Shown here: positions 1 through 64,000 of the stretch, piece after piece
Position numbering within the stretch: position 1 is the first letter of the stretch
Layout of the letters: each line of letters begins with the position of its first letter
Source of the DNA: a virus
Length of the DNA stretch: 64,000 bases
Reading direction: 5' to 3' (one strand)
IMG/VR virus record: IMGVR_UViG_3300042261_001186
Location: 32,001-96,000 of that record
Program-made: the position numbers and the translations under genes
Notes under the pieces: generated by a model
The model's database searches: none
What the model was told of the DNA's origin: nothing
What the model saw: only the letters and a program-made list of their open reading frames with translations

Positions 1-4
1 TACT

Positions 5-1282
5 TTGAATTCAGCCCCTTGGTATAGAATGACTGCAGATATTTCAGCATTAGATTTATCAGCTGCTAGATCATTAGAAGCAATAGTTTCAACAACAACA
101 TCTAGAGTTTGTACATTTGGAGGTCAAATTGTAGTTACTTATGAATTTAATACTACAACAAGTACAACAATTTATAATAGTTTAATGTTAGGTGCAGTAG
201 ATACTGCAGGTTGGATTGGTGGAACTACTGCTACAGATCAAGGTGTATGGGAAAGAAATATTTATATAGAAGAACCAGATACCATAACTTTCAAGGAAAG
301 TGGATTGTGTCTATACCAAAATGATTCTGGTGGTTATACATTTAATGTTAGAGTTTCTGGAGATACAACTGAACAAACAACTGTTCAGGCTTATGTTAAT
401 ACTGCTGGAACACTTCAATGTGGAAATTATTCAATGATACATAGGATAGATGCTGGAGGACAAAAAGGACAAAATGGTATATCTCTAGTTAGAGGTAAAA
501 ATTTATATAGAGTTTGTTTTTATTCTGGTACAGCACAAGCTGGTTGGAATTTATCAGGATATTTAATATTAAATTATACATCAGGTAAACATCCAGATGG
601 GGTAGGAGTACATGCACATAGTGTTTATCAACATGTTACAGATAATATTACAGCAGGTGGTTCAAGAGTAAATACATCTGCTACAGTAGCAGCAACAATA
701 CCAGAAACATATTATTATTTATTAGGATATTTATTTTGGGTAAATTATAGTAGTATTGGAAATGGTACTACTGGTGGATTAGATATTGATTTTACTGTTG
801 ATGCTGAAGTAATATCAACTGATCTAACACAAGGTGGTGATGGTTGGGTAACTTTATATAATGGGACAGCTAGAAATGATTCTGATAATATGAATGGTTA
901 CATATATGCAGCAGCTCGTAATAATTTCACTAGATGGAATGGTGATACTGATTCTGAAAGATTAGATATAAAAACATCTAGAAAATATAGATTATCAACA
1001 GGTCCACTATGGACTGGTTCTATGGGATATTGGTACACATATAATGCTATATCATATGTAGTATCTGGAACATGTACTGGATATAGTGGAGATGGTAGTG
1101 GAATACCAGTTGATATTTATAGAGTTATATCCAGTTCTCAAGATGAAATGATATTAAATTTAACTACATCTGCAGGTGGGACATTTTCTGGATTTTGGAT
1201 AGATAATACAGATACATTATATGCAACAGCAAGACAAGATGATTCACATGTTGGTAGAAGTACAAATGGTATAGCAGGTTAA
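5..1282 (+). CDS. Virion structural / tail-associated beta-rich protein, 5' truncated by window edge
   Basis: Frame is open to the window start; T/G/S/Y-rich beta-type composition; small C-terminal beta-sandwich-like segment. Confidence 0.5.
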   Translation: MNSAPWYRMTADISALDLSAARSLEAIVSTTTSRVCTFGGQIVVTYEFNTTTSTTIYNSLMLGAVDTAGWIGGTTATDQGVWERNIYIEEPDTITFKESGLCLYQNDSGGYTFNVRVSGDTTEQTTVQAYVNTAGTLQCGNYSMIHRIDAGGQKGQNGISLVRGKNLYRVCFYSGTAQAGWNLSGYLILNYTSGKHPDGVGVHAHSVYQHVTDNITAGGSRVNTSATVAATIPETYYYLLGYLFWVNYSSIGNGTTGGLDIDFTVDAEVISTDLTQGGDGWVTLYNGTARNDSDNMNGYIYAAARNNFTRWNGDTDSERLDIKTSRKYRLSTGPLWTGSMGYWYTYNAISYVVSGTCTGYSGDGSGIPVDIYRVISSSQDEMILNLTTSAGGTFSGFWIDNTDTLYATARQDDSHVGRSTNGIAG

Positions 1283-1301
1283 AAAAATAATTTAAAATGA
1301 T

Positions 1302-1400
1302 ATGTTTAATATAGTTTTAAGAAATCCTAAAATAACAAGTAATTTTGATATAAAATTATCAGATGGTACTGTTGTTAGGAGAATATTTATGATAACGTAA
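1302..1400 (+). CDS. 32-aa hypothetical protein (MFNIVLRNPK...)
   Basis: Manually translated ATG..TAA filling the intergenic gap. Confidence 0.35.
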   Translation: MFNIVLRNPKITSNFDIKLSDGTVVRRIFMIT

Positions 1401-1419
1401 AAAATCATATTTTTTAATT

Positions 1420-1427
1420 AATATATA
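1420..1427 (+). promoter_or_regulatory. Putative phage late promoter AATATATA (representative copy)
   Basis: Same 8-mer, often after a T-tract and correctly oriented, just upstream of about 20 genes: + at 10732, 13886, 18623, 42261, 46965, 51804, 54917, 58539; - at 9584, 23653, 26202, 28130, 30147, 32964, 33289, 37965, 41221, 49867, 50773, 63876. Analogous to T4 TATAAATA. Confidence 0.65.
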
Positions 1428-1432
1428 AAGAT

Positions 1433-1957
1433 ATGAAAAAATTGAAAACTTTTGAAAGTTATGGAGACACTGGACATCAAGACCGTCCAAAGAATGACAA
1501 ATCATTAATTATGAAACATATAAATCATGAATATACTGATCATAATTCTGAACCAAGTCAATCTATAGATCCAATTAATGAAAAAATAAAGGTTATAGTA
1601 GGAAACATAGTAAAAACAAAAGTTTATTTCAAAATGCTTAGAGATACTACATCTCATGTATATAAAAATTTATTAGCTCAATATCCTAGAAATGTTGATG
1701 CTTTTACTGAAACAGTAACAAACAAAGATGTCATTCTTGGAGAATTGGTCGAAGGTGTTTATGATATAATAAATGAATCTGATACTATGAAAAGATTAGA
1801 AGATATGATTGATATTTTAGAACAAATAGAAACTTATACAGGTCAAGGAAATATAGACAGGATTTTAAAAGGTGAATTGAATATATATGAAGATGAAGAT
1901 GAAGGTGAAGAATCAGATATAGAAGATGAAGATGAAGGACTTCCAGGTGAAGGTTAA
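1433..1957 (+). CDS. Putative internal head protein, capsid-targeting-like leader, acidic tail
   Basis: Leader MKKLKTFE/S; late motif upstream. Confidence 0.55.
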   Translation: MKKLKTFESYGDTGHQDRPKNDKSLIMKHINHEYTDHNSEPSQSIDPINEKIKVIVGNIVKTKVYFKMLRDTTSHVYKNLLAQYPRNVDAFTETVTNKDVILGELVEGVYDIINESDTMKRLEDMIDILEQIETYTGQGNIDRILKGELNIYEDEDEGEESDIEDEDEGLPGEG

Positions 1958-1971
1958 AAAACAAAAAGAAT

Positions 1972-2322
1972 ATGAAAAAACTCAAGACTTACAATAGATT
2001 CGATTTGAAAGAAGCTGTCACAAGACCTTCAGATTTAAGTGCTTTAGATGTATTAATAGAAAACATTGTAAAGAAAAAGAATTTAATTTTAATGATGAAT
2101 GATACTTTTAATCATATTAGTGATGAAATAAAAAGTGTTATGCCAAGTGATATGAGTGAATTTATGCAAAGTTTGGGTAAAGAAGAAAGACAAATATGGA
2201 AAACTATAGAGTCTTTAAATGATTTAATGGTAGATGGATACCCTAGTATAAAAGATTCTTTTGAAGAAGTGATAGATGATATTAAGATATTAGAAAAACA
2301 TTTAACAAAAAAAGGTAGATAA
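1972..2322 (+). CDS. Putative internal head protein, likely distant paralog of 1433..1957
   Basis: Leader MKKLKTY..LKE; shared I.NIVK.K...M..DT..H and .ED.IDDI.ILE patterns. Confidence 0.55.
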   Translation: MKKLKTYNRFDLKEAVTRPSDLSALDVLIENIVKKKNLILMMNDTFNHISDEIKSVMPSDMSEFMQSLGKEERQIWKTIESLNDLMVDGYPSIKDSFEEVIDDIKILEKHLTKKGR

Positions 2323-2324
2323 AA

Positions 2325-2663
2325 ATGACATTGACTTTTAATAAATATTTTGAAAATCATTCTGATGTTGACACATATAGTGAAGAAAATTGGGACAACT
2401 ATGATGAACAAAAAATAACAAGTAGATATAATATTTATCTGTGTGTTAGGGATAACCAAGATTTTGCAGCTGGACATGTGTACATTGTTGTTGGAATAAA
2501 TCAAAATGTGATAGGGCCGAATATAGTTGATACTAGAGTAAAGGTTAAAGGATTGATGGCAGATGAATATATAAATATAGATTTTAATGCTGGTGAAGAC
2601 CCTTATAGAAGAGCTTTAGCTAATGGATCATTAATTTATATAGGAAAATTAGATGAATTTTAA
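2325..2663 (+). CDS. Leader + DPxxEExW-type tag hypothetical protein
   Basis: FE/NHSDVDTYSEENW. Confidence 0.6.
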   Translation: MTLTFNKYFENHSDVDTYSEENWDNYDEQKITSRYNIYLCVRDNQDFAAGHVYIVVGINQNVIGPNIVDTRVKVKGLMADEYINIDFNAGEDPYRRALANGSLIYIGKLDEF

Positions 2664-3009
2664 TATGATAACAAAATTTAATAAATATGAGAAAATATTT
2701 GAGAGTCTCCCAAGACAATCAACTGTCGATCAATTAAAAAGGATAAGACAAGAGATAAACAAATCTCAAAACATAAAAGTTGGTCCTGAAGAATCCACTA
2801 TGAGTGGTGATGTTGGTGACAGAGTAATAGATGATTTGGTTAAACATAAAGGTAAACAAGAAATGAATAATCTATTTTGGTGGGATAATCCATTAGATAG
2901 AAAAATTGATTCTTATGAGACTTTTGTGAAAGATGATTCAAGAACATCTCTTGGTTATACAACTAAAGGTGACCCAATTAAACATAGGGGAACTGATTAT
3001 AAAAATTAA
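2653..3009 (+). CDS. Hypothetical protein with capsid-targeting-like leader (probable start 2665)
   Basis: MITKFNKYEKIFE/S. Confidence 0.55.
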   Translation: MNFNMITKFNKYEKIFESLPRQSTVDQLKRIRQEINKSQNIKVGPEESTMSGDVGDRVIDDLVKHKGKQEMNNLFWWDNPLDRKIDSYETFVKDDSRTSLGYTTKGDPIKHRGTDYKN

Positions 3010-3019
3010 TTAATGAATT

Positions 3020-3394
3020 ATGAAAAATTTAAAAACTATGGATGAATTTATAAATGAAGGTTTTTCTAACATATTTGGAGGTAAGACCAATTATGATTTA
3101 CTAAAAATTATAAATGTTCAATTGGATGAAGTTGAAAAAAACGCTAAGTTAAATTTAACTATGTATAAAGAATTTGATATATTTAACAAATCTTTTCTTG
3201 CTGCAATAGATACAATAAACTCTTTTAATGTGAAACCTGATAATTCATATTATAAAGATGTTCATCAAGCAATAGATAAATTATATTCTTTAGTTCCATT
3301 CAAAGGAAGTAATCCTATGGCTTGGAAAAAAACAGTTGAAAAATTTAATAAAATGACATTAAAATATAATTCACATAAAAATTTAAGATGGTAA
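3020..3394 (+). CDS. Hypothetical protein with capsid-targeting-like leader
   Basis: MKNLKTMDEFINE/G. Confidence 0.55.
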   Translation: MKNLKTMDEFINEGFSNIFGGKTNYDLLKIINVQLDEVEKNAKLNLTMYKEFDIFNKSFLAAIDTINSFNVKPDNSYYKDVHQAIDKLYSLVPFKGSNPMAWKKTVEKFNKMTLKYNSHKNLRW

Positions 3395-4584
3395 TAAAAA
3401 AAAACATAAACAAAATGATAAAAAATTACAAAAACTTCATAGGTGAAAGTGTAGAAAATAAAGGAAAAGGTCCAGGTAATAATGATTTGTTTCCTTCAAC
3501 TCCTTTTAAACAAACTTTAAATCGTCCAAATCAAACAATGGATTTTTTAAGAGTTGGTAAACATATTTTAACTAGTAAAATAGATGGTTTCATTGATAGT
3601 GTTCAAAATGAAAACATTTTTATAACAGATAGACTTACTGGTGAAATAAAAAAATATACACTAAAGGAAGTTTTGAGAGAAATGACCAAAGCAAAACCAG
3701 TCGAAGGTAAAAATACACCAGTTGAAGGTTTTACTGGAACACCAAGATGGGCTCAAAAACCAACATTGGTAAAAGAAAAAATAGAGGCTGTCCATACCAT
3801 ATTGACTCCAGAAGATGAATTAGATGGTGAAATAAGTGAAGATGAAATGAATGAATATATAAATAAAGTTAATAAAAGAAATGATACAAGATTTAAATAT
3901 ACTGAAGAAGATGAGTTTGGAGAACATTCAGATGAAAATTTTGGTTTAAATACCCATCATGGAATGTACAGAAATGAAGACTACCCTCAATACACACCTA
4001 GTGTTGGAAATGATGATGATGAAGAATTATCTGGAGATACATACAATCCTGGTTTACTAAGTGATGCTGATGTCAATTCACCTATATATGATAAAGTTGA
4101 AATAGAAGAAAATGAAATAGATGAAAGATTTAGACCATCATCATTAGCTGATGATATGGCTTATAAAAGTGGTAAAGAAAAACTAAAAAAATTTGGAATA
4201 GATTTAGATGAAGAAGATGAAGGTGAAGAAGGTATAGATAATTTTATATTTGGAAAAAAACCTAAAAGAAATAGAGGCACAGAAGACAACCCTGAAGGTA
4301 ATACAAATCCTATAAGTGAAAGTTGGAACAAATACTGGGAAACCTTTGATCCATTAAGAGAAAGACTTGAAGAAGAAGATTATGAAGATGTTATGGATAT
4401 AAACCCTGATATATTTGAAGAAGAAAAAGAAGAAGAGGAATATGAAGAACCAGAAGGATCAGAAGACAATCCAATTCAAATGAGAAAAAGATTGAAAATA
4501 GAAGACTATTCTGAAGACAATCCAGAACCACAATATGGTGATGATAGGTTTGATCAATTTGGATTCAATGAAAATCAAGAATAA
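3388..4584 (+). CDS. Highly acidic putative internal head protein (probable start 3415)
   Basis: MIKNYKNFIGE/S leader; D/E-rich low-complexity C-terminal two thirds. Confidence 0.55.
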   Translation: MVIKKNINKMIKNYKNFIGESVENKGKGPGNNDLFPSTPFKQTLNRPNQTMDFLRVGKHILTSKIDGFIDSVQNENIFITDRLTGEIKKYTLKEVLREMTKAKPVEGKNTPVEGFTGTPRWAQKPTLVKEKIEAVHTILTPEDELDGEISEDEMNEYINKVNKRNDTRFKYTEEDEFGEHSDENFGLNTHHGMYRNEDYPQYTPSVGNDDDEELSGDTYNPGLLSDADVNSPIYDKVEIEENEIDERFRPSSLADDMAYKSGKEKLKKFGIDLDEEDEGEEGIDNFIFGKKPKRNRGTEDNPEGNTNPISESWNKYWETFDPLRERLEEEDYEDVMDINPDIFEEEKEEEEYEEPEGSEDNPIQMRKRLKIEDYSEDNPEPQYGDDRFDQFGFNENQE

Positions 4585-4587
4585 ATT

Positions 4588-4740
4588 ATGAAATATTTAA
4601 AACTTTTTGAAGCTGATATTGAAGAAGATGAATATGAAGGTAATGTTGATATGAATAAACACATGTTGATACATGCCTTAGAAACATTGTTTCATTCTTG
4701 GGGTGGAGACACACCACCTGGAAAATTCTTAACAAAATAA
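4588..4740 (+). CDS. 50-aa leader-bearing protein not in ORF track
   Basis: MKYLKLFE/ADIEEDEY...KFLTK*. Confidence 0.5.
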   Translation: MKYLKLFEADIEEDEYEGNVDMNKHMLIHALETLFHSWGGDTPPGKFLTK

Positions 4741-4750
4741 TTTTTTAAAA

Positions 4751-5482
4751 ATGAGAAACCTAAAACATAGATTAGATTATATAAGAGAGGAATTGAAAGA
4801 TTATAAAGATGTTGATGATTGGTTAAAAAAATCTGAATGGAAACCTCTTAAACATGAAAAACGCATCCCTTTATCACAAGTGGAAAAACTCTGTTATGAT
4901 GCATTTGTAATAGGTTCTAAAGGTGATATGAGTTTTAAAACTTGGTGGAGTGACCAAAAATTGAATGAAAATATGTTACCAAAACAACCTATCAAAAAAG
5001 TTAAATGTTTAGAATGTGGAGAAAGTGTTTGTGATAATTTAGGTTACAAAATAGGACATTTATATAACAGACATAATTGTAAACCAAGTGTTGATGATTA
5101 CATTGCAAAAAATATGTTGAAAAAATATTTCCCTTCTATTGTAAAGGAATCTAATTCTTCTAAGTATAATTGGATGCAACATCCAGATTATCCAGAACCA
5201 CCTGTTCTTAATGAAACAATTACTAACCCTGATGTTGATCCTTATGGTGAAGAGAATTGGGGACCAACAAAAAGATATAAAGTTTACAAAACTGTTTATG
5301 AAAGATCTCGTGTAGAATATGTTGGTTATGTTGATGCAGAAAATGAAGAAGAAGCAATCAACAAAAGTGATTACATTACTAATTGGGAACAATATAATAA
5401 TGATATAATAAATGAAGATATTGAAAATATAACTGCTGTTGAAACAGATGATGAAGTGATATATTTTCAAAATGGTAATTAA
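4751..5482 (+). CDS. Multi-module putative internal protein with C2H2-like zinc motif and DPYGEENW tag
   Basis: CLEC..HLYNRH; internal LNE, VKE/S, LNE/T sites; PDVDPYGEENW. Confidence 0.55.
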   Translation: MRNLKHRLDYIREELKDYKDVDDWLKKSEWKPLKHEKRIPLSQVEKLCYDAFVIGSKGDMSFKTWWSDQKLNENMLPKQPIKKVKCLECGESVCDNLGYKIGHLYNRHNCKPSVDDYIAKNMLKKYFPSIVKESNSSKYNWMQHPDYPEPPVLNETITNPDVDPYGEENWGPTKRYKVYKTVYERSRVEYVGYVDAENEEEAINKSDYITNWEQYNNDIINEDIENITAVETDDEVIYFQNGN

Positions 5483-5488
5483 AATATA

Positions 5489-5566
5489 CAGCGTGACTTA
5501 GGACCGCCTGTTATGACTTCGGTCATTTTTATAAAACTCGGGAATTCGCTGCTCCCGGGTTTTTTT
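5489..5566 (+). terminator. Structured intergenic element ending in an intrinsic terminator
   Basis: ATGAC-TTCG-GTCAT hairpin; AACTCGGGA..TCCCGGGTT stem followed by T-run. Confidence 0.65.
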
Positions 5567-5569
5567 ATT

Positions 5570-5596
5570 AAACATATTTCCGTTTTTTTTCTATAA
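5570..5596 (+). promoter_or_regulatory. Putative middle promoter AAAC-N18-TATA(A) (representative copy)
   Basis: Same spacing at + 9610, 10571, 44738 and - 30708-30734, 58512-58538; variants at 48351-48377 (-), 54884, 17255. Confidence 0.55.
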
Positions 5597-5620
5597 ACAT
5601 AAATTAAATCTTATTTATTA

Positions 5621-7132
5621 ATGGTTGTAGATTTCGAATATTCGAATAAAATTCTAAAAGTATCTTATATTGGGGAAAATGGTAATGTAAAAATGAAACA
5701 TTACAATTGGCCTAATCCTCAAAAATATGTTGTCTGTCCCGATGATGATAGAGATAAAAGTGGTAAATATACCACATGGGATGGTAATGCAGTTAAATTA
5801 GTCTACACTAGAAATCCAGATAGATATTCAGTTTATGATTACTTAGATAGTTTACCTGAAGAAGAACAAGAAGTAATCTTCAAATATAATGAACCAGAAA
5901 TATTCTTCATAGATATTGAAAATGAAATTTTAGATTCAAAACCTACCCCTCAATTAGCACAAGGTGCAATTCAATCCATTTCAATAGTTGTTAGAAATAA
6001 AGTCCTTGTTATGGGAACAAGTGACTTATCTAAAGACCAAGAGAAATCAATAAGAGAAGATATCAATAATTATTTTGCCAAATTCAATACAGATTATGAT
6101 TTCAAATTTATAAGATATAAGAATGAGTATGATATGATGCTCAACTTCTTTGAAAAATATGTACCTAAAATGCCAGTGGTTACTGGATGGAATTTCACAG
6201 AATATGACTGGGTCTATTTAGTTAATAGGGCTAGGAAAATTGGAGTTGATCCAACTGCAGCATCTTTAACTAGAGTTTTGAAACAACCATTCAATAAGAT
6301 GAACAAAAAGAAAAACCAAAAAGAATCTTTTTGTGAACATCCAGCACATAAAATAGTTGTGGATTATATGGAATTGTATGAAAAATACAATTCCACAATT
6401 AAAATCAAAGAATCAAATAGTTTGGATTTTGTCGCAGATGGTATTCTTGGAGTTAAGAAAGTTAACTATGAAGGCTCATTAAAAACATTGATAAACAGCG
6501 ATTACAAGAAGTTTATCTTCTATAATGCTGTTGACTCTATTCTTGTACAGAAAATACATGAAACAACTAAATGGGTTGATATTCTTTATGGTATTTCTAC
6601 ACTTTCTAAAATCAAAATACTTGATGCTTATTCTACTTTACCTGTAACAGAAGGTATTCTTAGAAGGAAATTAAAGAAAGAGAAGAATGTTATACTTTGT
6701 AAACTTGAAAGAGATTTTACAAATGACACCTTGATAATGGAAGCAGAAAGAGGTGTTAAGGGTGGTTGGGTTAAAGACCCAGTTAAAGGTATGGCAATGT
6801 GGGTGGCTTGTTATGACTTTTCATCACTTTATCCTACAACCATAAGACAATTCAACATTTCTGCTGATTCATATAAAGGTATTTTATCTCCAACAAAAGA
6901 CTTTGCTGTTTTCAATGGACATAGAGTTGAATTGGAAGATGGAGACATAGTTCTTTTGAATGGTACTGTGTTCAAAAATGAAGTGGGTATAATCAACCAA
7001 ACGATGACCGACATCTTTGCTGATAGGAGAAGGTACAAAGGGTATATGAATTTTGAACATGAGGACCTAGAGGCCTTTAAAAAGGATTTAAAGATAGCCG
7101 AGGAAGAGTTGTTATCCTGCTTACAGAATTAA
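5621..7132 (+). CDS. Family B DNA polymerase, N-terminal part (exonuclease + motif A) of a split gp43
   Basis: ExoI DIE, ExoII GWNFTEYD, ExoIII YNAVD, motif A YDFSSLYP; ends in fingers helix without motifs B and C. Confidence 0.88.
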   Translation: MVVDFEYSNKILKVSYIGENGNVKMKHYNWPNPQKYVVCPDDDRDKSGKYTTWDGNAVKLVYTRNPDRYSVYDYLDSLPEEEQEVIFKYNEPEIFFIDIENEILDSKPTPQLAQGAIQSISIVVRNKVLVMGTSDLSKDQEKSIREDINNYFAKFNTDYDFKFIRYKNEYDMMLNFFEKYVPKMPVVTGWNFTEYDWVYLVNRARKIGVDPTAASLTRVLKQPFNKMNKKKNQKESFCEHPAHKIVVDYMELYEKYNSTIKIKESNSLDFVADGILGVKKVNYEGSLKTLINSDYKKFIFYNAVDSILVQKIHETTKWVDILYGISTLSKIKILDAYSTLPVTEGILRRKLKKEKNVILCKLERDFTNDTLIMEAERGVKGGWVKDPVKGMAMWVACYDFSSLYPTTIRQFNISADSYKGILSPTKDFAVFNGHRVELEDGDIVLLNGTVFKNEVGIINQTMTDIFADRRRYKGYMNFEHEDLEAFKKDLKIAEEELLSCLQN

Positions 7133-7134
7133 AT

Positions 7135-7163
7135 AAAAAACCCAGATTTTAGTCTGGGTTTTT
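7135..7163. terminator. Bidirectional intrinsic terminator
   Basis: AAAAAACCCAGA-TTTTAG-TCTGGGTTTTT between convergent genes. Confidence 0.8.
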
Positions 7164-7165
7164 CT

Positions 7166-7303
7166 TTAGATTTGTGTTAGATAATTTAGTTTCATCCATT
7201 CCTTGTAAGTGAGGGAAATGTCACCTCTCTTAAATTCAGAATAACTATCCAAATAGAATTGATCATCTTTGTTTTCTTTGTACCACTTATTAAATCCTTT
7301 CAT
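7166..7303 (-). CDS. 45-aa hypothetical protein
   Basis: Manual translation MKGFNKWYKENKDDQFY...YLTQI*, directly downstream of rtcB. Confidence 0.45.
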   Translation of the reverse strand: MKGFNKWYKENKDDQFYLDSYSEFKRGDISLTYKEWMKLNYLTQI

Positions 7304-7321
7304 ATAAATTGTTTTTAAATG

Positions 7322-8758
7322 TTAGTATTTACCTCTTGCTTCTCTTGATTTCTTACGATCTCTACGGAAGTCTTTTTCTTTATCAGTACGGTATTTCTGA
7401 ACTATTTCATCTTTCCTACCTTTTTTCTGTAAGTCTTTCTTTTCTTTCCAAGAAATTGCTTTACCTGTATCTTTAACATTCCAGATAGGTTTTATCCTAT
7501 CAAGTATAGTTGCAGTAGGTTCAATCAATTTCTCAATAACTTCAGAATTTTTGTAAGCAAAAACTGATTCATCCAAAGTTTCCTTGCAAACAGATGTTGT
7601 GTAGATACCTTTCATAGTTTCCTTGACTTGTTCTACAGTAACCATCTCTTTTGCTTTGGAACGTGACCATTTCCTACCTGAACCATGAGGACCACTAAAT
7701 AAAAAATCTGGATTTGATTTACCTTCACATATTAAGATACCATCTTTTTGATTAAATGGTATAATCATTTTCTGTCCAGTATAAGATGCAATTGCCCCTT
7801 TCCTTATAATCATATCTTTTGGGTCAATATAATTATGTATGGTTGAAATAATTTCATCAAATTTCACGATACCAATAATATCTTTAATAATATTTAACAT
7901 TGCCATTCTGTTCCATTCTGCATATTTTTGAGCAAATATCATATCAAACATATAATTAATCATATTTTCACCTACTAAATATTCTTTATTAACACCTAAT
8001 TTATATTTTTCTTTTAATTCTTGAATTTTTTTAGGTATTAAATTCATTGGAAAAGTATTCAATTTAATATCATCTAATTCTTTGTTATAAACATCTGGTG
8101 TGACAGACATTTGAGATTTAGCTACATTGGACCAATAATCATATATTTTTAAACCAAAATTTCTAGAACCTGAATGAATAGTAATCCAATAATCACCATT
8201 AGAATCAATACCAAGTTCCTGGAAATGATTTCCAGATCCGAGAGTCCCTATGGCATTCCAAAATTTATTTTCTTCAATTTTAATATCTTTTAATTTTTTG
8301 GATAACCATTTTTCATTGTATGTTGGTGCAATATATAATGTACCAAATTTTTTATTATATTCAGTTACAAAATTATCTGCAACCATTTGTACTTCATCAA
8401 AAGGAATATCAGTGAAAACTGGATTTTGATTAACATTGAATCCCATAGGTATTGAATTTTTAACATCAATATCAAATTGTTTCAAGTCTAATTTATATGT
8501 TCTTGAAAATTTAGCTGATAACATCCCACAACCAAGATCGCACCCAATGTGGGCTGGGTTTAACATTGTGTTGTTTAATGGCATACAAAATCCAATAACT
8601 ATTGATTTCCCAACATGTGTATCACATTGAATCCTTATTGGAACACCTTCAGAAACAGGTTGATCTAAAATAGCTTGAATTAAAGAATATGCTTCCAATT
8701 CAACATCATCTGTTAATATTTTACAATCTTTGTTATATTTACCTTTTAATTCTATCAT
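7322..8758 (-). CDS. rtcB: RtcB family RNA ligase
   Basis: DTHVG, GCDLGCGM, GTLGSGNHF, HSGSR, HNY, RKGA, PHGSGR, AYK motifs. Confidence 0.93.
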   Translation of the reverse strand: MIELKGKYNKDCKILTDDVELEAYSLIQAILDQPVSEGVPIRIQCDTHVGKSIVIGFCMPLNNTMLNPAHIGCDLGCGMLSAKFSRTYKLDLKQFDIDVKNSIPMGFNVNQNPVFTDIPFDEVQMVADNFVTEYNKKFGTLYIAPTYNEKWLSKKLKDIKIEENKFWNAIGTLGSGNHFQELGIDSNGDYWITIHSGSRNFGLKIYDYWSNVAKSQMSVTPDVYNKELDDIKLNTFPMNLIPKKIQELKEKYKLGVNKEYLVGENMINYMFDMIFAQKYAEWNRMAMLNIIKDIIGIVKFDEIISTIHNYIDPKDMIIRKGAIASYTGQKMIIPFNQKDGILICEGKSNPDFLFSGPHGSGRKWSRSKAKEMVTVEQVKETMKGIYTTSVCKETLDESVFAYKNSEVIEKLIEPTATILDRIKPIWNVKDTGKAISWKEKKDLQKKGRKDEIVQKYRTDKEKDFRRDRKKSREARGKY

Positions 8759-8778
8759 AATGGTTTTCTCCTATAATG

Positions 8779-8786
8779 CAAAATTA
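8779..8786 (-). promoter_or_regulatory. Bacteroidota-type -7 promoter element TAnnTTTG upstream of rtcB
   Basis: TAATTTTG; further copies at 18529 (-), 18583, 20920, 52879, 54709, 55680, several with TTTG 18-19 nt upstream. Confidence 0.65.
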
Positions 8787-8813
8787 CAAAATATTTATAA
8801 CATAAAAAAATAA

Positions 8814-9566
8814 TTAAAGAGACAAGTATATTCTTGATTTTTTATTCTCGACATCTACTTTATTATCATATAAATTATGTTTTTTTAATAATTCACGAAT
8901 AGTTCTACGACTATGATTTGTTTTTTTAGAAATGTATGATATGAGTCCTTTTTTAGAATTACCAAATTCATTTATGTGACCTAATAATTTTTCTTTTTCT
9001 ATTTTATGATAATTATCTTTTCTTTGTTCATCAGTAAGAATATTTTTATCTCTAATTCCTTCTCTTATGATAGAATTTATTTTTTTTCTTGTTAATTTAA
9101 TTTCTTCATTAAAATTTTTAAATATTTGTGAATCTGAGAAACCATCATTATATAATTTATATACCATAGTTCTAGTTTCATTTGAAACTATTTTATATTG
9201 TCCATTTAATTCAAATGGTCTTTTACATTTTGATGAATTTAACATAGATTGTTTAATTTTTTCAATTATTTTTTCTTTGTTTGGATTATTTGTTATACCA
9301 TCATTTGTATTACCACCTTTACAAATATTATAACCATTTGGTGATAATGTATTTTCTAATTCAATATAATAAATTTCCATTTCATTCAAAATTTCTCTTG
9401 TTGTTGTTCCAGACCATATTATATCTTTTTTAAAATTATTTTTACCATATTTTTTTATTGCTGATTTAATAATTGGACCAGAGCCAAAATATCCATTTCT
9501 ACTATGAATACTTTGACCAATATATATTTTGTTATTTATTTTATTTGTTATTCTATATATTTCCAT
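8814..9566 (-). CDS. Free-standing GIY-YIG homing endonuclease
   Basis: EIYRITNKINNKIYIGQS, YFGSG, AIKKYG, GYN motifs. Confidence 0.88.
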   Translation of the reverse strand: MEIYRITNKINNKIYIGQSIHSRNGYFGSGPIIKSAIKKYGKNNFKKDIIWSGTTTREILNEMEIYYIELENTLSPNGYNICKGGNTNDGITNNPNKEKIIEKIKQSMLNSSKCKRPFELNGQYKIVSNETRTMVYKLYNDGFSDSQIFKNFNEEIKLTRKKINSIIREGIRDKNILTDEQRKDNYHKIEKEKLLGHINEFGNSKKGLISYISKKTNHSRRTIRELLKKHNLYDNKVDVENKKSRIYLSL

Positions 9567-9680
9567 AATTATTATATGTTAATTATATATTAATGTTTCA
9601 AAATTAATAAAACTTGGCCTTTTTTATTATATATATAGTTAAGGAATTTATTTTTTGGGGATATTGTCCCCAAAAAAAAA

Positions 9681-10556
9681 ATGCCTATGAAGAAACAAAT
9701 TTTTAAACAGGATGTTATTGGCCCCCAAGATTTTGACAATTTAGTCAAAAAAATGAGGGGCTTTTTTATTGAAAAAAATTACAAAGAAGTTTATCCACAA
9801 CCCATTAGATCAATAATGGCAGCATGTGAAGATCCAAAAACATTAAGATCATTTACATTTGATGGTAATACTTGGCCATTGAGTCAAACGAATCAAATGA
9901 ATTTGGAAATGATTTTATTAACAATGCCAGAAGAAGCTGATGGTATTTATTGTATGACAACTAGTTACAGAGACGAACCTAATCCAATACCTGGGAGGCA
10001 TGATAAGATATTCCCTATGTGGGAATTTGAACATAAAGGTAATTTTCAAGATTTAGTACAAACATTAAGTGAATTAAGTGTTCATTTAGGATTTGTAAAA
10101 AGTGTAGAAGATATACCAATTTTTACTTATGATGAATTATGTGAACATTATAAAGTAGATAGTTTAGAATCTGAACATGAAACTTTAATGTGGAAAGAAT
10201 ATGGTGATGTAGTTGGTATCACTTATTTTCCAGAAAGAACACATCCATTTTGGAATATGAAACATGATGGGTTAAGTCATAAAGGAGAAAGGTTATTTAA
10301 CAAAACAGATTTCATTATTTGTGGTCAAGAAACTTTTGGCTCAGCAGAAAGATCAGTTGATCCTGAACAAATGAGAAATAGTTTTCATAGTATATCTGAT
10401 GGTATGTATGCAAAATTATTATATAATGAGTTTAGTAAAGAAAGAGTAATTTCAGAATTGGAATCTTACTTATCTTTACCAATGATAGAGAGGTTTGGCG
10501 CGGGAATCGGGTTTACAAGACTATATAGAGCTATGAAATTAAAGGGGTTAATTTAA
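9681..10556 (+). CDS. Class II aaRS-like protein (AsnRS/AspRS catalytic domain only)
   Basis: Motif 2 SYRDE..RH..FPMWEFE, motif 3 RFGAGIGFTRL; 291 aa, no anticodon-binding OB domain. Confidence 0.82.
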   Translation: MPMKKQIFKQDVIGPQDFDNLVKKMRGFFIEKNYKEVYPQPIRSIMAACEDPKTLRSFTFDGNTWPLSQTNQMNLEMILLTMPEEADGIYCMTTSYRDEPNPIPGRHDKIFPMWEFEHKGNFQDLVQTLSELSVHLGFVKSVEDIPIFTYDELCEHYKVDSLESEHETLMWKEYGDVVGITYFPERTHPFWNMKHDGLSHKGERLFNKTDFIICGQETFGSAERSVDPEQMRNSFHSISDGMYAKLLYNEFSKERVISELESYLSLPMIERFGAGIGFTRLYRAMKLKGLI

Positions 10557-10567
10557 CCCCTTTTTTT
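10541..10567 (+). terminator. Intrinsic terminator overlapping the stop codon
   Basis: AAAGGGGTTA-ATT-TAACCCCTTTTTTT. Confidence 0.75.
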
Positions 10568-10663
10568 ATTAAACTTATTAAAATTATCATTATATAATAT
10601 ATGATAGATAAGATTTACGTCATTTTTTATTTATCATATTAATTTAATTATTTTTGGTTAGTT

Positions 10664-10709
10664 AAAAGAACAGTTAGTGGGCAAAGAACGTGCTAACTGT
10701 TCTTTTTTT
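10664..10709 (+). terminator. Long hairpin terminator closing a short putative transcript
   Basis: AAAAGAACAGTTAGT..GCTAACTGTTCTTTTTTT. Confidence 0.7.
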
Positions 10710-10746
10710 ATTTTTTCTGTTTTTTTTATTTAATATATAGTTTCAT

Positions 10747-12159
10747 ATGATAACTAAATATTCAAAATATTTAAAACAAAACGAAGCTGATGATAATTCA
10801 GACTTTGATTATTTTGATGATTATGAGGAAACTAAACCTACATTGCCTAAAAAATCATCTCCAACTAAGAAAAATCTTTGGAATTTCAAAGGATTCATGG
10901 AACCTGAAGATCCAGATCAATTAGAACTTGATCTTGGTATAGAAAACCCTAGGAAGATAAAAGCTGCTGAGCTCAAAAAAATGGTTGATGATAAGGCTAA
11001 AAAAGAAAAAGAAGTTAGACAACCTACACATGTAGATACTGGAGATTATGTTGAAGTAGTGGATTTTGAAGATTTAAAAGAAGATCAATTAGAATTTTTA
11101 AAATCCGCACCTAATTTCTATGTTAGAGATATAGTTAATAGTAAAAGTTATCCATATGAAGTAGGAGAACCTTATGTAAACATAGGTTTCAGATCACCTT
11201 TCAAAATGTCTAGATTTAAAGTTATAGATAAATCTCATTGTAAGTACAAAATTTTATTTTTGAATTTTGATTTACCAGTAGATATACATGGTGAAAAAGA
11301 CGTCAATAATTTCTTCAGGGATTCAAAAACTATGTCTGAATTATTCAACAAACTTTTTGCAGAGAAAGAAGATGACATATTGGTTAGTTTTAATATGTAT
11401 GATGACATATATAGAATAAAATATGATTATTATATTAATGGTATATGTTTAAAAGATTATGATTTTGTATTTTTTGGACTCATATCTAATTTTACTTCAA
11501 TAGCAAAAATGCTCATAGATTATTTACAAAAACAGAAAATACCTTTCTTAAAATATGGTACTTTCAAAGAATATGATAACAAAGCCTTTGAATTACATTT
11601 ACTTGATTCTCTTGGATATCCATACATACCATCTATAATGGTTACGAAATTAACTAAAAAGATAATAGATATTGTTCAAAATGATTTTGAATTCCCTGTT
11701 ATAGTTAAGGATGTAAATACTAATAGAGGTGAAGGAGTATACAAAATAGATGATATGGAAGGGTTGTTGAAGACTTTCAGACGTAATAGTAGATTAATGT
11801 TAATACAAAAACATATACCTAATGATGGAGATTTTAGGGTTATAACAATTAAGAGAAAAGTAGAATTAGTTATAAAGAAGAAAAGGATAAGTAAAACTGA
11901 ATTCAGGGCTAATGTTGCTAGAGGTGGAAAGGCTATAAAAGGATCATTACCTCCACATATTCTTAAAATGTGTGAAGATATTTCTAAACATTTGGATAGT
12001 GATATTATTGGTTTTGATATAATACAAGATATGACTAATGGTGAATATTATGTAATGGAAACCAATGCTGGTCCACATTTTCCAACATTTTCTGTTATAT
12101 CTGGTGTGAATATACCAGAAATCATAGTTAATTATATAATGAGATTAATAGAAAAATAG
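10747..12159 (+). CDS. RimK-family ATP-grasp ligase with long N-terminal extension and targeting-like leader
   Basis: FPVIVK, RGEGV, IQKHI, DFRV, FRANVARGG, GFDI, METNAGP. Confidence 0.85.
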   Translation: MITKYSKYLKQNEADDNSDFDYFDDYEETKPTLPKKSSPTKKNLWNFKGFMEPEDPDQLELDLGIENPRKIKAAELKKMVDDKAKKEKEVRQPTHVDTGDYVEVVDFEDLKEDQLEFLKSAPNFYVRDIVNSKSYPYEVGEPYVNIGFRSPFKMSRFKVIDKSHCKYKILFLNFDLPVDIHGEKDVNNFFRDSKTMSELFNKLFAEKEDDILVSFNMYDDIYRIKYDYYINGICLKDYDFVFFGLISNFTSIAKMLIDYLQKQKIPFLKYGTFKEYDNKAFELHLLDSLGYPYIPSIMVTKLTKKIIDIVQNDFEFPVIVKDVNTNRGEGVYKIDDMEGLLKTFRRNSRLMLIQKHIPNDGDFRVITIKRKVELVIKKKRISKTEFRANVARGGKAIKGSLPPHILKMCEDISKHLDSDIIGFDIIQDMTNGEYYVMETNAGPHFPTFSVISGVNIPEIIVNYIMRLIEK

Positions 12160-12167
12160 AGAGATAT

Positions 12168-12635
12168 ATGATAACAAAATATGAAGAATTTATAAATGAG
12201 AATATTTTAGACAAAATTATGGGTGGTATTGATCGTGGTATTGGTAAATTTCATACTTCTACTAGACCTATTAGAAAAGCTATTAGTACAACTTTCATAC
12301 CTGAAAAAATGTATAAAACAATTAAAAATAAATTTGAACAAATTAAATTAAATTTTGATTTTGAAAATTTAGAATTAGTAGCTGACCCAATTGATAGAGA
12401 TACAAAATTTTTGGTTTACACTGATGAAGATGAGATAAAATTGGAAATAAATATGTTTTATATTCCAATAATATATTTTAATGGTGAAGATATAACAAGT
12501 AAATTGAATTCTTTTTTGACTATGGATATTTATAAGTATTTTATTACAAAATGGAATTATGGTAATACAAATAAAATATCTGGTCAAATTTTTTCAGATG
12601 TTGATTCTTTAGGAGAAGAAGATTGGTCTAAGTAA
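12168..12635 (+). CDS. Leader-bearing hypothetical protein with C-terminal tag
   Basis: MITKYEEFINE/N; ends SDVDSLGEEDWSK. Confidence 0.6.
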   Translation: MITKYEEFINENILDKIMGGIDRGIGKFHTSTRPIRKAISTTFIPEKMYKTIKNKFEQIKLNFDFENLELVADPIDRDTKFLVYTDEDEIKLEINMFYIPIIYFNGEDITSKLNSFLTMDIYKYFITKWNYGNTNKISGQIFSDVDSLGEEDWSK

Positions 12636-12644
12636 TTAAATTAT

Positions 12645-13031
12645 ATGATAAAGAATTTTAAATTATTTGAAGAATTTTCAACAAAAAGATACTACAAGGT
12701 AGTCACAAAAGATTTAAAATCTTTAGGTTTGAGAAAAAATCCTACTATAATGACTTTTCCAATTGGTGAATGGGTTTATGAACAAAAACCAACTAAGGAC
12801 CAAGGTGGTTGGGGTGGAACGGGTGGTATTTGGGTGGCTAATGGATTACAAGGTGGTAAAGGATTGATGAAATATCTAAGAAAAAAAGCAATAAAGGAAG
12901 ATAAACCAGAATTTCTTGAATGTAGATTATTTGAAGTTGAAATAGGGGAGATTTTATATTCAAATTCTTATAGGACAAAGACAGACAAAGTAAAATTAAA
13001 AAAAGAAATTAAAAATGATAAAGAATTTTAA
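12645..13031 (+). CDS. Leader-bearing hypothetical protein, possibly ADP-ribosyltransferase-like fold
   Basis: MIKNFKLFE; YYKVV..GIWV..LFEVE strand pattern (weak). Confidence 0.5.
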   Translation: MIKNFKLFEEFSTKRYYKVVTKDLKSLGLRKNPTIMTFPIGEWVYEQKPTKDQGGWGGTGGIWVANGLQGGKGLMKYLRKKAIKEDKPEFLECRLFEVEIGEILYSNSYRTKTDKVKLKKEIKNDKEF

Positions 13032-13554
13032 ATTATTTGAAACCACACATAAAGATGTTGATCCGCTCGGTGAAGAGAAATGGGAAGAAGATTCATCTTA
13101 TAATATATTGTATGTTTCCTCTATGGAAACGACTGATCATTATTTTTACCTAGATTGTGTGGAAGGATACATAGATGAATCATATTACACACCTGAAGGT
13201 AAACTTCTATATGTTGATTTCTCTTATATAATAAATGGTGATAGAAAGAAAGCTTGCAGTCATTCTCCTTATGTGGTGGATAGAATTGAAGATTTTGATT
13301 TGGGGAAAATGAAAAGTCTTTATTATAATTTGGAAGGTGACACCAGAAAAAAATATTATGATAAATCTGGACATTGTACTTTCATACGTAAGGAAATAAT
13401 GACAAAAGAAGAATTCCTTAAAATATCCCATGACATATTTGATGAAAATGCAAATAATTTGATACAAATACTTAAAAAAAAGATAATAGAAACTGAAAAT
13501 AGAATAGAGAAATTGAAAAAAAGAGAAATAGGTTTCAACACCAACATAGAATGA
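13015..13554 (+). CDS. Leader + tag hypothetical protein
   Basis: MIKNFKLFE/TTHKDVDPLGEEKW. Confidence 0.6.
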   Translation: MIKNFKLFETTHKDVDPLGEEKWEEDSSYNILYVSSMETTDHYFYLDCVEGYIDESYYTPEGKLLYVDFSYIINGDRKKACSHSPYVVDRIEDFDLGKMKSLYYNLEGDTRKKYYDKSGHCTFIRKEIMTKEEFLKISHDIFDENANNLIQILKKKIIETENRIEKLKKREIGFNTNIE

Positions 13555-13871
13555 TAAAGAATTTTAAATTGTTTGAAAATAAACACAAAGACATAGACCC
13601 ATTTAGTGAAGAACAATGGGAGGATGCTGAAATTGAAATAGGTACTAACATATATTTGAAGAAAGATAGGAATTATTTTAATAGACACAAAAACAAATTG
13701 TATGGTACCGTTGTTGACATAGATGACAAAGGTATAGTCGAAATGGTCAACTATGTTTATATTGAAAATGGAAAAACTTTCACCAAGAAAAGAATAACAT
13801 GGAAAGTTTCAATGAAATATTTAAAGCACCATATAAGAACTATGGAATATACTTTATACGCTAATAATTAA
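13551..13871 (+). CDS. Leader + tag + SH3-like small domain
   Basis: MIKNFKLFE/NKHKDIDPFSEEQW; IEIGT..GTVVDI. Confidence 0.6.
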   Translation: MIKNFKLFENKHKDIDPFSEEQWEDAEIEIGTNIYLKKDRNYFNRHKNKLYGTVVDIDDKGIVEMVNYVYIENGKTFTKKRITWKVSMKYLKHHIRTMEYTLYANN

Positions 13872-13914
13872 TGAATTTTATTTTTAATATATAGAATAAA
13901 ATCAATTTGATTTT

Positions 13915-15384
13915 ATGGATTTGTTATTGAGAGATAGGAATAAAATCACAAATATAGTAGATGTATTAAGGAAAAACAAGCCTGAAGGTGGTGCAAATTT
14001 TTTTGATAGAGTTGATGAATTTGTGAGAGACCCTAAAAATGTTGATATGGTATTCAATCTCATAAATAAAATCAAACAAGATTATGGTCAAAATTTTAAT
14101 CTTATAGTCACAGGAAAATTTGGTGATTGGGTTTTTAATCTCATAAAAACCAATAAAATCAATGTAAATGGAGTAGTTATACATGTTAGTGGATCACTTA
14201 GAAGTGCAGCAAAAAATAAAACATTTCAAATAATAGGTGGAAATGAAAATCAAGCATATAATAAAAAATTTATATTATTGGATGATAGTTTTTATTCAGG
14301 TACTACAAAGAAAGAAATAGATAAACATTTAAATAAATATAATTCTAAAATAATAAGTACATATGTTTTCTATGATGGGTCTTTTCAAAAAAGACCAGAT
14401 GTATTCTCTGTTTATAGGCATTGTAATTATAATAAAGAAGATATCTTACCAGTAAAGAAATTACTTAGTATACTTAATGGAATAGATGATGCCAATATAC
14501 CTTATGATTTGTTGGAAAATCAAATAATGATAGGTCAGATAAGAAGTGTTAAGGAATTATTAAGGGAGATACAGATAGTCAGAGGTAAGTTTGGCAAACA
14601 GAATTTAGATATCAAATCTTATGGATATAAAAGGGAATATGAACATAAGAAAATGAAGAAATATGGGGATTTTGTTAACGAGTCAAAAAAAAAATATTTG
14701 ACCTTTGACGATTTAGAATTCAAAAAACACCCACTCGCAGAAGTTTATGATGAAATGGTTGCCATTGGTGGTTTTGATCCATTTGGGGATGAAAGGAAAC
14801 CATTGCAACAGGCAAAAATGAAATTTGAAAATGGTTATGGTGTATCTGTGTTATTGGGAGATTTATTTTATTCTAATGGTGTAGATACTTATGAAATCAT
14901 GTGCTTTGATGATAAAAATAAATTCATAGGGGATCCACTTGGTCATTTGACTAAAGATGAGGTCAATCATGAAATGATGAAATTACAGAGAAGGAAACAT
15001 CCTATTCAAAAATTCACAACAGAAGATCCTTATGGTGAAGAAGATTGGTCAGATGATATATATGAATCTATTATTAATAAAGGTGACTTTGAAATGACTA
15101 CAATTCAATTATGGCATAAATATATAAGATTTGGAAGAAAAGAAACTATAGATAGATTTAGGAAAAATGTTCTTGAATTCAAAACAGATAGTAAAGGATT
15201 AAAAGAATATAAAGGAAAGATAATAGGGTTTTATCCTTTACATAATAATAAGACAAGGGAGATAATAATATTATTTGACACTAAAGAATATGGGACTTTG
15301 AAAGTAAATGATAAATATCCTATAATAGTAAAATCTGAAGTGAATGAACATTTGAAAAAATATGAAGATTTTATAAATGATTAA
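13915..15384 (+). CDS. Type I phosphoribosyltransferase-like domain fused to further modules (polyprotein-like)
   Basis: PRPP loop FILLDDSFYSGTT; internal leader KKYGDFVNE/S; EDPYGEEDW; IYE/S. Confidence 0.7.
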   Translation: MDLLLRDRNKITNIVDVLRKNKPEGGANFFDRVDEFVRDPKNVDMVFNLINKIKQDYGQNFNLIVTGKFGDWVFNLIKTNKINVNGVVIHVSGSLRSAAKNKTFQIIGGNENQAYNKKFILLDDSFYSGTTKKEIDKHLNKYNSKIISTYVFYDGSFQKRPDVFSVYRHCNYNKEDILPVKKLLSILNGIDDANIPYDLLENQIMIGQIRSVKELLREIQIVRGKFGKQNLDIKSYGYKREYEHKKMKKYGDFVNESKKKYLTFDDLEFKKHPLAEVYDEMVAIGGFDPFGDERKPLQQAKMKFENGYGVSVLLGDLFYSNGVDTYEIMCFDDKNKFIGDPLGHLTKDEVNHEMMKLQRRKHPIQKFTTEDPYGEEDWSDDIYESIINKGDFEMTTIQLWHKYIRFGRKETIDRFRKNVLEFKTDSKGLKEYKGKIIGFYPLHNNKTREIIILFDTKEYGTLKVNDKYPIIVKSEVNEHLKKYEDFIND

Positions 15385-16102
15385 AAATTTCCAATCATAT
15401 AATGAAAGTGTAGTTCCAAATTCAGTTGTATTCAATATTAGGGATTATTGTACAACTTATGATAATATTCATAAGTTGAATTATAGAAATGTTGAAACAG
15501 GTGATGTTTTTAGGATATTTGATTTGTTCAAAGGGACTTTTGGTTTGTTTATAAATGATAATGATTTTAGAATATTTCAAGAAAATGATACAGAATTTAG
15601 ACTTTTTGATACAAAAAAAGGGAAACATCTTGAATTATGGCCAAATATGGGCTGGAAAAATACTTGGATTAATCAGACAAATAAAAATGATAAAGATAAT
15701 AAAAAATGGCTTGATAAATATAGAATAGGTAGAGAAGATAAAAAGAAAGTAATAATTCCTATTGAAGGTTATATAACAACATATGATGTAAATAGATTTT
15801 TAACTGATATAAGAACAGAACTTAAATATGGGTATAGAACTTTGATTGGTTATATTAAGCAAGGATATCGAGAAGAACAACTTATTGGAGTAAGACAACC
15901 TAGATATATAACAATTCAAGAAAATAATGGTTATGAAGGAAGAAATACTAATTTCAATGTAGTTTATATAGATATGTCCAATGGTAGTGACCCCTATGGG
16001 ACTAGGGGAATATTAAATATTGCTAAACCTGTTAAATTAAAACAGACTTTAAGAAAATTCACTGAAATAGATCCATTAGGAGAGGAAGATTGGGATGATT
16101 AA
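15377..16102 (+). CDS. Leader-bearing protein with C-terminal tag
   Basis: MIKNFQSYNE/S; ends EIDPLGEEDWDD. Confidence 0.6.
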   Translation: MIKNFQSYNESVVPNSVVFNIRDYCTTYDNIHKLNYRNVETGDVFRIFDLFKGTFGLFINDNDFRIFQENDTEFRLFDTKKGKHLELWPNMGWKNTWINQTNKNDKDNKKWLDKYRIGREDKKKVIIPIEGYITTYDVNRFLTDIRTELKYGYRTLIGYIKQGYREEQLIGVRQPRYITIQENNGYEGRNTNFNVVYIDMSNGSDPYGTRGILNIAKPVKLKQTLRKFTEIDPLGEEDWDD

Positions 16103-16802
16103 ATTTTTCAAATATATTCAATTTATATTAGAACATAATGTAATTCATGATAAAGACATAAATATAAACTTATTCATTTCTTTAATCAGAAGAATTTATG
16201 GTGATGATATATTGATATTCAAATTTGATTATTTAGAAAAAATAGAAAATTTTTTAACCAGACCAGATAATTTTGATTTAATAAAGAAATTATTCTCAAA
16301 TATAGATAAAAATTCTGACATAATAGTTAGTGGTAGTTTTGGTAAATATATATTTAATATAATTGATAATTTGGATTTTGATGGTAATGTAATACTAGTA
16401 AATGGTAGTATTAGAAAAGTAATGGAAGATAAAGACAACAAAGTTGAAATTATAGACTATAGATATAGAGATATAAAAAATAAAAAATTTATTTTTGTAG
16501 ACGATAGTTTTGTCAAAGGAGGTACAAGAGATAGGATAAATGAGTTTTTAAGTAAATACAATAGTGAAATAGTTAAGACATATACATTTTACACCCATTA
16601 TAAAATGGATAAAAATGATGTTTTTTCTTTTTATTGTTATGGTAAATCAAACTTAATTCCAATACCTATTCATAAATCACTTGATAAAATAAAAAATATA
16701 AATCTATTCAATTTCAAAAATATACTGATAAGAAAAATAGATTTAGGTGAAATAACAAATTTAAATGATTTAGTAAAAACAATAATAAAATTAGATGAAT
16801 AG
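16095..16802 (+). CDS. Phosphoribosyltransferase-like protein, paralog of the 13915 N-terminal domain
   Basis: FIFVDDSFVKGGT; shared IVSGxFG, V.GS.R, L.KYNS.I, DVFS.Y. Confidence 0.72.
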   Translation: MIKFFKYIQFILEHNVIHDKDININLFISLIRRIYGDDILIFKFDYLEKIENFLTRPDNFDLIKKLFSNIDKNSDIIVSGSFGKYIFNIIDNLDFDGNVILVNGSIRKVMEDKDNKVEIIDYRYRDIKNKKFIFVDDSFVKGGTRDRINEFLSKYNSEIVKTYTFYTHYKMDKNDVFSFYCYGKSNLIPIPIHKSLDKIKNINLFNFKNILIRKIDLGEITNLNDLVKTIIKLDE

Positions 16803-17244
16803 TATTAAGGTTATATTCCTAGATTTAGATGGTGTTTTAGTATTAAATGGTAGTGTTTGTATGAAATGTTGTGAACATCTTAATATTTTAACAAAAGAAA
16901 CCAATGCAAAGATAGTAATATCTTCTACTTGGAGAGTTAAAGGAATAGAATATGTAAAGGATTATTTAAAAGATTACATCAATGGTGATATAATAGATTT
17001 AACACCATCATTAAAAGCTAATTCTTTCAAAGCTCCTAGAGGAACTGAAATAAAAGAATGGCTTAGAACATTTGTTGGTAAGAAAAATTGTGTTGAAAGT
17101 TATGTAATTTTAGATGATAGTAAAGATTATCTTATTTCCCAAATAGATAATTATGTAAATATAAATCATAATAAAGGTTTTGATAAAATATCTTTGAAAA
17201 AAGCTATAGATATCCTAAGTATAATAAAACCTCCAGTTTTTTAA
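16795..17244 (+). CDS. HAD-family phosphatase (Swiss Army Knife RNA repair-like HAD type)
   Basis: FLDLDGVL, IVISSTWR, RGxEIxxWL, YVILDD. Confidence 0.82.
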   Translation: MNSIKVIFLDLDGVLVLNGSVCMKCCEHLNILTKETNAKIVISSTWRVKGIEYVKDYLKDYINGDIIDLTPSLKANSFKAPRGTEIKEWLRTFVGKKNCVESYVILDDSKDYLISQIDNYVNINHNKGFDKISLKKAIDILSIIKPPVF

Positions 17245-17369
17245 TAAAATTTCGTAACCTTTTTTATCTCTCCGTGTCTAATATGTGAAAATGGAAAAAT
17301 TAAACTTTTTCTTATTTATATATAGAATAAATAAAAATAACAAATTAAAAAATAACAAATAATAAAACA

Positions 17370-17606
17370 ATGAAAAAAACAATAATGATAGGATTATTCC
17401 TGATGTTGGGAATAATGGCAGAAGCGAGATTTGGTGGTGAAGACAATAAATTTGTAGAAATGAACAAAACAATTGAAATGAATATTAATTTATCACCTAT
17501 AACACCAACAGAAGCAACATTTGAGGATGTTGATTTAAATACAGATACAATTTCCATAGAGAAATTATCACCTAAGACTCCTGAAGTCAGCTTCGAAGAA
17601 GTTTAA
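17370..17606 (+). CDS. Small exported protein with duplicated (L)SPxTP.E.xFE.V motif
   Basis: Signal-peptide-like N-terminus; LSPITPTEATFEDV and LSPKTPEVSFEEV. Confidence 0.55.
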   Translation: MKKTIMIGLFLMLGIMAEARFGGEDNKFVEMNKTIEMNINLSPITPTEATFEDVDLNTDTISIEKLSPKTPEVSFEEV

Positions 17607-17608
17607 AA

Positions 17609-17965
17609 ATGGACAATTATAACAAAATAGACGACATTATCAGAAATTATCTACAGACAGAAGATATCTGTTTGTCAGATGATTTTGATGATAATGTGAT
17701 GTCTCTTTGTTTAAATTATCAATTAAAGAAGAAAAAAAGATTTAATTTATTTAAGAATATTGCTATAACAAGTATAGTTGTACTTGTAATTATATTAATG
17801 TTATTTACCCCAATAAATAGTTTCTTAATTTATTTATTAGGGAAAATAACATTAATAGGTTTATTTAAATATTATGTTTTTATGACTATAATAACAACTA
17901 TATTTTTCTATAGTATATTATTTAAATTAATAGTTTATAAGATTAACTATAGTGAAGTTCTCTAA
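17609..17965 (+). CDS. Membrane protein resembling Bacteroidota ECF anti-sigma factors
   Basis: D.II+..L....LSDDFDDNVM followed by two hydrophobic segments. Confidence 0.5.
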   Translation: MDNYNKIDDIIRNYLQTEDICLSDDFDDNVMSLCLNYQLKKKKRFNLFKNIAITSIVVLVIILMLFTPINSFLIYLLGKITLIGLFKYYVFMTIITTIFFYSILFKLIVYKINYSEVL

Positions 17966-18500
17966 AATAGTCAAATGCCATTTTAAAAAGTGGACCTGGT
18001 ACTCCATGTTCTAATTCAGGTATAATTAAGATTTCTCCACCAGCTTCTTCAAATCCAACTTTTTGTAGAAAATCAACCACTAAGTGACCATCAACACCAC
18101 CTCTATTTTTTCTATCTCTTTCACCAATGATCATCATTTGTTCTCCAAAGACAGGAATATCTTTATAATCATCAGGGAGAGTTTGAAGTGTAGGGGCTTC
18201 ACTTGTAGGTGCAATAGCAGGATTGAAATGAAGACCTTTAAGTTTATATTTATTACATAAATGGAAACCTAAATGCCCACCTGCTGAATAACCTATAATC
18301 ATATCAACATGTTCATCTTCTACTATTTTTTCCAAATGTGGAAATAGATAATCTCCTTCATACCAATAGATTTCAGGATAGACTAATTCGTCTCCAAATG
18401 CAGTGAAGGTTCTAATGAAAAAGGGTTCTTTTTCAAAAGGTATTAAATTGTTGTCCTCGTCTCTCATTGAGCAAGAACCAGTGATAAACATAACTTTCAT
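17943..18500 (-). CDS. Alpha/beta hydrolase (YqiA-like esterase)
   Basis: GYSAGG nucleophile elbow, FNPA, GERD, LEH. Confidence 0.75.
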   Translation of the reverse strand: MKVMFITGSCSMRDEDNNLIPFEKEPFFIRTFTAFGDELVYPEIYWYEGDYLFPHLEKIVEDEHVDMIIGYSAGGHLGFHLCNKYKLKGLHFNPAIAPTSEAPTLQTLPDDYKDIPVFGEQMMIIGERDRKNRGGVDGHLVVDFLQKVGFEEAGGEILIIPELEHGVPGPLFKMAFDYFRELHYS

Positions 18501-18661
18501 ATTTTATATATATTATTGTTTTATACTGCAAATATAGGTGAATTTTTTATTAAATAAAAATTTGTATTTTAATAAAAAGTGTTATCTTTGCATAAAATGA
18601 TAAAAAAATGAAAATAAATTTTAATATATATATACATAAATAAAAAATAAACATTTATCAA

Positions 18662-20866
18662 ATGAAGATAAAAAAATTCAAACTAGATTTATCTGAAGGC
18701 CGTAAGCCTAAAGGTTATAACAGAGTGGTCAATGAGGGCAATATGCCAGAAGATCAAGGTTTCGAAGGTGAGGAAAGACCACCACAAGATGAACAGGCTC
18801 CAGTTGATGCTGAAGAAAGACCTGCAACTCCAGTGTTGGATAATTTTGGTATAGATTTAACTAAAAGGGCTGAAGAAGATAAATTGGATCCAGTCATTGG
18901 TAGACACAAAGAAATCATTGAATTGTCTTGGATACTTTGTCGTAAGAACAAGAATAACCCTGTTTTGATTGGTGATGCTGGTGTTGGTAAAACAGCTATA
19001 GTTGAAGGGTTAGCACAATTGATAGTTAAAGGAAAATGTCCTAGTAAACTGAAAGGTAAAAAGATTATGACACTTGACATTGGTAGTTTACTTGCTGGTG
19101 CAAAATATAGAGGACAATTTGAAGAAAGAGTAAAAGCTATTGTTCAAGAACTCTCTGCAAATAAAGAATGGGCAAATAGGGTTTTAGGATCAAAACAAGG
19201 TGATATTATTTTATTCATTGATGAAGTCCATATGATAGTTGGTGCTGGTGGTGAAACAGATGCTGCAAATATGTTGAAACCTGCTTTGGCTAGAGGTGAA
19301 CTTCAATGTATTGGTTGTACAACATTAAATGAATATAGAGAATCTATTGAAAAAGATAATGCTCTTGAAAGAAGATTCCAAAAAGTTATGGTTGAACAAA
19401 CTTCATTGGATGATACTTTGGAAATTTTGAAAAGAATTAAAGAAAGATATGAAGATTATCATATTGTTACTTATACTGATGATGCTTTGAAAGCTTGTGT
19501 TTCACTTGCTGATAAACATCTTCAAGATAGATTTTTCCCAGATAAGGCAATTGACTTATTGGATGAAGCTGGTGCTAAAGCCCACTTGGAAGATGCAAAT
19601 GTTCCAGAAGAAATTACTTCTTTGGAAGAAGATCTTGAAAAAATGAGTGCTGAAAAAATGCTTCATTTACAAGCAGGTAGATATGATGAAGCACAGGCAG
19701 TAAGACAAAAAGAAGTTGCTGCTGATGCTAAGTTGAAAGAAATGAGAGGCAAATGGGAAGAAGAAAATAACTTGAAAAGAGTTGAAATCACTGCTGATAG
19801 TGTTGCTGAAATTTTCTCTATTAAAACAGGTATTCCAGTTGAGAAATTCAATGAAGATGAAGGTGCAAAACTCATGAAAATGGGTGAAAATTTAAAGATG
19901 GATATCATTGGACAAGATGAAGCCATAGCTAAAATTTCTAAATGTGTAAAGAGAAATAGAGCAGGATTGAAAGATCCAAAAAAACCAATGGGTGTATTCC
20001 TTTTCTTAGGTCCAACAGGTGTTGGTAAAACACAAACCGTAAAATCTTTGGCTAAACATTTGTTTGGTTCAGAAGATAATATGATTAGGGTTGATATGAG
20101 TGAATATGCTGAAAGTCACAACAGATCAAGAATGATTGGTGCTCCTCCAGGATATGTTGGTTATGGTGAAGGTGGACAATTAACTGAAAAAGTTAGAAGA
20201 AAACCATATAGTGTTGTTCTTTTGGATGAAATTGAAAAAGCACACCCTGAAGTTTTGACTTTATTCTTACAGGCATTTGATGATGGTATTATGACTGATG
20301 GTTCAGGTAGAAAAGTTAGTTTCAAAAACACTATTATGATTATGACTTCTAATATTGGAACTAATGTTGTAAAACAAGCTAGACCAATGGTTGGTTATGT
20401 AAATGCGCCAGCTGAACAGAAAGAAGTTGAAATGAAAGATCAAATGAAAAAAGAATTGAACAAAAGACTTCCTGCTGAATTCTTGAATAGAATTGATGAT
20501 GTTATTATATTCAATTCTTTAGGTAAAGAAAATCTTTTCAAAATCATTGATATTGAAATTGGTCAATTGGTTAAAAGAATAAAAGAATTAGGTTATACAT
20601 TAACCTTAACAGAAAAAGCAAAAGAATTTCTTCTTGAAAAAGGATTTGATGAAAAAATGGGTGCAAGACCTTTAAAAAGAGCTATTCAAACATATATTGA
20701 AGATCCTTTAGCAGATTTAATGTTAAGTAAGAAAATAACAGATAATATTAACATTGATTATGATGAAGCAGCTAAGAAACTTTTGATAAATGGTGAACCA
20801 GTTAATGAAAGTTTCAATATGTTAGACACCGTTAAAAAATTTGGAGAATATAAAAAACTTTTCTAA
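18662..20866 (+). CDS. ClpA/ClpC-type AAA+ ATPase lacking the Clp N-domain
   Basis: DPVIGR, GDAGVGKT, FIDEVH, ALERRFQ, PDKAIDLLDEA, short M-domain, GPTGVGKT, DEIEKAH, GARPL. Confidence 0.92.
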   Translation: MKIKKFKLDLSEGRKPKGYNRVVNEGNMPEDQGFEGEERPPQDEQAPVDAEERPATPVLDNFGIDLTKRAEEDKLDPVIGRHKEIIELSWILCRKNKNNPVLIGDAGVGKTAIVEGLAQLIVKGKCPSKLKGKKIMTLDIGSLLAGAKYRGQFEERVKAIVQELSANKEWANRVLGSKQGDIILFIDEVHMIVGAGGETDAANMLKPALARGELQCIGCTTLNEYRESIEKDNALERRFQKVMVEQTSLDDTLEILKRIKERYEDYHIVTYTDDALKACVSLADKHLQDRFFPDKAIDLLDEAGAKAHLEDANVPEEITSLEEDLEKMSAEKMLHLQAGRYDEAQAVRQKEVAADAKLKEMRGKWEEENNLKRVEITADSVAEIFSIKTGIPVEKFNEDEGAKLMKMGENLKMDIIGQDEAIAKISKCVKRNRAGLKDPKKPMGVFLFLGPTGVGKTQTVKSLAKHLFGSEDNMIRVDMSEYAESHNRSRMIGAPPGYVGYGEGGQLTEKVRRKPYSVVLLDEIEKAHPEVLTLFLQAFDDGIMTDGSGRKVSFKNTIMIMTSNIGTNVVKQARPMVGYVNAPAEQKEVEMKDQMKKELNKRLPAEFLNRIDDVIIFNSLGKENLFKIIDIEIGQLVKRIKELGYTLTLTEKAKEFLLEKGFDEKMGARPLKRAIQTYIEDPLADLMLSKKITDNINIDYDEAAKKLLINGEPVNESFNMLDTVKKFGEYKKLF

Positions 20867-20882
20867 ATTTTTAGATAAAAAT

Positions 20883-20912
20883 AAAAACCCAACAATTTTG
20901 TTGGGTTTTTTT
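20883..20912 (+). terminator. Intrinsic terminator
   Basis: AAAAACCCAACAA-TT-TTGTTGGGTTTTTTT. Confidence 0.8.
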
Positions 20913-20931
20913 ATTTTTGTATATTTGCATT

Positions 20932-21312
20932 ATGAAAAAAATATCCATTGATTTTGATGAAACACTTGATAATGAGTGTGTTCAAACTTTTGTGTCTAAA
21001 TTAGTCAATGATGGTCATGATGTACATATTGTAACTTCAAGACCAAGTGAAACTCATATGTGGTATGTTGAATTATGGAGTAATAATGATTTATATGAAG
21101 TTGCAGAGAAATTGAAAATAAAAGATGAAAATATTCATTTTACTAGTTATGTATCAAAGTTCATATTTTTTTCTGAATTGGAAAACCAAGATTTTGATTT
21201 TCATTTAGATAATGATGAATTAGAAATAAAAGATATAAATAAATACACCAAAGTCAAAGGTATTTTATTTGATGAAAATTGGGAAACTAACATAGAAAAA
21301 CTCTTATTATAA
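20932..21312 (+). CDS. HAD-superfamily hydrolase
   Basis: ISIDFDETL, VTSR, HLDND; ATG at 20932 lies downstream of a TAnnTTTG element. Confidence 0.72.
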   Translation: MKKISIDFDETLDNECVQTFVSKLVNDGHDVHIVTSRPSETHMWYVELWSNNDLYEVAEKLKIKDENIHFTSYVSKFIFFSELENQDFDFHLDNDELEIKDINKYTKVKGILFDENWETNIEKLLL

Positions 21313-21752
21313 TGCAAACATTTTTACCATATGAATCTTTTACTGAAACTGCTAGAGTATTAGATTATAGGAGATTGAATAGTCAACGTAGAGAAGCACA
21401 TGGTATTATAAAAATATTATCAGGTGAATCTAAAGGTAAAGGTTGGATTAACCATCCAGCAGTTAAAATGTGGGAAGGTTATGATGAAATGTTGAAACTA
21501 TATTTTAATGTCATAGTTAAGGAATGGGTAGATAGAGGATATGTCAACAATTATGAATATTTTGATATTGATGAAACCAAATTAGTCTCTCCTTGGTGGC
21601 TTGGGGATAAGGATTTTCATAGGGCTATGAGAAGTAGATTAATAGAGAAAAATGAAGATTTTTATTTACCTAAATTTCCAAAAGATAAAGGTTTCAATGA
21701 TGGTAAATATTTTTGGCCAGTAAATCTAACTAAAACTTATAGGATTATATAA
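21312..21752 (+). CDS. Pyrimidine-dimer glycosylase / endonuclease V-like (MSMEG_6728 family) protein
   Basis: MQTFLPY, LD.RRL..QR.E, GW.NHPAV.MW.GY, PWWLG. Confidence 0.8.
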   Translation: MQTFLPYESFTETARVLDYRRLNSQRREAHGIIKILSGESKGKGWINHPAVKMWEGYDEMLKLYFNVIVKEWVDRGYVNNYEYFDIDETKLVSPWWLGDKDFHRAMRSRLIEKNEDFYLPKFPKDKGFNDGKYFWPVNLTKTYRII

Positions 21753-21756
21753 AAAG

Positions 21757-21788
21757 AAAAAAATCCGGACACATTGCCGGATTTTTTT
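21757..21788. terminator. Bidirectional terminator downstream of the capsid gene
   Basis: AAAAAAATCCGG..CCGGATTTTTTT. Confidence 0.75.
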
Positions 21789-21831
21789 CATTATTACTAA
21801 GATAAGTATTCTGTTATCTGTAGTTGTTAGG

Positions 21832-23631
21832 TTAGATTAATACACCATGAGAATCTGTAACCTCAATAGCCATGAATTGTTTTTCTGGGAAGAAACCAAT
21901 ATCAGCTACTGCATATCTTGAACGGATAAGCATTCTTGGTGCCCATGTTGCTTCAGAAATCAATGAAATTGATTGTGCCATCAAATAAGGGATAAATAGA
22001 AGACCTGGTTGGTCAACACTATTTTTCCTACCTAAATAGATGTAGTTATCATCCCATCTCATATAAGGATCAACATAGATTGAAATTGCGCCTACATTAC
22101 CCATTGGGTAAAGTTGACCATTGGTACTCAATTTACCAGCATTAACTGGGTTGATTGTGTAACCAGCGATATCTTGAATAACAGATGCTAAGTTACCATT
22201 TGTTACCATGTATTGTGCTGGTCCAATTCTACCATCAGTTGCGATAAAGTTAGAAGCGTTATTGATTTTGGCAATAAGTTTTCTCTGGATTGAGTGAGTT
22301 GTTTCACCCATTGCTCCACCGTTTGCTGTTGTTGACAAAGCATCGATGTAGGTATCAACATTAAGGTCAAATTTTGAAATCAAACCTGTTGCGTCTTTAG
22401 GAGCCGTGTAAGAAACTCTGTTCTTCATAGCCAAAGTTCTGATTTTACCAACAATTTCCTTAGAAATTACTTGGGTCAATTCATTAATTAAAACACCTTC
22501 AAGTTTCTGAACAATGTCCATACCTGTTGCTGCTTTAATATCTTCAATTTGGGTTCTCTTCAATGTTGAAGAAATTTCAACATCACCAACTTGAATTGCC
22601 TTTGTGAAGACATCTGGACCAATTACACCAGGATAAGTTTTTTCATCTTGGTATCTTGTCATTCCACCACCTGGAGCTGTTGTATTTCCCCAACCATCTT
22701 CCATATTAGAAACCCAACCTGCTGAGAATCCAGGAATATGATCTTCAAGTAATGAAATCAATTCAACACCCCAGTTACCTGATGTAGTACCTGTTGTTGC
22801 ACCAGTCAAACATGTAAAACCACTAGCTGATAAATAAGCTGTGATAGAACCTGATTGTGGGAATGTGTTTAACATTTGATCCCAAGCTGAACCATCTTGT
22901 GGTGTCATTGAACCAACAGTGAAACCAGCTTGACGATAACATCTAAACATTGGGTAACCATCAACTCTTGAGAAACCTAAGAATTCTAACCAGTTTGCAT
23001 AACCTGCACCTGTTGTTGAAGATGGACCTGCACCTGAGAATAATGTGGTTGAAATACCACCTGCACCTAAGTGAACCCATGCTCTTTTTGATAAACCACC
23101 AACTCTTTCTTGAATATCCAAGATTACGAGTTCTGCTTGAATAGCTGCTTTTAAATTAGCATCTTCAGTTGTTGAACCAGTTGATTTTACTTTAAAAACC
23201 AATGGTCTTTGTTTAGGATCAGCATCACCGTGGAAATCACCACCACCTTGGTTGTAAGCATTGTCATATTTAAAATCTACAAACAATAATTCAATTCTTG
23301 GAGAAGCGGTTGGCTTTACAGCAACCAAATCCAAACCAATTGTTTGAGCTGCAATCTTCATTGCAACTGGGAGTAAATTCTGTGCAACGTCACCACTACC
23401 CATTGTGCCACCCCCTTGCCAAGTTGAACCTGGAATTGTGGAGATAACTGGAGCTTGTACATAACCAGCACCATTGCCATTCAATGTTGCATAACCAACA
23501 TTTTCATTCATTTGATGCATTTCTGCATACTCGGACATCCATGCTCTTTTTTCATCATCTTGAACTCTGAGAGCGTCAAGAATTGGAGCCCATTTTTTTA
23601 CTGCTTTCGCACTATCTACTATAAAATTCAT
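21832..23631 (-). CDS. Major capsid protein (T4 gp23 family)
   Basis: KKWAPIL N-terminus, IGLDLVAVKP, IYVDPY, FIPY, PRMLIRSRYA; directly downstream of the protease gene. Confidence 0.88.
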   Translation of the reverse strand: MNFIVDSAKAVKKWAPILDALRVQDDEKRAWMSEYAEMHQMNENVGYATLNGNGAGYVQAPVISTIPGSTWQGGGTMGSGDVAQNLLPVAMKIAAQTIGLDLVAVKPTASPRIELLFVDFKYDNAYNQGGGDFHGDADPKQRPLVFKVKSTGSTTEDANLKAAIQAELVILDIQERVGGLSKRAWVHLGAGGISTTLFSGAGPSSTTGAGYANWLEFLGFSRVDGYPMFRCYRQAGFTVGSMTPQDGSAWDQMLNTFPQSGSITAYLSASGFTCLTGATTGTTSGNWGVELISLLEDHIPGFSAGWVSNMEDGWGNTTAPGGGMTRYQDEKTYPGVIGPDVFTKAIQVGDVEISSTLKRTQIEDIKAATGMDIVQKLEGVLINELTQVISKEIVGKIRTLAMKNRVSYTAPKDATGLISKFDLNVDTYIDALSTTANGGAMGETTHSIQRKLIAKINNASNFIATDGRIGPAQYMVTNGNLASVIQDIAGYTINPVNAGKLSTNGQLYPMGNVGAISIYVDPYMRWDDNYIYLGRKNSVDQPGLLFIPYLMAQSISLISEATWAPRMLIRSRYAVADIGFFPEKQFMAIEVTDSHGVLI

Positions 23632-23709
23632 TTTTTTAAGTTTTTTTTTTATTATATATTTGTTTTAAAAAGTCATTTTTTTCCAAAATGATTTTAATTC
23701 AAATTATAA

Positions 23710-26181
23710 TTATCTTTGATTTAATCTTTTCAAATATGCATCTACTTGAGAATCACTGAGTTTTGTGTTATCAAATCCGCTATAGCTTTCTTTTAGCAGA
23801 GTAACCTTACCCATATTTTTCTTAGCATATTCATGGAGGTTTCTGGAATTCCAGAAGCTTTCCATTTTGTCCTCAGTCAGGTTAGTATAAAATTGTGCAC
23901 TGCTTATAACACTACCTTGAACTTCTGGTTTTAAACTTTCCCAAATCGGTCTGAGATCGCTGGGGATATTGTCAATTAAGATTTCATTAAAGCTTCTGTT
24001 TTGAACAGTCAACGCTCTAGACATAATTTTCAAAACTTCATTTTCTGATGTGTAATACTTGCTTTCGTTCATTGCAGCTACTACTTTTTCTTTATCTTGT
24101 GGAGAAAGACTATAGAATGCAGTCTTTTTCTTTTCTGACAAGAAACTTAAAAAATGTGGGTCTTTATCATCTGAGGCTTCTCTTTTTTTAGTCTCATTGA
24201 TTTGCTTCAATATCATCCTCTTTAATGCGTTTTTAGATTCAAAAATCCTGTTACCAATTGGTGACAATCTTGATTCTTGAATTTCTTGTACTTCACCAGT
24301 ATCTGACAATTTTACAACTGCAATACCATTATCAGTATTCATAGCTAAAATTTCACCAGTCTTGTCATCATCAATTTTAACAACTTGACCTGGAGTCAAT
24401 TCTACACCATCAATATCATCTTCAATTTCTTCAGCGTTTACGCCATCAACATCAAAATCATCTAAATCATCTTGACCTTGTGCCTGACCTTGTCCTTGAA
24501 CTTGACCCTGACCTCGGATTGGTTGAGCTTGACCTTGACCTTGAATTTGTCCTTGTCCTTGGACTTGACCCTGACCTTGTGGTTGAATCAATCCTTGACC
24601 TTGAACTTGACCTTGGCCTTGTCCCATTTGTGCTTGTCCTTGTGAATCTTCATCATAATATTTAGATACATTATTTGTTTTGAAATCTCCCATTCTTTGT
24701 TCAGGTGATTCAATTGTTTCTCTGAGCATACCTAAACCTTTTGAGTTTAATTTTTCAGAAATGTATCTACCATATTCTATGTTTTTATCCAATGCTTCTG
24801 CGATGTAATTTTCATAAGCAATTGAATCTGTTAAATTTTCTGCGATATATTCAGCATATTTAATGCTATTATCTAATTGTTCACCAATGTATTCTGAATA
24901 TTTAATACTATTGTCAACATGTTCAGCAACATATTCTGAGTATTTGATATTATTATCAACATGTTCAGCAACATATTCTGCATAAGCAATGTTCTTTTCT
25001 ACATTTTCAGCAATGTATTCTGAATAAGCAATATTCTTATCAAGATTTTCAGCTACATATTGTGAATAATCAATTGATTTGTCTACATTTTCAGCAATGT
25101 ATTCTGAATATTTGATAGTATGATCAACGTTTTCAGCAATATATTCTGAAAAATCTATGGATTTATCCAATGTTTCAGCAATGTAATTTTGATAATCAAT
25201 TGATTTATCAACTGATTCAGCTACATATTCTGAATAACCAATGGCTTTTTCCAAGCTTTCAGCCAAATAATCATTGTATTGAATAAGTTTGTCTGTTTTG
25301 CTTTGAAGTTTTTCTTCTAATTTTTCGTTGGTTTTTTTGATTGTTTTGTTTTCTTGAACTAATACCTGCATTGTTTCTGCAAGATAATCAAGATAAGAGG
25401 TTATTTTCTTAAAGCCCTCATTGAAGGATTCGTACTTCTCGTATAAATTATTAAGTTTTTTAGGATCAAAATTACCACTCTTTACGGTTTGACTAATTTC
25501 TCTTTTTGTTTTGGTAATTTCTTCTGTTAAATAATTTGAGTACCTTTCCATTTGTTCTTTTGTTATAAATTCATTTTTATCCATATTAAACAAATCGTTT
25601 ATTTTTGACTCATCGGATATTTCGAATATCCTAAAGTTAGCACTCTCATTGAATCCCAAAGATTCATTTAAAGTGCGAATTTCCATCTTTGCTGAGCTAA
25701 ATCCAGGATCAGCAACAGCATCATAAGTAAATAATTTTTTAATGGTAACATGACCATTAGATTCAGTTACACCAGCAGCTCTAGATGATACAAAAATTGG
25801 AAATCCATCATCGACCAAAGCTTGAGCTTCTTTACCCCAATGAGTATTTAACAATCTTATTTCTCCATCAACCCTATTCTTTTCCTTAACAAAAAAAGCC
25901 TTCTCAACAACGTGTGACACTCTTGAGAGGCTTGTATCGAAAACATCTGGGTGATCGAATTCACCATAAACAACTCCTAATGTTTTTTTTCTTTCTAGTA
26001 ACTCATCCAAATGAGGCAAAAAACCAGCTGAATCATAAATTCGCTCATTGCGATTCTTAACACCAAATTCTGTAAATACACCGCCCAAGAGTATATTCTT
26101 CTTTCCATTATTGGCATTAACAGATTCATTTAATTTTTGTAACCCACTGGTAGAATTTTCAATGATTAAAACATTCTTCAT
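23710..26181 (-). CDS. Prohead protease (gp21 family) fused to a scaffold/core-like region
   Basis: KNRNERIY, GEFDHP, VSH, VSSRAAG, YDAVADPGFSSA; then coiled coil, 14-aa repeats and QG repeats. Confidence 0.9.
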   Translation of the reverse strand: MKNVLIIENSTSGLQKLNESVNANNGKKNILLGGVFTEFGVKNRNERIYDSAGFLPHLDELLERKKTLGVVYGEFDHPDVFDTSLSRVSHVVEKAFFVKEKNRVDGEIRLLNTHWGKEAQALVDDGFPIFVSSRAAGVTESNGHVTIKKLFTYDAVADPGFSSAKMEIRTLNESLGFNESANFRIFEISDESKINDLFNMDKNEFITKEQMERYSNYLTEEITKTKREISQTVKSGNFDPKKLNNLYEKYESFNEGFKKITSYLDYLAETMQVLVQENKTIKKTNEKLEEKLQSKTDKLIQYNDYLAESLEKAIGYSEYVAESVDKSIDYQNYIAETLDKSIDFSEYIAENVDHTIKYSEYIAENVDKSIDYSQYVAENLDKNIAYSEYIAENVEKNIAYAEYVAEHVDNNIKYSEYVAEHVDNSIKYSEYIGEQLDNSIKYAEYIAENLTDSIAYENYIAEALDKNIEYGRYISEKLNSKGLGMLRETIESPEQRMGDFKTNNVSKYYDEDSQGQAQMGQGQGQVQGQGLIQPQGQGQVQGQGQIQGQGQAQPIRGQGQVQGQGQAQGQDDLDDFDVDGVNAEEIEDDIDGVELTPGQVVKIDDDKTGEILAMNTDNGIAVVKLSDTGEVQEIQESRLSPIGNRIFESKNALKRMILKQINETKKREASDDKDPHFLSFLSEKKKTAFYSLSPQDKEKVVAAMNESKYYTSENEVLKIMSRALTVQNRSFNEILIDNIPSDLRPIWESLKPEVQGSVISSAQFYTNLTEDKMESFWNSRNLHEYAKKNMGKVTLLKESYSGFDNTKLSDSQVDAYLKRLNQR
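24472..24645 (-). repeat. Gln-Gly low-complexity repeat in the protease/scaffold
   Basis: (QG)n with V/I/A interruptions. Confidence 0.85.
24742..25287 (-). repeat. About 13 tandem 14-aa (42-bp) repeats, consensus SIKYSEYIAENxDK
   Basis: Read directly from the translation. Confidence 0.9.
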
Positions 26182-26246
26182 GTGTTATCTATTTTTTTAT
26201 TTATATATTGTAATAAAAAAGTCAATTTTTTCCATTTTGATAAAAT

Positions 26247-26276
26247 AAAAAAACCCAGGTAAATTACCTGGGTTTT
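26247..26276. terminator. Terminator after the portal gene
   Basis: AAAACCCAGGTAA-A-TTACCTGGGTTTT inverted repeat. Confidence 0.75.
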
Positions 26277-26281
26277 GTATT

Positions 26282-28099
26282 TTAAAATGTTGGGGCTTGA
26301 CCACCTCCTTGACCACCTTGTGGTGGTGCAGCACCTTGACCTCCTTGAGCTGGGGCTTGAGCACCTCCTTGAGCACCGCCCATTTGAGCACCACCACCCA
26401 TTTGAGCACCACCACCCATTTGAGCACCACCACCAAATTCTCCACCACCCATCTGAGCACCGCCACCGCCGAAGTCACCTCCACCGAAACCACCACCGCC
26501 GAAGTCACCTCCACCACCTGGCATTCCACCCATTTCACCACCTTCTGGACCAGCAGCATTACCTGCCCTCTTACGTTCAAGCATTTTATATTTGTTATTC
26601 TCTTCAATATCAGCATCACTGAATTTCATAATATGTCTGATAATCCATTCATTACTTAAATATGGTTTACCTTCAGGATCTTGAATTGAAGAACTTAATG
26701 TCTGTGCAATTTGAGCTCTCTCACTCAAATTCTTTAAATGTCTCCATTCTTCAAATAAAGTATCAGAAATAAAATCTAATCTTATTGCATCATTAAAATC
26801 AACATCATCTTTCAATTCTGGAAAATCTAAAATCATTTGAATTTTCAAAGGTTTCAAAATAATTTCTTTGAAAATAGTTCTTATTCTATTAATATAATTT
26901 TTAAATTTTACTTCATCTCTAGTAACAGCAGCATTTGAATCATAAGCATAAGTACCACCACCATTATCTTCATCAAATCTTTGGAATGGTAATTTACTAG
27001 CTCTTTTTAAAATTTTATAAAACCATTGAAGAACAATATCTTCATTCAAATTCACTTGGTTAGGTTGTAATATTTCAATTGATGGTGTACCACCATTACC
27101 TTCTGGGAACCAGAAATCTTTACTAAATGGAATATTTGTACTACCATTAATAGAAACGGTACCCATCCTATCATCCCATTGAACATCATCATGATATTCA
27201 CTCATCAATTCATAAATTTGTTGTTCAGCTTGTTGTCTAGATAAACCACCTACTGGTATAACAAATTTCTTGTAAATGGAAGCTTGATTAATATTATAAA
27301 GTAATCTAGCTTGTTCAATCATTTTTAATTGATTGTAAGGTCTGATCAAATTTTCAACATAAGATGTTTCTCCATATTCATTATTATTAGAATATGAAAT
27401 ATAAATAATCTGTGAATCTAATAATATTTTTCTCATCTGAGGATTATCTGGATGTTGAATCCAAATCATAGTATTAGTATTAGGATCAGTTGCAACAATT
27501 AAAGTAATTGGATCAAGAGGGGCTAAATCAATAATATTTTTTTGTTTGTCATCATAAATTATTTCATATGCAATATATCCATCAATTAAAAGATTTTTTA
27601 AATATTGCCATGCAATTTGACCTTCATTAAAATTAAATGTGTTTATGAGTTTTGTAAAATTTTCTTGATATTTTTGTCTTATTGTTTGTTCATAATTATC
27701 TGGTATATCTTTTACATAACAAAATCTATTATTGTCATCATATATAATACATTCATCTGCAATTTGTGTGATAAAATCTTTTATTTCATCTTTAATGGAA
27801 TATTGTCTTAATATTTTTCTTTTATCAAGATATGTTCTATCTAAATAAGCGATTGATTTTTTATCTAAAAATCTAGCAATAGTTTTTTTAGTAAATAAGT
27901 CATACATATTTGAACTATTAGGTTGATAAAGAACATCTGTTGTTTCTTCATGTACACCCATAGCATAAGCATTTCTAATTCTCATATCATTGTATTCCAA
28001 CCCACCAAACATTGTGGATAAACTTCGTAATATTTTGTTGAACAAACCAAAATTTGTGTTGTTAGTTTGGTTTCCTCCATATCTATTATATGATGCCAT
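26282..28099 (-). CDS. Portal protein (T4 gp20 family) with Gly-rich C-terminal tail
   Basis: IDG, LDP, NQLKMIE, DFWFP, IEIL, SKLP..RF, VTRDEVKF. Confidence 0.92.
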   Translation of the reverse strand: MASYNRYGGNQTNNTNFGLFNKILRSLSTMFGGLEYNDMRIRNAYAMGVHEETTDVLYQPNSSNMYDLFTKKTIARFLDKKSIAYLDRTYLDKRKILRQYSIKDEIKDFITQIADECIIYDDNNRFCYVKDIPDNYEQTIRQKYQENFTKLINTFNFNEGQIAWQYLKNLLIDGYIAYEIIYDDKQKNIIDLAPLDPITLIVATDPNTNTMIWIQHPDNPQMRKILLDSQIIYISYSNNNEYGETSYVENLIRPYNQLKMIEQARLLYNINQASIYKKFVIPVGGLSRQQAEQQIYELMSEYHDDVQWDDRMGTVSINGSTNIPFSKDFWFPEGNGGTPSIEILQPNQVNLNEDIVLQWFYKILKRASKLPFQRFDEDNGGGTYAYDSNAAVTRDEVKFKNYINRIRTIFKEIILKPLKIQMILDFPELKDDVDFNDAIRLDFISDTLFEEWRHLKNLSERAQIAQTLSSSIQDPEGKPYLSNEWIIRHIMKFSDADIEENNKYKMLERKRAGNAAGPEGGEMGGMPGGGGDFGGGGFGGGDFGGGGAQMGGGEFGGGAQMGGGAQMGGGAQMGGAQGGAQAPAQGGQGAAPPQGGQGGGQAPTF

Positions 28100-28142
28100 T
28101 TTATTTATTTATTTTTTATTCTATAAATCTATATATTAATAA

Positions 28143-28928
28143 TTATTGTGCATTTTCATATAGCTTATATTGGTTCTCTATTAACTTCAATTTTTGGTAA
28201 TATTCCTTAACATCATTGTCATAATCCTCAACGGTTTTTTCATAAAGTTCTAATATCTGAGCAAGTTTCAATTTTTCTTTTTCTATATCTGTTTCTTTCA
28301 TAGCTTGAATCATAATATTCTTATTAACTATTTTTGTATTAATAAAAATAAATCTCGGAAGTATATTTGTAGAAACTACATATACTTCAGGACTGCCTTT
28401 TTCTAACCCAACTATTTTAGTATAATCAAATGCTGTTATTGCATAATTAAAATCATTGGCTTTAAGAGATTTGTAAACAGATTCAAAATTTACTTTCAAA
28501 GGTGGTTCATTATTGACATTACCACCACTATCATTGTTTTTAACATTTTTCAATATTATGGATTTGAACATACCTAACAATTTATCAAAATAAACTATCT
28601 TGTATTTATATGGCAAATAATCTAAATTAACAGCATATATTATCCTTTTTTGTAATTCTGCATTATATCTATCATCAATAACAAAAATAGGACACCATAA
28701 TTTATTACCATTATAATTGTATCTTATTAAATAAAATTTACCTGTTTTTATATTTCCATTAAAAGATTTAGTAAATTCTAGATTACCATTTTTTGTTAAA
28801 TCAAATATGATTCTTGTGGATTCTTCAACTAATCTTTTGATGTTACCACCAGTCATAGAAGCATTGTATTCACCCATTAATTTAGTACAATATGACCCAA
28901 ATGATTCTAATCCTTTATATGATTCCAT
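28143..28928 (-). CDS. DNA end protector protein (T4 gp2-like)
   Basis: GKFYLIRY..PIF..AVNLDYLP resembles gp2 G.MY.F.Y..P.I..GLNLHYLP; position next to gp4. Confidence 0.65.
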   Translation of the reverse strand: MESYKGLESFGSYCTKLMGEYNASMTGGNIKRLVEESTRIIFDLTKNGNLEFTKSFNGNIKTGKFYLIRYNYNGNKLWCPIFVIDDRYNAELQKRIIYAVNLDYLPYKYKIVYFDKLLGMFKSIILKNVKNNDSGGNVNNEPPLKVNFESVYKSLKANDFNYAITAFDYTKIVGLEKGSPEVYVVSTNILPRFIFINTKIVNKNIMIQAMKETDIEKEKLKLAQILELYEKTVEDYDNDVKEYYQKLKLIENQYKLYENAQ

Positions 28929-28931
28929 ATT

Positions 28932-29456
28932 TTAAAATACTTTTGTTAGATTATGTTCTTCGAAGTATTTTTCTGTCAAAACTACAAATTCTATCCCTCT
29001 TTTGTTACAATATTCTTTTGCTGCTTTCCATTTTGCCAAATTCCTCAAAAACATTTTCATCCTATATTCATAATTTTCTAATGCTTTCAAAGTATCTTTT
29101 TTTGGAGCAACTGGTGGTATGGTTTCATTATAAGGTTTTATTTCAATAGCTGTTTTTGAAATACTACCATCTGTTTTTTCTATTTCACAATATGCATCAG
29201 GGTGATATCTATGGGTTTCCCATTTACCATTTATTTGAATTTCATATGGTATGGTCATACCTTCAACATTCCATTTTAAAACTCTTGGTTCATTGTCCAA
29301 ATAAAAATACAATTTATATTCCCATGAGGATCTCCAATATATTACACTTGGATCACCTAAATATTTTGAAGGGTGAATAAGATGATATTCACCATGTTTA
29401 TATCTTTCAGTACCATCTGCTCTTTTAACACCATTTGGTTTTGCTCTATAACCCAT
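28932..29456 (-). CDS. Head completion nuclease (T4 gp4 / TnsA-like)
   Basis: WRSSWE, W..E...IPY, HRYHPD, EIKP, N.AKW.AA..YC, F.VLTEK. Confidence 0.88.
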   Translation of the reverse strand: MGYRAKPNGVKRADGTERYKHGEYHLIHPSKYLGDPSVIYWRSSWEYKLYFYLDNEPRVLKWNVEGMTIPYEIQINGKWETHRYHPDAYCEIEKTDGSISKTAIEIKPYNETIPPVAPKKDTLKALENYEYRMKMFLRNLAKWKAAKEYCNKRGIEFVVLTEKYFEEHNLTKVF

Positions 29457-29984
29457 TTTCTTTCATTTTCTTTTTTAATTCAAACCATTTATTTAAATTA
29501 TCTTTTTTCCAAAGTGGTTGAAGATTTATTAAAGCATTAACAATAAATCTCGCCAAGCATAATAATATGGTCTTAATTTTTTATCATCATAATATTTTTT
29601 TCTTCTATATTCATTAATTATTTCTTTATTTGTTTCTCTCCATTTTTTTACACTATCAGAATGTTGTTTTTTGTTATTTTTATAATATTCCCTACTTTTA
29701 ATTAATATTTCCTCCTTATTTTCATTGTAATATTTTTCTGATTTTTCTTTGAATTTATCAATATTATTTTGATAATATTTTTTAATTCTATCTTTAATTA
29801 ATTCTTTATTATTTTCTCTATATTTTTTTTCTTTAATTAGAATTTCGTTTTTATTTTTTTCATAATATTCAATATTTCTTTTGTCAATTTTTTCTTTGTT
29901 TAAAATATAATATTCAGCATTTTGTTTTTTAATTTTTTCTTTATTTTTTTCTTTATACTCTTTCATTTTTTCTTTATTTCTCAT
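29449..29984 (-). pseudogene. HNH-type endonuclease pseudogene with internal deletion and frameshift
   Basis: Y..NKEKI repeats ending AWRDLL; IVNALINLQPLWKKDNLNK follows in another frame; no HxDH core. Confidence 0.7.
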
Positions 29985-30123
29985 CTTTTTCTTTATCTTT
30001 TTTTATTAAATCAATAATATATTGTGTCATTGTAGTATAATTATCTTTTGATTTTTTAGAAATGTAATCATACAATTCTTTATGTATCCGAAAATTGAAT
30101 AATATTTTTTTATCTTTTAACAT
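29974..30123 (-). CDS. 49-aa ribbon-helix-helix (Arc-like) DNA-binding protein, not in ORF track
   Basis: MLKDKKILFNFRIHKELYDYISKKSKDNYTTMTQYIIDLIKKDKEKDEK*. Confidence 0.65.
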   Translation of the reverse strand: MLKDKKILFNFRIHKELYDYISKKSKDNYTTMTQYIIDLIKKDKEKDEK

Positions 30124-30204
30124 TTTTCTTTATATTGTCTTTACATTATATATTAAATAAAAAAGGTCAAAAATTTCTATTTTGAAATAAATGACCTTTA
30201 TTTT

Positions 30205-30579
30205 TCAGTAATTGTGGAAGCCTTCACCATCATTCGATGAATCAAGACTCACTATTACAACTTTTTCTTGGTTAGCTTTCTTTTGATTGATTTCATTATA
30301 TCCAGCTGCCATACCTCTTTTAAATACTTCTGAAAAATAAGGTAATGCTAATCTGTATTTTTTCTCATTAAAATTGTACCATTTTTGGAACATGTAAAGG
30401 AGTCCAGTTTGAAGACAATCATTTTTGTCATCTGCTGTTTTGTACATATTGTTCTTTTTTCTGATCATGTTTTCACCTATTAAGACAAGCATTCTTTCTG
30501 CTTTTTTGGTCAAGGTTCCTTTACCTTTGGATAAAACAATTTCATAAAATAAATCGTCGTCGTTTAAATAATTGGCCAT
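30205..30579 (-). CDS. Late-transcription sigma factor (T4 gp55-like)
   Basis: YLNDDDL.., D.LQ.GL, NFNEKKY..ALPYFSE matches gp55 NFD..KY.NP.AYFT. Confidence 0.78.
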   Translation of the reverse strand: MANYLNDDDLFYEIVLSKGKGTLTKKAERMLVLIGENMIRKKNNMYKTADDKNDCLQTGLLYMFQKWYNFNEKKYRLALPYFSEVFKRGMAAGYNEINQKKANQEKVVIVSLDSSNDGEGFHNY

Positions 30580-30736
30580 TTCTTAAAAAATTTTTTTTTT
30601 TAATTTTTTTAATTAAATTTGTAACTTGGGGAGAAAATGCTCGAAATGCTTGTAGATGCTAGAATCTTCTTGAAATGGCCTTTATTGCTGTAGTTTGTAT
30701 TTAATCCTTATAGATAGTGGTCAATGAAAAGTTTAA

Positions 30737-30770
30737 AAAAAAATCCCATATAACCTATATGGGATTTTTT
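30737..30770. terminator. Intrinsic terminator
   Basis: AAAAAAATCCCATATA-ACC-TATATGGGATTTTTT. Confidence 0.75.
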
Positions 30771-30785
30771 CAATTTTACAAATTA

Positions 30786-31082
30786 TTAAAATCTGATAGA
30801 ATCATCTCTGGTATATACACCATCAACATAAAAAAATATTTTTCTTAATTCATCAACATTATATATGTTTTCTATAATAATCAAAACATCTTCTTTAGTT
30901 GGAAGATGGTAATTATTTCTATCGTAAAAATAATATAAAATATCATTTAATTTTCCACGATCATCTTTATATAATTGTTTGATTTTATTGGATATTTCAG
31001 TTTTATATTTTTCTATACTCCAATTTAAAGGTTGATTACCAAAAAGTTCATTAAAGTCATTAAATTCAAATAATCTTTTCAT
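30786..31082 (-). CDS. Leader-bearing hypothetical protein
   Basis: MKRLFEFNDFNE. Confidence 0.5.
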   Translation of the reverse strand: MKRLFEFNDFNELFGNQPLNWSIEKYKTEISNKIKQLYKDDRGKLNDILYYFYDRNNYHLPTKEDVLIIIENIYNVDELRKIFFYVDGVYTRDDSIRF

Positions 31083-31097
31083 ATTTCTTATTTTTTT

Positions 31098-32387
31098 TTA
31101 GTTAATCATCGCTTTTTTATATTGTGTTTTTTGATCTCTAGTCTTATTCAATTCTTGATATAAAACATGTCTGTGTGTCAAAAGATTGTCGAAAGACAAT
31201 TTCAAATCTTCATTTCTTTCAATCAATGCTTGATGATTTTTCATTTCATCAATTGCTTCATTAACATCTTTAATGTCAAGTTCAATAGATTTTTCTCTAT
31301 CTTCCAAAGTTTTGATTTGTTTCATTTCTTTTGAAAGTTTGTTTTCATAGAAATGTGTTAAATCATAATCCAAATCTTTCTTAACATCATTGATAAGTTC
31401 GTTAACAGATTCATATTGATAGAATGAACTACCTGTACGAATATCTCTGCTATACAAACACATTTTGTTCTTGTAATTGAAAGCGTAAGATTCCAAATAA
31501 GGATTCAAAATGTTTGTGATTTTCAAAGCTATATCTAATTCAACTAAATTGTTGAGGTTTTCTTTAATTGTATTAAGCAATAAGAAATAATCTCTCTTCA
31601 AGTAAGGAATAATTGGTGAATTGAAAATATTTTCAAGTGATGTTTCAGCATCCAATTTTTCTTCATTAATGAACAAAGATTTATCACTTTTTGTTGAAAG
31701 ACTTAACATAACATTTTCATCAATTTTGAAAGAAATTTTGTTATCTTCAATTGTTGACAATTTCATACATTGTTCCAAAATTCTGATTTCTTTGATTTTA
31801 TCTTCATCTTTGATGTAATCTTCAGCCAAAACTTGTTTAACTTCATTTTCATCGATTAAGAACCATCTATCTGCCAAGTAAGCCATATAACCATCACCAA
31901 CTTTTTCAACTATGGTATAAACTTTTTCACCTTTACCAGAGTTTGACATATTTTGTCTTTCCAATGGGGATCTAGTTAAATTAAAAACAAATTTCTTAAT
32001 TTCAGGAACCCAATCATACATACGGAGTTCATTAAGAATAGATTCCATTCTAGCATCATCATTATCTTTATTGATGATTTCTAAAATTGTGTGTAATGGT
32101 TGTCTGTACAACATACCTTGGTTACCACGTTCTACCCTTTTGTAGAGGTCTTTCAATTCATACACTAAAGGATATGATTTCATTTCAGAATCTAATGATT
32201 CCAAAAATCTTTTAACATCAGTATCATATGTGTACTTGATGAGTTTTTCATTAACAGCTTTGACCAATTCTTTTTCAGAATAATTATCACAATTGACAAT
32301 GAATCCTTCTACCAAACTTGAAATATCAGTTTGATCGAAAGTCAATCTGTTCTTGAAATTGAATAATTCTAATTTAAAGTTTTTCAT
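31098..32387 (-). CDS. Hypothetical protein with C-terminal coiled coil, probably head-related
   Basis: 429-aa ORF in the late head cluster. Confidence 0.55.
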   Translation of the reverse strand: MKNFKLELFNFKNRLTFDQTDISSLVEGFIVNCDNYSEKELVKAVNEKLIKYTYDTDVKRFLESLDSEMKSYPLVYELKDLYKRVERGNQGMLYRQPLHTILEIINKDNDDARMESILNELRMYDWVPEIKKFVFNLTRSPLERQNMSNSGKGEKVYTIVEKVGDGYMAYLADRWFLIDENEVKQVLAEDYIKDEDKIKEIRILEQCMKLSTIEDNKISFKIDENVMLSLSTKSDKSLFINEEKLDAETSLENIFNSPIIPYLKRDYFLLLNTIKENLNNLVELDIALKITNILNPYLESYAFNYKNKMCLYSRDIRTGSSFYQYESVNELINDVKKDLDYDLTHFYENKLSKEMKQIKTLEDREKSIELDIKDVNEAIDEMKNHQALIERNEDLKLSFDNLLTHRHVLYQELNKTRDQKTQYKKAMIN

Positions 32388-32406
32388 ATTATTTTTCTTT
32401 TTTTTT

Positions 32407-32902
32407 ATTTTATTTTAATCTTTAAGTATTTAATCAATTCATTGTTTTTCCAAAAAGTATATGCATATTCACATGATTTTTTCAATTCGTTTATTGTTAT
32501 TTTAGCTTCATCATTATTCCATTCTTCATTAATTAATGGACTTTAAAATTTTTTAAATGTTTCATAATGATTTATTTTTTTTTCATATTATTCAAAAAAG
32601 CAGTGTAAGCAATTTTTAGACTTCCAACAGAAACATTATCTATATTTTCTAAGATATATTTCTTATACATTTCCCTAGCCTTTTCAACTTCTTCTTGGTA
32701 TTTTGATGCTTCATTAAATTTTTTTAAATGGTTCATAGTTTGTTGTATTTAATTTAATCTTCTTCTTCAAAATCTTCTGGAAATCTTTTTTCCAATATTG
32801 ATCTTAGAAACATTATTTCTTTTTTCAATTCAAGAATAACATCCTATCCAAGGCTGGATTATTGATATTTTCATTAAGACTCAATTTTTTTACGTGTTTC
32901 AT
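32407..32902 (-). pseudogene. Three tiny leader-bearing ORFs, two frameshifted
   Basis: MKHVKKLSLNE.. (from 32902, shifted); MNHLKKFNE/A.. (32572-32736, intact, 54 aa); MKHLKNFK / PLINEEW.. (from 32565, shifted). Confidence 0.55.
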
Positions 32903-33028
32903 AATTTTATTTATTTTTTTTTGTATGTTTTACATTTTGAAAAAAATAGACATAATACAGTAATATATATTAACCAAAAAAACCCATTTTTTTCTAAAAT
33001 AGGTTTTTTAAGTTCAAATAAATATTTT

Positions 33029-33265
33029 TTAATTCATATAATCATCGATTTCTGATATAGAAATTTCTTCAACATAATCATATTTGGATCTAAGGTCATC
33101 CATTATGTCGTCGATGTCCAATTTGTTATCATAATAATAATCTATGTCGACAGGTTCTTTACCTGTATACAATTCCACTCGCCAATCAAAATCATTGACA
33201 GCTTTGATGACGCATTTCTCTCCCTGTTCCTCAAGGAAAATGTAATAGATGTCTTTAGAACTCAT
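33029..33265 (-). CDS. Acidic hypothetical protein
   Basis: ORF with late motif at 33289. Confidence 0.55.
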   Translation of the reverse strand: MSSKDIYYIFLEEQGEKCVIKAVNDFDWRVELYTGKEPVDIDYYYDNKLDIDDIMDDLRSKYDYVEEISISEIDDYMN

Positions 33266-33309
33266 GAATATAGGATTTTTTTTTCACCTATATATTCTAA
33301 TTCTTATGT

Positions 33310-33573
33310 CTATTTTGAAAAAACTAACTTAGGGGCTAAGTAGCAAAAGGTAATAACATAATTTTCTTGATCGTTTTTAACACTATATTGGTTAAATTTA
33401 AAATTCTTCCAACATTCAGTACTATTTAAATATCTTATGATATTCATAATAATTCTTGTATTTGGATTTTCTTTGTAATGAATTTTTAGAATTTTACCAT
33501 ATTGGTCATGTTCCGTCTTGATTATGTTATCTGAAATACCTTTGAATTTAGGCAATCCACATTCACAATCCAT
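33310..33573 (-). CDS. Hypothetical protein
   Basis: ORF co-oriented with neighbours. Confidence 0.45.
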   Translation of the reverse strand: MDCECGLPKFKGISDNIIKTEHDQYGKILKIHYKENPNTRIIMNIIRYLNSTECWKNFKFNQYSVKNDQENYVITFCYLAPKLVFSK

Positions 33574-33626
33574 AAAATGAATTTATTTTTATTTAATAAA
33601 ATTTAGGTAATAATTTAACAATTTGT

Positions 33627-34577
33627 TTAATCTAATTTTTGATATGCTCCACCTGTTGAATTCAAGTGTAATCTTGGATTCCCAGGTATATAATTTCCAG
33701 CATTGCTTCCTAATCGTCCTGTAGTTGGTGTGTAGTAACTAAAAGTATCCAATGAAGGGTATTGTTTGTACATTACAGGTTTTAAGACCGTTGTAACAGA
33801 ACTATAAACAACTTTACCATCATCAACATATGTAGCATCATTCATAACTTGTTTATTCTTATATAACCATTTATGTTGTATAGCATAATCGATAAAAAGT
33901 TTTTTATCTGCATCATTTACCGTATAAATTCTATCCATATAACTTCTACCTGTAGGTTTTCTCAAGTTATGCCAAACCAATGCTCTACCTTTTATTTTTG
34001 TTCCATCATCATTTAATAAAACTAAAAGATTACATACTTCTGGATTTTTACAATAAATATCAAAATAAGGTTGAGCTTTAGCACCTTTCATACAAGAATT
34101 GTTTATGTCACCAGATGATTGGGTTGTATAATGAGAATCTAAATACCAATATCTAATTTCTTCACCAGAAACTAATTTTAAATTTGAGAATGTTTTACTC
34201 ATTTCACCTTTAAAATCATTAACAAATATTTCTATATCTTTTTGTTGGTATTTATCTGGACAAAGTTTATTAACTAATCTACCAACACCAGTTTCTTGTC
34301 TCATTCTTGAAGTAAAATTATCATTGCCTTGTCTGCCTAAAACATCATCTGCATCAGTAGTTATTTTACCAGCTGGCATAAAAGAAATTTTATCTATTTT
34401 ATCTTTAGTATCAAAACAATCTAAATATGATATATCAAATGGTTTACCTTCAAGTGCTAATATTTCATCAGAAATATTAAGATTTAAACTTTTTAAAACC
34501 TTTTTTAATTTAGGTGAAATTATCAAAGGTGCCTCTGCCGCTTCAAATAAAAATTTGTTATAACTATTTATTTTCAT
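33627..34577 (-). CDS. SCM/GRALVW/MDRIY family protein, paralog 1
   Basis: SCM, FDIY..NP, GRALVW, MDRIY, YPSLDT..YYTP.TGRL; leader ..FLFE/A. Confidence 0.75.
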   Translation of the reverse strand: MKINSYNKFLFEAAEAPLIISPKLKKVLKSLNLNISDEILALEGKPFDISYLDCFDTKDKIDKISFMPAGKITTDADDVLGRQGNDNFTSRMRQETGVGRLVNKLCPDKYQQKDIEIFVNDFKGEMSKTFSNLKLVSGEEIRYWYLDSHYTTQSSGDINNSCMKGAKAQPYFDIYCKNPEVCNLLVLLNDDGTKIKGRALVWHNLRKPTGRSYMDRIYTVNDADKKLFIDYAIQHKWLYKNKQVMNDATYVDDGKVVYSSVTTVLKPVMYKQYPSLDTFSYYTPTTGRLGSNAGNYIPGNPRLHLNSTGGAYQKLD

Positions 34578-34595
34578 TTCATCTTTATTTGTTTT

Positions 34596-34820
34596 TTATT
34601 GCCATTCGATATTTTTGTCTTTATATATTTCTAGTTTTTGTAGTTCTTCAATTATTTTATTTGTGGCATCCCTTATAGATCCTGATAACATATGGGCATT
34701 ACCATCCTCATCTGCATAAACATCAACATATGACAATATTATGTCATATATTTTAAGTCGTAAGTCATGTTCAGGAAAATCCCAATATGGTTCCAATTGT
34801 TCATTAAATTTGTCTATCAT
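34596..34820 (-). CDS. Small protein with leader and IEW tail
   Basis: MIDKFNE; ends YKDKNIEWQ. Confidence 0.55.
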   Translation of the reverse strand: MIDKFNEQLEPYWDFPEHDLRLKIYDIILSYVDVYADEDGNAHMLSGSIRDATNKIIEELQKLEIYKDKNIEWQ

Positions 34821-35878
34821 TTGTTTGTACTTAATCTTTTAAATCCTCCTCCAATTTTTTGCAATTGTAGTCTTTCAAGGGGTTCACCTGTTTTTGGATT
34901 TAATGTTGGTTTACCTCTTGAAGATGATAATCTACCTGTATATGGTGTGTAATAACAAAGAGTATCCAAATAAGGATATTTAGGATATTCTCCAGCGTGT
35001 TTCAATCTGGTTGTTATTGGTTTATCCATTATGACATCTTTAAACCAAAAAGTTGTACAATCTTTTGTTTGATGTGTTTTACAGAACCAGTTTTTTTCTT
35101 TTGCATAATTAATGAAAATATTGACATCAGATTCTTTTGTATAGTAAATTCTATCCAAGAATGTTCCCTTTGTTGGGTTTTCTGGTTTATCAACTACATA
35201 AACATCCATCCAAACTAAAGCTCTACCAACTAATAAATTATCTTTATTTAACATAACAAGCATTTTAACATTATCTGGGTTATTTACATATATGTCAAAA
35301 AAATCTTGTTTTTCAGGTTGTTTCATACATGATTTCATAAGGACTGTTCTTATGTCAGCTTGACCTTCTGGTGGAGCATCTATAACACCTGGATTAGGAT
35401 TAAAATAACTTTTTATATGATAATATTTCCTTATATCTTCACCATCCACCAAAACCATCCTATAGTTTCCTTGATCCAATGCTCCTTTGAAACTATTTCC
35501 AAATTTTTCAAGTTCACTTGTTCCAGCATAATGAGGTAATGTTCTAGCTACAAATCCACCTATTTTAATAGGTTGTCTACCATATTCACCCCAAGCTGGA
35601 CTATCTGGACCAGGACTTACCAAATCTTTTTCACTAAGTCCTACAATTCTATTTAATCTATTAGCTGGTAAGTATGATAGAACATCTACATCTTTTGTTA
35701 AATCAATGTATGAAAATGCAAATTTATCATCTTCACTTTCAGTTAAACTTAGTAATTCTCTTGATATTGGTGAATTTATAGATTTCAAAATTTGAGTCAA
35801 TTTAGGAGAAAAAAACATTTTCACTTCTTTGACGTTTATTTCGTTTTCAAATAAATAATCCTTATAATTTCTAACCAC
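34817..35878 (-). CDS. SCM/GRALVW family protein, paralog 2
   Basis: Same motifs; leader MVRNYKDYLFE/N. Confidence 0.75.
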   Translation of the reverse strand: MVRNYKDYLFENEINVKEVKMFFSPKLTQILKSINSPISRELLSLTESEDDKFAFSYIDLTKDVDVLSYLPANRLNRIVGLSEKDLVSPGPDSPAWGEYGRQPIKIGGFVARTLPHYAGTSELEKFGNSFKGALDQGNYRMVLVDGEDIRKYYHIKSYFNPNPGVIDAPPEGQADIRTVLMKSCMKQPEKQDFFDIYVNNPDNVKMLVMLNKDNLLVGRALVWMDVYVVDKPENPTKGTFLDRIYYTKESDVNIFINYAKEKNWFCKTHQTKDCTTFWFKDVIMDKPITTRLKHAGEYPKYPYLDTLCYYTPYTGRLSSSRGKPTLNPKTGEPLERLQLQKIGGGFKRLSTNK

Positions 35879-35894
35879 AATTAATAATTATTTT

Positions 35895-36935
35895 TTAGTC
35901 TACTCTTCCATAACTACCATCAGTAGCTTCTAATTTCAATCTTCTTTTCCCAGGAACTGGATTACCAGCATCAGAACCAAGTCTTCCTGTGTCTGGATTG
36001 TAATATTTCATTGTATCCATATAAGGATATCTATTGTATTCTCTAGGTGTTAGAGCTATAGCCATAGATTTTTTGACAACTTGTCCATCTTCTACATATC
36101 CTGGGTCTCTAGCACTTTGTTGATATTTATACAACCAACCTCTTTCCATAGCATATTTCTTGAATAATTCTTCATCAGATTGTTTGATTACATATATTCT
36201 ATCCATGAAAGTTTTGTCTGTTGGTTTTCTTAATCCTATCCAAACAAGAGCTCTTCCTAAGAGTTTTCCATTATTATCTAATAAAACTAATAAATTACAT
36301 TTATCAGGATTTCTAACATATATGTCAAAAAATGGTTGACAATGTGGATGCCTCATACATGAACCACCTAAACCACCACCAGCATTACCTTGTACAGCAT
36401 AACTATTTTCAAGGTAGTATTTTCTAATGTCTTCACCTTTTACTAATTTAAAATTATCAAAAATGAACAATGCTGCAATTTCAGCTTGATAAGCGTTTCC
36501 GAATTTCTGTATTGCCATATCAGTGAAATCATCAAATAATTTAGTAACAAGTTTGTTAACAGCAAATGTTTGTCTACCACTGGCTTTCCAAACTGGTGAA
36601 TCATCAGTTGGTTTTACATTAGCTTCTTCTTGAGTTTGAAAATTCATATTTCTCCAAGCTCTAGCTGCAGGCATAAAAGAAATTTCAGTGCCTTTATTTC
36701 CATCTACAATATCCAAATAAGTAAAATCAAATAATTCATCATCTGATTTAGACAATTGTATAATCCTATTTATGACGGTTTTTGTTTGAAAATCACCTGT
36801 TTTCAACATTTTTGCGAAAATACCTAACAACCTAGATGAAATAAATAATTTCATCAATTTTTTTTCACCTTTTACAAAAGCAGGTTTACCTGACATATCT
36901 GGCTCTAAATCTTCTTTTATATAATTTTTTCTCAT
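35895..36935 (-). CDS. SCM/GRALVW family protein, paralog 3
   Basis: Same motifs. Confidence 0.75.
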   Translation of the reverse strand: MRKNYIKEDLEPDMSGKPAFVKGEKKLMKLFISSRLLGIFAKMLKTGDFQTKTVINRIIQLSKSDDELFDFTYLDIVDGNKGTEISFMPAARAWRNMNFQTQEEANVKPTDDSPVWKASGRQTFAVNKLVTKLFDDFTDMAIQKFGNAYQAEIAALFIFDNFKLVKGEDIRKYYLENSYAVQGNAGGGLGGSCMRHPHCQPFFDIYVRNPDKCNLLVLLDNNGKLLGRALVWIGLRKPTDKTFMDRIYVIKQSDEELFKKYAMERGWLYKYQQSARDPGYVEDGQVVKKSMAIALTPREYNRYPYMDTMKYYNPDTGRLGSDAGNPVPGKRRLKLEATDGSYGRVD

Positions 36936-36960
36936 TTTTTATATATGTTAATTTTTATTT

Positions 36961-37938
36961 TTAATCAATATTTCCATGTCCACCATCTTGATGCCTCAAA
37001 TTATATCTTCTAAATGTCCTTGAAGGGTTGTTTGGGTCCCTTGCTGGATTTCCTGCAGTTGATGATAATCTACCAGTTGCTGGAGTATAATATTGCATTG
37101 TGTCCATATAAGGATATAATGCATGATCAACAGGTTTTACTCTAGTTGTCACAGATGTTGTTTTTCTTTGTCCGTTTAACATAAATGAATCACTTTCTTT
37201 ATATAACCAACCGTTTTCAATAGCATATTTTTTAAATAATGGTGGTATAACAGATTGTTTTCCAGATGCTGGATAAACTCTATCCATTAACCAATAAGGT
37301 TCTTTATCTTCTTTTGTATCACCACTAGGTTTTATTAAATTATTCCAAACTAAACATCTACCATAAGCTCTATCTCCACTTTCATCTAAATATACTAAAA
37401 GTCCGCATTTTTCTGGGTTTTTTGTATAAATATCAAAGAATTTTTGACATTTGTCATATCTCATACATGAACCCATTTCACCATTATATTTTTTCTCATG
37501 ATACCAAATTCTAACATCATCACCTCTCATTAATTGGAATCTTTCATCTCCCTTATCATCTAATTGTGGACGATATCTATCATAGAAAGCATCAATGTCA
37601 ACATTTGTAAATTTACCAGGAAATAATTTATTAATCATTTTTCCCCAGTTTCCACTATTTCTAAGTGATGTAGTCCAATATTCAGCAGGTGTACATCTTT
37701 TAGATCTATCTGTTGATAATGCTGATACACTTTTGCTGTCATCTTTTACAATATCTAACCAAGAAACATCACTCAAACTTTCACCTTCTGATTTCAGTAA
37801 TTCTTTCGCAACTGATGTTGTATCTATTTTTTTGAGAATAGTTTTTAATTTTGGCGAAAAAACAAGAGGACTTGTTTCTCTAACAATTTCTCCCTCATTT
37901 AAGAAACTATCAAAACCTATAATATAGTCTTTTTTCAT
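36961..37938 (-). CDS. SCM/GRCLVW family protein, paralog 4
   Basis: Same motifs; leader ..FDSFLNE/G. Confidence 0.75.
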   Translation of the reverse strand: MKKDYIIGFDSFLNEGEIVRETSPLVFSPKLKTILKKIDTTSVAKELLKSEGESLSDVSWLDIVKDDSKSVSALSTDRSKRCTPAEYWTTSLRNSGNWGKMINKLFPGKFTNVDIDAFYDRYRPQLDDKGDERFQLMRGDDVRIWYHEKKYNGEMGSCMRYDKCQKFFDIYTKNPEKCGLLVYLDESGDRAYGRCLVWNNLIKPSGDTKEDKEPYWLMDRVYPASGKQSVIPPLFKKYAIENGWLYKESDSFMLNGQRKTTSVTTRVKPVDHALYPYMDTMQYYTPATGRLSSTAGNPARDPNNPSRTFRRYNLRHQDGGHGNID

Positions 37939-38009
37939 AAAATGCTAATTTAGTTTTTTTTATTTATATATTATATTTTTTTTTTCATTTTTTTACTTTT
38001 ATATTGCTT

Positions 38010-39074
38010 TTAAGTAAATATCAAATTGAAATTGATCGTTTGATTGAAATATGTTGAAAAAGTGTATTTTATTATATTGTAATTATATGACCAATCACTA
38101 TCTAGACCAACAGATGTTACAACTTCAGATGATACCCAATCAATAAGATTAAGTTCTGGGTCATTACCTACTATTATTTTTCCATTTGTTCCATAATTTG
38201 TTGGGGTTATGGCTGGATAACCCAAATATAAATATTTTAAAATGGATGTTGGTCTCATTGTAAATGTTTGATTGGCTTTTCCTTTTATTAATTTACCATT
38301 TGTAAGTGATGTAGTTTGTGATGCATTTGTATAAAATTGACCATTTAAAAAAGATGATTGAGTTTGTTGAGGACTATATTGACTTAATATCCACAAATAA
38401 GGGAAATATGCATTTATTGATGTTGATGCTGTTATAGGACCCATACTACAATAATATTTAGCTGTTTCTGTCAAAGTCCAAGAACTTTGTTCATAATCCA
38501 ACGGTTTAAATTCTATTACTGGTGGTGGTTTTCCATTTAAAGTATCATAAGTTAACATATAAGGTTGTGTGTTCCAAGTACTTATAATATTATTATTTCC
38601 TGGATTATAAGGTGGTACACTTGTTTGTATTATGTCTAAATTACTAAAAGAAGTTTCTTCATTTATAGTTGTTTCTCCAGTGACATTGAAACCAGATGGT
38701 TTTGAACCTATTTCAAATTCATTTTGAACTACTCCATCTTTTAATATGTAACATGTTATTGTTGCACCAGATAATTCCCTAATAGGTCCTACATCTTTTA
38801 TCAAAGTTTCATCTGAATCTTTAACCCCAACTTCATTTATTGCATATGCCCTAAATCTATATGTTTTTCCTATTGTTAATCCTGTAACAGTGTCAGTAAA
38901 AATATGTGTTATTGGATTAATTGTACTAACAGGCCATATAGAAGATCCAGCTATATAATATCCAGGTTTTTCTGTACCATTAATATATTCTCTATATGTG
39001 AAACCAAATTCCAAAAGATTTGCATATCCACCATAATCATCCACTTTTCCTGTTACTGTTGTAGTAATTATCAT
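38010..39074 (-). CDS. Fibronectin type III-containing virion protein
   Basis: TGLTIGKTYRFRAYAINEVG. Confidence 0.65.
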   Translation of the reverse strand: MIITTTVTGKVDDYGGYANLLEFGFTYREYINGTEKPGYYIAGSSIWPVSTINPITHIFTDTVTGLTIGKTYRFRAYAINEVGVKDSDETLIKDVGPIRELSGATITCYILKDGVVQNEFEIGSKPSGFNVTGETTINEETSFSNLDIIQTSVPPYNPGNNNIISTWNTQPYMLTYDTLNGKPPPVIEFKPLDYEQSSWTLTETAKYYCSMGPITASTSINAYFPYLWILSQYSPQQTQSSFLNGQFYTNASQTTSLTNGKLIKGKANQTFTMRPTSILKYLYLGYPAITPTNYGTNGKIIVGNDPELNLIDWVSSEVVTSVGLDSDWSYNYNIIKYTFSTYFNQTINFNLIFT

Positions 39075-39090
39075 TTATTTTTAATTTTTT

Positions 39091-41199
39091 TTAAGGATTT
39101 GTTGCACTAATCATAGTCACTGTTGGTAATTTTTTAGTTGTGAAAGTTATAACATTTAGATTTGTTATAGTTTTACCATAACCATATCCAGCTGAATTCA
39201 ATGCATATGCTCTTGAATAATATGTTGTTCCACTTATCAATGAAGTCATATCAACACTAAATAACCCCGTTTGAACAGGTATGGATGCTGAAGAGTCAAC
39301 ACCAACAGTTGGTAATGTATTAGTTGAAGACCAACAATAACCAATATCTGTTATTATACTATTACCATTGTATGTAACATATCCATATCCAACTGCTTTT
39401 ATATTTGTTATAGAACTATCTGGGACAGAATCATTAATTAATATTGGTAGAACAGCTGCAGAAGTAGCAGGAGTTGTAAATGGTTTTGGTGGTGAACCTA
39501 TACCTTCACCTACTGAATTTGTTGCAAAAGCATAATAATTATATGTTGTATTTGCTGATAATGCACCTATAATATTTTGACTAAAAAATGTACCATTACT
39601 AAGTATAGGAAGTGTCATAGGTGGTAATTGAGTATATAAAGGATTTGTTGATAATTTATAATAAAAACCATAACTTAATATTTGTTGACCATTATTGTTT
39701 TCTAAGAAACCATCTAAGGTTGCTGAATCTGAAGTTGTTGTTGCAGTATATGTTAAAACTTTTGGTAATCCAGGAATAATTGTTTGAGATGTTGTGAAAC
39801 TATATAATTCACCATAAGTCATTCCAGTTTTATTAGATACAAATGATTTATAATTATATGTTGTATTTTGAGTTAATCCATTTATTTTAATAGAAAAAGG
39901 ACCCATTGTTCCACCATCTGTAACAATTATGGTTGTAGGGTCTCCTATTGTTGGATTAATTGGAGAACCTGCATAACAAAATCCTCTACTTAATATCATT
40001 CCACCTCCATTATTTGTTACTCTACCATTACCATAAACACTATTTTCTGTGATTGTTGTTGCACTATATGTGACAACTGTTGGTAAATTAACAACATTTG
40101 ATATAGACAATGGTAATAAACTTCCTTCAACTGTATTTACTGACATATAACCATTTTCAAAAACACCATCAAGCCATAGACCATCATAAAAATGACCATT
40201 TTTGAATGTACCATTTATCCATAAACCATTGTACCATTTTCCATTATTCCAGATACAATTTGTATAATATGTAGAACCTATAGTAGAACCAAAAACACCA
40301 CCATACCATTCACCATTATTAAAATTACCTTTATTAAAATGTCCACCATACCATTTCCCACCATTAAAATTTCCTTTAGTCCATTGTGATAAATTATCAT
40401 TTAAGCTTGGATATGTATTTCCACTAGAATCCATGTTTAGGCCAGAATGAAATTCACCATTAGAAAAAGTTCCACCTAACCAATTTGATTTATAGGTTGT
40501 ACCAGTATAAGTCCCAAATCTACTTTTTATATCATTATTTGTTTGATCAAAATATCCAGCATACCAATCACCAACAATAAAATCACCACCATACCAATAA
40601 CCATTGAACCAAGCATATCTTGAAAAAGTACCATTATAGAATTTACCATCACACCAATAAGAATTCTCTATATTACCATTATAAAAGACACCATTAAGCC
40701 AAATAGAATTTTTAAATAATCCATTATGGAATTTGCCATCATAAAAATATGCACAATTTATAGTTTTACTTAAAATAGTATTTTTATCTAAAAATGATGT
40801 GAAAGTAGAATCTCTATCTCCACTAAATGTACCATTATAGAAATCACCTTGATACCATTTACCATTTCTGAATTCTGAATATTTTTTGTCTTCTTCTAAT
40901 ATTACAAATTTTTTTGACATTACCATTACTAAATCAAGTAAATAAGAATAGAATTTACCATTTTTCCAAAACCCATCATGCCATATTCCTGAATACCAAG
41001 TACCATTTTCCCATTCACCACATATCCATTCACCAGAATACCAAACTAATCCATAAGAATCTTCACCTATTATACAATTCTTAACACTAGCATTCAAGAA
41101 CCAATTGTATTTTATTTTCAATTTTTCTATTGTTAAATCATCTGTCAATAAAATATTATTGAGATTTTCTGAAGTATCTGCTATTTTAACTTTAAACAC
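39091..41199 (-). CDS. G-x-[WF]-x-x pentapeptide-repeat beta-helix plus three FN3 domains; virion surface protein
   Basis: Dozens of GxW/Fxx repeats; three P.V.T..L...TTY.Y.A..N..G units; starts at GTG. Confidence 0.72.
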   Translation of the reverse strand: MFKVKIADTSENLNNILLTDDLTIEKLKIKYNWFLNASVKNCIIGEDSYGLVWYSGEWICGEWENGTWYSGIWHDGFWKNGKFYSYLLDLVMVMSKKFVILEEDKKYSEFRNGKWYQGDFYNGTFSGDRDSTFTSFLDKNTILSKTINCAYFYDGKFHNGLFKNSIWLNGVFYNGNIENSYWCDGKFYNGTFSRYAWFNGYWYGGDFIVGDWYAGYFDQTNNDIKSRFGTYTGTTYKSNWLGGTFSNGEFHSGLNMDSSGNTYPSLNDNLSQWTKGNFNGGKWYGGHFNKGNFNNGEWYGGVFGSTIGSTYYTNCIWNNGKWYNGLWINGTFKNGHFYDGLWLDGVFENGYMSVNTVEGSLLPLSISNVVNLPTVVTYSATTITENSVYGNGRVTNNGGGMILSRGFCYAGSPINPTIGDPTTIIVTDGGTMGPFSIKINGLTQNTTYNYKSFVSNKTGMTYGELYSFTTSQTIIPGLPKVLTYTATTTSDSATLDGFLENNNGQQILSYGFYYKLSTNPLYTQLPPMTLPILSNGTFFSQNIIGALSANTTYNYYAFATNSVGEGIGSPPKPFTTPATSAAVLPILINDSVPDSSITNIKAVGYGYVTYNGNSIITDIGYCWSSTNTLPTVGVDSSASIPVQTGLFSVDMTSLISGTTYYSRAYALNSAGYGYGKTITNLNVITFTTKKLPTVTMISATNP

Positions 41200-41219
41200 T
41201 CTTTAAGTATTATTTTTTA

Positions 41220-41900
41220 TTATATATTATAGTTTAACAACCACCTTTTATTTGATGAAATCAAATCATTTCTTGAATATAAAGAATATACTGAAGGTTT
41301 TCCATTATTAACGCCTGATATATTTATTGTACCATCAGTTGTCATAAATGTATCTGCAATAATGAAAACATTATCTATTTCTGAATTAGATAAATAATTA
41401 TTATATAAATTGATATTTTCCAAATAAATAAGTTTTTCTATATTTATAGTTGTTAATAAACTATTTGGAATTGCAAATTCTTTTAAATATTTTAAATTAC
41501 TTATTGATGCTGACATAACACCACCAGTTGTACCAGATGGTGAAACATAAAAACGTTCTATTTTATTTAAATCACCAAATATCCTAATATCAAAAATATC
41601 AGTAGTTGAGTATATGTGTTGATATATAAAAGGTAATGAAATAGTATGTTGTTCTGTTGTACCATCCCCAAAATCAAAAGTGAGACTAGTTGGAAAAGTA
41701 GGTGCAGATAATTCAATCAACAATGTTGAATTACTATAATTAGAATTGAATTGTATATAAAAAGAATCTATTGGTATACCATTATCATTGTCATATTCTG
41801 AAGTTACATTATCATTTAATATAGGTATAGGTATCTTTGTTAATTTATCTATCCCTATATCTAATAACTCTATTGGTTTTAATGTTAATTTAGAATCCAT
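41220..41900 (-). CDS. PKD-like plus short leucine-rich-repeat protein
   Basis: FDFGDGT..H.Y; L..LE.INL.NN.L. Confidence 0.6.
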   Translation of the reverse strand: MDSKLTLKPIELLDIGIDKLTKIPIPILNDNVTSEYDNDNGIPIDSFYIQFNSNYSNSTLLIELSAPTFPTSLTFDFGDGTTEQHTISLPFIYQHIYSTTDIFDIRIFGDLNKIERFYVSPSGTTGGVMSASISNLKYLKEFAIPNSLLTTINIEKLIYLENINLYNNYLSNSEIDNVFIIADTFMTTDGTINISGVNNGKPSVYSLYSRNDLISSNKRWLLNYNI

Positions 41901-41903
41901 GTT

Positions 41904-42242
41904 TTATTTTTTTCTTTTAGATATTTTTGAAATTTTATTATTCAATTCCTCTTTTGTACAATTTTCTAATCCAATTGGTCTTTCTGTTTCATCACAATAC
42001 ATTTGAATATAATCATTATTGAATTCAACTATACTAATATTTAATTCATTTCCTTCAGAATCATATGTTCTGAAATCAAAATTTCTTTGAATATTATTAA
42101 AATCAATATGTTTAATTTCTATATCATTCATACCTTTTAATAAAGTTAAATAATCTTCAATTCCATGAAAATTCCAATTTTCTTCCCCTAAAGGATCAAC
42201 ATCTGAGTAATCTGTTTCAAACAATTTAAATTTAGTTATCAT
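41904..42242 (-). CDS. Leader + tag hypothetical protein
   Basis: MITKFKLFE/TDYSDVDPLGEENW. Confidence 0.6.
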   Translation of the reverse strand: MITKFKLFETDYSDVDPLGEENWNFHGIEDYLTLLKGMNDIEIKHIDFNNIQRNFDFRTYDSEGNELNISIVEFNNDYIQMYCDETERPIGLENCTKEELNNKISKISKRKK

Positions 42243-42291
42243 TTATGAGAATTTTATTTTAATATATATATAAAAATAAAAAAGACAAACT

Positions 42292-42903
42292 ATGAAACTT
42301 TTTGAAGAATTTATACAAGCTGATTATGAGATGGACAGAATTGTCAAACAACTTATTGAAAGAATAAATTATTGGTTTAAAGATGGTTCTTTCTCTTTAA
42401 GTTCATCACCTGTTGATATAACTAAAAGTTCTACACCAAATGCTTCAAAAAGAGCAATCATAACTAATTTTGCAGATGCAGAATTCTATTACCAACTAAT
42501 CATAAAAATATACATAGAAGATTTGGAAAATTGTGATGTTATACTGAAAAAATATGATCCAAATAAAATAGATGAACCAAATGGTGGCGAACCAATATCA
42601 CAAATAGATTTGACAAATGATAAACAAGTAAAAATTAATGAAGTTAAAGAAGATTTTATTATAAAGAAAATATCTGAATTGGATGATAAAAAAGAAAATC
42701 CAGATGAAAATAAAATAGAAACACCTAAAGAAAAAGAAGAAAAACCTGCACAAGGACAACAACCACCAGCTCAAGGTGGAATGCCTCCAGGTTCTATGCC
42801 ACCTCCTGCTCCTGGTGCACAAATGGGTGGAATGCCACCTGCTCAAGGTATGGCTCCTCCAGCACAAATGGGCGGAGCACCTGGTATGCAGACCCAAATG
42901 TAA
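42292..42903 (+). CDS. Hypothetical protein with P/Q/G/M-rich disordered tail
   Basis: MKLFEEF leader; late motif upstream; AQMGG repeats like the portal tail. Confidence 0.6.
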   Translation: MKLFEEFIQADYEMDRIVKQLIERINYWFKDGSFSLSSSPVDITKSSTPNASKRAIITNFADAEFYYQLIIKIYIEDLENCDVILKKYDPNKIDEPNGGEPISQIDLTNDKQVKINEVKEDFIIKKISELDDKKENPDENKIETPKEKEEKPAQGQQPPAQGGMPPGSMPPPAPGAQMGGMPPAQGMAPPAQMGGAPGMQTQM

Positions 42904-42928
42904 TTTATATATAAGATAAAAAACATAA

Positions 42929-43414
42929 ATGGAAATTGTAACATCAAGTAATATGATAAGAAGATTTAGAGGAATAAAAGAATTCCAAATGAATCTTGGA
43001 TTATCCAAAACAACTGAAATAAATAAAGAAGGTACAAAAAGTGGTCAACAGATAATAATAAAGATTAAAGATCCATTTGTTAAAAGATATCTTATGTTAA
43101 CTGGAAATTATTTAGTAAAAAGTGGAAATATAGGTTCTTTGAATTTCTATATGGATAATTCTGTTGGTTATAATAATTTCCTTATATATGATAAGGATAA
43201 AGAATATAAATTTGATTTTAAGGATACTGGAGATATTAGAAGTTATTTATCAGATATATTAGATAAAATACTTAATAATGAATTAACACCAACCAATTTG
43301 GAAATGAATATGGAAGAAGAAATAGAATTCAGATTGGATAAGAATTTACCACAAAGAGAATTTTTGGAAAAACAAAAGGAAATGCAAGAGGAAATGGCAA
43401 GAATGAAAATTTAA
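42929..43414 (+). CDS. Hypothetical protein
   Basis: ORF in late operon. Confidence 0.55.
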   Translation: MEIVTSSNMIRRFRGIKEFQMNLGLSKTTEINKEGTKSGQQIIIKIKDPFVKRYLMLTGNYLVKSGNIGSLNFYMDNSVGYNNFLIYDKDKEYKFDFKDTGDIRSYLSDILDKILNNELTPTNLEMNMEEEIEFRLDKNLPQREFLEKQKEMQEEMARMKI

Positions 43415-43431
43415 AAAATAAACAAAAAATT

Positions 43432-44139
43432 ATGGAAAAAATATTATTAGAAGATATAGTTCAAGTAGATTTCCCTGAAAATCAATATTATAGGGAAGAA
43501 ACAAATAAAAAACAAATTGTACTACATCATACCGTTTCTGGTGGAAAAGCTGATGGAACAATAAGTTGGTGGAATCAAGATTCTCAAAAAATAGCAACTC
43601 AATTTATAGTTGATGCTAGTGGTGTTGTATACCAATTATATTCATCTAAATTTTGGGCACATCATTTAGGTATTAAAGCAGATTTTATAAAAAAATATGG
43701 TTTTACAGATTATGGTAACAGAAATACTCTTTTAAATAAAGAATCCATAGGTATAGAAATTTGCAGATGGGGTGGACTTTTAAAAGATTCTAATGGTTAT
43801 CACCCAACATATTGGGATGCTGCTTTGAAAAAAGAAGTTTGTCAAACCAAAATAACAATACCTAATGAAAACGTTCAAGTTTTTGATAAACCTTTTAGAG
43901 GATATTATGCATTTGAAAAATATACACCAGAACAAATTGAATCTGTTGGAAAATTAGTTACTTACTTAGGTGAAAAATGGGGTATTCCACTTGATTACAA
44001 TTCTGATATGTGGGATGTTAATAAAAATTCTTTAGGTAGTGTACCTGGTATTTGGACTCATGTAAGTTATAGAGCTGATAAATCAGATTTAATGCCACAA
44101 CCTGAAATGATTGAAATGTTACAGAATTTAACGGTTTAA
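43432..44139 (+). CDS. N-acetylmuramoyl-L-alanine amidase (Amidase_2), probable endolysin
   Basis: IVLHHT, WAHH.G, SIGIE, YT.EQ, THVSYR.DKSD..P. Confidence 0.88.
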   Translation: MEKILLEDIVQVDFPENQYYREETNKKQIVLHHTVSGGKADGTISWWNQDSQKIATQFIVDASGVVYQLYSSKFWAHHLGIKADFIKKYGFTDYGNRNTLLNKESIGIEICRWGGLLKDSNGYHPTYWDAALKKEVCQTKITIPNENVQVFDKPFRGYYAFEKYTPEQIESVGKLVTYLGEKWGIPLDYNSDMWDVNKNSLGSVPGIWTHVSYRADKSDLMPQPEMIEMLQNLTV

Positions 44140-44700
44140 TTTTTCAGTGTATGCTGATAGTTCATCATCTATATTAATCATTAAATCTTTATCATCTCTG
44201 ACGGTGTATTTGTCTATTTCTCTACTATCATATCTGACTACTACCATATATTTTGGTGCTCCAACTTTTCTTCCAACTGGTGGGAATTGCCCAGGGTACA
44301 GCATTTCTATTTCCATATAAGATTTACCAAATGTTATTCCCATAAAATTATCACTGACATAAAGTTCTACTTCAAATTCACATTTTTCTACATAATCTTT
44401 AACATTTTTTAAAAAAAGATCGTTGAATTTATTATCTTCGAAGATAATGTAGTCTTTCTTGTAACCTGCAGGGTTTATCATTTTCATAATAGTTGGTCTA
44501 TTTGTATCATAGAACACAAAAAAACCACCACTTGTATATTTTGTAGTGTATTGTAAGAGACCTATTTCATACATTTTATTGAAGAGACCCCTATCTATAA
44601 ATAATGCCTCACCACTAGGCACACCAATAATATAGATTTTGCTATTATCATTAACAAAATCATAATTTTCCTTTATGTATTTTTTCCTTCTTTTCAACAT
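44128..44700 (-). CDS. Hypothetical protein
   Basis: 190-aa ORF. Confidence 0.55.
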   Translation of the reverse strand: MLKRRKKYIKENYDFVNDNSKIYIIGVPSGEALFIDRGLFNKMYEIGLLQYTTKYTSGGFFVFYDTNRPTIMKMINPAGYKKDYIIFEDNKFNDLFLKNVKDYVEKCEFEVELYVSDNFMGITFGKSYMEIEMLYPGQFPPVGRKVGAPKYMVVVRYDSREIDKYTVRDDKDLMINIDDELSAYTEKLNR

Positions 44701-44769
44701 GCAAATATATATAAAATTTTTAAAACATAAAAATACAAAACATAATTTCTTTTTTTTCGTATAAGTTTC

Positions 44770-46389
44770 ATGATTTCAATAACAGAAACCCTAGATATCC
44801 ATTTCCCATTAGAATTAAAGCCAAGAACACAGCAAATAGAGATGCTTAACTTGACTAAAGAATCAGTCAATAATGGTAAGAAATTCATTCTTTTAAATGC
44901 ACCAACTGGTTCAGGAAAATCATATTTCACTATGATGTTCATGAACTGGTATAAAAACTTTGTAAATGACACTGCTAAATTTGATATAATAACCAATAGT
45001 AAAATACTTCAACAACAATATAAAGATGATTTTGATTTCATATGTGACCTAAGAGGACAATCTAATTATGATTGTGATAGACACAAAACAAATTGTCATC
45101 TTGGTAAAGAAATGAACAAAGCTTTGAAATTACCACCTTGTGGTAATTGTCCTTATGATTCTGATAAGAAATTTTGGATAGGTGGTGAAATATCCCTTAC
45201 CAATTTCCATCTATTCAATAGTTTTGCTTTCTATGTGCCAGAAATAATGGAAGAAAGACATGCCAATGTCCTAATAGTAGATGAAGCACATTCTTTTGAG
45301 GAAGTTTTCTGTGACTTTATATCAATTAAACTAAGTGCAAGGATATTCAAGAATTATGGAATAGAAGAGAAAAATGTTGATAGATTTGTTGCAAGATTAG
45401 GAAGAATTCAAACAATTAAACAATATATAAATTTTGTAAATGATGAATTTCTACCACATATTAGTAGTCTAAAAGATGAATTTGATATTGCTATAGGTGA
45501 AATGACTAATGATAAAATCAAAGAAACTTATGCTAAATATGTTTCTTATATTGATAGTGCAACAGAGAGATTTGAAAGTTTACTTGATGATTTTGAAAAA
45601 CATGAAGAGAATTGGGTTGTAGATTCTACAAAAGACAAAAATTTAAATATAGAATTAACGGTTCAACCAATATGGGGACATTTATACTTAAATGAAGCTA
45701 TATGGGATAAATATGATCATGTAATATTTATGTCTGGTACTATTTTAGATAAAAAAATGTTTTCTTACTTAAATGGTTTTGATGAAGAATTAACAGATTA
45801 TTATGATTTAAATTCAACTTTCCCAATACTAAATAGACCATTATATTATATACCAACAGGTAAAATGACTTATACTGAAAAAGAAGTTACATTTCAAAAA
45901 CAGATTAAGATAATAAGTAAAATTCTTAAAAAATACGAGAAAGAAAAAGGTATAATTCATACAACCAATTATGAATTATCTAATTGGATAAACAAATCAA
46001 TAAAAGATAAAAGGTTTGTATTCCATGATTCAGAAAATAGGGAAGATCAATTTGAGAAATTTAAAAAGAAAAACAAAGGTATTATGGTTTCCCCATCTAT
46101 GATATCTGGTATATCACTTGATGATGATATGAGTAGATTTCAAATAATGATGAAAGTCCCTTATCCAAATATATCAAGTAATAAAATAAAGGCTAGACAA
46201 ACATCCAATAGAAATTGGTATTCTTGGAGAACTGCAGTAGATGTTATACAGGCTTATGGTAGGTCAATAAGAAGTGATGAAGACTGGGCACATACTTACA
46301 TTTTAGATTCTTCATTTGGTGATTTACTTAAATATAATGGTAATTTGTTCCCTAAATATTTCACTGAAGCAATAAGATTAGTAAAATAA
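44770..46389 (+). CDS. DinG/XPD-like SF2 helicase with Fe-S-type cysteines
   Basis: PR.QQ, APTGSGKS, four Cys, DEAH, MSGT, K.PYP, QAYGRSIRS..D. Confidence 0.9.
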   Translation: MISITETLDIHFPLELKPRTQQIEMLNLTKESVNNGKKFILLNAPTGSGKSYFTMMFMNWYKNFVNDTAKFDIITNSKILQQQYKDDFDFICDLRGQSNYDCDRHKTNCHLGKEMNKALKLPPCGNCPYDSDKKFWIGGEISLTNFHLFNSFAFYVPEIMEERHANVLIVDEAHSFEEVFCDFISIKLSARIFKNYGIEEKNVDRFVARLGRIQTIKQYINFVNDEFLPHISSLKDEFDIAIGEMTNDKIKETYAKYVSYIDSATERFESLLDDFEKHEENWVVDSTKDKNLNIELTVQPIWGHLYLNEAIWDKYDHVIFMSGTILDKKMFSYLNGFDEELTDYYDLNSTFPILNRPLYYIPTGKMTYTEKEVTFQKQIKIISKILKKYEKEKGIIHTTNYELSNWINKSIKDKRFVFHDSENREDQFEKFKKKNKGIMVSPSMISGISLDDDMSRFQIMMKVPYPNISSNKIKARQTSNRNWYSWRTAVDVIQAYGRSIRSDEDWAHTYILDSSFGDLLKYNGNLFPKYFTEAIRLVK

Positions 46390-46406
46390 TTTTTATATAT
46401 AGTTTT

Positions 46407-46973
46407 ATGAAATCTTATGAAAATTTTGTGAAAGAAGGTATTAAACATTGGTTTAGGAAAAATGATTATGTTTTGAATGGATTTATTGGTGAAACAATAA
46501 ATCTTAGGATAACAGGTACTGATCATACTGAACTCAAGACTATAACTGAAAATCCAACTTATGCTAGATCATTGAAAGATGGATTTTATGGTAATTTTGG
46601 TATTTATTTTCATTTTAATAATGATAATGGATTAAAAATAGATGATGATATAGACCCTTTAGGTGAAGAAAATTGGAATGATGAAGAGATAGAAAATCTT
46701 ATCATCAGAAATGCTCAAACTACAAAGAAAATGGTATATAATTATCCTGGGTCATTTGATTGGGATAACGTACCTTATCACATATCTTTGACTTTTGGAG
46801 ATGAAGATATACCATTACAAACAGATAAAGCTGGTGTAGAATTGATAGGTAGATTGATAAAAGCTATTGCAGATAAAGAGATATGGACAGATGGTGATAG
46901 TAAAGGATTCACTCCATTGTTACACTATTATATCGAGGAATTAGAAAGAGGTGATTCAATTTTTAATATATAA
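46407..46973 (+). CDS. Leader-bearing protein with internal tag
   Basis: MKSYENFVKE/G; DIDPLGEENW. Confidence 0.6.
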   Translation: MKSYENFVKEGIKHWFRKNDYVLNGFIGETINLRITGTDHTELKTITENPTYARSLKDGFYGNFGIYFHFNNDNGLKIDDDIDPLGEENWNDEEIENLIIRNAQTTKKMVYNYPGSFDWDNVPYHISLTFGDEDIPLQTDKAGVELIGRLIKAIADKEIWTDGDSKGFTPLLHYYIEELERGDSIFNI

Positions 46974-46990
46974 AAATAAATATAAAAATT

Positions 46991-47173
46991 ATGTGGAACA
47001 AAATTTTAACTTGGTTGAAAGATAATACAGCATCATTTCTCCTATCATTATTGATAGTTGTAGGATTTATATTAATGGTTGCTTTTTTTCCAAAATGGAT
47101 TATCATATTGGTAGCAAGTTTATCTTACTTAATTTTATTTGCTTATAAAGTCTGGAAAGATCAACCTTTTTAA
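46991..47173 (+). CDS. Small two-TM membrane protein (holin candidate)
   Basis: Two hydrophobic helices; late motif upstream. Confidence 0.5.
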   Translation: MWNKILTWLKDNTASFLLSLLIVVGFILMVAFFPKWIIILVASLSYLILFAYKVWKDQPF

Positions 47174-48330
47174 AGAGTTATAGTTAAATATTTATTGTTG
47201 TAATCTGCCCAATAAAATCCATGCCCCATACTTAAAATATGATTTTTTATTCTGTGGAATAAATCTCCATTTGTACCATCTTTAAATGTAAATTGTATTG
47301 ATAATTTTTTAAACCTTACTTTTTCAAAAACATTCTTGAAATATTCAAATTGTCCATTATTTGTTATATGTATTACATAGTAATCCATATCATCTGAATA
47401 ATCATTAAAATATATTTTGTGATCAAAATATAATTCAGAAAAACTTTCTTTTTGAGATAATTTCAATATATTTTCAGATATAAAAGATAATTTCTTACTA
47501 GTTCTTTGACTATTTATTTCATGATTTAAAAGTGCCATACTTTCCCAATGAATATTTTGAAATATTCTTTTGAAACTATTTATATCTTTTGTTTTTCTTC
47601 TTTCTCTAATTTCATTATTTATTGCTGCAGTATCAGATAAGAAATTATTAGATTCATCAAGTTTTCTTGTTATAGAATCTTCTCTTGTTATGTACATATA
47701 TAATGCTCTTGGAATATGTAAATATTTACCATATTCTTCCATTTTCATTAAATGCACAAAATCATTAACTATATTTCTTATGTCTATTTTATTATCAGGA
47801 TTGAAATCTACATTAATATTTCTCCATGATCTACAATATCCAAGAATGAAACAATCGCTGAACATATCTTTTTCTATAGATGGATCATTTTTCTCATTTT
47901 CCATCCATCCCCATAAACTTTTATAATTTTCATAATCAAAATAAAGTGAACCACTATAAGAACTTCCTTTGAAATTATTTAATTCTGTTGTTATTAAAAC
48001 AACATCAGGGTATTTATTGAAGAAATAATTAATTACTTCTAGGGATTTTGGTACAAAATAATCATCAGAATCTATGTGTGTTATTGTATCACCTTTTGCA
48101 TATTTATGTGGATTCCAAAAAATTTCTTTTTTACTTTCTTGTTCAATATATCTTATTCTACCATCTCTTTTAGGTAATGATTTCACTAATTCGCTGGATT
48201 CCAAATTAGAACTAAAATCATCTGTTATAACCCATTCCCAATTAGTGAATGTTTGCCCAATGACGCTCTCATATAGTTTTTCAATAAAATGTATTTCTGT
48301 ATTGTAAAAAGTGGTAATAATACTTATCAT
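47170..48330 (-). CDS. Glycosyltransferase family 2
   Basis: ISIITTFYN, QT..NWE...DD.S, HIDSDD. Confidence 0.85.
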   Translation of the reverse strand: MISIITTFYNTEIHFIEKLYESVIGQTFTNWEWVITDDFSSNLESSELVKSLPKRDGRIRYIEQESKKEIFWNPHKYAKGDTITHIDSDDYFVPKSLEVINYFFNKYPDVVLITTELNNFKGSSYSGSLYFDYENYKSLWGWMENEKNDPSIEKDMFSDCFILGYCRSWRNINVDFNPDNKIDIRNIVNDFVHLMKMEEYGKYLHIPRALYMYITREDSITRKLDESNNFLSDTAAINNEIRERRKTKDINSFKRIFQNIHWESMALLNHEINSQRTSKKLSFISENILKLSQKESFSELYFDHKIYFNDYSDDMDYYVIHITNNGQFEYFKNVFEKVRFKKLSIQFTFKDGTNGDLFHRIKNHILSMGHGFYWADYNNKYLTITL

Positions 48331-48405
48331 ATAAAAAAATTATTTTTCTTTTATATGATAAAGCTTAATGAAAGATTAATTTATTTTAGACACTCAAGTA
48401 TTTCT

Positions 48406-48759
48406 TCAGAACCATTCTATGTCTTCTTCTTTTATTATTTCTTTTGGACCACCCAATATTCTCAGTAATGCTGCTTCTGGATCTTTGTAGCATATATTGT
48501 CTATCATAACATAACCATTAACATCATTGGCACATGCTTGACAAACAAAGAAAACAGCATATCTCTCCTCGGTTTTTGATATATCTTCTTTTACTTGCTC
48601 AATCCAATTATCCCCTGGTTCATCTTTTTCTATGGAAACTTGCATATTTGCTGAATCATAATATATTAACAAGCAATTGTCTTCACCACACTCATTACAC
48701 CTAGAATCTTTGAAAATCAATCCTTCATTTATGAAACTTGAGTATTTCTTTAGTACCAT
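48406..48759 (-). CDS. Zinc-ribbon protein with leader and EEDIEWF tail
   Basis: CNEC..CQAC. Confidence 0.62.
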   Translation of the reverse strand: MVLKKYSSFINEGLIFKDSRCNECGEDNCLLIYYDSANMQVSIEKDEPGDNWIEQVKEDISKTEERYAVFFVCQACANDVNGYVMIDNICYKDPEAALLRILGGPKEIIKEEDIEWF

Positions 48760-49127
48760 TCTATATTTTCATCTTTTATTATTTCTGGTGGTTCGGACAT
48801 TGCTATTATTTTCTTAAGAGCTTTGTATGAATCTTTATATCTTTTACCATCAATCACAACACTTCCACTTGATTCATCTTCACATTCATTGCAAGCATAA
48901 AAAGTATTGTAATTGTTGTTAGTCTCAATATCATTTTTTATGTCATTTAAGGTGATATTTTTCATAGATTGACCATTTGAATTCAAAATTGTACCATCTG
49001 ATTCTATATCGATCTCACCAAGTTTTGTTGACCTATATATTATTACTATAGTATTATTTTCACCACAAACAGAACATTGAGATTTAAATAATCTACTCTC
49101 ATTCAAAAATTCTAGGAAATTCCTCAT
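48750..49127 (-). CDS. Zinc-ribbon protein, paralog of 48406, with DENIEWY tail
   Basis: CSVC..CNEC; G.V.ID...YKD...AL. Confidence 0.62.
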   Translation of the reverse strand: MRNFLEFLNESRLFKSQCSVCGENNTIVIIYRSTKLGEIDIESDGTILNSNGQSMKNITLNDIKNDIETNNNYNTFYACNECEDESSGSVVIDGKRYKDSYKALKKIIAMSEPPEIIKDENIEWY

Positions 49128-49150
49128 AACTTAATTTTCGTCTATATTCA

Positions 49151-49861
49151 TTATCTACCACGGGGACCTACTTTACCTAAATATTTATTAAATCTCCATT
49201 GACGTTTACCAATTTGAACATCATGATTTTGTAAATATTTTAATACCTTTTCAGCAATTTCATCATCTTCTTTTGGTGGATCAGATTTAAATAATCTACC
49301 TTCATTTATAAATGTTGTATAATTCTTAATTACTCTTTCTTCTATTTTCTGAGGTTGGACTTTTTGTACTTGTGGTTCTTCTTCAGGTGATTGTCCTTGA
49401 ATTTTTTGTTCCATACCTCTATTGTTAGGTATTCCTTGAGGTTGGTTTTGTGTTTGTGGAATAACTTTTTGAAGGGTTGTATCAACAACTTCTTTAGATA
49501 AATCAACATCAAATATTTCACCACCCCTTATTTCACCACCTTCTATTTTACCTCCTATGAATCTACCTCCAAAAATAATTCCATTTTTAAATATACCATT
49601 ATACCAAGTACCATTATACCAGACACCACCTTCCCAAGTACCATATTTCCATTGACCATCTCTGAAAACACCATATACCCAAGTACCATTAAAGAAAACA
49701 CCAGCATTAAACACTAATGTGTTTTTAGTTATTTCTAATCTAACATTTTCAACTTCACAATCTAGGAACCAATCAAATTTACATTTAATAAGTATTTCCT
49801 CAATCTTTGCTGTTTCAGTATAGATTTTGTCTTGATATTTCAGTTCTTTATAACGATTCAT
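49151..49861 (-). CDS. Pentapeptide-repeat protein related to the N-terminus of 39091..41199
   Basis: K..WFL...V.N..I..LV...G; GxWxx repeats; internal leader IKNYTTFINE/G. Confidence 0.62.
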   Translation of the reverse strand: MNRYKELKYQDKIYTETAKIEEILIKCKFDWFLDCEVENVRLEITKNTLVFNAGVFFNGTWVYGVFRDGQWKYGTWEGGVWYNGTWYNGIFKNGIIFGGRFIGGKIEGGEIRGGEIFDVDLSKEVVDTTLQKVIPQTQNQPQGIPNNRGMEQKIQGQSPEEEPQVQKVQPQKIEERVIKNYTTFINEGRLFKSDPPKEDDEIAEKVLKYLQNHDVQIGKRQWRFNKYLGKVGPRGR

Positions 49862-49888
49862 AATCCTATATATTAATTTTTTAATTCA

Positions 49889-50767
49889 TTAAATAAATGG
49901 TGCACAAGTATATCTTTTCATTGGTAATCTATTATAACCAACTTTATCTCTAACATTTTCATAATTGGACAGAAAATATTTGTTACCTTCTGTGTAGAAA
50001 TACCTCATAGTATCCATATATGGGTTGAATCTTGGATGACCATAATTTCTTTTCACATAAACTTTGAATATATTATTAGGTGCCCAACCTTGTTTATCAT
50101 CATACATCAACCATTTGTTTTGTCTGGCATAATTAATGAACATTTGCTGAACAGCATAATTAGAATAGTAAATCCTATCCATATAAGTTCTTCCTGCTGG
50201 TTCATCCAATTTCCATACTATGGCCCTACCCAATAGTTTATTATTGTCATCTGTCAATATCAACAAATTTATCTTATCTGGATTTTCTGCATAAATTCTA
50301 AATTTTAATTGTGAGAAAATTCCCCTCATACAAGAACTATGTAATGGTGATCCTCTATCTCTATTTGTGTAATTCCATCCTAGATACCATCTATTTATAG
50401 CTAAACCATCAACTAATCTAAACCTACTATTTTCTTTATATTGTTTATAAAAACCTTTGTACCTATTAACACACATTTCAACATTATGTTCATTAAAAAC
50501 ATCTTTTGGAAAAAAGGTTTCTAGGGAATTTAAAAATCTCCCATATTTTATTTCTTGTCTAGCATTAGGTTTATCAACATGAATATAAGATATTACATCA
50601 TCTCTATCTGTGATTTTAAGGTCATATATCTTTCCAGTTTTACCAGCTAATTTTCTCAATTCATAAATTTTTGAGAAAACATTGTCCCAACTGACTTTAT
50701 CAAAAGTGACTTCATGAAATAGGTCTTCTTTTGGTTTTCTTTCGAATGTTCTTTTTACTTCTTCCAT
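49889..50767 (-). CDS. SCM/GRAIVW family protein, paralog 5
   Basis: SSCMR, IYAENP, GRAIVW, YMDRIY, PYMDT. Confidence 0.75.
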   Translation of the reverse strand: MEEVKRTFERKPKEDLFHEVTFDKVSWDNVFSKIYELRKLAGKTGKIYDLKITDRDDVISYIHVDKPNARQEIKYGRFLNSLETFFPKDVFNEHNVEMCVNRYKGFYKQYKENSRFRLVDGLAINRWYLGWNYTNRDRGSPLHSSCMRGIFSQLKFRIYAENPDKINLLILTDDNNKLLGRAIVWKLDEPAGRTYMDRIYYSNYAVQQMFINYARQNKWLMYDDKQGWAPNNIFKVYVKRNYGHPRFNPYMDTMRYFYTEGNKYFLSNYENVRDKVGYNRLPMKRYTCAPFI

Positions 50768-50838
50768 GAAACTATATATTAAATAAAAAATTCAAACTTT
50801 ATATTACATATCATATAAAATAAAATAAAATCATATTT

Positions 50839-51798
50839 ATGCTCGAAGGTAAAAGATTTCAAAATAATGAAAATGGTGATATAGTAGAGGTTATAGCAGA
50901 TACTGGAATGTTCTACAACCTAAGTAATGGTTCAAATATTAAAAGAGATATATTTTTTCAAAAATATTCAGAAATGGTAGATCCAACTAGTTTTTTCCAA
51001 AAACAAACGGTTGCAGGTCTTTCAAATTTGGCTGAACAATTCAAAAATTTAGATTCTAGGAATGCTGTAGATGGTGATATGCCACCAACAGTTAGACATA
51101 TATCAGAATCAACAGGTAATTATTCACCACCAACACCTGAACAAGACAGACAAGAAATGATTAGGAGATATAATGAAAATCAAGCTAAAAAAGATTTATC
51201 ACAATATAAAGTATTTGATAATGAAGATGAAGCAGCATCTGATTTTGAGAGAAGACAAAAAGAAATTCAACAAAATCAAATACAACAAAGAAATAAATCT
51301 TTAAGACAACAAAAATTAGAAGAAGAAGAGAGATTTTTAAGGGGAGAACAAAACATTCAAAATGTAGAATATACAGAACCAACACCACAAGAATTTACAC
51401 AACCTGCTTATGTATCTAAAGATGAAGAAGCTTATAGATTTTTCAAATCTTTTAAAAGAGTGTATCCTGTAAAGTTGTCCATAGATTTTGATGAAAAAAT
51501 TGCAGAACCTAATTTTTTAAAAATGATGGTTACTAATATGGAAGCTGATATTATTCAATATTATACAAAAGAAATTATGAATAGAATTCATAATGATCCT
51601 GGTTATTTGGAAACAAAAATATATGAAAAACTTAGGTCTATAGTTTTTGAAGAAGAACAAAAAAAACCTAAAAGAACTATTAAACCTAAAGTTGTTAAAG
51701 AAGAAGTTAAAGTTCCAACTAAAAAACAACCTAAGAAAAGAGTTATACCTTCTGTTCCACCTAAGGATAGAGAGAGATTACAAGAGGGGGTTGAATAA
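50839..51798 (+). CDS. Hypothetical protein
   Basis: 319-aa ORF. Confidence 0.6.
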   Translation: MLEGKRFQNNENGDIVEVIADTGMFYNLSNGSNIKRDIFFQKYSEMVDPTSFFQKQTVAGLSNLAEQFKNLDSRNAVDGDMPPTVRHISESTGNYSPPTPEQDRQEMIRRYNENQAKKDLSQYKVFDNEDEAASDFERRQKEIQQNQIQQRNKSLRQQKLEEEERFLRGEQNIQNVEYTEPTPQEFTQPAYVSKDEEAYRFFKSFKRVYPVKLSIDFDEKIAEPNFLKMMVTNMEADIIQYYTKEIMNRIHNDPGYLETKIYEKLRSIVFEEEQKKPKRTIKPKVVKEEVKVPTKKQPKKRVIPSVPPKDRERLQEGVE

Positions 51799-51816
51799 AA
51801 AATAATATATAAAATT

Positions 51817-52188
51817 ATGATAGATAAATTACTTGAAGACGCCTTTAAAATATTTGGGTGGGAAGTTGAATATTTCATTACAGAACAAAGTAAAGAAGAA
51901 ACATTAGATAATTATAAATTAACAAATATAGTTGATAAGGTATGTATTAAAGTTTTAATTGATGATAATATAAATAATGTAAAAAACTTTAAAATAAAAA
52001 TTTTAAAGAGTACATTTTTAGAAAACAAAAAACCTAGTGTAAATGACATAATTTATATACCAGGTGTCAAAAGACTTTATTATGTTGAAAAAGTATTGGA
52101 TGAAGATGAAAATATGATGTCAGGAGGAATTTGCTTTTTTAATGTTGAATTGTCTCAATATGAAATTAAATTTAAAATAAATGGATAA
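51817..52188 (+). CDS. Small neck/head-closure (gp14-like) protein
   Basis: G.EV.Y; KP.VNDIIYIP...RLY.V..V; F.VEL..YE. Confidence 0.45.
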   Translation: MIDKLLEDAFKIFGWEVEYFITEQSKEETLDNYKLTNIVDKVCIKVLIDDNINNVKNFKIKILKSTFLENKKPSVNDIIYIPGVKRLYYVEKVLDEDENMMSGGICFFNVELSQYEIKFKING

Positions 52189-52531
52189 AAAATTTATAGA
52201 ACAAGCTAAGAACATTAGAAGAGAATACATTAAAAGTGTTAATGACATATTGTCTTGTGAGGATAAAATAAATTATTATAAAACTAAATTATCTGAAGTT
52301 CAACTTAATATGCAAAGTACTAGTAAAGATGATATACGTATTAAAATGATGGATATAGAGAAAAATATAAAAGTTATTGAAAATCTAATGAATCCTCATA
52401 CAAATAAAGTAAAATCTCTTGAAAAAGAAGCTGATATTTTGTTTGAAAATATAATGGAAAGACATCCAAATTATACTAAGGAAGATATTCAAAATGAACT
52501 TATTCCACACCTAAAAGAAATCAAATTTTAA
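52181..52531 (+). CDS. Coiled-coil hypothetical protein
   Basis: Heptad-like ORF. Confidence 0.55.
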   Translation: MDKKFIEQAKNIRREYIKSVNDILSCEDKINYYKTKLSEVQLNMQSTSKDDIRIKMMDIEKNIKVIENLMNPHTNKVKSLEKEADILFENIMERHPNYTKEDIQNELIPHLKEIKF

Positions 52532-52855
52532 ATGGAAGAATTAGACTTAACCTCTTATGATGATTTGATGAAATCATATCACCTTGTAAGAAAAATATAT
52601 GAAATTCATAATAAATTCAAAGATTTGGAAGATGATCCAATAGAATATAAATCTATTAATGTTAATTTAGATTTACTTGATATAATAATGGAAGTAAATT
52701 TTGTATTTTCACCAAAAATTGGTATATTGAGTAAGATTGATAAAGTAACAAAAGTGGGTGTATTACTTAATATTGAGGTTTTCTTGGAACCAGGTTTAGA
52801 GAATAAAGTAGTTTTTAATGGAAGAGAAAACTATGAATTAATAGTTAAAATATAA
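52532..52855 (+). CDS. Hypothetical protein resembling an isolated capsid A-domain
   Basis: By-eye similarity to the gp23 C-terminal region in this window. Confidence 0.45.
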   Translation: MEELDLTSYDDLMKSYHLVRKIYEIHNKFKDLEDDPIEYKSINVNLDLLDIIMEVNFVFSPKIGILSKIDKVTKVGVLLNIEVFLEPGLENKVVFNGRENYELIVKI

Positions 52856-52909
52856 TTTTTTATATCAATAATTATGTTTATATTTGTATAATAAATAAAA
52901 TTTTTCAAA

Positions 52910-53248
52910 ATGGCAACATTGTTCAGACCAGTTGGGTTAAAAGAACTTCTTCTGATAAAAAATTCTGGCTGGACAAAATTTCCACCTAGATTACCAGAAC
53001 AGCCAATATTTTATCCTGTCTTAAATGAAGAATATGCTACACAAATAACTAAAGATTGGAATGTTAAATCAACTGGTTTTGGATTTGTCACAAAATTCAA
53101 TATTGATGATGAATATTTTAATACTTTTGAAATACACAATGTTGGGGCAAAAATTCATAATGAACTTTGGGTTCCAGCTAGACAACTTAATGAATTTAAT
53201 AAACATATAATAGGAAAAATAGAAATCACTAAATCTTTTAAAAAATGA
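52910..53248 (+). CDS. Conserved protein often labelled ADP-ribosylation/crystallin J1 (possible ART fold)
   Basis: LFRPVG..EL..FPPRLPEQPIFYPVLNEEYA.QI..DWN..HNELWVPA. Confidence 0.7.
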   Translation: MATLFRPVGLKELLLIKNSGWTKFPPRLPEQPIFYPVLNEEYATQITKDWNVKSTGFGFVTKFNIDDEYFNTFEIHNVGAKIHNELWVPARQLNEFNKHIIGKIEITKSFKK

Positions 53249-53787
53249 AATTCTTCGATAGATTTATTTTAGCACCTTATATAATGAAGGCTACATCCCT
53301 TATAGGTGTTCATCGTAGATGTGGTGGAAATCAATTCAGACACCAATTTGCAACACTTGGAATTTTATTGGACTATAAATATTTTGATGATAGTGTCTTA
53401 CTCAAGGCTTCACTCATTCACGATTTACTTGAAGATTGGGGTGATGAACAAATTGAAGCAATAAGAAACCTTGATGAAGATGGATACCAAGTTATTGAAT
53501 TGGTTAAAGAAGTCACCAAGAGTAAAGATGAACCTAAAGAAGTGTATCTTAAAAGAATACTTGATAGTGGTTCAGATAGAGCTAAAATCCTTAAATGTGC
53601 AGACAGAATAAGTAATTTAACAGACTTACATTTAGATACACACACATCAGGAAAAATAGCATTATATTTAGATAATACTGAAAAATTTATTATTCCAATG
53701 GCATTAGCTGTATCTAATATAGATTTTGTGAAAGAACTTGCAGATTTAATTATAGAAAGAAGATTATTAATTGAAACCAAAAAATAA
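53245..53787 (+). CDS. HD-domain hydrolase, Mesh1/SpoT-like
   Basis: R..G..F.H, LIHDLLED, V.EVT, K.ADRISNL. Confidence 0.8.
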   Translation: MKFFDRFILAPYIMKATSLIGVHRRCGGNQFRHQFATLGILLDYKYFDDSVLLKASLIHDLLEDWGDEQIEAIRNLDEDGYQVIELVKEVTKSKDEPKEVYLKRILDSGSDRAKILKCADRISNLTDLHLDTHTSGKIALYLDNTEKFIIPMALAVSNIDFVKELADLIIERRLLIETKK

Positions 53788-53793
53788 ATAGAT

Positions 53794-54012
53794 ATGAAAA
53801 ACAAATATTTTGAAAATTGGACACCTAATGTTATAAATAGAAATTATAATGAAATGTATGTATCATATTTGAAAAGTAAAATAAATAATTATCCTGAAAT
53901 TAAATTAAAATATGATAATATTGATTTAGATTCAATGAATAAAGATGATATTAGTATTGAAGCCAAGAAAATAGATGAAATGATAACTGAAATTAAAAAT
54001 AAAAACAAATGA
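53794..54012 (+). CDS. Hypothetical protein
   Basis: ORF in operon. Confidence 0.5.
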   Translation: MKNKYFENWTPNVINRNYNEMYVSYLKSKINNYPEIKLKYDNIDLDSMNKDDISIEAKKIDEMITEIKNKNK

Positions 54013-54458
54013 TTGAAAACACAATTAACACAGACATCAAGAATGCAATGATGGAAAAAAATGCAATGAGACTAGAAGCTCTCAGAACCATCAAAACAGC
54101 AATTCAATTAGAAAAAGCTAAAGAAGGAACTGAATTGACTGATGAACAAGTTATTAAAATTATACAAAAACTAGTCAGTCAAAGAACAGAATCAGCAGTT
54201 CAATATGCAAGTGCTGACAGAGTAGACTTAGTTGAACATGAATTGGATTTGGTTACGGTTTTCAAACTTTACTTACCAGAACAAATGTCTGAAGCTGAAA
54301 TCAATGCTAAAGTAAAGGAAATCATTACTAATGTTGGAGCAACATCTGTAAGGGATATGGGTAAAGTTATGTCTATTGTAAATAAAGATTTGGCTGGAAA
54401 AGTAGATGCTAAAGCAGTAGGACAATTAGTAAAACAATTATTAACCTTAAAAACTTAA
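54009..54458 (+). CDS. GatB/YqeY domain protein
   Basis: DIK.AM, LR.IK, QR.ES..QY, YLPEQMSE, DMGKVM. Confidence 0.9.
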   Translation: MIENTINTDIKNAMMEKNAMRLEALRTIKTAIQLEKAKEGTELTDEQVIKIIQKLVSQRTESAVQYASADRVDLVEHELDLVTVFKLYLPEQMSEAEINAKVKEIITNVGATSVRDMGKVMSIVNKDLAGKVDAKAVGQLVKQLLTLKT

Positions 54459-54462
54459 AATT

Positions 54463-54690
54463 ATGATTTTATTTATTGCAGAAGTAATATTGACCATTTT
54501 TGCATGGAGAAATGGTTGGAAATGGTTGGCTTTGATACCAATGGGTGTTATTTTCTTAATTGGTATGATTATTGGTTCTAGTGTGGCTATGTCAGGTGGG
54601 TCAATGGACAATTTAGGAGGTCTCTTTATGTTCGATCTTATGGCTATTGTGGTTTTGATCATTATGGTATGTAAGAAAAGAAAAATTTGA
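54463..54690 (+). CDS. Small membrane protein
   Basis: Three hydrophobic segments. Confidence 0.55.
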   Translation: MILFIAEVILTIFAWRNGWKWLALIPMGVIFLIGMIIGSSVAMSGGSMDNLGGLFMFDLMAIVVLIIMVCKKRKI

Positions 54691-54729
54691 TAATTCAAAA
54701 AATTGTTGTATCTTTGTTAAAATTATAAA

Positions 54730-54885
54730 ATGAAAAATATAAAACTTTTATTGGCTGGATTAGTGATAGGATTTGTGGTTTCTGAAGCTGTCGTTCAATA
54801 TAAAAAAATGAAAAATGAAAAAGAAATTGAAGACAAGGAAATCAGTGAATTACTCAAGTTGAAAAGAAAATACCCTAAAGTTTAA
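54730..54885 (+). CDS. 51-aa single-TM protein not in ORF track
   Basis: MKNIKLLLAGLVIGFVVSE..KYPKV*; TAnnTTTG upstream. Confidence 0.5.
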   Translation: MKNIKLLLAGLVIGFVVSEAVVQYKKMKNEKEIEDKEISELLKLKRKYPKV

Positions 54886-54942
54886 ACTTTTTGGAAATAT
54901 GTGACTATTAAGAGATAATATATAGTAATATATTGTTCTTTG

Positions 54943-55112
54943 AAAATATTTAAAAATTGTGAAAACGAAAGAACCCAAGACCCCATCGCATAGGGGAGAA
55001 CGCAACCTTAGGAAAAACCGAATGGTGTCGGTAGTCAGAAATGACGAAACTTAAGCAGGCGGATTGAAATGAAGATCCTTAATATTATGTGCGAACTTTT
55101 TTTAAATATTTT
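54943..55112 (+). ncRNA. Candidate structured ncRNA of unknown family
   Basis: GC/CpG-enriched non-coding island closed by a 14-bp inverted repeat; internal hairpins; same 18-nt leader as tmRNA. Confidence 0.55.
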
Positions 55113-55132
55113 TAATTGTTCTTTGAAAATAT

Positions 55133-55529
55133 GGGCTCGTATGGCTTAGACAGCGATGCGAAATAATGAATAAGCAAGTATCGTACTTTCTGTGATACGA
55201 TTAATAAATTGGCAGGAGACAAATAAATGCAAAAACATCAAAAATAGTGTCTGAAGATATGATGAGTATCTTCACTAGCGTGACAGGAAAGGTTTCTGAA
55301 ACCTTTTACGCGAAAGAAAGCGCCGAATTGGCCTTGGCATAACAGGAAAAAATCAGATACTCTGAATATTGGAGAGTTTTAACAGAGGATAAACTAAATT
55401 AAATAATTGATGAATTGACAATTTTTCAGAATACAAATTGTATATGAGTTGATACAGAAATTATCAAATAAACTTGTAGAAATTTTTTAAAATCATTGTT
55501 GGAAGCGGGTTCGAATCCCGCCGAGTCCA
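55133..55529 (+). ncRNA. ssrA: tmRNA
   Basis: Acceptor GGGCTCG/CGAGTCC with G3-U70 and discriminator A; T-arm GCGGGTTCGAATCCCGC; tag ORF ending ELALA*. Confidence 0.92.
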
Positions 55530-55636
55530 CAAAAGGAATGACAATTCTGGTTGTGATGTACACATAGATCAGTCAAATCATTCGCGTTTTAAAACGAAAC
55601 CGTGAACATAGCCAAGATAAGGAACGGATAAAATTT

Positions 55637-55662
55637 AACCAATCATTTTGATTGGTTTTTTT
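55637..55662 (+). terminator. Intrinsic terminator after the RNA cluster
   Basis: AACCAATCA-TTT-TGATTGGTTTTTTT. Confidence 0.75.
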
Positions 55663-55797
55663 ATTTGGAAACATTTAATTAAATTTGCAATGTAGAATTA
55701 AAAACAAGGATGTATATTTTCAAGAAATTATTCTTAACAACTACATTACCATATGCAAATTCAATATAAAGATGAAAATATAGAATGGGTTTAAATT

Positions 55798-56094
55798 ATG
55801 TTCAAGAATATTTTAATAACTTTTTTAAAAGATAAGTACCCTAATTTTGATTTCATAATTTTCCCTTGGTCAAAGGATGATATGGATATCATAGAAAAAA
55901 AAGGACTTGGTAGAATGGATCCAAGGTACACAATTAATATGTATTTGGAGCATGCTAGTCAGGTTTATGCTCGTTCATCTAGAGAACAACAGACTGAAAT
56001 TTTGACACTGGCTGTGAATAGAGTGGATAAATTCATAAAAATGAAATGTAAAATAATTGAAGAATATAAAGATGAAAACATAGAATGGGTATAA
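55798..56094 (+). CDS. Hypothetical protein with DENIEWV tail
   Basis: ORF track. Confidence 0.6.
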   Translation: MFKNILITFLKDKYPNFDFIIFPWSKDDMDIIEKKGLGRMDPRYTINMYLEHASQVYARSSREQQTEILTLAVNRVDKFIKMKCKIIEEYKDENIEWV

Positions 56095-56141
56095 ATTATG
56101 TTTAAAGACGATGAATACAAGGATGAAAATATAGAATGGGT

Positions 56142-56447
56142 ATGAAAGAGGAATTCCTTAAAAAACTGAAAGAAAAATATGGGTTTGAAAAAATCTCACT
56201 TGATGGTAATGACTTAGTTATAAACAAGAACCCTAAAGCATTGAATGACATTAAAATATGGGTGGATTTGGATTTTGCTAAATATATGATGGAATTGACT
56301 GGTTCCAGCATGGAAATGGAAATAAAATGTCAAATGATACATGTTGATTGGGAACTCAAAAGGATGGATTATTTTTCAGAAAATCCTAAAAGTTGGTGGG
56401 TTGACAAAAAAGATATTTATGAAGATGAAAACATAGAATGGGTATGA
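56142..56447 (+). CDS. Hypothetical protein with DENIEWV tail
   Basis: ATGA overlap with the preceding mini-ORF; alternative start 56136. Confidence 0.6.
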   Translation: MKEEFLKKLKEKYGFEKISLDGNDLVINKNPKALNDIKIWVDLDFAKYMMELTGSSMEMEIKCQMIHVDWELKRMDYFSENPKSWWVDKKDIYEDENIEWV

Positions 56448-56548
56448 AAATAGCGGATTATTTGTATAAAAAATACTCAAACATCAGTTTCTATATCGTA
56501 GGAAACCGCCACATAAAAGAGTAGGAATAAAAAATAAATTTAAATTAT

Positions 56549-57364
56549 ATGGCAAAAAAGAGTGGAAAAGATTTCCAAAGAGAAGTCTTAAATGACCCTG
56601 AATGGGTAAAAGAACATGGTGATGTTGATAAATTTGAGGATATAGATTCGAAAGTTAATACCGAATATTCCTCTAAAAGAAAAGAAAAAACATCACTTAT
56701 AAACAAAAATAGATCTGGTAAATATCAATATGATTCTAGGTCAGCATTAAAAGGTGATACATTAATGTATAAAGGAAAAAAGAAAATAGTTTCTGAATAT
56801 AAAAATTATGATAGTGTAAGAAGCTTATTTAAACCACCTTCCATTTATGATATGAGTAAGTTTATGAAAACTAATGACTCAAACATTAGATATGCATCTG
56901 AACAAAAATTAGATTTTATATCTAATGATACTAAAAATTATTATGATAATTTTTTCAATCAAATCTTCAATGGTCCTAAAATTCACACATTAGAAACAAC
57001 TAATGAACCTATTCCAATTGGTTTTCTGGATTATGATTCTTTTTTAGAATTAATATGTTCTATTGAATTAGGGTTTGCATATAAAGAATTTGGTGTTGAA
57101 AAAATGAAAAATTTTGTTTGTTTGGACAATACAAATAAAAAATATATGAAAGATCTTGATTTAACAAAAGTCATAAACAAAGGTGATATAGTTAAATTAA
57201 GTATTTGGATTGATCCAACAACTAGATATTCTTACCTAATTTACACTTGTAATGATGAACCTATTTACATTCTTTCACAAAGAAAAAATGTTGCAAAAGC
57301 AAATTGTGCCTTTATTCCAAATTCTAAATTTGTAGTAAATGAAAAATCTAGAAAATCCATCTAA
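56549..57364 (+). CDS. Hypothetical protein, possible nuclease partner of the methyltransferase
   Basis: Convergent with the MTase; no motif firmly recognised. Confidence 0.45.
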   Translation: MAKKSGKDFQREVLNDPEWVKEHGDVDKFEDIDSKVNTEYSSKRKEKTSLINKNRSGKYQYDSRSALKGDTLMYKGKKKIVSEYKNYDSVRSLFKPPSIYDMSKFMKTNDSNIRYASEQKLDFISNDTKNYYDNFFNQIFNGPKIHTLETTNEPIPIGFLDYDSFLELICSIELGFAYKEFGVEKMKNFVCLDNTNKKYMKDLDLTKVINKGDIVKLSIWIDPTTRYSYLIYTCNDEPIYILSQRKNVAKANCAFIPNSKFVVNEKSRKSI

Positions 57365-57366
57365 AC

Positions 57367-57395
57367 AAAAAACCCCCTTAATTGGGGGTTTTTTT
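57367..57395. terminator. Bidirectional terminator
   Basis: AAAAAACCCCC-TTAATT-GGGGGTTTTTTT. Confidence 0.8.
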
Positions 57396-58494
57396 ATTTC
57401 ACCAAATTCTTGAATATCGCTTCTAAAACATTAACAACTATTGAATTTCCTGCCAATTTTATTAATGCACTATCACTCATAGTCCCTTCAACTTTATTAA
57501 AATCACTATCTGTGAACCCCATTAATTTCCAACATTCTCTTGGTATAAGTTGTCTTACTTCACCATTTTCATAAACCTTTATTCTAGATAATGCACCAGT
57601 TGCAGTTATAGTTGGAGATATACTATCAGTATGATAAACCTTATTTTCACTTGCAAAATTTGTATAACCAACTAAATCAAATCCTCTTATACCATTCTTA
57701 GTTTTTTTAGTTTCTATTACACTTGGATAATATTTCTTAAAATCAAAATAATATTTCTTATCAACATTTTTAGACATAATATCACCAATAGTTAAATTAG
57801 TTAATTCATTTTGTTCTGGAATAATATATTCTTGATCATCTATTATAGAAACCATATAAGCTCTTTCTCTATTCTGTGGTATATCAAAATAAGAAGCTTT
57901 CAATTTGAAATCATAATTCCTATATCCTAATTTTGTGAGATTCTCTTTCCAAGTTTCAAATCCTGTTTTGTGTTTATCACTCATTATTGATGCGACATTT
58001 TCCATTAATAAATATTTTGGTAATCTATTTTCAACTTTTAATTCATTAAGTAGTCTATCTACTTGCCACAATAAAGAACTTGATTTACCTTCAAATAAAC
58101 CTCTACCACTTCCTTGGTTACTTAAATCCTGACATGGAAATGAATATGTTAATAAATCATGGTCTGGCATATCAGTTGATTTGAAATCTAATATGGAACC
58201 AAGATTGTTTATGTTTTTATTAGAGACATAAAGTTTCTTTGCTTTTTCAAAATTCATTTTATCAGTATTTGTAGGTGTTTTAGTATCTAAAGAAAATGTA
58301 AATTTTTTAAGATAATCATATATTTCTTCTTTTGAATCTGTAGTTTCTTCATATGAATGATGGACAAGGTTATATGACATTATGGCATTGACATCCCATT
58401 CTGATACTGCAACTACTTCAAAGTCAGCTTTTATATTTTTAAGTGCTTTGTGTTGAGAACCAATACCAGCAAATAATTCAATTACTTTTATCAT
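57394..58494 (-). CDS. C5-cytosine DNA methyltransferase, M.SssI/M.MpeI-like (probable CpG specificity)
   Basis: FAGIG, DLLTYSFPCQDLS, LPKYLLMENV, QNRER, GNSI; target recognition region KKTK..GY..F.SE..VY..PTITATGA.SRIK. Confidence 0.9.
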   Translation of the reverse strand: MIKVIELFAGIGSQHKALKNIKADFEVVAVSEWDVNAIMSYNLVHHSYEETTDSKEEIYDYLKKFTFSLDTKTPTNTDKMNFEKAKKLYVSNKNINNLGSILDFKSTDMPDHDLLTYSFPCQDLSNQGSGRGLFEGKSSSLLWQVDRLLNELKVENRLPKYLLMENVASIMSDKHKTGFETWKENLTKLGYRNYDFKLKASYFDIPQNRERAYMVSIIDDQEYIIPEQNELTNLTIGDIMSKNVDKKYYFDFKKYYPSVIETKKTKNGIRGFDLVGYTNFASENKVYHTDSISPTITATGALSRIKVYENGEVRQLIPRECWKLMGFTDSDFNKVEGTMSDSALIKLAGNSIVVNVLEAIFKNLVK

Positions 58495-58551
58495 AAAATA
58501 TTTTTTATTTTATATAAATAATTTCAAGAGGAAAGTTTAATATATAGTGAT

Positions 58552-58818
58552 ATGATTAAACTATTTGAGGAATTTAATAAAAAGAAAGAAATAGACCCTT
58601 CAGATGCTTCTAAATGGAAAGTTGGAGATACAATTATTTGTACAAACAAAGGTAGAGGTAAAAGATTAGAAATAGGAAAAGAATATAAGATATTTGACAT
58701 AACTAAACCTTCTGGACAAGCAGTAATGATAAAAGGAGATTATACTTATTATAGTACAAAATATTTTATTAAGAAATTCAAAGATAAAATAAAAGAAGAA
58801 GACATAGAATGGTTCTAA
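58552..58818 (+). CDS. Leader + SH3-like domain + EEDIEWF tail
   Basis: MIKLFEEF; WKVGDTIIC; IKEEDIEWF*. Confidence 0.62.
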   Translation: MIKLFEEFNKKKEIDPSDASKWKVGDTIICTNKGRGKRLEIGKEYKIFDITKPSGQAVMIKGDYTYYSTKYFIKKFKDKIKEEDIEWF

Positions 58819-59348
58819 ATTATAAAAAATATAATGAATCTATTTACGAAGATTTTAAAATTGGTGATAGAGTCATCACGAAAGATTTATGGAAATTTAG
58901 TAATAAGTATGCAACTATTGTAAGGATAGATCATGGTGGTGATAAATATTGTATAGAATTTGATGAATTTATTGATGGACATAGTTGTTCAGGTAAGGGG
59001 AAAAAAGGACATTGTACTAATGCAAGTATTAAAAATTTAATTAAAATTGAAAAAGAAGAACCTATAAAAGAAGAAGATATAGAATGGTTTGAATCACTTA
59101 AACCAATGAATGAAAGTTTTGAGATAGGTGACATAGTGGTTTGCTTGGAGACAAAGAATGACAATAAAGGTAGGTTGAATTTCTTGGAAGGTAAAGAATA
59201 TCAATTGTTAAGGGGAATGGGAGACAAATATTTGTTTATTCAAGGGGAACAGAGAAACCTTGAATTATTTAGAAAAGATACTATACACAAATATTTTAAA
59301 AAAGTTGATATAAGTAATATAAAAGAAGAAGATATAGAATGGTTCTAA
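58809..59348 (+). CDS. Two-module protein, each module SH3-like and ending EEDIEWF
   Basis: YNE/S..FKIGD..EEDIEWFE/S..MNE/SFEIGD..EEDIEWF*. Confidence 0.65.
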   Translation: MVLNYKKYNESIYEDFKIGDRVITKDLWKFSNKYATIVRIDHGGDKYCIEFDEFIDGHSCSGKGKKGHCTNASIKNLIKIEKEEPIKEEDIEWFESLKPMNESFEIGDIVVCLETKNDNKGRLNFLEGKEYQLLRGMGDKYLFIQGEQRNLELFRKDTIHKYFKKVDISNIKEEDIEWF

Positions 59349-59692
59349 ATTATAAACAATTTAATGAAGGTAGATTTAATCCTTTTAGAAAAAAAATAAA
59401 TAATTTTATACCAAAACCACCAAAGTTTGTTAAACATTCAGATATAGATCCATATGGGGAAGAAGATTGGAATGATGGTAAATATCAAATGGGTGAAGAT
59501 CTTGTTGCTGTTAGAAATTTATATTATACCAAAGATGATGCCCCATTAATAACTAAAAACAAAGTATATAAAATCATAGATAAATTTGTGGAATATGAAC
59601 ATATAAGATATACTTTTATAAGTGATAAGGGGATAGAACACACATTGACAGAGGATTCAATGAAATTGAATTTTAAAAAGATACCACTTTAA
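59339..59692 (+). CDS. Leader + tag + SH3-like domain
   Basis: MVLNYKQFNE/G; HSDIDPYGEEDW. Confidence 0.62.
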   Translation: MVLNYKQFNEGRFNPFRKKINNFIPKPPKFVKHSDIDPYGEEDWNDGKYQMGEDLVAVRNLYYTKDDAPLITKNKVYKIIDKFVEYEHIRYTFISDKGIEHTLTEDSMKLNFKKIPL

Positions 59693-60002
59693 AGTCTTTC
59701 CTATATATTTTGGCATATTTATTAGGAAAATCATATTTAGATTTTATCACAATATAATCATCTTTTATTTCTACAACATTAACAATATAAAGTCTTTCTT
59801 TTTCCATAGTAGAGGTTCCTTCAATTTTATCATATAAATTTCCAGTATCATCATTCCAGACTGGTGAATAAAAAATTAATTTTATATCATTAAGTGGTAC
59901 TATTTCATTTTCTCCTCTAACGACAACATCATCATCCCAATTTTCTTCATCAAATGGGTCATTCTCATTATATTGTTCAAATGTTTTAATCTTTGATTTC
60001 AT
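59673..60002 (-). CDS. Leader + tag hypothetical protein
   Basis: KIKTFEQYNE/NDPFDEENW. Confidence 0.6.
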   Translation of the reverse strand: MKSKIKTFEQYNENDPFDEENWDDDVVVRGENEIVPLNDIKLIFYSPVWNDDTGNLYDKIEGTSTMEKERLYIVNVVEIKDDYIVIKSKYDFPNKYAKIYRKDFKVVSF

Positions 60003-60288
60003 ATTGATTGTCTTTTAGTTTAAAATAAAAGTTATTAGCTTTGAATATTGTATATTTTCCAGGTTCTGTGTAATTTACAATTTCATGGTTTGTTTTTTCA
60101 TATTTTTTAATTACTTCAGCATTCAAATATTCTAAATAATAAATTTTAGTGTATTCAATATGACGACTTCTTTCACAATCATCTATAGTTTTATAAAATT
60201 CAATATTAACAAGTCCTTTTACATATACATGTTTTGGATTATCATCCCAATTCTCTTCATCATAAGGATCTAATTCATTGTATACAGA
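59986..60288 (-). pseudogene. Fourth module of the 60289 polyprotein, cut off by an in-frame TAA
   Basis: LN*SVYNELDPYDEENW + 100 open codons with no ATG. Confidence 0.75.
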
Positions 60289-61134
60289 TTAATTTAAACC
60301 AAATTCTCCTTTAAGAAACATAATTCCATTTCTATAATAACTATTTCTATTTGGATTTTTATCAAAAAATTCCTCTGCATCATTTCTAATAATTTCTATT
60401 ATTTCTTCTTTAGTTAACCAATGTCCTTTCCAAGCATATTGAGGTTTAATTTTAGGCCAAGATTCTTCTCCCCAATTCTCTTCATTATATGGGTCTATTT
60501 CATTGGATTCATTAACTATTCTATCAAAATGAATATCAAAATCATATTTAGCAAAAACATATTTATATGGGTGTCCTTGTACAATTCCTATCATAACAAT
60601 ATATTGATTATCTTCTTTGAAAATTTCATAATCTCTGTTACTGTGGAATATCCAATGTAAACCATTAGTAGTATGAACATCTCTTTTACAATGAGCATAA
60701 TGTTTTTTGTCTTCATCCCAATTCTCTTCATCATAAGGATCTATTTCATTATGTGTACTTTCAATGAAAAGTTCAGGATTTTCCATATATTTACCATTTT
60801 TAAGGTCATTAAAAGAGTTTTTGAGATATATCCTATTTAAGGAATAGTAGATTTCATGAATGAAATCCTGTTTTTGGTTCGGTGTCAATCCAATTGTATC
60901 AGACAATGAATCTAGGTAATGCTTTGTTTTTATGTAAACTTCAGTTTTATCGATTGTAGTCATGTATTCTTCTTGAAGATCGAATAGACCTTTTATTTCA
61001 TCATCATTCAAACCTATTCTCCTAAGCCAATTTACTAATCTTTCTTTATATCGTCTTGGTTCATATTGACTTTCCCTCCAATTTTCTTCATTGTAAGGAT
61101 CTATTTCATTGAAATCTTCAAATAGTTTAATCAT
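60289..61134 (-). CDS. Three-module tagged polyprotein
   Basis: Three NEIDPYxEENW tags after FE/FNE, FIE/S and VNE/S. Confidence 0.75.
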   Translation of the reverse strand: MIKLFEDFNEIDPYNEENWRESQYEPRRYKERLVNWLRRIGLNDDEIKGLFDLQEEYMTTIDKTEVYIKTKHYLDSLSDTIGLTPNQKQDFIHEIYYSLNRIYLKNSFNDLKNGKYMENPELFIESTHNEIDPYDEENWDEDKKHYAHCKRDVHTTNGLHWIFHSNRDYEIFKEDNQYIVMIGIVQGHPYKYVFAKYDFDIHFDRIVNESNEIDPYNEENWGEESWPKIKPQYAWKGHWLTKEEIIEIIRNDAEEFFDKNPNRNSYYRNGIMFLKGEFGLN

Positions 61135-61367
61135 TTCTTTATAAAATACTTTTTAGTCTCCTCATCACTGAAAAGTAATTCTTTACCCCTATCATTAAAA
61201 ACAGAATTAAAATGTTGTTTAGTATATTGAGCAGGAACTATTCTATCTATCATATAAGTATTACCTTTTGTAAAATTAAAATAAAACTCTTTAGCAATTA
61301 GTAAATCACCTTCATTATAAGTTTCATCACCCCATTCTTCTTCATTGAAAGGGTCTACTTCACTAAT
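61131..61367 (-). pseudogene. Out-of-frame terminal module of the 61363 polyprotein
   Basis: SEVDPFNEEEWGDETYNEGDLLIAK..KKYFIKK*, +1 frame after VN*. Confidence 0.7.
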
Positions 61368-63870
61368 TCACATTTGGTTTCATATAATTTAATGTCTTAT
61401 CCAATTTTTCTTTATCTAAATATTTTTCTATTTCTTCTTCGGTGGCTCTCCTGTGCCATCTATCATCATAGTTTGTTTGGCAAGTTGGTACTTTTCCTTT
61501 GTTTGGAGACCTTTTGTCAACTTCCCATATGTACCTTCTGCTAGCAACACCATTGTAGTGCATATGTAGGACAACATGAATCATAGGTTTACATTGGCCA
61601 AAACCGACTATGAAAGGGGAATACATAATGTAAAAAAATTCTTCATCATCATCCCAATCATCTTCACCATATGGGTCAACTTCACTATATACTGATTCTT
61701 TGAACATTTCTGGTTTATCTATATATCTTCCACCTTTTAAATACAACCAATGATTGTTTACATAAAGTCTATATAAACTTCCAAAAATATCTGTTAAAAA
61801 TTGTAATCTAGGATTACCATCAGTTAATATTGAACCATATAAATCTAATTTATCTGCTAATGTATCAACATATTTCCTGAACCTATCATATGCTATGTCA
61901 TATGGACTATTTTCTTTATTATAATAAAGTTCATATTCTTTAAAAAGATCTTTTATTTCATCTTCATCAAGTCCTATTTTTCTTAACCAATCTATGACTT
62001 TTTCATCTTTTCCTTTAGGTATATAATTATATTTCCAATTTTCTTCTTCAAATGGGTCAACATCACTATGATTTTCATTTATTCTTTTTGTGAAACGTGG
62101 ATCAGTGTACCCACCATCATACCAATAATGATCTTTATTTTTTATTTTTATCATTAATACGCCTTCGTCATTCACATACTTGTTTTCTATTTCATAGATA
62201 TCTTTATTATTGAAATAACTATTAGGTGTTGCTAACCATTTAACTTTGTCACCTATTTTAAAATTATCATAATCTATGTCATCCCAATCTTCTTCATTAT
62301 AAGGATCTACTTCTTCTTTGTTTTCATTTATAACATTTAAAATTGTGAATGAACTAATAGGTATTTCATAAAATTCCATTTCTCCTGCTGTTTTAAATTT
62401 ATCAAAAGTGAATTCAATATAATCTCCTTTTTGTTCAGTTATATTAATAATATATTTTTGATTTCTGTTTAAATGTAGATAATTGCCACCATGATAATAT
62501 ACATAAAAATCCTGGTCTTGATTATTCCAGTTGTATCTATAGGCAGGTGTTTCTTGATCTTTCAACATTAAAATTTCACATTCTCCAATAGGTATTTCAA
62601 CATCATTCCAATCTTCTTCACTATATGGGTCTACATCTAAATGACTTTCATTTATTATTTTGGTAAAATAATTACCTATATTACCATAATGGAAAATTAC
62701 TCTAGCATTAGCATCATTCCTCACATAAAGATAATGATCTGGATGTAGTTTACTAAGTTCAATTACTTCATATGTCTTACCTACATAAAAATGTAACCCT
62801 CCTATTTGTCTGATACATTTCAATTTGTCACCGACTTTGTATGTTGGTCCATATTCCCAGTTATCAACATCATCTATTTTTTTACCTAAAACCCACCATT
62901 TATCATTACTTTCATTGAGTTTTTTGATAAATAATTCAGGATGCCAACCTCTGTCAATATCAAATTTATTATTTTTCTTAACTGGTTCTACATTAATATA
63001 ATATGTTTTAAATCCATGTGGTTTATAAACATCAAGTACAACATAATCATATCCTTTTTGTAAATATTTTGGTCCCATATTATGTCCATCAATACAAGTG
63101 ACTATATCACCTATATCAAAAGGACCTTTTTCTTCTATTTCATTCCAATCTTCTTCACTAAATGAATCGACATCCAAATGTGATTCATTGAGTTTCTTTT
63201 TTTGTAATTTGAAATCGAATTCAACAAGTTCCCACTTTTCAATCCACCTACCTTGACTGATAAAGTATTTTATAGTTTTGTAATATTCTGGGTCCCTTAT
63301 TTCCTTTATTTCCCCCATATATACACCATCCCAATCATAAATTATATCTCCTATGTTTATTTCAGTATCTATATTTATTTCAGATATTTCTTCATTTCCA
63401 TCCCAATTATCCTCACCTAATGGATCAATATCCAAATGTGATTCAAGTAAATCTTCAATCCAATCTTCTTCACCATATGGATCATTTTCACTTATTACTG
63501 AAGTTGGTTTTATCAATATGTCATCTAAATTCAAAAACCTTTCACGTATGGTTCCATATCTACTTTTGTAATTTATTCTTATGGGGTATTTAATTAAATG
63601 TGTTGACCCTACTTCTTTATCTTTAGTTTTTTCAAAAGAAATTGGAATTATTTTTTCATCAACAAAAAGTCTTATGTTATGTCTGTCCACAGGGTGTTCT
63701 TTACCATAAAAATGAACTTCTTCTAATGTAAAATTTTCATTTAAATAATATATGACTTTATCCAAATCTCCAAACTTATCATAAATGTCCATTATCTTGA
63801 CTTTCATAACTCGTTCTTTGTCAAAATCAAAACTTAATTGAGTTTCATATGTTTTGAAACGTTTAATCAT
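61363..63870 (-). CDS. 835-aa tagged polyprotein of about 8 small modules
   Basis: Seven D[PS]xxE[ED]xW tags; linkers LLE/S, LNE/S x2, INE/S, INE/N x2, FKE/S. Confidence 0.8.
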   Translation of the reverse strand: MIKRFKTYETQLSFDFDKERVMKVKIMDIYDKFGDLDKVIYYLNENFTLEEVHFYGKEHPVDRHNIRLFVDEKIIPISFEKTKDKEVGSTHLIKYPIRINYKSRYGTIRERFLNLDDILIKPTSVISENDPYGEEDWIEDLLESHLDIDPLGEDNWDGNEEISEINIDTEINIGDIIYDWDGVYMGEIKEIRDPEYYKTIKYFISQGRWIEKWELVEFDFKLQKKKLNESHLDVDSFSEEDWNEIEEKGPFDIGDIVTCIDGHNMGPKYLQKGYDYVVLDVYKPHGFKTYYINVEPVKKNNKFDIDRGWHPELFIKKLNESNDKWWVLGKKIDDVDNWEYGPTYKVGDKLKCIRQIGGLHFYVGKTYEVIELSKLHPDHYLYVRNDANARVIFHYGNIGNYFTKIINESHLDVDPYSEEDWNDVEIPIGECEILMLKDQETPAYRYNWNNQDQDFYVYYHGGNYLHLNRNQKYIINITEQKGDYIEFTFDKFKTAGEMEFYEIPISSFTILNVINENKEEVDPYNEEDWDDIDYDNFKIGDKVKWLATPNSYFNNKDIYEIENKYVNDEGVLMIKIKNKDHYWYDGGYTDPRFTKRINENHSDVDPFEEENWKYNYIPKGKDEKVIDWLRKIGLDEDEIKDLFKEYELYYNKENSPYDIAYDRFRKYVDTLADKLDLYGSILTDGNPRLQFLTDIFGSLYRLYVNNHWLYLKGGRYIDKPEMFKESVYSEVDPYGEDDWDDDEEFFYIMYSPFIVGFGQCKPMIHVVLHMHYNGVASRRYIWEVDKRSPNKGKVPTCQTNYDDRWHRRATEEEIEKYLDKEKLDKTLNYMKPNVN

Positions 63871-64000
63871 AAACCTATATATTAAATTTTTTAAAGAACT
63901 TTTTTAATTTTATATATACATATAATAAAAAATAATCAATTTAATTATGTATATCTGGAACGACATTATATCACGCGATAAGCATTCTAAAATATTTGAA

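Follow-up and report, generated by a model that had tools for sequence, protein, structure and literature searches.

The window analysed here is a stretch of 64,000 nucleotides of a 130,397-bp contig from a T4-like freshwater phage, in which small open reading frames (ORFs) end in a common peptide, [YI]-x-[ED]-x-[DN]-I-E-W-x-stop, referred to here as the IEW tail. Nine terminal copies and one in-frame copy are present in the window, 12 further terminal copies lie just beyond it (contig 99566-106050), and the whole contig contains 21 terminal and five in-frame copies. The core pattern [DN]IEW-x-stop was found 21 times in the contig (nine in the window), as against a mean of 0.05 and a maximum of 1 in 60 first-order Markov randomisations of the contig. 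An IEWx C-terminus is carried by 19 of the 320 contig ORFs of at least 45 aa, and a terminal tail by about one in nine of the phage's genes. Since the copies are paralogues, counts made over them are counts of non-independent events. All copies listed in an earlier note on this DNA are present, the positions given for them being ORF ends or starts rather than those of the motif. A text search of a collection of papers for the motif strings returned no match.

On the minus strand, a 74-aa ORF (34596..34820) ends in YKDKNIEWQ-stop at 34596-34625; the ATG within its E-W codons opens only 6 codons, and the next gene starts 19 nt downstream. Farther along, also on the minus strand, a 125-aa ORF with two CxxC pairs (Zn-ribbon-like; 48750..49127) carries IKDENIEWY-stop at 48750-48779 and overlaps the next ORF by 10 nt. 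The latter, of 117 aa (48406..48759), starts with MVLKKY at the ATG within E-W of the upstream tail and ends in IKEEDIEWF-stop (48406-48435); the two are paralogues (31.8% identity over 110 aligned columns, tails trimmed). The E-W ATG of the 48406 tail opens a remnant head of 9 codons, MVLKKYLSV-stop (48386..48415, minus strand), which is the decayed start of a further, lost cassette at the array end.

On the plus strand, directly after the tmRNA gene, a 13-aa mini-ORF, MQIQYKDENIEWV-stop (55753..55794), consists of the tail alone (YKDENIEWV-stop, 55765-55794), and 3 nt separate its stop from the ATG of the next gene, a 98-aa ORF (55798..56094) with YKDENIEWV-stop at 56065-56094. A 15-aa mini-ORF, MFKDDEYKDENIEWV-stop (56098..56145), follows, composed of a head and a tail (YKDENIEWV-stop, 56116-56145) with no body; both mini-ORFs had been noticed previously and are confirmed here. 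The next gene begins at the E-W ATG of the second mini-ORF as a 103-aa ORF (56136..56447) with the start MGMK and the tail YEDENIEWV-stop at 56418-56447, whose own E-W ATG opens a 28-codon ORF, MGMKIADYLYKKY... (56438..56524), that looks like a truncated cassette ending the array. Also on the plus strand, an 88-aa ORF with an SH3/KOW-like body (58552..58818) ends in IKEEDIEWF-stop at 58789-58818 and is followed, from MVLNYK at its E-W ATG, by a 179-aa two-barrel ORF (58809..59348). This ORF contains the in-frame linker IKEEDIEWF-ES (motif 59064-59090, with E-S to 59096) and ends in the terminal tail IKEEDIEWF-stop (59319-59348).

The E-W ATG of that last tail starts, again with MVLNYK, a 117-aa ORF (59339..59692, plus strand) of the family that carries another tag, DP..EE.W, which shows that the IEW junction also feeds genes of the DP-tag family. 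The previous observation that the two tags never share an ORF holds for the strict motifs (0 of 36 DP-tag ORFs have the tail); the 58552-58818 ORF has a degenerate DP-like stretch, EIDPSDASKW, alongside its IEW tail. Among roughly 180 genes, 21 ORFs carry a terminal tail, one more carries the motif in frame only, and 36 carry the DP tag. A 430-aa ORF (contig 14037-15329, minus strand) contains four in-frame linkers of the form Y-x-[ED]-E-D-I-[EQK]-W-[FY]-E-S. The description of the motif as a C-terminal tail is thus borne out by 21 terminal copies, but it is not strictly C-terminal, as it also serves as an in-frame inter-domain linker before E-S or E-N.

The geometry of the terminal copies is strict. 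The stop lies exactly one codon after the W in 21/21 copies, and 20/21 copies end in F, Y, V, L, M or I. The tail is acidic with an aromatic or hydrophobic end, which bears out the earlier description of an acidic tail ending in aromatic residues. TAA, TGA and TAG are all used as stops, and stop-codon recoding was dropped on this ground; a programmed frameshift joining cassettes was likewise rejected, as no slippery site was seen by inspection and an indel distinguishes the fused from the split forms. In 14 of 21 terminal copies the next ORF, 83-186 codons long, begins at the ATG inside the E-W codons (GAATGG), compared with 3 of 65 other GAATGG sites. At the remaining 7 copies no long ORF begins at this ATG, and the start role is therefore not universal. 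All ten-nt gene overlaps in the contig (12/12) are IEW junctions of the form ATG-NNNN-TRA, and at these 12 gene pairs the neighbours are co-directed, the downstream start lying within a few nt of the upstream stop. The Ile codon of the motif is ATA in 24/26 copies and ATT in 0/26 (genome usage 0.54 and 0.38, respectively), so that A stands at -3 of the E-W start, a position at which A was described as a positive start determinant in Flavobacterium johnsoniae (PMC6847099). The MVL heads, with which 4 of 5 outside single-body tail proteins also begin, are the reading of ATG-GTN-YTA that the overlap gives.

Two independent contigs, L057 and L045, also have the E-W ATG as the start of the next ORF, there with a 22-nt overlap; their tails extend 4-6 residues beyond W, and the one synonymous Ala codon that would create a stop in the downstream frame is found only where no ORF follows. 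In L057, a tail remnant lacking its own start codon precedes a gene, and the tail-only mini-ORFs of the present contig are likewise located ahead of genes. Of 10 junction RNAs, 9 have folding energies between 0 and -4.2 kcal/mol and one reaches -9, and none of the 10 stands out against its own shuffles (z -1.9 to +1.0); the idea of a structured RNA element at the junction was dropped on this ground.

The bodies that carry the tail had been called unrelated, and this holds at the BLASTP level, with 4 pairs at E<0.01 among 19 tail proteins whose last 10 residues were trimmed. Searches of 10 tail proteins against Pfam and PHROGs gave nothing above the cut-offs. The sole usable structural model, an AlphaFold2 prediction of 58809-59090 (8-row alignment, overall pLDDT 72), has five strands, with a pLDDT of 70-87 in the barrel, about 60 in the tail and <50 in the head; a model from the mixed alignment A1 reached a pLDDT of 46 and was set aside. 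Based on this one moderate-confidence model (pLDDT 72), the tail is predicted to be a flexible extension of a small beta-barrel. The best Foldseek matches of the model were KOW, Spt5, NusG, PWWP and Tudor barrels at E 3e-3 to 5e-2 (TM 0.45-0.53), with none at E<=1e-3, and in a protein atlas the structure matched nothing but viral clusters without a name and KOW-like entries at TM <0.5. No OB-fold body was recognised: the model comes closest to KOW/Tudor-type barrels, and the other bodies have CxxC pairs or are helical.

A profile search retrieved 229 proteins, many of which contain 4-17 repeats of the body of the 58809 ORF. The best 150 of these 229 matches were examined, 146 being new after removal of two own-contig proteins and the G002 and L057 homologues, and the IEW motif was found in 8 of these 146 outside homologues. 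Within the same best 150 of 229, the exact C-terminal motif is present in P0018, P0026, P0030, P0036, P0053 and P0141, in-frame linker use in P0018, P0025 and P0141, and a C-terminal variant, IIWF, in P0148. Outside homologues of <50% identity have the peptide. In 5/5 homologue pairs, identity in the motif columns exceeded that in the remaining columns (84/56, 78/64, 89/44, 100/41 and 89/38%). An outside orthologue of the 56136..56447 ORF, P0159, keeps the tail as YEEENIEWL, with conservative changes. A logo of the 21 junctions has a 3-nt periodicity in which the third positions -12, -15 and -18 are free, and position +5, a silent site in the downstream frame, is T in 19/21, which makes the last residue hydrophobic. 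Five linker copies in the contig serve no downstream start. These comparisons show, at the level of sequence, that the IEW peptide is under selection as a protein.

Accordingly, the possibility raised in the earlier note that the tail might not be conserved in orthologues falls away, since P0159 and eight outside homologues keep it. The suggestion that the tail is explained entirely by overlap with the next start stands in part: the E-W ATG is used at two thirds of the terminal copies and the synonymous bias favours a start, but selection at the protein level acts as well. As for the idea of an address label, what remains is a portable motif under protein-level selection on dissimilar bodies; none of the results speaks for SSB mimicry, a degron or an ejection signal. 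The IEW junction is neither an overlap artefact only nor simply a free address label.

Homologous-protein searches for the 58552 and 48406 ORFs returned only themselves. Among helicase relatives, LR756501 and LR745206 have 8 and 3 [DN]IEW matches, none of them before x-stop and all in unrelated contexts; G001 and G002 (helicase 63-64% identical) have 0 matches and no recurrent tail of any kind, and the G002 homologue reads I-D-E-K-P-G-K-I-K-W-Y where the IEW tail would be. As the nearest helicase relatives are without the tail and G002 has another sequence, the acidic part is lineage-specific. Scans of IMG/VR with a 21-nt pattern gave 2 single matches only, with P0036 none, and with alignment A3 only G002 and one similar contig; a pattern scan of genome contigs gave 2 single matches, and a scan with the L057-type pattern 120 single matches and 0 real tails. 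A metagenome pattern scan gave at least 119 loci, those listed holding 122 matches, nearly all in unrelated proteins or non-coding frames, and among the matches listed only L057 and L045 have tail arrays. The same phage is also present in contigs of a second lake study. Those contigs contain joints between junction copies with short sides (20-48 letters, 80% likeness), which may be assembly effects of the repeat.

Several other explanations of the junction have been considered. If it were a pure nucleic-acid element, it would represent the initiation region of the next gene, SD-like (Shine-Dalgarno-like) AGGAGG in some copies, together with the start, and the peptide would be a by-product. The 14 starts and twelve 10-nt overlaps, the A at -3 given by the ATA bias, the mini-ORFs made of tail only and the L057 remnant all fit such an element, as does the reading AAAGAGGAG[GA]A in eight copies, which uses two GAG codons despite a GAG usage of 0.095; this GAGGAG[GA]A ends 7 nt upstream of the ATG, and other copies read GATGAAAA or GAAGAAGA. 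However, in the multi-body proteins of this contig, as in P0018, P0025 and P0141, no part is better conserved than the start-less linkers, the variation follows the upstream frame in its 3-nt pattern, all four bases occur across the 21 junctions at -12, the centre of the would-be SD, and +5 is conserved though silent downstream. Moreover, the leads of the contig's other starts are A-rich and G-poor, with GGAG upstream of 11/165 genes, and Bacteroidia ribosomes have been reported to be SD-blind (PMC7797042, PMC9976891). A pure nucleic-acid element is considered unlikely. A phage bS21 freeing the anti-SD was also considered and was dropped, as no bS21 gene was found in the contig. A pure protein tag, acting as an address label, hub-binding motif, degron or packaging/ejection signal, is an unlikely reading too: it would make the start overlap accidental, with E-W always spelling ATG, and this agrees poorly with the invariant stop position and 10-nt overlap, with the synonymous bias toward a start (ATA 24/26) and with the frequency of ATG use relative to other GAATGG sites. 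Nor does the motif need a free C-terminus, as the internal copies show. The evidence of protein-level selection (periodicity, homologues, P0159 and motif column identity), the dissimilar bodies and the exclusion of the DP..EE.W tag do speak for a tag, and its acidic and aromatic residues resemble the E. coli SSB tip DFDDDIPF, which was reported to recruit partners (PMC3936761).

The conserved 25-45 nt could also be a recombination joint, that is, short homology for cassette duplication, deletion and exchange like the boundary repeats of T4-type hyperplastic regions. Homology maintenance alone fails on the amino-acid pattern, because the diverged outside homologues keep the peptide and the acidic codons are free to vary at their third positions; in addition, no reliable rearranged-order variant was found among the contigs compared, where the joints have the short sides given above. 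Such a joint is regarded as improbable, although 29 identical nt with the rare codons GAC and TTC link the Zn-ribbon-like 48406 gene to the SH3-like 58552 gene, 10 kb apart on opposite strands, 27 identical nt are common to two second-array junctions, the head-plus-tail mini-ORFs resemble emptied cassettes, fused and split versions coexist, and NAC codons occur in 12/26 copies against a usage of 0.14. T4-type head proteases recognise [LI]-x-E sites, with which the motif does not consistently agree, and the L057/L045 tails run past W; a processing site, at which linkers would be cut after W-[FY], for example by a phage head protease, to trim multi-body proteins to single-body ends, is thus very improbable. 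Its attraction is that the stop of single-body ORFs falls precisely at the W-[FY]/E-[SN] boundary of the linkers, that the linker is better conserved than the domains, and that the window has a weak prohead-protease-like match (Peptidase_S77, E 5e-4, below the curated cut-off).

The explanation preferred here, to which we give a somewhat better than even chance, is that the IEW tail marks the C-terminal boundary in a family of modular cassettes, to which many small genes of the phage belong, and acts at the same time as a translational-coupling joint. A cassette would be composed of a head, M-V-L-x-[YF]..., often with ..F-[IL]-N-E, a variable small body (KOW/SH3-like barrel, Zn-ribbon-like, alpha/beta or helical) and a tail, hydrophobic-E-x-[YI]-[KDE]-[ED]-x-[DN]-I-E-W-hydrophobic. 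This acidic, Trp-anchored and presumably flexible peptide ends single-body proteins and joins bodies in frame in multi-body proteins. The E-W codons GA(A TG)G hold the start of the next cassette, with a fixed 10-nt overlap, A at -3 and an unstructured A/G-rich lead, and through this overlap about 35 nt serve as both protein motif and gene-to-gene joint. The geometry suggests that ribosomes finishing one cassette would restart on the next by termination-reinitiation, and that coupled chains would let small proteins be made together in a host which, judged from the phage's upstream regions, apparently does without SD use. The most likely function of the peptide is that of a docking or linker handle, recognised by a putative common partner, and such docking is plausible; the common joint might further let cassettes duplicate, fuse, split and swap bodies. 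A wider reading, in which the IEW tail and the DP..EE.W tag, which exclude each other, are two portable acidic-tryptophan handles of one addressing system that covers about one third of the genes, is possible but clearly on the less probable side. In such a system, many small and unrelated proteins would be brought by their handles to one or two hubs, candidates being the inside of the capsid, the machinery of replication or translation, or a host factor, and the dual-coded junction would yield chains of proteins in fixed proportion.

The cassette and coupling joint shares features with several known systems. Translationally coupled overlapping gene pairs have been described for termination-reinitiation (Huber et al., PMC6728339; PMC10666635), and in E. 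coli short overlaps and short upstream 3' parts were reported to suffice (PMC10666635). As in such pairs, the neighbours are co-directed with overlapping stop and start, the last upstream codons form the downstream lead, and chains occur. However, overlaps in coupled pairs are usually 4 or 1 nt (-4 or -1 in the classic geometry of PMC10666635) and diverse in sequence, whereas the IEW junction has a fixed 10-nt overlap within a conserved 12-residue peptide, recurs at 12 gene pairs of a single contig and is found in frame as a linker too; its predicted coupling is deduced from geometry. With the acidic tips of the SSB type, among them the T7 gp2.5 tail (PMC10359462), the IEW tail shares an acidic run, an Ile, an aromatic C-terminal end, a small, apparently nucleic-acid-binding-type fold, portability and, as modelled, flexibility. 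An acidic run with a hydrophobic or aromatic free end is found in the 21 terminal copies, whereas 5 copies are internal; the bodies are KOW/SH3-like, Zn-ribbon-like or of other folds rather than OB, the Trp is invariant, and dozens of proteins rather than one hub protein carry the motif. The PeSL mobile regulatory cassettes reported in T4-type phages (PMC2839356, PMC4122927) are similar in that short repeated boundaries lie on either side of many small and rapidly evolving genes in a T4-like phage and could be a means of shuffling. A PeSL consists of an intergenic early promoter and a stem-loop terminator, whereas the IEW junction is coding on both sides; no intergenic stem-loop element of this type was found at it, the junction lying inside coding sequence and the 10 junction RNAs being only weakly folded.

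If the cassette and coupling joint is true, 35 nt would, for a phage whose host lacks SD sites, end one protein with a handle, start the next and give a seam for cassette changes, which would account for the continued expression of large sets of tiny phage genes that evolve fast. It would also provide an annotation rule for the starts within arrays, namely M-V-L, M-G-M or M-V-M inside the preceding E-W, and a concrete 12-residue peptide that could open up dozens of function-unknown proteins at once.

The I-E-W tail, an acidic C-terminal motif of the form [YI]-x-[ED]-x-[DN]-I-E-W-x-stop, was found in the window sequence in every copy that the earlier note had listed. Nine [DN]-I-E-W-x-stop termini and a single in-frame copy lie in the window, and 12 further terminal copies lie just beyond it, at positions 99566-106050 of the contig (the whole viral record). 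The contig thus carries 21 terminal copies, compared with a mean of 0.05 and a maximum of 1 in 60 randomisations, and the stop always falls exactly one codon past the Trp. Four in-frame copies (Y-x-[ED]-E-D-I-[EQK]-W-[FY]-E-S) separate SH3-like bodies in a 430-aa ORF at contig 14037-15329. The motif was real but had been drawn too short: the conserved peptide is hydrophobic-E-x-[YI]-[KDE]-[ED]-x-[DN]-I-E-W-hydrophobic, which matches a conserved DNA block spanning -26 to +9 relative to the ATG within the GAATGG of E-W. Its attachment to unrelated domains was borne out, as only four pairs among 19 tail proteins matched at BLASTP E<0.01 after removal of the last ten residues. None of the 10 tail proteins examined had a Pfam or PHROG family; together these results indicate that the tail is conserved far better than the bodies to which it is attached.

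The same DNA serves as a start site. GAATGG spells E-W in 25 of 26 copies. Among the 21 terminal copies, 14 have an ORF of 83-186 codons that begins at this ATG, in the -1 frame; the same holds for 3 of the 65 other GAATGG sites of the contig. The downstream proteins begin with MVLNYK, MVLKKY, MGMK, MVMTK, MAMTK, MDVG or MALI, and all 12 gene pairs overlapping by 10 nt in the contig gene set are tail junctions. Ile is encoded by ATA in 24 of 26 copies and by ATT in none (genome usage 0.54 and 0.38, respectively); the last base of this codon lies at -3 relative to the E-W ATG, where adenine increases initiation in F. johnsoniae and E. coli (excerpt of PMC6847099). Position -6 relative to the junction ATG, the wobble base of the [DN] codon, is occupied by C in 12 of 26 copies, compared with about 0.14 in genome usage. 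In some copies, the sequence around the ATG could form a weak 5-bp hairpin (CAUAG / YUAUG), which shows no clear correlation. Nine of 10 junction RNAs fold weakly, and none of the 10 was distinct from shuffled sequences. Two mini-ORFs of 13 and 15 codons, comprising little beyond the tail, lie directly upstream of genes; in E. coli, the final 15 nt of an upstream gene are sufficient for termination-reinitiation (PMC10666635, in part).

In the second array, beyond the window, eight junctions (L135:2550-7610, contig 99566-104593) read AAAGAGGAG[GA]A and each contain two copies of GAG, a codon with a usage of 0.095; the result is a Shine-Dalgarno-like AGGAGG located 7 nt upstream of the ATG. These junctions sit in a phage whose other genes are generally without such motifs. 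No bS21 gene was found in the contig. A broken-looking cassette lies in the same array (L135:3346-3698, contig 100346-100698): its E-W ATG opens 26 codons only, which resemble the N-termini of neighbouring paralogues, and the tail is found on a 47-aa ORF that comes next, in a different frame. A frameshift, a pseudogene or an assembly error could account for this arrangement.

Overlap with the next start codon may account for part of the conservation, in that 10 conserved nucleotides are common to the next gene; the rest of the approximately 35 are not. Because only these 10 are shared, and because conservation is found at the level of the peptide, overlap is not the whole explanation of the tail. 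Five in-frame linkers keep the Tyr, the acidic run, Ile, Trp and the aromatic residue, and their -1-frame ATG opens a two-codon frame only (59079, in the linker of the two-barrel ORF at 58809-59348, + strand) or serves no start. The junction logo shows no constraint at the third positions of the codons for acidic residues, and all four bases occur at position -12, the middle of the would-be Shine-Dalgarno site. At position +5, T is present in 19 of 21 copies, which keeps the last residue hydrophobic, yet the downstream frame reads this base as a silent third position.

Conservation of the peptide extends to proteins of other origin. A profile search with the SH3-like cassettes, run against 1.84 billion representatives, returned 229 proteins at E<=1e-3, and the best 150 of these proteins were examined; P0002 and P0003 (own contig), P0004 (from the IMG/VR fragment G002) and P0006 (from the metagenome contig L057) were set aside. 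Among the remaining 146, the motif was present in eight and absent from 138. It serves as a linker up to five times, followed by E-S or E-N, in P0018, P0025 and P0141; exact C-terminal ..EEDIEWF was found in P0018, P0026, P0030, P0036, P0053 and P0141, and P0148 ends in ..EEDIIWF. In homologue pairs (n=5), motif columns are 78-100% identical vs 38-64% elsewhere. Loss of the tail from orthologues had been named as grounds against a role, and the tail is kept in P0159, the outside counterpart of the 103-aa non-SH3 ORF at 56136-56447 (+), as YEEENIEWL.

Two metagenome contigs of an independent lineage, L057 and L045 (28-30% G+C), carry arrays of 60-80-aa ORFs with Cys-rich or SH3-like bodies, which end in [KE]-E-[ED]-[DY]-I-E-W-[IV]-A-E-K-x-stop. 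The E-W ATG again starts the next ORF (MDSRE.., MDSRK.., MDSGEK..), with a 22-nt overlap, and the Ile codon is ATA in five of the six copies free of search-pattern constraint. An Ala codon GCT, which would put a stop in the downstream frame, is seen only in two copies without a following ORF. One tail remnant in L057, whose own start codon is absent, is still upstream of a gene. Since these contigs share both the peptide and its pairing with the next start, the pairing predates this phage. The tail is absent from LR756501, LR745206, G001 and G002 (the last two being IMG/VR fragments), and searches of IMG/VR and GTDB genomes found no further tail arrays. The homologue of the 58809 barrel in G002 ends in I-D-E-K-P-G-K-I-K-W-Y, so that I-x-W-aromatic is the older element and the acidic run is lineage-specific. 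In an unrelated-looking phage (L001:3826, - strand, a 105.6-kb IMG/VR contig), a 213-aa ORF ends in ..KEEDIEWLNRNLK*, and the ATG in that E-W opens a 192-aa ORF starting MAEQKFKIGDRV, with an SH3-like body of the same kind. A separate family of 140-189 aa in the metagenome contigs L020, L024, L041 and L051 (33-39% G+C) ends in ..GEW[LK]EFAGKEEDIEW[RK]x0-3*; in L041, the E-W ATG opens a 103-aa ORF.

The other motif, the DP[YFL]xEE.W tag, is found on 36 of the contig's ORFs, among them those at 42242, 60002, 61134 and 63870 (-) and at 46407 and 59339 (+). None of the 36 carries the I-E-W tail, in agreement with the earlier note. The tag lies within 14 residues of the C-terminus in 17 of them; the remaining tags are N-terminal, after the head, or in-frame linkers (up to six per protein). 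Four DP tails overlap the next start, and 43 of 180 called genes have a Trp within the last five residues. C-terminal DP tags also occur in G001 (five) and G002 (four), so this tag is both older and more widespread than the I-E-W tail.

The contig, of which the window covers bases 32001-96000, is 130,397 bp long with 28.6% G+C, is linear and 100% complete according to IMG/VR and CheckV, and identical contigs were also recovered in a second, independent lake-water study. Among the genes in the window are those of a T4-type head (a Gp23-like capsid protein, a Gp20 portal and a weak match to a prohead protease), together with family-B polymerase parts, RtcB, a RimK-like ATP-grasp ligase (10747-12159, +) and a ClpA/B-like double-AAA (two-ring) ATPase (18662-20866, +). 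In known systems, RimK-like ligases and ClpA/B-like ATPases both work on protein termini or tails. A tmRNA lies at 55133-55532 (+; ARAGORN; Rfam RF00023, 69.9 bits); its predicted tag peptide, GKNQIL, is unusual, and the first tail-only mini-ORF is about 220 nt downstream. Five paralogues of 292-354 aa (33627-37938 and 49889-50767, -) share a C-terminal region (..SCM..FFDIY..NP..GRALVW..MDRIY..) without a Pfam family; in G002, a 770-aa protein that begins with the same head (MIKNYNSFLNE) carries this region as a fusion after several SH3-like bodies. The helicase is 64% identical to those of G001, G002 and the 735-kb phage LR756501, which we take to be the 735-kb genome of the huge-phage study. 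Genomes above 634 kb were assigned there to the Mahaphage clade, with Bacteroidetes as predicted hosts (PMC7162821, in part). In 165 crudely called genes, the upstream regions are poor in G and rich in A (55-70% A between -10 and -19), and 11 of the 165 have GGAG upstream; such a pattern was described in Bacteroidia, which do not use Shine-Dalgarno sites (excerpt of PMC6847099).

A single AlphaFold2 model of 58809-59090, built with eight homologues and of moderate quality (mean pLDDT 72), gave a five-strand barrel (pLDDT 70-87); the pLDDT fell below 50 in the head (residues 1-13) and was about 60 in the tail (81-94), which has no regular structure past one turn. Foldseek returned weak matches only, to KOW, Spt5, NusG, PWWP and Tudor barrels (E 3e-3 to 5e-2). 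The predicted tail is more consistent with a flexible handle or linker than with an integral element of the fold. Its likeness to the SSB tip DFDDDIPF (PMC3936761, in part) is real at the pattern level, but the bodies carrying it, unlike SSB, are not OB folds; SSB mimicry, a degron or an ejection signal, as proposed in the earlier note, are guesses. A full-text search found no phage papers with the I-E-W or DP motif strings; supplements, outside its scope, might hold them.

In contigs of two runs, one of which may be the source sample, junction copies at 58790-59350 are joined to one another: stretches of 201 and 473 nt are skipped, and 59349 is joined back to 58791. The sides are short (24-47 letters), and the joins could be cassette-number variants or could arise from assembly across the repeat. 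Cassettes in fused, split, emptied and truncated form coexist. The best-supported reading of the I-E-W tail is a dual-use cassette boundary, and conservation at two levels, junction geometry, use of the ATG and a flexible model are shown. At such a boundary, terminating ribosomes would restart on the next cassette, and the peptide may act as a docking or linker element. Since junctions of unrelated genes 10 kb apart share 29 identical nucleotides, including the rare codons GAC and TTC, cassettes may also be exchanged at the seam.

Follow-up and report, generated by a model that had tools for sequence, protein, structure and literature searches.

A large freshwater tailed phage carries a DNA methyltransferase inferred to be CpG specific, together with a convergent neighbor that is probably a restriction endonuclease, and CpG in its genome is depleted to about one fifth of expectation, while its nearest complete relative lacking the methylase gene shows almost no deficit. 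The open reading frame (ORF) was studied in a 64,000-nucleotide window (positions 32,001 to 96,000 of IMG/VR record IMGVR_UViG_3300042261_001186) and encodes an intact C5 cytosine methyltransferase with an ATG start. Its translation contains the variable-region stretches (KKTKNGIRGFDLVGYTNFASENKVY ... PTITATGALSRIK) that the initial annotation likened to the target recognition region of M.SssI. Features of the locus are collected in Table 1.

Table 1. Coordinates of the features discussed (window positions unless stated otherwise)
Feature	Coordinates	Strand	Length	Assignment
C5 cytosine DNA methyltransferase	57394..58494	-	366 aa	M.SssI/M.MpeI family, inferred CpG specific
Convergent neighbor	56549..57364	+	271 aa	Candidate restriction endonuclease partner, unannotated family
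Intergenic hairpin	57365..57398 (stem 57374-57388)	.		G+C-rich, flanked by an A-run and a T-run; likely bidirectional intrinsic terminator
tmRNA	55133-55532		400 nt	Only RNA gene found in the window and genome
CpG-rich island	109.2-110.85 kb of the genome (outside the window)			Protein coding

Assignment of the enzyme rests on sequence and on predicted structure. Pfam PF00145 matches with an E value of 1.2e-60 (206 bits against a cutoff of 22), and catalytic motifs I (FxGxG), IV (PCQ), VI (ENV), VIII (QxRxR), and X (GNS) are present, with F8/G10/G12, P120-C121, E165-N166-V167, Q207/R209/R211, and G349-N350-S351 forming invariant columns in our alignments (A1/A2). Among 22 solved relatives, the best is the CpG-specific enzyme M.MpeI of Mycoplasma penetrans (PMC3538198), which aligns end to end (E 7e-63, 216 bits), against 102 bits for HhaI. 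The predicted structure (pLDDT 90.7) matches M.MpeI (4dkj_A) in Foldseek at a TM score of 0.87/0.82 and 39% identity, with HhaI following at about 0.71. Six of eight named DNA-contact residues of M.MpeI (PMC10899764) are identical, namely Q141, F302, E305, A323 (main chain), S325, and R326, as is G322; T301 is N and N324 is L, a position that varies among Q, L, and N in homologs. Loop 1 is identical at 9 of 18 positions and loop 2 at 10 of 15. Overall identity alone would not decide specificity, because proteins equally about 40% identical carry a different recognition domain. An M. agalactiae enzyme 40% identical to M.SssI and M.MpeI methylates CG, as evidenced by bisulfite sequencing (PMC9465063).

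The genome bears a strong CpG deficit. Bases 1 to 1260 of the window hold exactly 1 CG and 28 GC, and the whole window has a CpG observed/expected (o/e) ratio of 0.227 (283 CG), with GpC at 0.72, CpA at 1.21, and TpG at 1.23. Over the 130,397-bp genome, strand-symmetrized CpG o/e is 0.226 (600 CG) and TpG/CpA is 1.22. The methylase gene itself has 2 CG (o/e 0.10). Codon usage does not explain the depletion: in synonymous shuffles that hold amino acid sequence and codon usage fixed, CpG across codon boundaries is 273 observed against 831 to 836 expected (0.33 of expectation, z = -25). Moreover, all 16 NCGN contexts are depleted alike (0.12 to 0.29, against 0.52 to 2.62 in the sister phage), and given the CG deficit, no CG-containing palindromic 4-mer is further depleted (0.75 to 0.99). 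The initial annotation also placed common CG in structured RNA islands, which requires correction, since ARAGORN and Rfam find a single RNA gene, the tmRNA (14 CG, o/e 1.22), and the other CpG-rich island is protein coding.

Comparison with relatives indicates that the depletion is specific to this lineage within its close kin. The phage is sister, with support of 1.0, to G004, a complete phage genome (243,112 bp, CheckV 100%) that has no PF00145 match, a CpG o/e of 0.97, and a codon-boundary ratio of 1.44; for a further genome, G005, these ratios are 0.66 and 1.18. The 19 loci whose portal is 80 to 93% identical have CpG o/e of 0.59 to 1.01, and none of 50 portal-relative records carries PF00145, though most are fragments. 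CG inferred as ancestral is kept in our phage at 18 of 75 sites, against 18 of 30 in G004 (Fisher p 0.0012), and 33 of the 57 losses went to TG. With seven core genes and four outgroups, the figures are 14 of 40 against 14 of 18 (p 0.004). Synonymous sites are near saturation, however, and parsimony with a single outgroup is crude. Within our phage alone, third-position C-to-T change is not significantly more frequent before G (33 of 53) than before other bases (29 of 63; Fisher p 0.09), and the signal lies in the contrast with G004, at 4 of 22.

Further carriers of the gene were sought with degenerate DNA patterns of recognition loop 2. Viral records G054 (84 kb) and G055 (113 kb) carry a 70%-identical methylase with the same loops but share few other proteins with our phage; their CpG o/e is 0.18 each, and their codon-boundary ratios are 0.10 and 0.11. 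Because these two records are close kin (94% identity in one protein), they count as one replicate. Metagenome contigs with 70 to 83%-identical genes have CpG o/e of 0.0 to 0.29. In GenBank, 663 phage records hold a C5 methylase hit, all below 60% identity; of four examined, three have other recognition domains, and a Mycoplasma prophage has an MpeI-like loop 1 and a shortened loop 2, with a CpG o/e of 0.59.

The convergent neighbor of the methylase belongs to a very small family, with only 25 relatives among 1.84 billion representatives and no hit in Pfam, PHROGs, NCBIfam, or PADLOC. A PDB profile search also gave nothing, and a search with the single protein found no viral relative. The gene lies adjacent and convergent to the methylase in our phage, in G054, and in locus L192, although it is missing next to the 70%-identical genes of G055 and loci L193/L195. 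Its model (pLDDT 90.8) places a conserved PD-(D/E)xK-like pattern, D70 ... E83-x-K85 (D or E at position 83), on adjacent predicted strands, and its best fold matches are R.MspI (Z 5.8, 184 residues aligned) and R.HinP1I (Z 5.1, 192 residues aligned), both small type II restriction enzymes of similar protein size, in a list dominated by PD-(D/E)xK nucleases. These matches are moderate, falling below the caution line of 8, and there is no detectable sequence similarity. Foldseek gave no match at E <= 0.001, its best being R.HhaI (E 0.006, TM 0.21). Between the two genes, a terminator scan found one stem followed by a T-run, against 0.4 expected in shuffles.

Considering these observations together, we propose, as somewhat more likely than not, that the ORF encodes an active, CpG-specific methyltransferase acquired horizontally along with the convergent gene, which most likely encodes a PD-(D/E)xK restriction endonuclease. 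During infection, the methylase would convert every CpG of replicating phage DNA to 5mCpG, shielding the phage from its own nuclease and from any host enzyme whose site contains CG, while the nuclease would be free to cut unmethylated host or competitor DNA. Over evolutionary time, deamination of 5mC to T would have eroded CpG to TpG/CpA throughout the genome. The initial annotation is supported in part. The enzyme is M.SssI/M.MpeI-like down to its recognition loops, the CpG deficit survives codon correction, and, of the two outcomes that would have counted against that reading, nothing in the NCGN contexts points to a longer methylated site, and the nearest complete relative lacking the gene is not CpG poor. 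Nevertheless, its suggestion of broad antirestriction protection by the methylase is not supported as stated, since the gene is probably not solitary, and no evidence was found for host epigenetic interference.

Host mimicry, or a lineage-wide compositional regime in which the methylase is a passenger picked up in the same host pool that supplied G054 and G055, remains a live alternative, although we regard it as unlikely. Phage CpG content tends to track that of the host (PMC11282364), and with the host unknown, no such comparison could be made here. CpG poverty is also not diagnostic of CpG methylation. In a sample of 80 bacterial genome loci, the ten with MpeI-type loops are all Mollicutes (CpG o/e 0.24 to 0.59), but low-GC Clostridia and Bacilli contigs carrying methylases with other recognition domains are similar (0.3 to 0.57), and so this association is confounded. 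Likewise, four of 80 portal-relative loci reach 0.23 to 0.34 with no methylase in their fragments of 5.6 to 31 kb, and the only relatives found for G054 and G055, three fragments with no methylase seen, have 0.33 to 0.50; the causal link is therefore likely but not proven. Against mimicry, G004 has a ratio of 0.97 at lower GC and about 80% core protein identity, the next clade has 0.66 to 0.88, the deficit is deeper than in nearly all bacterial loci sampled, every record here with a methylase at least 70% identical is extremely depleted, and the depletion is uniform across NCGN and accompanied by TpG/CpA excess.

It is also possible, but unlikely, that the methylase is an orphan serving only as protection against host restriction and that its neighbor is unrelated or not a nuclease. 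M.SssI and M.MpeI are treated as orphan enzymes, the best PADLOC profile for the phage protein is labeled "orphan methyltransferase" (E 1.6e-66), the neighbor is not always present, and its fold evidence is only moderate; however, the recurrence of the convergent pair, the invariant D...[DE]xK pattern, and the identity of the two best fold matches weigh against this idea. Recognition of a longer CG-containing site, with the CpG deficit having another cause, appears more doubtful still. It is favored by the substitutions at T301 and N324, by a PADLOC "Type II methyltransferase" profile that scores nearly as well (E 7.4e-62), and by the nearest folds of the partner, which are enzymes that probably act on 4-bp sites with a central CG. 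Conversely, both recognition loops are of the MpeI type with the base-contacting residues identical, and neither the NCGN contexts nor the CG-containing 4-mers show selective avoidance.

Prokaryotic CpG methyltransferases are said to be described only in Mollicutes (PMC9465063), and a limited search of open-access text (including PMC3091744, PMC7026639, PMC5944983, and PMC8256090) listed no report of a phage-borne CpG methylase with CpG erosion. M.MpeI and M.SssI (from Spiroplasma sp. MQ1), which are research tools, share the family, fold, and recognition loops with the phage enzyme, and M. penetrans is likewise reported to be CpG poor (PMC11282364). The phage enzyme differs in its T301 and N324 positions, in its linkage to a nuclease-fold partner, and in its carrier, which uses TGA as a stop codon (33 of 168 ORFs) and is not a Mollicute. 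These findings extend the family to large freshwater phages and to a set of uncultured, extremely CpG-poor contigs, and link it to an uncharacterized predicted nuclease family that could yield a new restriction specificity blocked by CpG methylation. The sister-pair contrast, moreover, bears on the long-argued question of whether cytosine methylation shapes CpG content in prokaryotic-type genomes.

No N6/N4 methylase and no D12-class methylase were found in the genome, and a TET/JBP dioxygenase (5hmC pathway) was not found either, in a search that is uninformative because its control was also negative throughout.

A Vsr T:G-mismatch endonuclease gene is encoded outside the window, about 20 kb from the pair, in a compositionally foreign and still CpG-rich island (40 to 48% GC, CpG o/e 0.9 to 1.4). 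It passes the cutoffs for PF03852 (E 1.8e-24, 85.8 bits against 27) and TIGR00632 (129.8 bits against 97.85), aligns to E. coli Vsr (1cw0) at E 1.3e-9, and retains the DGEFWHG and KIERN blocks that are invariant in our alignment (A3), although it departs from its family at two nearly invariant positions. Named Vsr relatives hint at Bacteroidota among others, but we did not accept this as evidence for the host. The gene looks like a later acquisition that would counter self-inflicted mutagenesis. Tentatively, the phage may carry a complete CpG-directed weapon with its own damage control, in which an MspI/HinP1I-like nuclease of a new family destroys unmethylated host and competitor DNA at CG-containing sites and a recently captured Vsr slows the erosion caused by the methylase; this would be the first CpG restriction-modification system and the first CpG methylome outside Mollicutes, as well as a dated natural experiment on 5mC-driven genome erosion in a virus of bacteria. 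The logic, a 5mC methylase plus a T:G endonuclease, is that of E. coli Dcm-Vsr very-short-patch repair, although the phage Vsr is not adjacent to the methylase. Burkholderia phage KL3 similarly carries a three-gene module of an EcoRII-C endonuclease, Vsr, and an EcoRII (CCWGG) methylase. In our phage, by comparison, the candidate nuclease belongs to an unannotated family, Vsr is distant from the pair, and the inferred target is the 2-bp CG rather than a 5-bp site, so that the mutational load would be genome-wide and visible as CpG erosion.

The IMG/VR virus record to which the window (bases 32001-96000) belongs is 130,397 bp long, is rated 100% complete by CheckV, and has a GC content of 28.6%. 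It is a tailed phage, as evidenced by PHROG profiles that identify a major head protein, a prohead protease, a portal, a DNA polymerase, a helicase, an RtcB ligase, and a Clp/Lon-type protease. Under the standard bacterial code, 168 simple open reading frame (ORF) calls cover 91% of the genome, and 33 of these end in TGA; the phage therefore does not use the Mycoplasma/Spiroplasma code. The only RNA gene found in the genome is a tmRNA (Rfam RF00023, 69.9 bits), for which ARAGORN predicts an unusual short tag, GKNQIL, and which keeps 14 CpG, for an observed/expected (o/e) ratio of 1.22. Near-identical DNA occurs in freshwater and lake-water metagenomes from two studies, one of which may be the source of the record.

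Coordinates of features discussed in the text
Feature	Record	Position	Strand	Size
C5 cytosine methyltransferase of the M.SssI/M.MpeI family	window	57394-58494	-	366 aa
Convergent neighbor, candidate restriction endonuclease	window	56549-57364	+	
tmRNA	window	55133-55532	+	
Small genes ending in the EDIEW[FV] tail	window	55798-56447 and 58552-59348		
Vsr homolog (outside the window)	genome (= locus L111 4367-4834)	110367-110834	+	155 aa
CpG-rich region around the Vsr homolog	genome	109001-111000		
Methylase neighborhood in a metagenome contig	L195	6311-9576		
Vsr homolog and unrelated C5 methylase in an IMG/VR provirus	L199	2987-4416		

The initial annotation described an SssI-like CpG methyltransferase in a CpG-depleted phage genome, and this observation is confirmed. 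The ORF is real and contains the peptides quoted in that description, and bases 1-1260 of the window hold 1 CG against 28 GC. To ask whether codon usage could account for the deficit, synonymous codons were shuffled while protein sequences and codon usage were kept fixed. The caveat in the initial annotation that AT-rich codon bias alone lowers CG does not explain the deficit, because CpG across codon boundaries falls far below the expectation from these shuffles.

CpG content and related dinucleotide measures in the phage genome
Measure	Value
Genome-wide CpG o/e	0.226
GpC o/e	0.68
TpG/CpA o/e	1.22
CpG count at codon positions 1-2 / 2-3 / 3-1	108 / 120 / 273
CpG across codon boundaries, observed against expected	273 against about 835 (z -25)
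CpA across codon boundaries, ratio to expectation	1.52
TpG across codon boundaries, ratio to expectation	1.11

The protein is almost certainly a C5 methylase of the MpeI family. Pfam assigns it to PF00145 with an E value of 1.2e-60, and among solved structures, the best match by far is M.MpeI (4dkj, 8c56), at E 7e-63 and 216 bits in an alignment running from residue 2 to 364, followed by M.HhaI at 102 bits. An AlphaFold model (pLDDT 90.7) superposes on 4dkj_A at TM 0.87/0.82 and 39% identity, and on HhaI at TM about 0.71. Overall identity is nevertheless not enough to assign specificity. In an alignment of 30 homologs, proteins equally about 40% identical to the query fall into two classes, one with the MpeI-type recognition loops and the other with a quite different recognition domain, and the query belongs to the first class.

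Published work on M.MpeI names the residues that read the site (PMC10899764): Q141 fills the gap left by the flipped cytosine, F302 intercalates, E305 bonds the partner-strand cytosine, the A323 main chain bonds the guanine, S325 and the loop-1 pocket hold A323 in place, and R326 affects specificity. In the sequence alignment with M.MpeI, all of these are identical in the phage protein, while T301 is N and N324 is L, the latter at a position that varies Q/L/N among homologs. All catalytic motifs are intact. Moreover, a Mycoplasma agalactiae enzyme only 40% identical to M.SssI and M.MpeI was shown by bisulfite sequencing to methylate CG (PMC9465063). Specificity is thus retained at this distance within the family, and we consider CG specificity of the phage enzyme likely.

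The genome signature fits a 2-bp CG process. After masking of the tmRNA and the foreign island that contains the Vsr homolog, all 16 NCGN contexts have o/e values of 0.12-0.29, while the same contexts range from 0.52 to 2.62 in the sister phage. Given the CG deficit, CG-containing palindromic 4-mers are not further depleted (ACGT, 0.83; CCGG, 0.88; TCGA, 0.99; GCGC, 0.75), which argues both against a longer methylation site and against avoidance of a few specific restriction sites. Among other 4-mers in the genome, CATG is strongly underrepresented (212 observed against 501 expected from trinucleotides, 0.42) and GATC is at 0.64, while GTAC is enriched at 1.40; this may be avoidance of host restriction sites unrelated to CG.

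To determine whether relatives without the gene share the deficit, we searched with the portal protein and found 80 related viral loci. A tree of seven concatenated core proteins places the phage (G000) as sister to record G004 with support of 1.0; the clade L008/L010/L012/L017 comes next, and L033 lies outside that. G004 shares 66 of the 168 ORFs by tblastn, in synteny. The 19 loci whose portal is 80-93% identical have CpG o/e of 0.59-1.01 at similar GC, and none of the 50 portal-relative records searched has PF00145, although most are small fragments. The family spans very different genome sizes, and CheckV rates relatives of 110-160 kb as only 15-30% complete; CpG o/e across the family runs from 0.23 to 1.01.

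CpG content of the phage, its sister, and record G005
Record	Size	C5 methylase	GC	CpG o/e	Codon-boundary CpG ratio
G000 (this phage)	130,397 bp	present	28.6%	0.226	0.33
G004 (sister)	243,112 bp, CheckV 100%	none	26.1%	0.97	1.44
G005	114,058 bp	none	29.9%	0.66	1.18

The changes were polarized in two ways. With G005 as the outgroup over 18 gene triplets, CG inferred as ancestral is retained at 18 of 75 sites in this phage, the lowest of all 16 dinucleotides, but at 18 of 30 sites in G004 (Fisher p 0.0012). Of the 57 losses, 33 went to TG and 12 to AG, with six of the 12 being CGN-to-AGR arginine codons. With four outgroups and seven genes, the figures are 14 of 40 against 14 of 18 (p 0.004). However, C-to-T change at third codon positions is common in all contexts in these AT-rich phages, and within this phage alone, C before G is not significantly more labile than other C (33 of 53 against 29 of 63, p 0.09). 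The clear signal is the contrast with G004, where C before G is preferentially kept (4 of 22 changed to T).

Low CpG content is not exclusive to records in which a methylase is seen. Four of the 80 loci (L031, L034, L037, and L052) have CpG o/e of 0.23-0.34 with no methylase visible in their records of 5.6-31 kb, and many members of the clade with about 62% portal identity sit at 0.4-0.6. Also, in bacteria the association is confounded: 10 of 80 genome loci have MpeI-type loops, all in Mollicutes, with CpG o/e of 0.24-0.59, but low-GC Clostridia and Bacilli with other recognition domains show 0.3-0.57. Two IMG/VR viral contigs (L082 and L083) with a 47%-identical methylase have a variant loop 1, with W and D in place of F and E, and lack the GA-x-SR of loop 2, and they are nevertheless extremely CpG poor (o/e 0.12-0.15).

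A degenerate DNA pattern for recognition loop 2 found two viral records and four metagenome contigs elsewhere. The viral records, G054 (84 kb) and G055 (113 kb), carry methylases 70% identical to this one with the same loops but share few other proteins with this phage. Their CpG o/e is 0.18 each, and their codon-boundary ratios are 0.10 and 0.11; because they are close kin of each other, they count as one replicate. Their only detected relatives are three fragments at 0.33-0.50 in which no methylase was seen, so this second contrast does not discriminate. The metagenome contigs L192, L193, and L195, with 83%, 71%, and 71% identical genes, have CpG o/e of 0.0, 0.04, and 0.29, respectively.

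The neighboring ORF converges on the methylase, and only 29 bp separate the two genes, a gap that holds a GC-rich hairpin flanked by A and T runs. The methylase pair is embedded among small genes that end in the EDIEW[FV] tail, and this block has no tblastn counterpart in G004, so it is a variable region. The neighbor has no hit in Pfam, PHROGs, NCBIfam, or PADLOC, and a full HMMER scan of 1.84 billion representatives finds only 25 relatives. A homolog lies convergent to the methylase in G054 and in contig L192, which implies co-residence, by inference rather than direct observation; none of the next 10 members matched.

The alignment of this neighbor has invariant D70, K85, Y87, K107, D110, E173, R245, and others, with D or E at position 83, and in a confident model (pLDDT 90.8), D70 opens one strand and E83-x-K85 closes the next, which is the usual layout of a PD-(D/E)xK nuclease. 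Foldseek found nothing significant, its top row being R.HhaI at E 0.006 and TM 0.21. An exhaustive structural search ranks R.MspI (Z 5.8, 184 residues aligned) and R.HinP1I (Z 5.1, 192 aligned) first, followed by Holliday-junction resolvases, EcoRV, DpnI, SwaI, SfiI, BcnI, HincII, and PvuII, although these Z values lie below the caution line of the search itself. We therefore regard a restriction endonuclease partner as somewhat more likely than not. To coexist with the methylase, its site should contain CG.

Outside the window lies a Vsr homolog, as evidenced by PF03852 at E 1.8e-24, TIGR00632 at 129.8 bits, and an alignment with E. coli Vsr 1cw0 at E 1.3e-9. It sits in a 1.7-kb island of 40-48% GC with CpG o/e of 0.9-1.4, and the surrounding CpG-rich region holds 97 of the genome's 600 CpG. 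Neighboring ORFs in the island still end in the DPxGEExWE tag of this phage family, so the island is not an assembly chimera. No Vsr passes the cutoff in any of 50 records searched, and tblastn finds none in G004, G005, G054, G055, L082, L083, L193, or L195, or in record L090. The best relatives of the phage protein are 50-60% identical bacterial Vsr proteins. We read it as a recent capture that has not yet been eroded, which fits a phage whose DNA suffers 5mC deamination.

The trio of nuclease, C5 methylase, and Vsr in a phage has a described, predicted precedent in Burkholderia phage KL3, for CCWGG (PMC3091744). What appears to be new here, within a limited search of open-access text, is the inferred 2-bp CG target in a phage, outside Mollicutes; the unannotated candidate nuclease family linked to it; the genome-wide erosion attributed to such a short target; and the sister genome that lacks both the gene and the erosion. 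The interpretation in the initial annotation is partly supported. We consider it probable that methylation, which is itself inferred, is the cause of the CpG deficit, while the whole account taken together is only slightly more likely than not.

In contigs L193 and L195, the 71%-identical methylase has different neighbors, namely, a 301-aa GIY-YIG protein, a DEAD/ResIII helicase, and an Eco57I-like N6 methylase, next to a CoaE gene, which looks like a cellular defense island in a very CpG-poor organism. Finally, in the IMG/VR provirus L199, a Vsr homolog (43% identity) lies back to back with an unrelated C5 methylase, the classical linked arrangement that is missing in this phage.

Follow-up and report, generated by a model that had tools for sequence, protein, structure and literature searches.

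Huge phages carry hundreds of genes whose function is unknown, and the locus described here raises the question of how one group of such genes is built and how its products are used: in these long ORFs, a short linker, an acidic tag ending in tryptophan and a small domain recur several times. The window, i.e. the whole stretch of DNA analysed, spans 64,000 nucleotides (positions 32,001 to 96,000 of IMG/VR record IMGVR_UViG_3300042261_001186). The portal protein of the contig is 89.5% identical to that of LR756501, a 735-kb phage, and the contig is assigned to a freshwater, uncultured huge T4-type phage related to LR756501. The genes of interest, hereafter string genes, are separated from the head module by about 35 kb, and their surroundings consist of small variable genes. 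The longest of them has the following parts:

61363..63870 (-), 835-aa ORF: leader MIKRFKTYE, an N-terminal domain and eight modules, with linker and tag between them
63876..63883 (-), promoter-like octamer AATATATA, 5 nt ahead of the ATG of the 835-aa ORF
63460..63483 (-), tag DPYGEEDW, aa 130-137, the C-terminal-type tag of the N-terminal domain
63403..63426 (-), tag DPLGEDNW, aa 149-156, with LLES-HLDI just before
63181..63192 (-), junction LNES, aa 227-230
63145..63168 (-), tag DSFSEEDW, aa 235-242
62908..62919 (-), junction LNES, aa 318-321, then the degenerate DDVDNW (62857-62874)
62644..62655 (-), junction INES, aa 406-409
62608..62631 (-), tag DPYSEEDW, aa 414-421
62320..62331 (-), junction INEN, aa 514-517
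62284..62307 (-), tag DPYNEEDW, aa 522-529
62071..62082 (-), junction INEN, aa 597-600
62035..62058 (-), tag DPFEEENW, aa 605-612
61654..61677 (-), tag DPYGEDDW, aa 732-739, with FKES-VYSEV just before

The octamer also precedes the MCP, protease and portal genes. Seven matches to D[PS][YFL]xE[ED][DN]W were found in the 835-aa ORF (at aa 130, 149, 235, 414, 522, 605 and 732) together with the extra degenerate tag at aa 333, and the LNES, INES, INEN, LLES and FKES linkers stand 4-7 residues upstream of a tag, confirming the repeated plan of linker, tag and module that the first-pass annotation had described. In AlphaFold2, the pLDDT profile of the ORF is that of beads on a string, with values that drop precisely where the leaders, linkers and tags lie (residues 1-19, 125-169, 207-235, 319-341, 408-423, 516-532 and 598-621); the linkers between modules are predicted to be disordered. 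Further members and neighbours are as follows:

60289..61134 (-), 281-aa ORF: leader MIKLFEDFNE and three tag-and-module units (helical, SH3-variant and YAWKGHW modules)
60505..60516 (-), junction VNES, aa 207-210 of the 281-aa ORF
61131..61367 (-), frame A, 78 codons from stop to stop: ISEV-DPFNEEEW and an SH3-like module
59986..60288 (-), frame B, 100 codons without a start codon: SVYNEL-DPYDEENW and a module
59673..60002 (-), 109-aa ORF: leader MKSKIKTFEQYNEN, tag DPFDEENW and a single module
58552..59692 (+), three coupled small genes of 88, 179 and 117 aa: SH3-like modules of the string family

The tags of the 281-aa ORF, at aa 12, 132 and 214, bear out the three units ascribed to it, and this ORF shares 39% identity with aa 597-746 of the 835-aa ORF. 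While the ORFs of 835, 281 and 109 aa are as originally listed, the two start-less frames, each with a tag and a module, had been overlooked. Frame A lacks an ATG, GTG or TTG start, lies in the +1 frame relative to the 835-aa ORF and ends in a TGA that overlaps the ATG of the 281-aa ORF (ATGA); its sequence is identical in contigs from a second study. Frame B is in frame with the 281-aa ORF, immediately 3' of its TAA, which was confirmed in contigs from two studies and is replaced in the homologue P0005 by the Glu of an L-N-E site. The three coupled (+) genes end in a sister tail, EEDIEWF, whose DNA contains the ATG of the next gene.

The plan of leader, tag and module was found in 19/19 outside homologues, all from other assemblies, and in P0016 and P0003 the protein's own N-terminal leader recurs inside the protein. 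Module order is not the same in the window and in P0005. Since the linkers repeat, inside the protein, the N-terminal leader and tag of the family, the 835- and 281-aa ORFs are in-frame gene fusions. The basic gene of the family is a leader, an acidic-Trp tag and a single small domain, in many cases a probable SH3-like barrel. At the junctions of the strings, the leader end [LIV]-N-E-[SN], the spacer H-x-[DE]-[IV] and the tag DP[YFL]xEE[DN]W are kept, within a disordered linker. The ORFs of 835 and 281 aa, the neighbouring ORFs of 394 and 109 aa and the two start-less frames are in-frame concatenations drawn from one fast-evolving, lineage-specific family.

The 835-aa ORF divides into nine segments and the 281-aa ORF into three. 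Modelling of one module with AlphaFold2 from an alignment of 15 modules yielded a small five-strand beta-barrel (pLDDT 71.9). The Foldseek matches of this model in the PDB were weak (best E 0.066, TM 0.43-0.54): the best were all SH3 or Tudor folds, at E 0.07-0.3 and with none at or below 0.001, and the top 50 were mostly of these folds. At the sequence level, the strings of the window gave no match in Pfam, NCBIfam or PDB, and the 88-aa ORF gave a weak ProQ_C-like match in Pfam (E 0.044). The modules are acidic, with a pI of 4.2-5.3 in 18/23 segments and of 4.8 for the whole 835-aa ORF, whereas the internal proteins of T4 are described as basic in a passage of PMC9026906; this difference weakens the earlier suggestion that the strings are virion cargo.

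In T4, the prohead protease gp21 cleaves after L/I-X-E, and within the capsid targeting sequence (CTS) residues 4 and 7 are assigned to targeting and residues 8 and 10 to processing, according to passages of PMC9026906; the letters of the CTS occur in PMC8442874. We observed 45 occurrences of [LIVFM]NE[SNGA] in 183 ORFs (12.3 +/- 3.2 in 200 shuffles). Furthermore, this motif lies in the first 20 residues of 16/183 ORFs (1.1 in shuffles), and 4/183 show the exact T4 CTS register at the N-terminus (0.06 in shuffles). Aromatic residues occupy P7 and P4 at frequencies of 0.56 and 0.69 in N-terminal sites and of 0.34 and 0.21 in internal sites, a pattern that, by analogy with T4, fits a scheme in which one leader would target and the junctions would only be cut. 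The leader of the 835-aa ORF reads T-Y-E rather than [LIV]-x-E, that of the 281-aa ORF reads F-N-E and that of the 394-aa ORF is without a canonical site. Leaders also occur in LR756504, a phage with zero DP tags (10/245 ORFs vs 1.6 in shuffles), suggesting that the leader is the older system.

A gp21 homologue had been announced in the window, and such a protease is indeed present:

23710..26181 (-), 823-aa head-maturation protease with a scaffold-like repeat region (PHROG 207)

Its N-terminal domain (residues 1-255) matches PHROG 207 'head maturation protease' with an E-value of 2.5e-28; the score against Pfam S77 is 19.9 bits, under the cut-off of 27. The scaffold part contains about 16 Y[IVL]AE repeats. 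The ORF carries KLNES (aa 16-20) and TLNES/FNES (aa 170-180), and [LIV]NE[SA] is conserved at both borders of the catalytic domain in the contig, LR756501 and LR756504. No tag was found at the processing borders of this ORF, no ClpP in the contig and no second protease beside the string genes. We regard the 823-aa protease as a candidate processing enzyme for the strings. The CTS-like leader ends, the shared [LIV]NE[SA] and the disorder lend indirect support to the reading of the junctions as protease sites. The association of site and tag is clear in this genome, where [LIVMF]xE[SNGAT] adjoins 14/26 internal tags vs 8.9% of background windows. In the IMG/VR relatives, only 34/124 internal tags adjoin such a site, and this count tells against the protease-site reading.

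The acidic eight-residue DP tag is previously undescribed. A degenerate DNA pattern for it matched 15 times in the window (0.00 expected from 100 shuffles), and chance is thereby excluded as its origin. LR756501 holds 103 copies, and at least 33 IMG/VR contigs have the tag; its carriers make up about 1/11 of the proteins of LR756501 and about 1/5 of the ORFs of this contig. Across relatives, 48 tags are N-terminal, 107 internal and 85 C-terminal. The tag is therefore not a specific mark of new N-termini, as had been supposed; its presence in polyproteins is real, but it extends genome-wide and clade-wide beyond them and is C-terminal about as often as internal. The codons of 47 copies vary freely (GAT 33/GAC 14, CCT 24/CCA 20, four Gly codons), and synonymous changes are seen at each degenerate position of the tag both in the contig and in LR756501, which indicates that selection acts on the peptide.

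Predicted transmembrane helices were found in 2/35 tag ORFs here and in 13/228 in IMG/VR, the tag following a basic juxtamembrane stretch; some of these proteins carry leaders too, and they are unlikely to be capsid cargo. The tag-linked strings of LR756501 include a deaminase, a CCA-adding-type nucleotidyltransferase (PolyA_pol/HD pair) and a GNAT domain, and in the same phage a protease-domain paralogue that is catalytically altered has the tag at its end. The deaminase/nucleotidyltransferase string could work in the cytoplasm without packaging. Between orthologues, indels add or remove the tag (e.g. a 52-residue insert in the 300-aa ORF), and in AlphaFold2 models it is disordered. The tag is a separate, portable short linear motif that stands at either end of a protein or in a linker, and it probably serves as a docking or address peptide.

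How might these elements act together? The reading that we prefer, at somewhat short of an even chance, is that fused strings of leader, tag and domain are loaded in a CTS-like manner and cut by the gp21-type protease, the tag being a portable docking or address label. An N-terminal leader acting like the T4 CTS would direct the entire string to the core of the prohead, the head-maturation protease would then cut every [LIV]-x-E junction behind its Glu, and single domains would be freed with their tag retained. Such a course of events, with one leader, one protease and many tagged effectors, was the core of the first-pass annotation; the leader, junction and protease motifs agree with it, while the position of the tag, the membrane proteins, the enzymes and the acidity do not. 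The preferred reading gains from the octamer shared with the MCP, protease and portal genes, from the leader in the tag-less LR756504 and from the tagged protease paralogue; the distance from the head module and the non-canonical leaders of the 835- and 394-aa ORFs speak against it. A further proposal, which we rate as rather unlikely, would make DP[YFL]GEE[DN]W an address label that works at any position in proteins of one huge-phage lineage, much like an encapsulin cargo-loading peptide but in a tailed phage. With the T4-like leader and the [LIV]-x-E junctions it would be part of a tag-and-cut code, by which dozens of exchangeable small domains and enzymes, alone or in strings, would be loaded into the giant capsid, separated by cleavage and delivered along with the DNA.

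An artefact of assembly or gene calling, i.e. small genes wrongly merged or a chimeric contig, has a negligible chance of accounting for the strings: they do look unusual, and repeated tags do make false joints among metagenome contigs, but the ORF junctions are the same, with 0 differences, in contigs from an independent lake study, and the 19 homologues of like plan come from other assemblies. Somewhat less likely than the preferred reading is that the strings stay uncleaved, the tag docking diverse proteins (soluble proteins, membrane proteins and enzymes) at one cytoplasmic hub of phage or host origin and NE[SN] being a relic of the leader. The indifference of the tag to position would suit such docking, as would its presence on predicted membrane proteins and beside deaminase, nucleotidyltransferase and GNAT domains, its coming and going as an indel and its disorder. 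A relic should decay, yet [LIV]NE[SN] persists between modules too diverged to be recognized as related, and it matches the flanking sites of the protease itself. The candidates for the hub are too numerous to single one out: 48 tag-less ORFs are common to the contig and LR756501, and LR756504 shares none of them.

Selection could also bear on the DNA, the junctions being kept mainly as recombination joints for cassettes and for translation coupling, with the peptide as a by-product. The sister tail EE[DN]IEW is indeed constrained as DNA (Ile is ATA in 20/21 copies, a GAGGAG tract lies ahead, and the next ATG sits inside GAATGG with the stop overlapping), TGGGAGG closes several C-terminal DP tags just upstream of the next ATG, relatives differ in module order, and a stop and a start stand within what is elsewhere a single ORF. 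However, the synonymous variation of the DP-tag codons, the lack of a start downstream of internal tags and the poor homology offered by a joint of 24 nt in which 4-6 positions vary render this explanation improbable. Site-specific viral proteases use invariant motifs of 8-12 residues in polyprotein linkers, and the tag, an invariant linker motif opened by D-P, is of this kind; it could itself be the processing signal, for a dedicated non-head protease or as a self-labile Asp-Pro bond, with leaders, linkers and tails removed. We give this even less credence, as no second protease was found next to the string genes and no ClpP in the contig, the borders of the protease-scaffold ORF lack the tag, and trimming the 1-4 residues behind a C-terminal tag serves no obvious purpose.

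Leader and tag mark a substantial share of proteins (the 1/11 and 1/5 given above). If they are an address and cutting code, a large part of the dark proteome would be sorted into one class from sequence alone, and this class would be delivered cargo or the clients of one hub. A portable tag and a cleavable junction would then also provide an engineering handle, as the T4 CTS has in protein delivery. Furthermore, identical junctions that occur both fused and split reveal the route of small-domain shuffling in such phages.

Encapsulin cargo-loading peptides are short, portable, disordered and terminal, and mark unrelated proteins for an HK97-fold shell; the tag resembles them by analogy alone. 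The polyvalent proteins of phages and conjugative elements hold 2-15 unrelated domains per polypeptide, are predicted to accompany the DNA and in some cases are set free by peptidases, as summarized in parts of Iyer et al. 2017 (PMC5512222). The strings likewise have several domains per chain (nine and three), with GNAT and Pol-beta nucleotidyltransferase domains in LR756501. Unlike the polyvalent proteins as those parts portray them, the strings of the window are without an embedded peptidase, MPTase, ART, kinase or other typical conflict domain; a fixed junction peptide of leader and tag is not described for polyvalent proteins in those parts, and the word 'linker' is absent from the main text of PMC5512222. 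In phiKZ and SPN3US, whose packaged proteome is large, ejection and inner-body proteins are processed by gp175 or gp245 according to passages of PMC10052503; the cuts of the prohead protease fall behind the Glu of a three-residue motif, and each propeptide receives several of them. The same passages report no common portable tag and do not use 'polyprotein', and the long N-terminal propeptides are discarded there, whereas the modules of our strings would be retained.

The closest comparison is with T4, where the CTS is carried by the internal proteins IPI-III and Alt and is removed by gp21, as stated in a section of PMC9026906. Here, too, short leaders stand at N-termini, some of them with a pair of aromatics spaced by three residues, a hydrophobic residue at P3 and Glu at P1; both systems encode a gp21-type protease and place the leader on variable small proteins, and T4 Alt shows that C-terminal processing exists as well. 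In contrast to T4, the family described here, known from sequence alone, is much larger and has acidic rather than basic modules and an additional acidic-Trp tag, and its leader ends recur inside long ORFs to form strings of up to nine modules.

The 835-aa and 281-aa ORFs are strings of modules joined by a linker and an acidic-Trp peptide, DP[YFL]xEE[DN]W (the DP tag). Between 63870 and 59673 the minus strand carries, in order of reading:

61363-63870, minus strand: 835-aa ORF, module string
61131-61367, minus strand: frame A, 78 codons, a start-less tag and module after ATG-TGA, in the +1 frame of the 835-aa ORF
60289-61134, minus strand: 281-aa ORF, module string
59986-60288, minus strand: frame B, 100 codons, a start-less tag and module in frame after the TAA of the 281-aa ORF
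59673-60002, minus strand: 109-aa ORF

A 394-aa ORF of like kind is located directly outside the window edge. The first-pass annotation had described polyproteins built from repeated cassettes, and we show that this architecture is real and statistically supported, as the window contains the strict DNA pattern of the tag 15 times vs 0.00 in shuffled sequences. Cutting at every tag yielded 18 tag-led modules, which measure 68-142 residues, and a 129-residue N-terminal domain in the 835-aa ORF. The sequences of frames A and B agree fully between contigs of two studies; the frames may be expressed through read-through, frameshifting or re-initiation, or may have become pseudogenes very recently. 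An alternative code (TGA=Trp) that would open frame A was not adopted because TGA ends many coupled genes and because the portal, MCP and protease genes are uninterrupted under table 11.

Alignment of 15 modules revealed the common pattern x-[IV]-G-D-x-[IV]-x-C ... G-x-x-Y-x-[IV]-x-D ... [FW] ... [RK]-F-x-K-K. From this alignment, AlphaFold2 modeled the module as a five-strand barrel (pLDDT 71.9), with both flanking tags at pLDDT ~46-51, and the model of the whole 835-aa ORF consists of confident beads, the low-confidence stretches being the leader (the N-terminal MIKxF... peptide), the junctions and the tags. With regard to the SH3/KOW-like fold proposed earlier, the model is a small barrel and SH3 and Tudor domains rank top in Foldseek, but these matches are weak (best E 0.066). 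Complex prediction of module alignment A2 with residues 118-167 of the 835-aa ORF scored 0.03 and gave no usable model, and is uninformative on the idea of the tag as an SH3 ligand. Searches of the strings against Pfam, PHROGs, NCBIfam and PDB sequences found no named family, the sole PHROG matches, phrog_7571 and phrog_4927 (function unknown), concerning one module. tblastn of the 835-aa ORF against the phage collection returned no match, and weak module matches were found only in a separate genome search.

The linkers proved to be identical with leaders. Stand-alone family members begin with M-I-K-x-F-x-x-F-x-E, and H-x-D-[IV]-DPY often comes next; internal linkers read K-K-[LI]-N-E-[SN]-H-x-[DE]-[IV]-DPY. 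Two homologous proteins from outside the window, P0016 and P0003, carry a plain copy of their own N-terminal leader as internal linker. Furthermore, whole internal leaders are present in other ORFs of the contig, such as the one at residue 254 of a 489-aa ORF, which is kept in the tag-bearing huge-phage relative LR756501. Module order in the window differs from that of P0005, a third homologue. At the position of EFGLN-TAA-SVYNELDPYDEENW in the window, P0005 reads EFGLNETNEIDPYGEEDW. Contigs of an independent study (records 10 and 12) show the same TAA stop and the same change of frame ahead of frame A. Therefore, fusion and fission happen exactly at linker junctions. Read joints as rearrangements were ruled out, the joints being repeats of the tag.

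The viral contig is a single piece of 130,397 bp (G+C 28.6%), the window being its bases 32001-96000, and encodes a T4-type head module composed of a gp23-like capsid protein, a gp20-like portal and an 823-aa ORF. The portal shares 89.5% identity with its counterpart in the uncultured phage LR756501.1 (735,411 bp); with those of LR756504, LR756502 and LR745206 the identity is about 50%. The largest member of the Mahaphage clade is a 735-kb genome with a Bacteroidetes host prediction, according to the accessible text of PMC7162821, in which the accession LR756501 does not appear. Matches in LR756501 were found for 104 of the 183 ORFs of the contig, and in LR756504 for 30. The window stretch is present in public runs from freshwater and lake metagenomes of two studies. 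The 130-kb record has a completeness rating of 100%, although the closest relative measures 735 kb; the contig is either a fragment of a larger genome or a much smaller relative. The window also encodes an RtcB RNA ligase (7322-8758), a RimK-like ATP-grasp ligase with a leader-like N-terminus (10747-12159), a two-AAA Clp-type ATPase (18662-20866), a phage-borne tmRNA-like gene with tag peptide GKNQIL (55133-55530, plus strand; ARAGORN) and, between small-gene arrays, a C-5 cytosine DNA methyltransferase (57394-58494, minus strand; Pfam E 1.2e-60).

The DP tag is present in 47 six-frame copies in the genome and is under selection at the peptide level, with synonymous variation at every degenerate position of its codons. 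Our results show that it is spread across one clade of huge freshwater phages. A pattern search of LR756501 returned 60 matches vs 0 for the reversed control, and an ORF scan found 103 tags in 88 of its 1025 ORFs and none in the 928 ORFs of LR756504. Scanning IMG/VR revealed at least 115 stretches with the tag, from at least 33 contigs and at least 12 metagenome ids; among the stretches listed, there are at least 228 unique tag ORFs, 28 of which carry two to six tags. HMMER comparison of the 835-aa ORF with 1.84 billion representatives retrieved 22 proteins at E <= 0.001 (3 from its own contig), all of which follow the same plan. Nineteen of the 35 tag-bearing ORFs of the contig have a match in LR756501, and none has an orthologue in LR756504, one 42-residue partial match aside. 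Between orthologues, tag presence or absence can take the form of an indel.

Picking a reader of the tag by presence/absence profile was abandoned because the 48 tag-less ORFs common to the contig and LR756501 and missing from LR756504 are too many candidates. A Clp-type degron was also rejected: the two-AAA Clp-like ATPase is present, but ClpP is absent from the contig. That the RimK-like ligase might modify acidic tails is an idea only. A literature search for DPYGEE found no paper on phages, and the papers listed for the capsid targeting sequence, judged by title or abstract, included none about this clade. In agreement with the earlier statement that no phage system of this architecture was known, the searchable literature gave no description of the tag or the strings.

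A sister tail, EE[DN]IEW, occurs in 21 copies and is constrained at the DNA level by a purine tract, the ATG of the next gene inside GAATGG, and an overlapping stop. In the form [YI]-K-E-E-[DN]-I-E-W-x-stop, 19 of the 21 copies end at a stop (window 55771-59348; genome 99557-106064), and the underlying DNA, tataaaGAGGAGgatATAGAATGGnTATGA, contains a Shine-Dalgarno-like tract, the ATG of the next gene and the stop. Two mini-ORFs are little beyond this tail. Upstream of genes, the octamer AATATATA shows a 10-fold enrichment (40 genes; e.g. window 63876-63883 and 23653-23660), and it stands before the genes of the capsid, protease and portal. In the 835-aa, 394-aa and 88-aa ORFs it lies 5 nt ahead of the ATG. 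For about nine genes the distance from its end to the ATG is exactly 5 nt, which suggests leaderless or near-leaderless late-type transcripts.

According to the accessible text of PMC9026906, T4 gp21 cleaves after L/I-X-E, and in the 10-residue T4 capsid targeting sequence (CTS) residues 4 and 7 serve targeting, and 8 and 10 processing. Exchange of the Glu for Asp blocks this processing in T4. The gp21 homologue claimed for the window was recovered as:

23710-26181, minus strand: 823-aa ORF, candidate head-maturation protease and scaffold-like region; residues 1-255 match PHROG 207 'head maturation protease' (E 2.5e-28)

In this ORF, KLNES occupies residues 16-20 and TLNES/FNES directly follows the catalytic domain; both places, as well as the protease-scaffold fusion, are kept in LR756501 and LR756504. 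Its scaffold-like region contains ~16 tandem 13-residue repeats (Y-S-E-Y-I-A-E-N-V-D-K-S-I) carrying Y-[IVL]-A-E-x, and the ORF also has a Gln/Gly-rich stretch. Kinship between the SH3-like modules and a barrel-like stretch of the scaffold ORF was ruled out (hhalign probability 0.5%).

We observed that [LIVFM]NE[SNGA] is 3.6-fold over-represented in this phage (45 vs 12.3 +/- 3.2 in shuffles); 16 of the 45 occurrences fall within the 20 N-terminal residues of an ORF, 8 adjoin tags and 5 belong to the protease-scaffold ORF. These sequence patterns give indirect but coherent support to the junctions, [LIV]-N-E-[SN], as putative protease sites. Aromatic residues occupy P7/P4 at frequencies of 0.56/0.69 in N-terminal sites and 0.34/0.21 in internal sites, with the same trend in LR756501 and LR756504. 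Judged by the T4 rules, the N-terminal copies would be capable of targeting as well as cleavage, and the internal ones of cleavage only. The leader is also found in tag-less LR756504, so leader and tag are separable. We infer, as a possibility that falls somewhat short of probable, that the leader would target these proteins to the prohead, where the head protease would cut the junctions. LR756501 also encodes a paralogue of the protease domain (11314-11850, minus strand, 178 aa, 44% identity) that has other residues in place of the presumed catalytic His and Ser and has the tag, ...NELDPYGEENWSE, as its C-terminus; this hints at the head and proves nothing.

The tag had been placed near each new N-terminus of a virion cargo, which was only partly borne out, since it is as often C-terminal as internal (107 internal, 85 C-terminal and 48 N-terminal in complete ORFs among the IMG/VR stretches listed). 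Transmembrane helices are predicted in 2 of 35 tag ORFs here and in 13 of 228 among the IMG/VR ORFs listed, some of them also with a leader. Furthermore, a 1233-aa tag-linked string of LR756501 (L005 864-4565) contains cytidine/dCMP deaminase and PolyA_pol/HD nucleotidyltransferase domains (Pfam), and a 287-aa protein of the same phage carries GNAT. The modules are acidic, and the leader of the 835-aa ORF is without a canonical site. Of the internal tags among the IMG/VR stretches listed, just 27% have a canonical site beside them, though this is four times background. Acidic modules, C-terminal tags, membrane and enzyme carriers, and sparse sites count against a simple tag-at-new-N-terminus cargo. 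As a separate observation, a CCA-adding-type nucleotidyltransferase/HD enzyme ends the L005 864-4565 string of tag-linked SH3-like modules, and another follows such modules in IMG/VR L113 4258-6606 (read by eye).

T4 internal proteins are described as basic in the accessible text of PMC9026906, in contrast to the acidic modules found here. The nearest known concepts are the T4 CTS system and the 'polyvalent proteins', as presented in the accessible text of PMC5512222.
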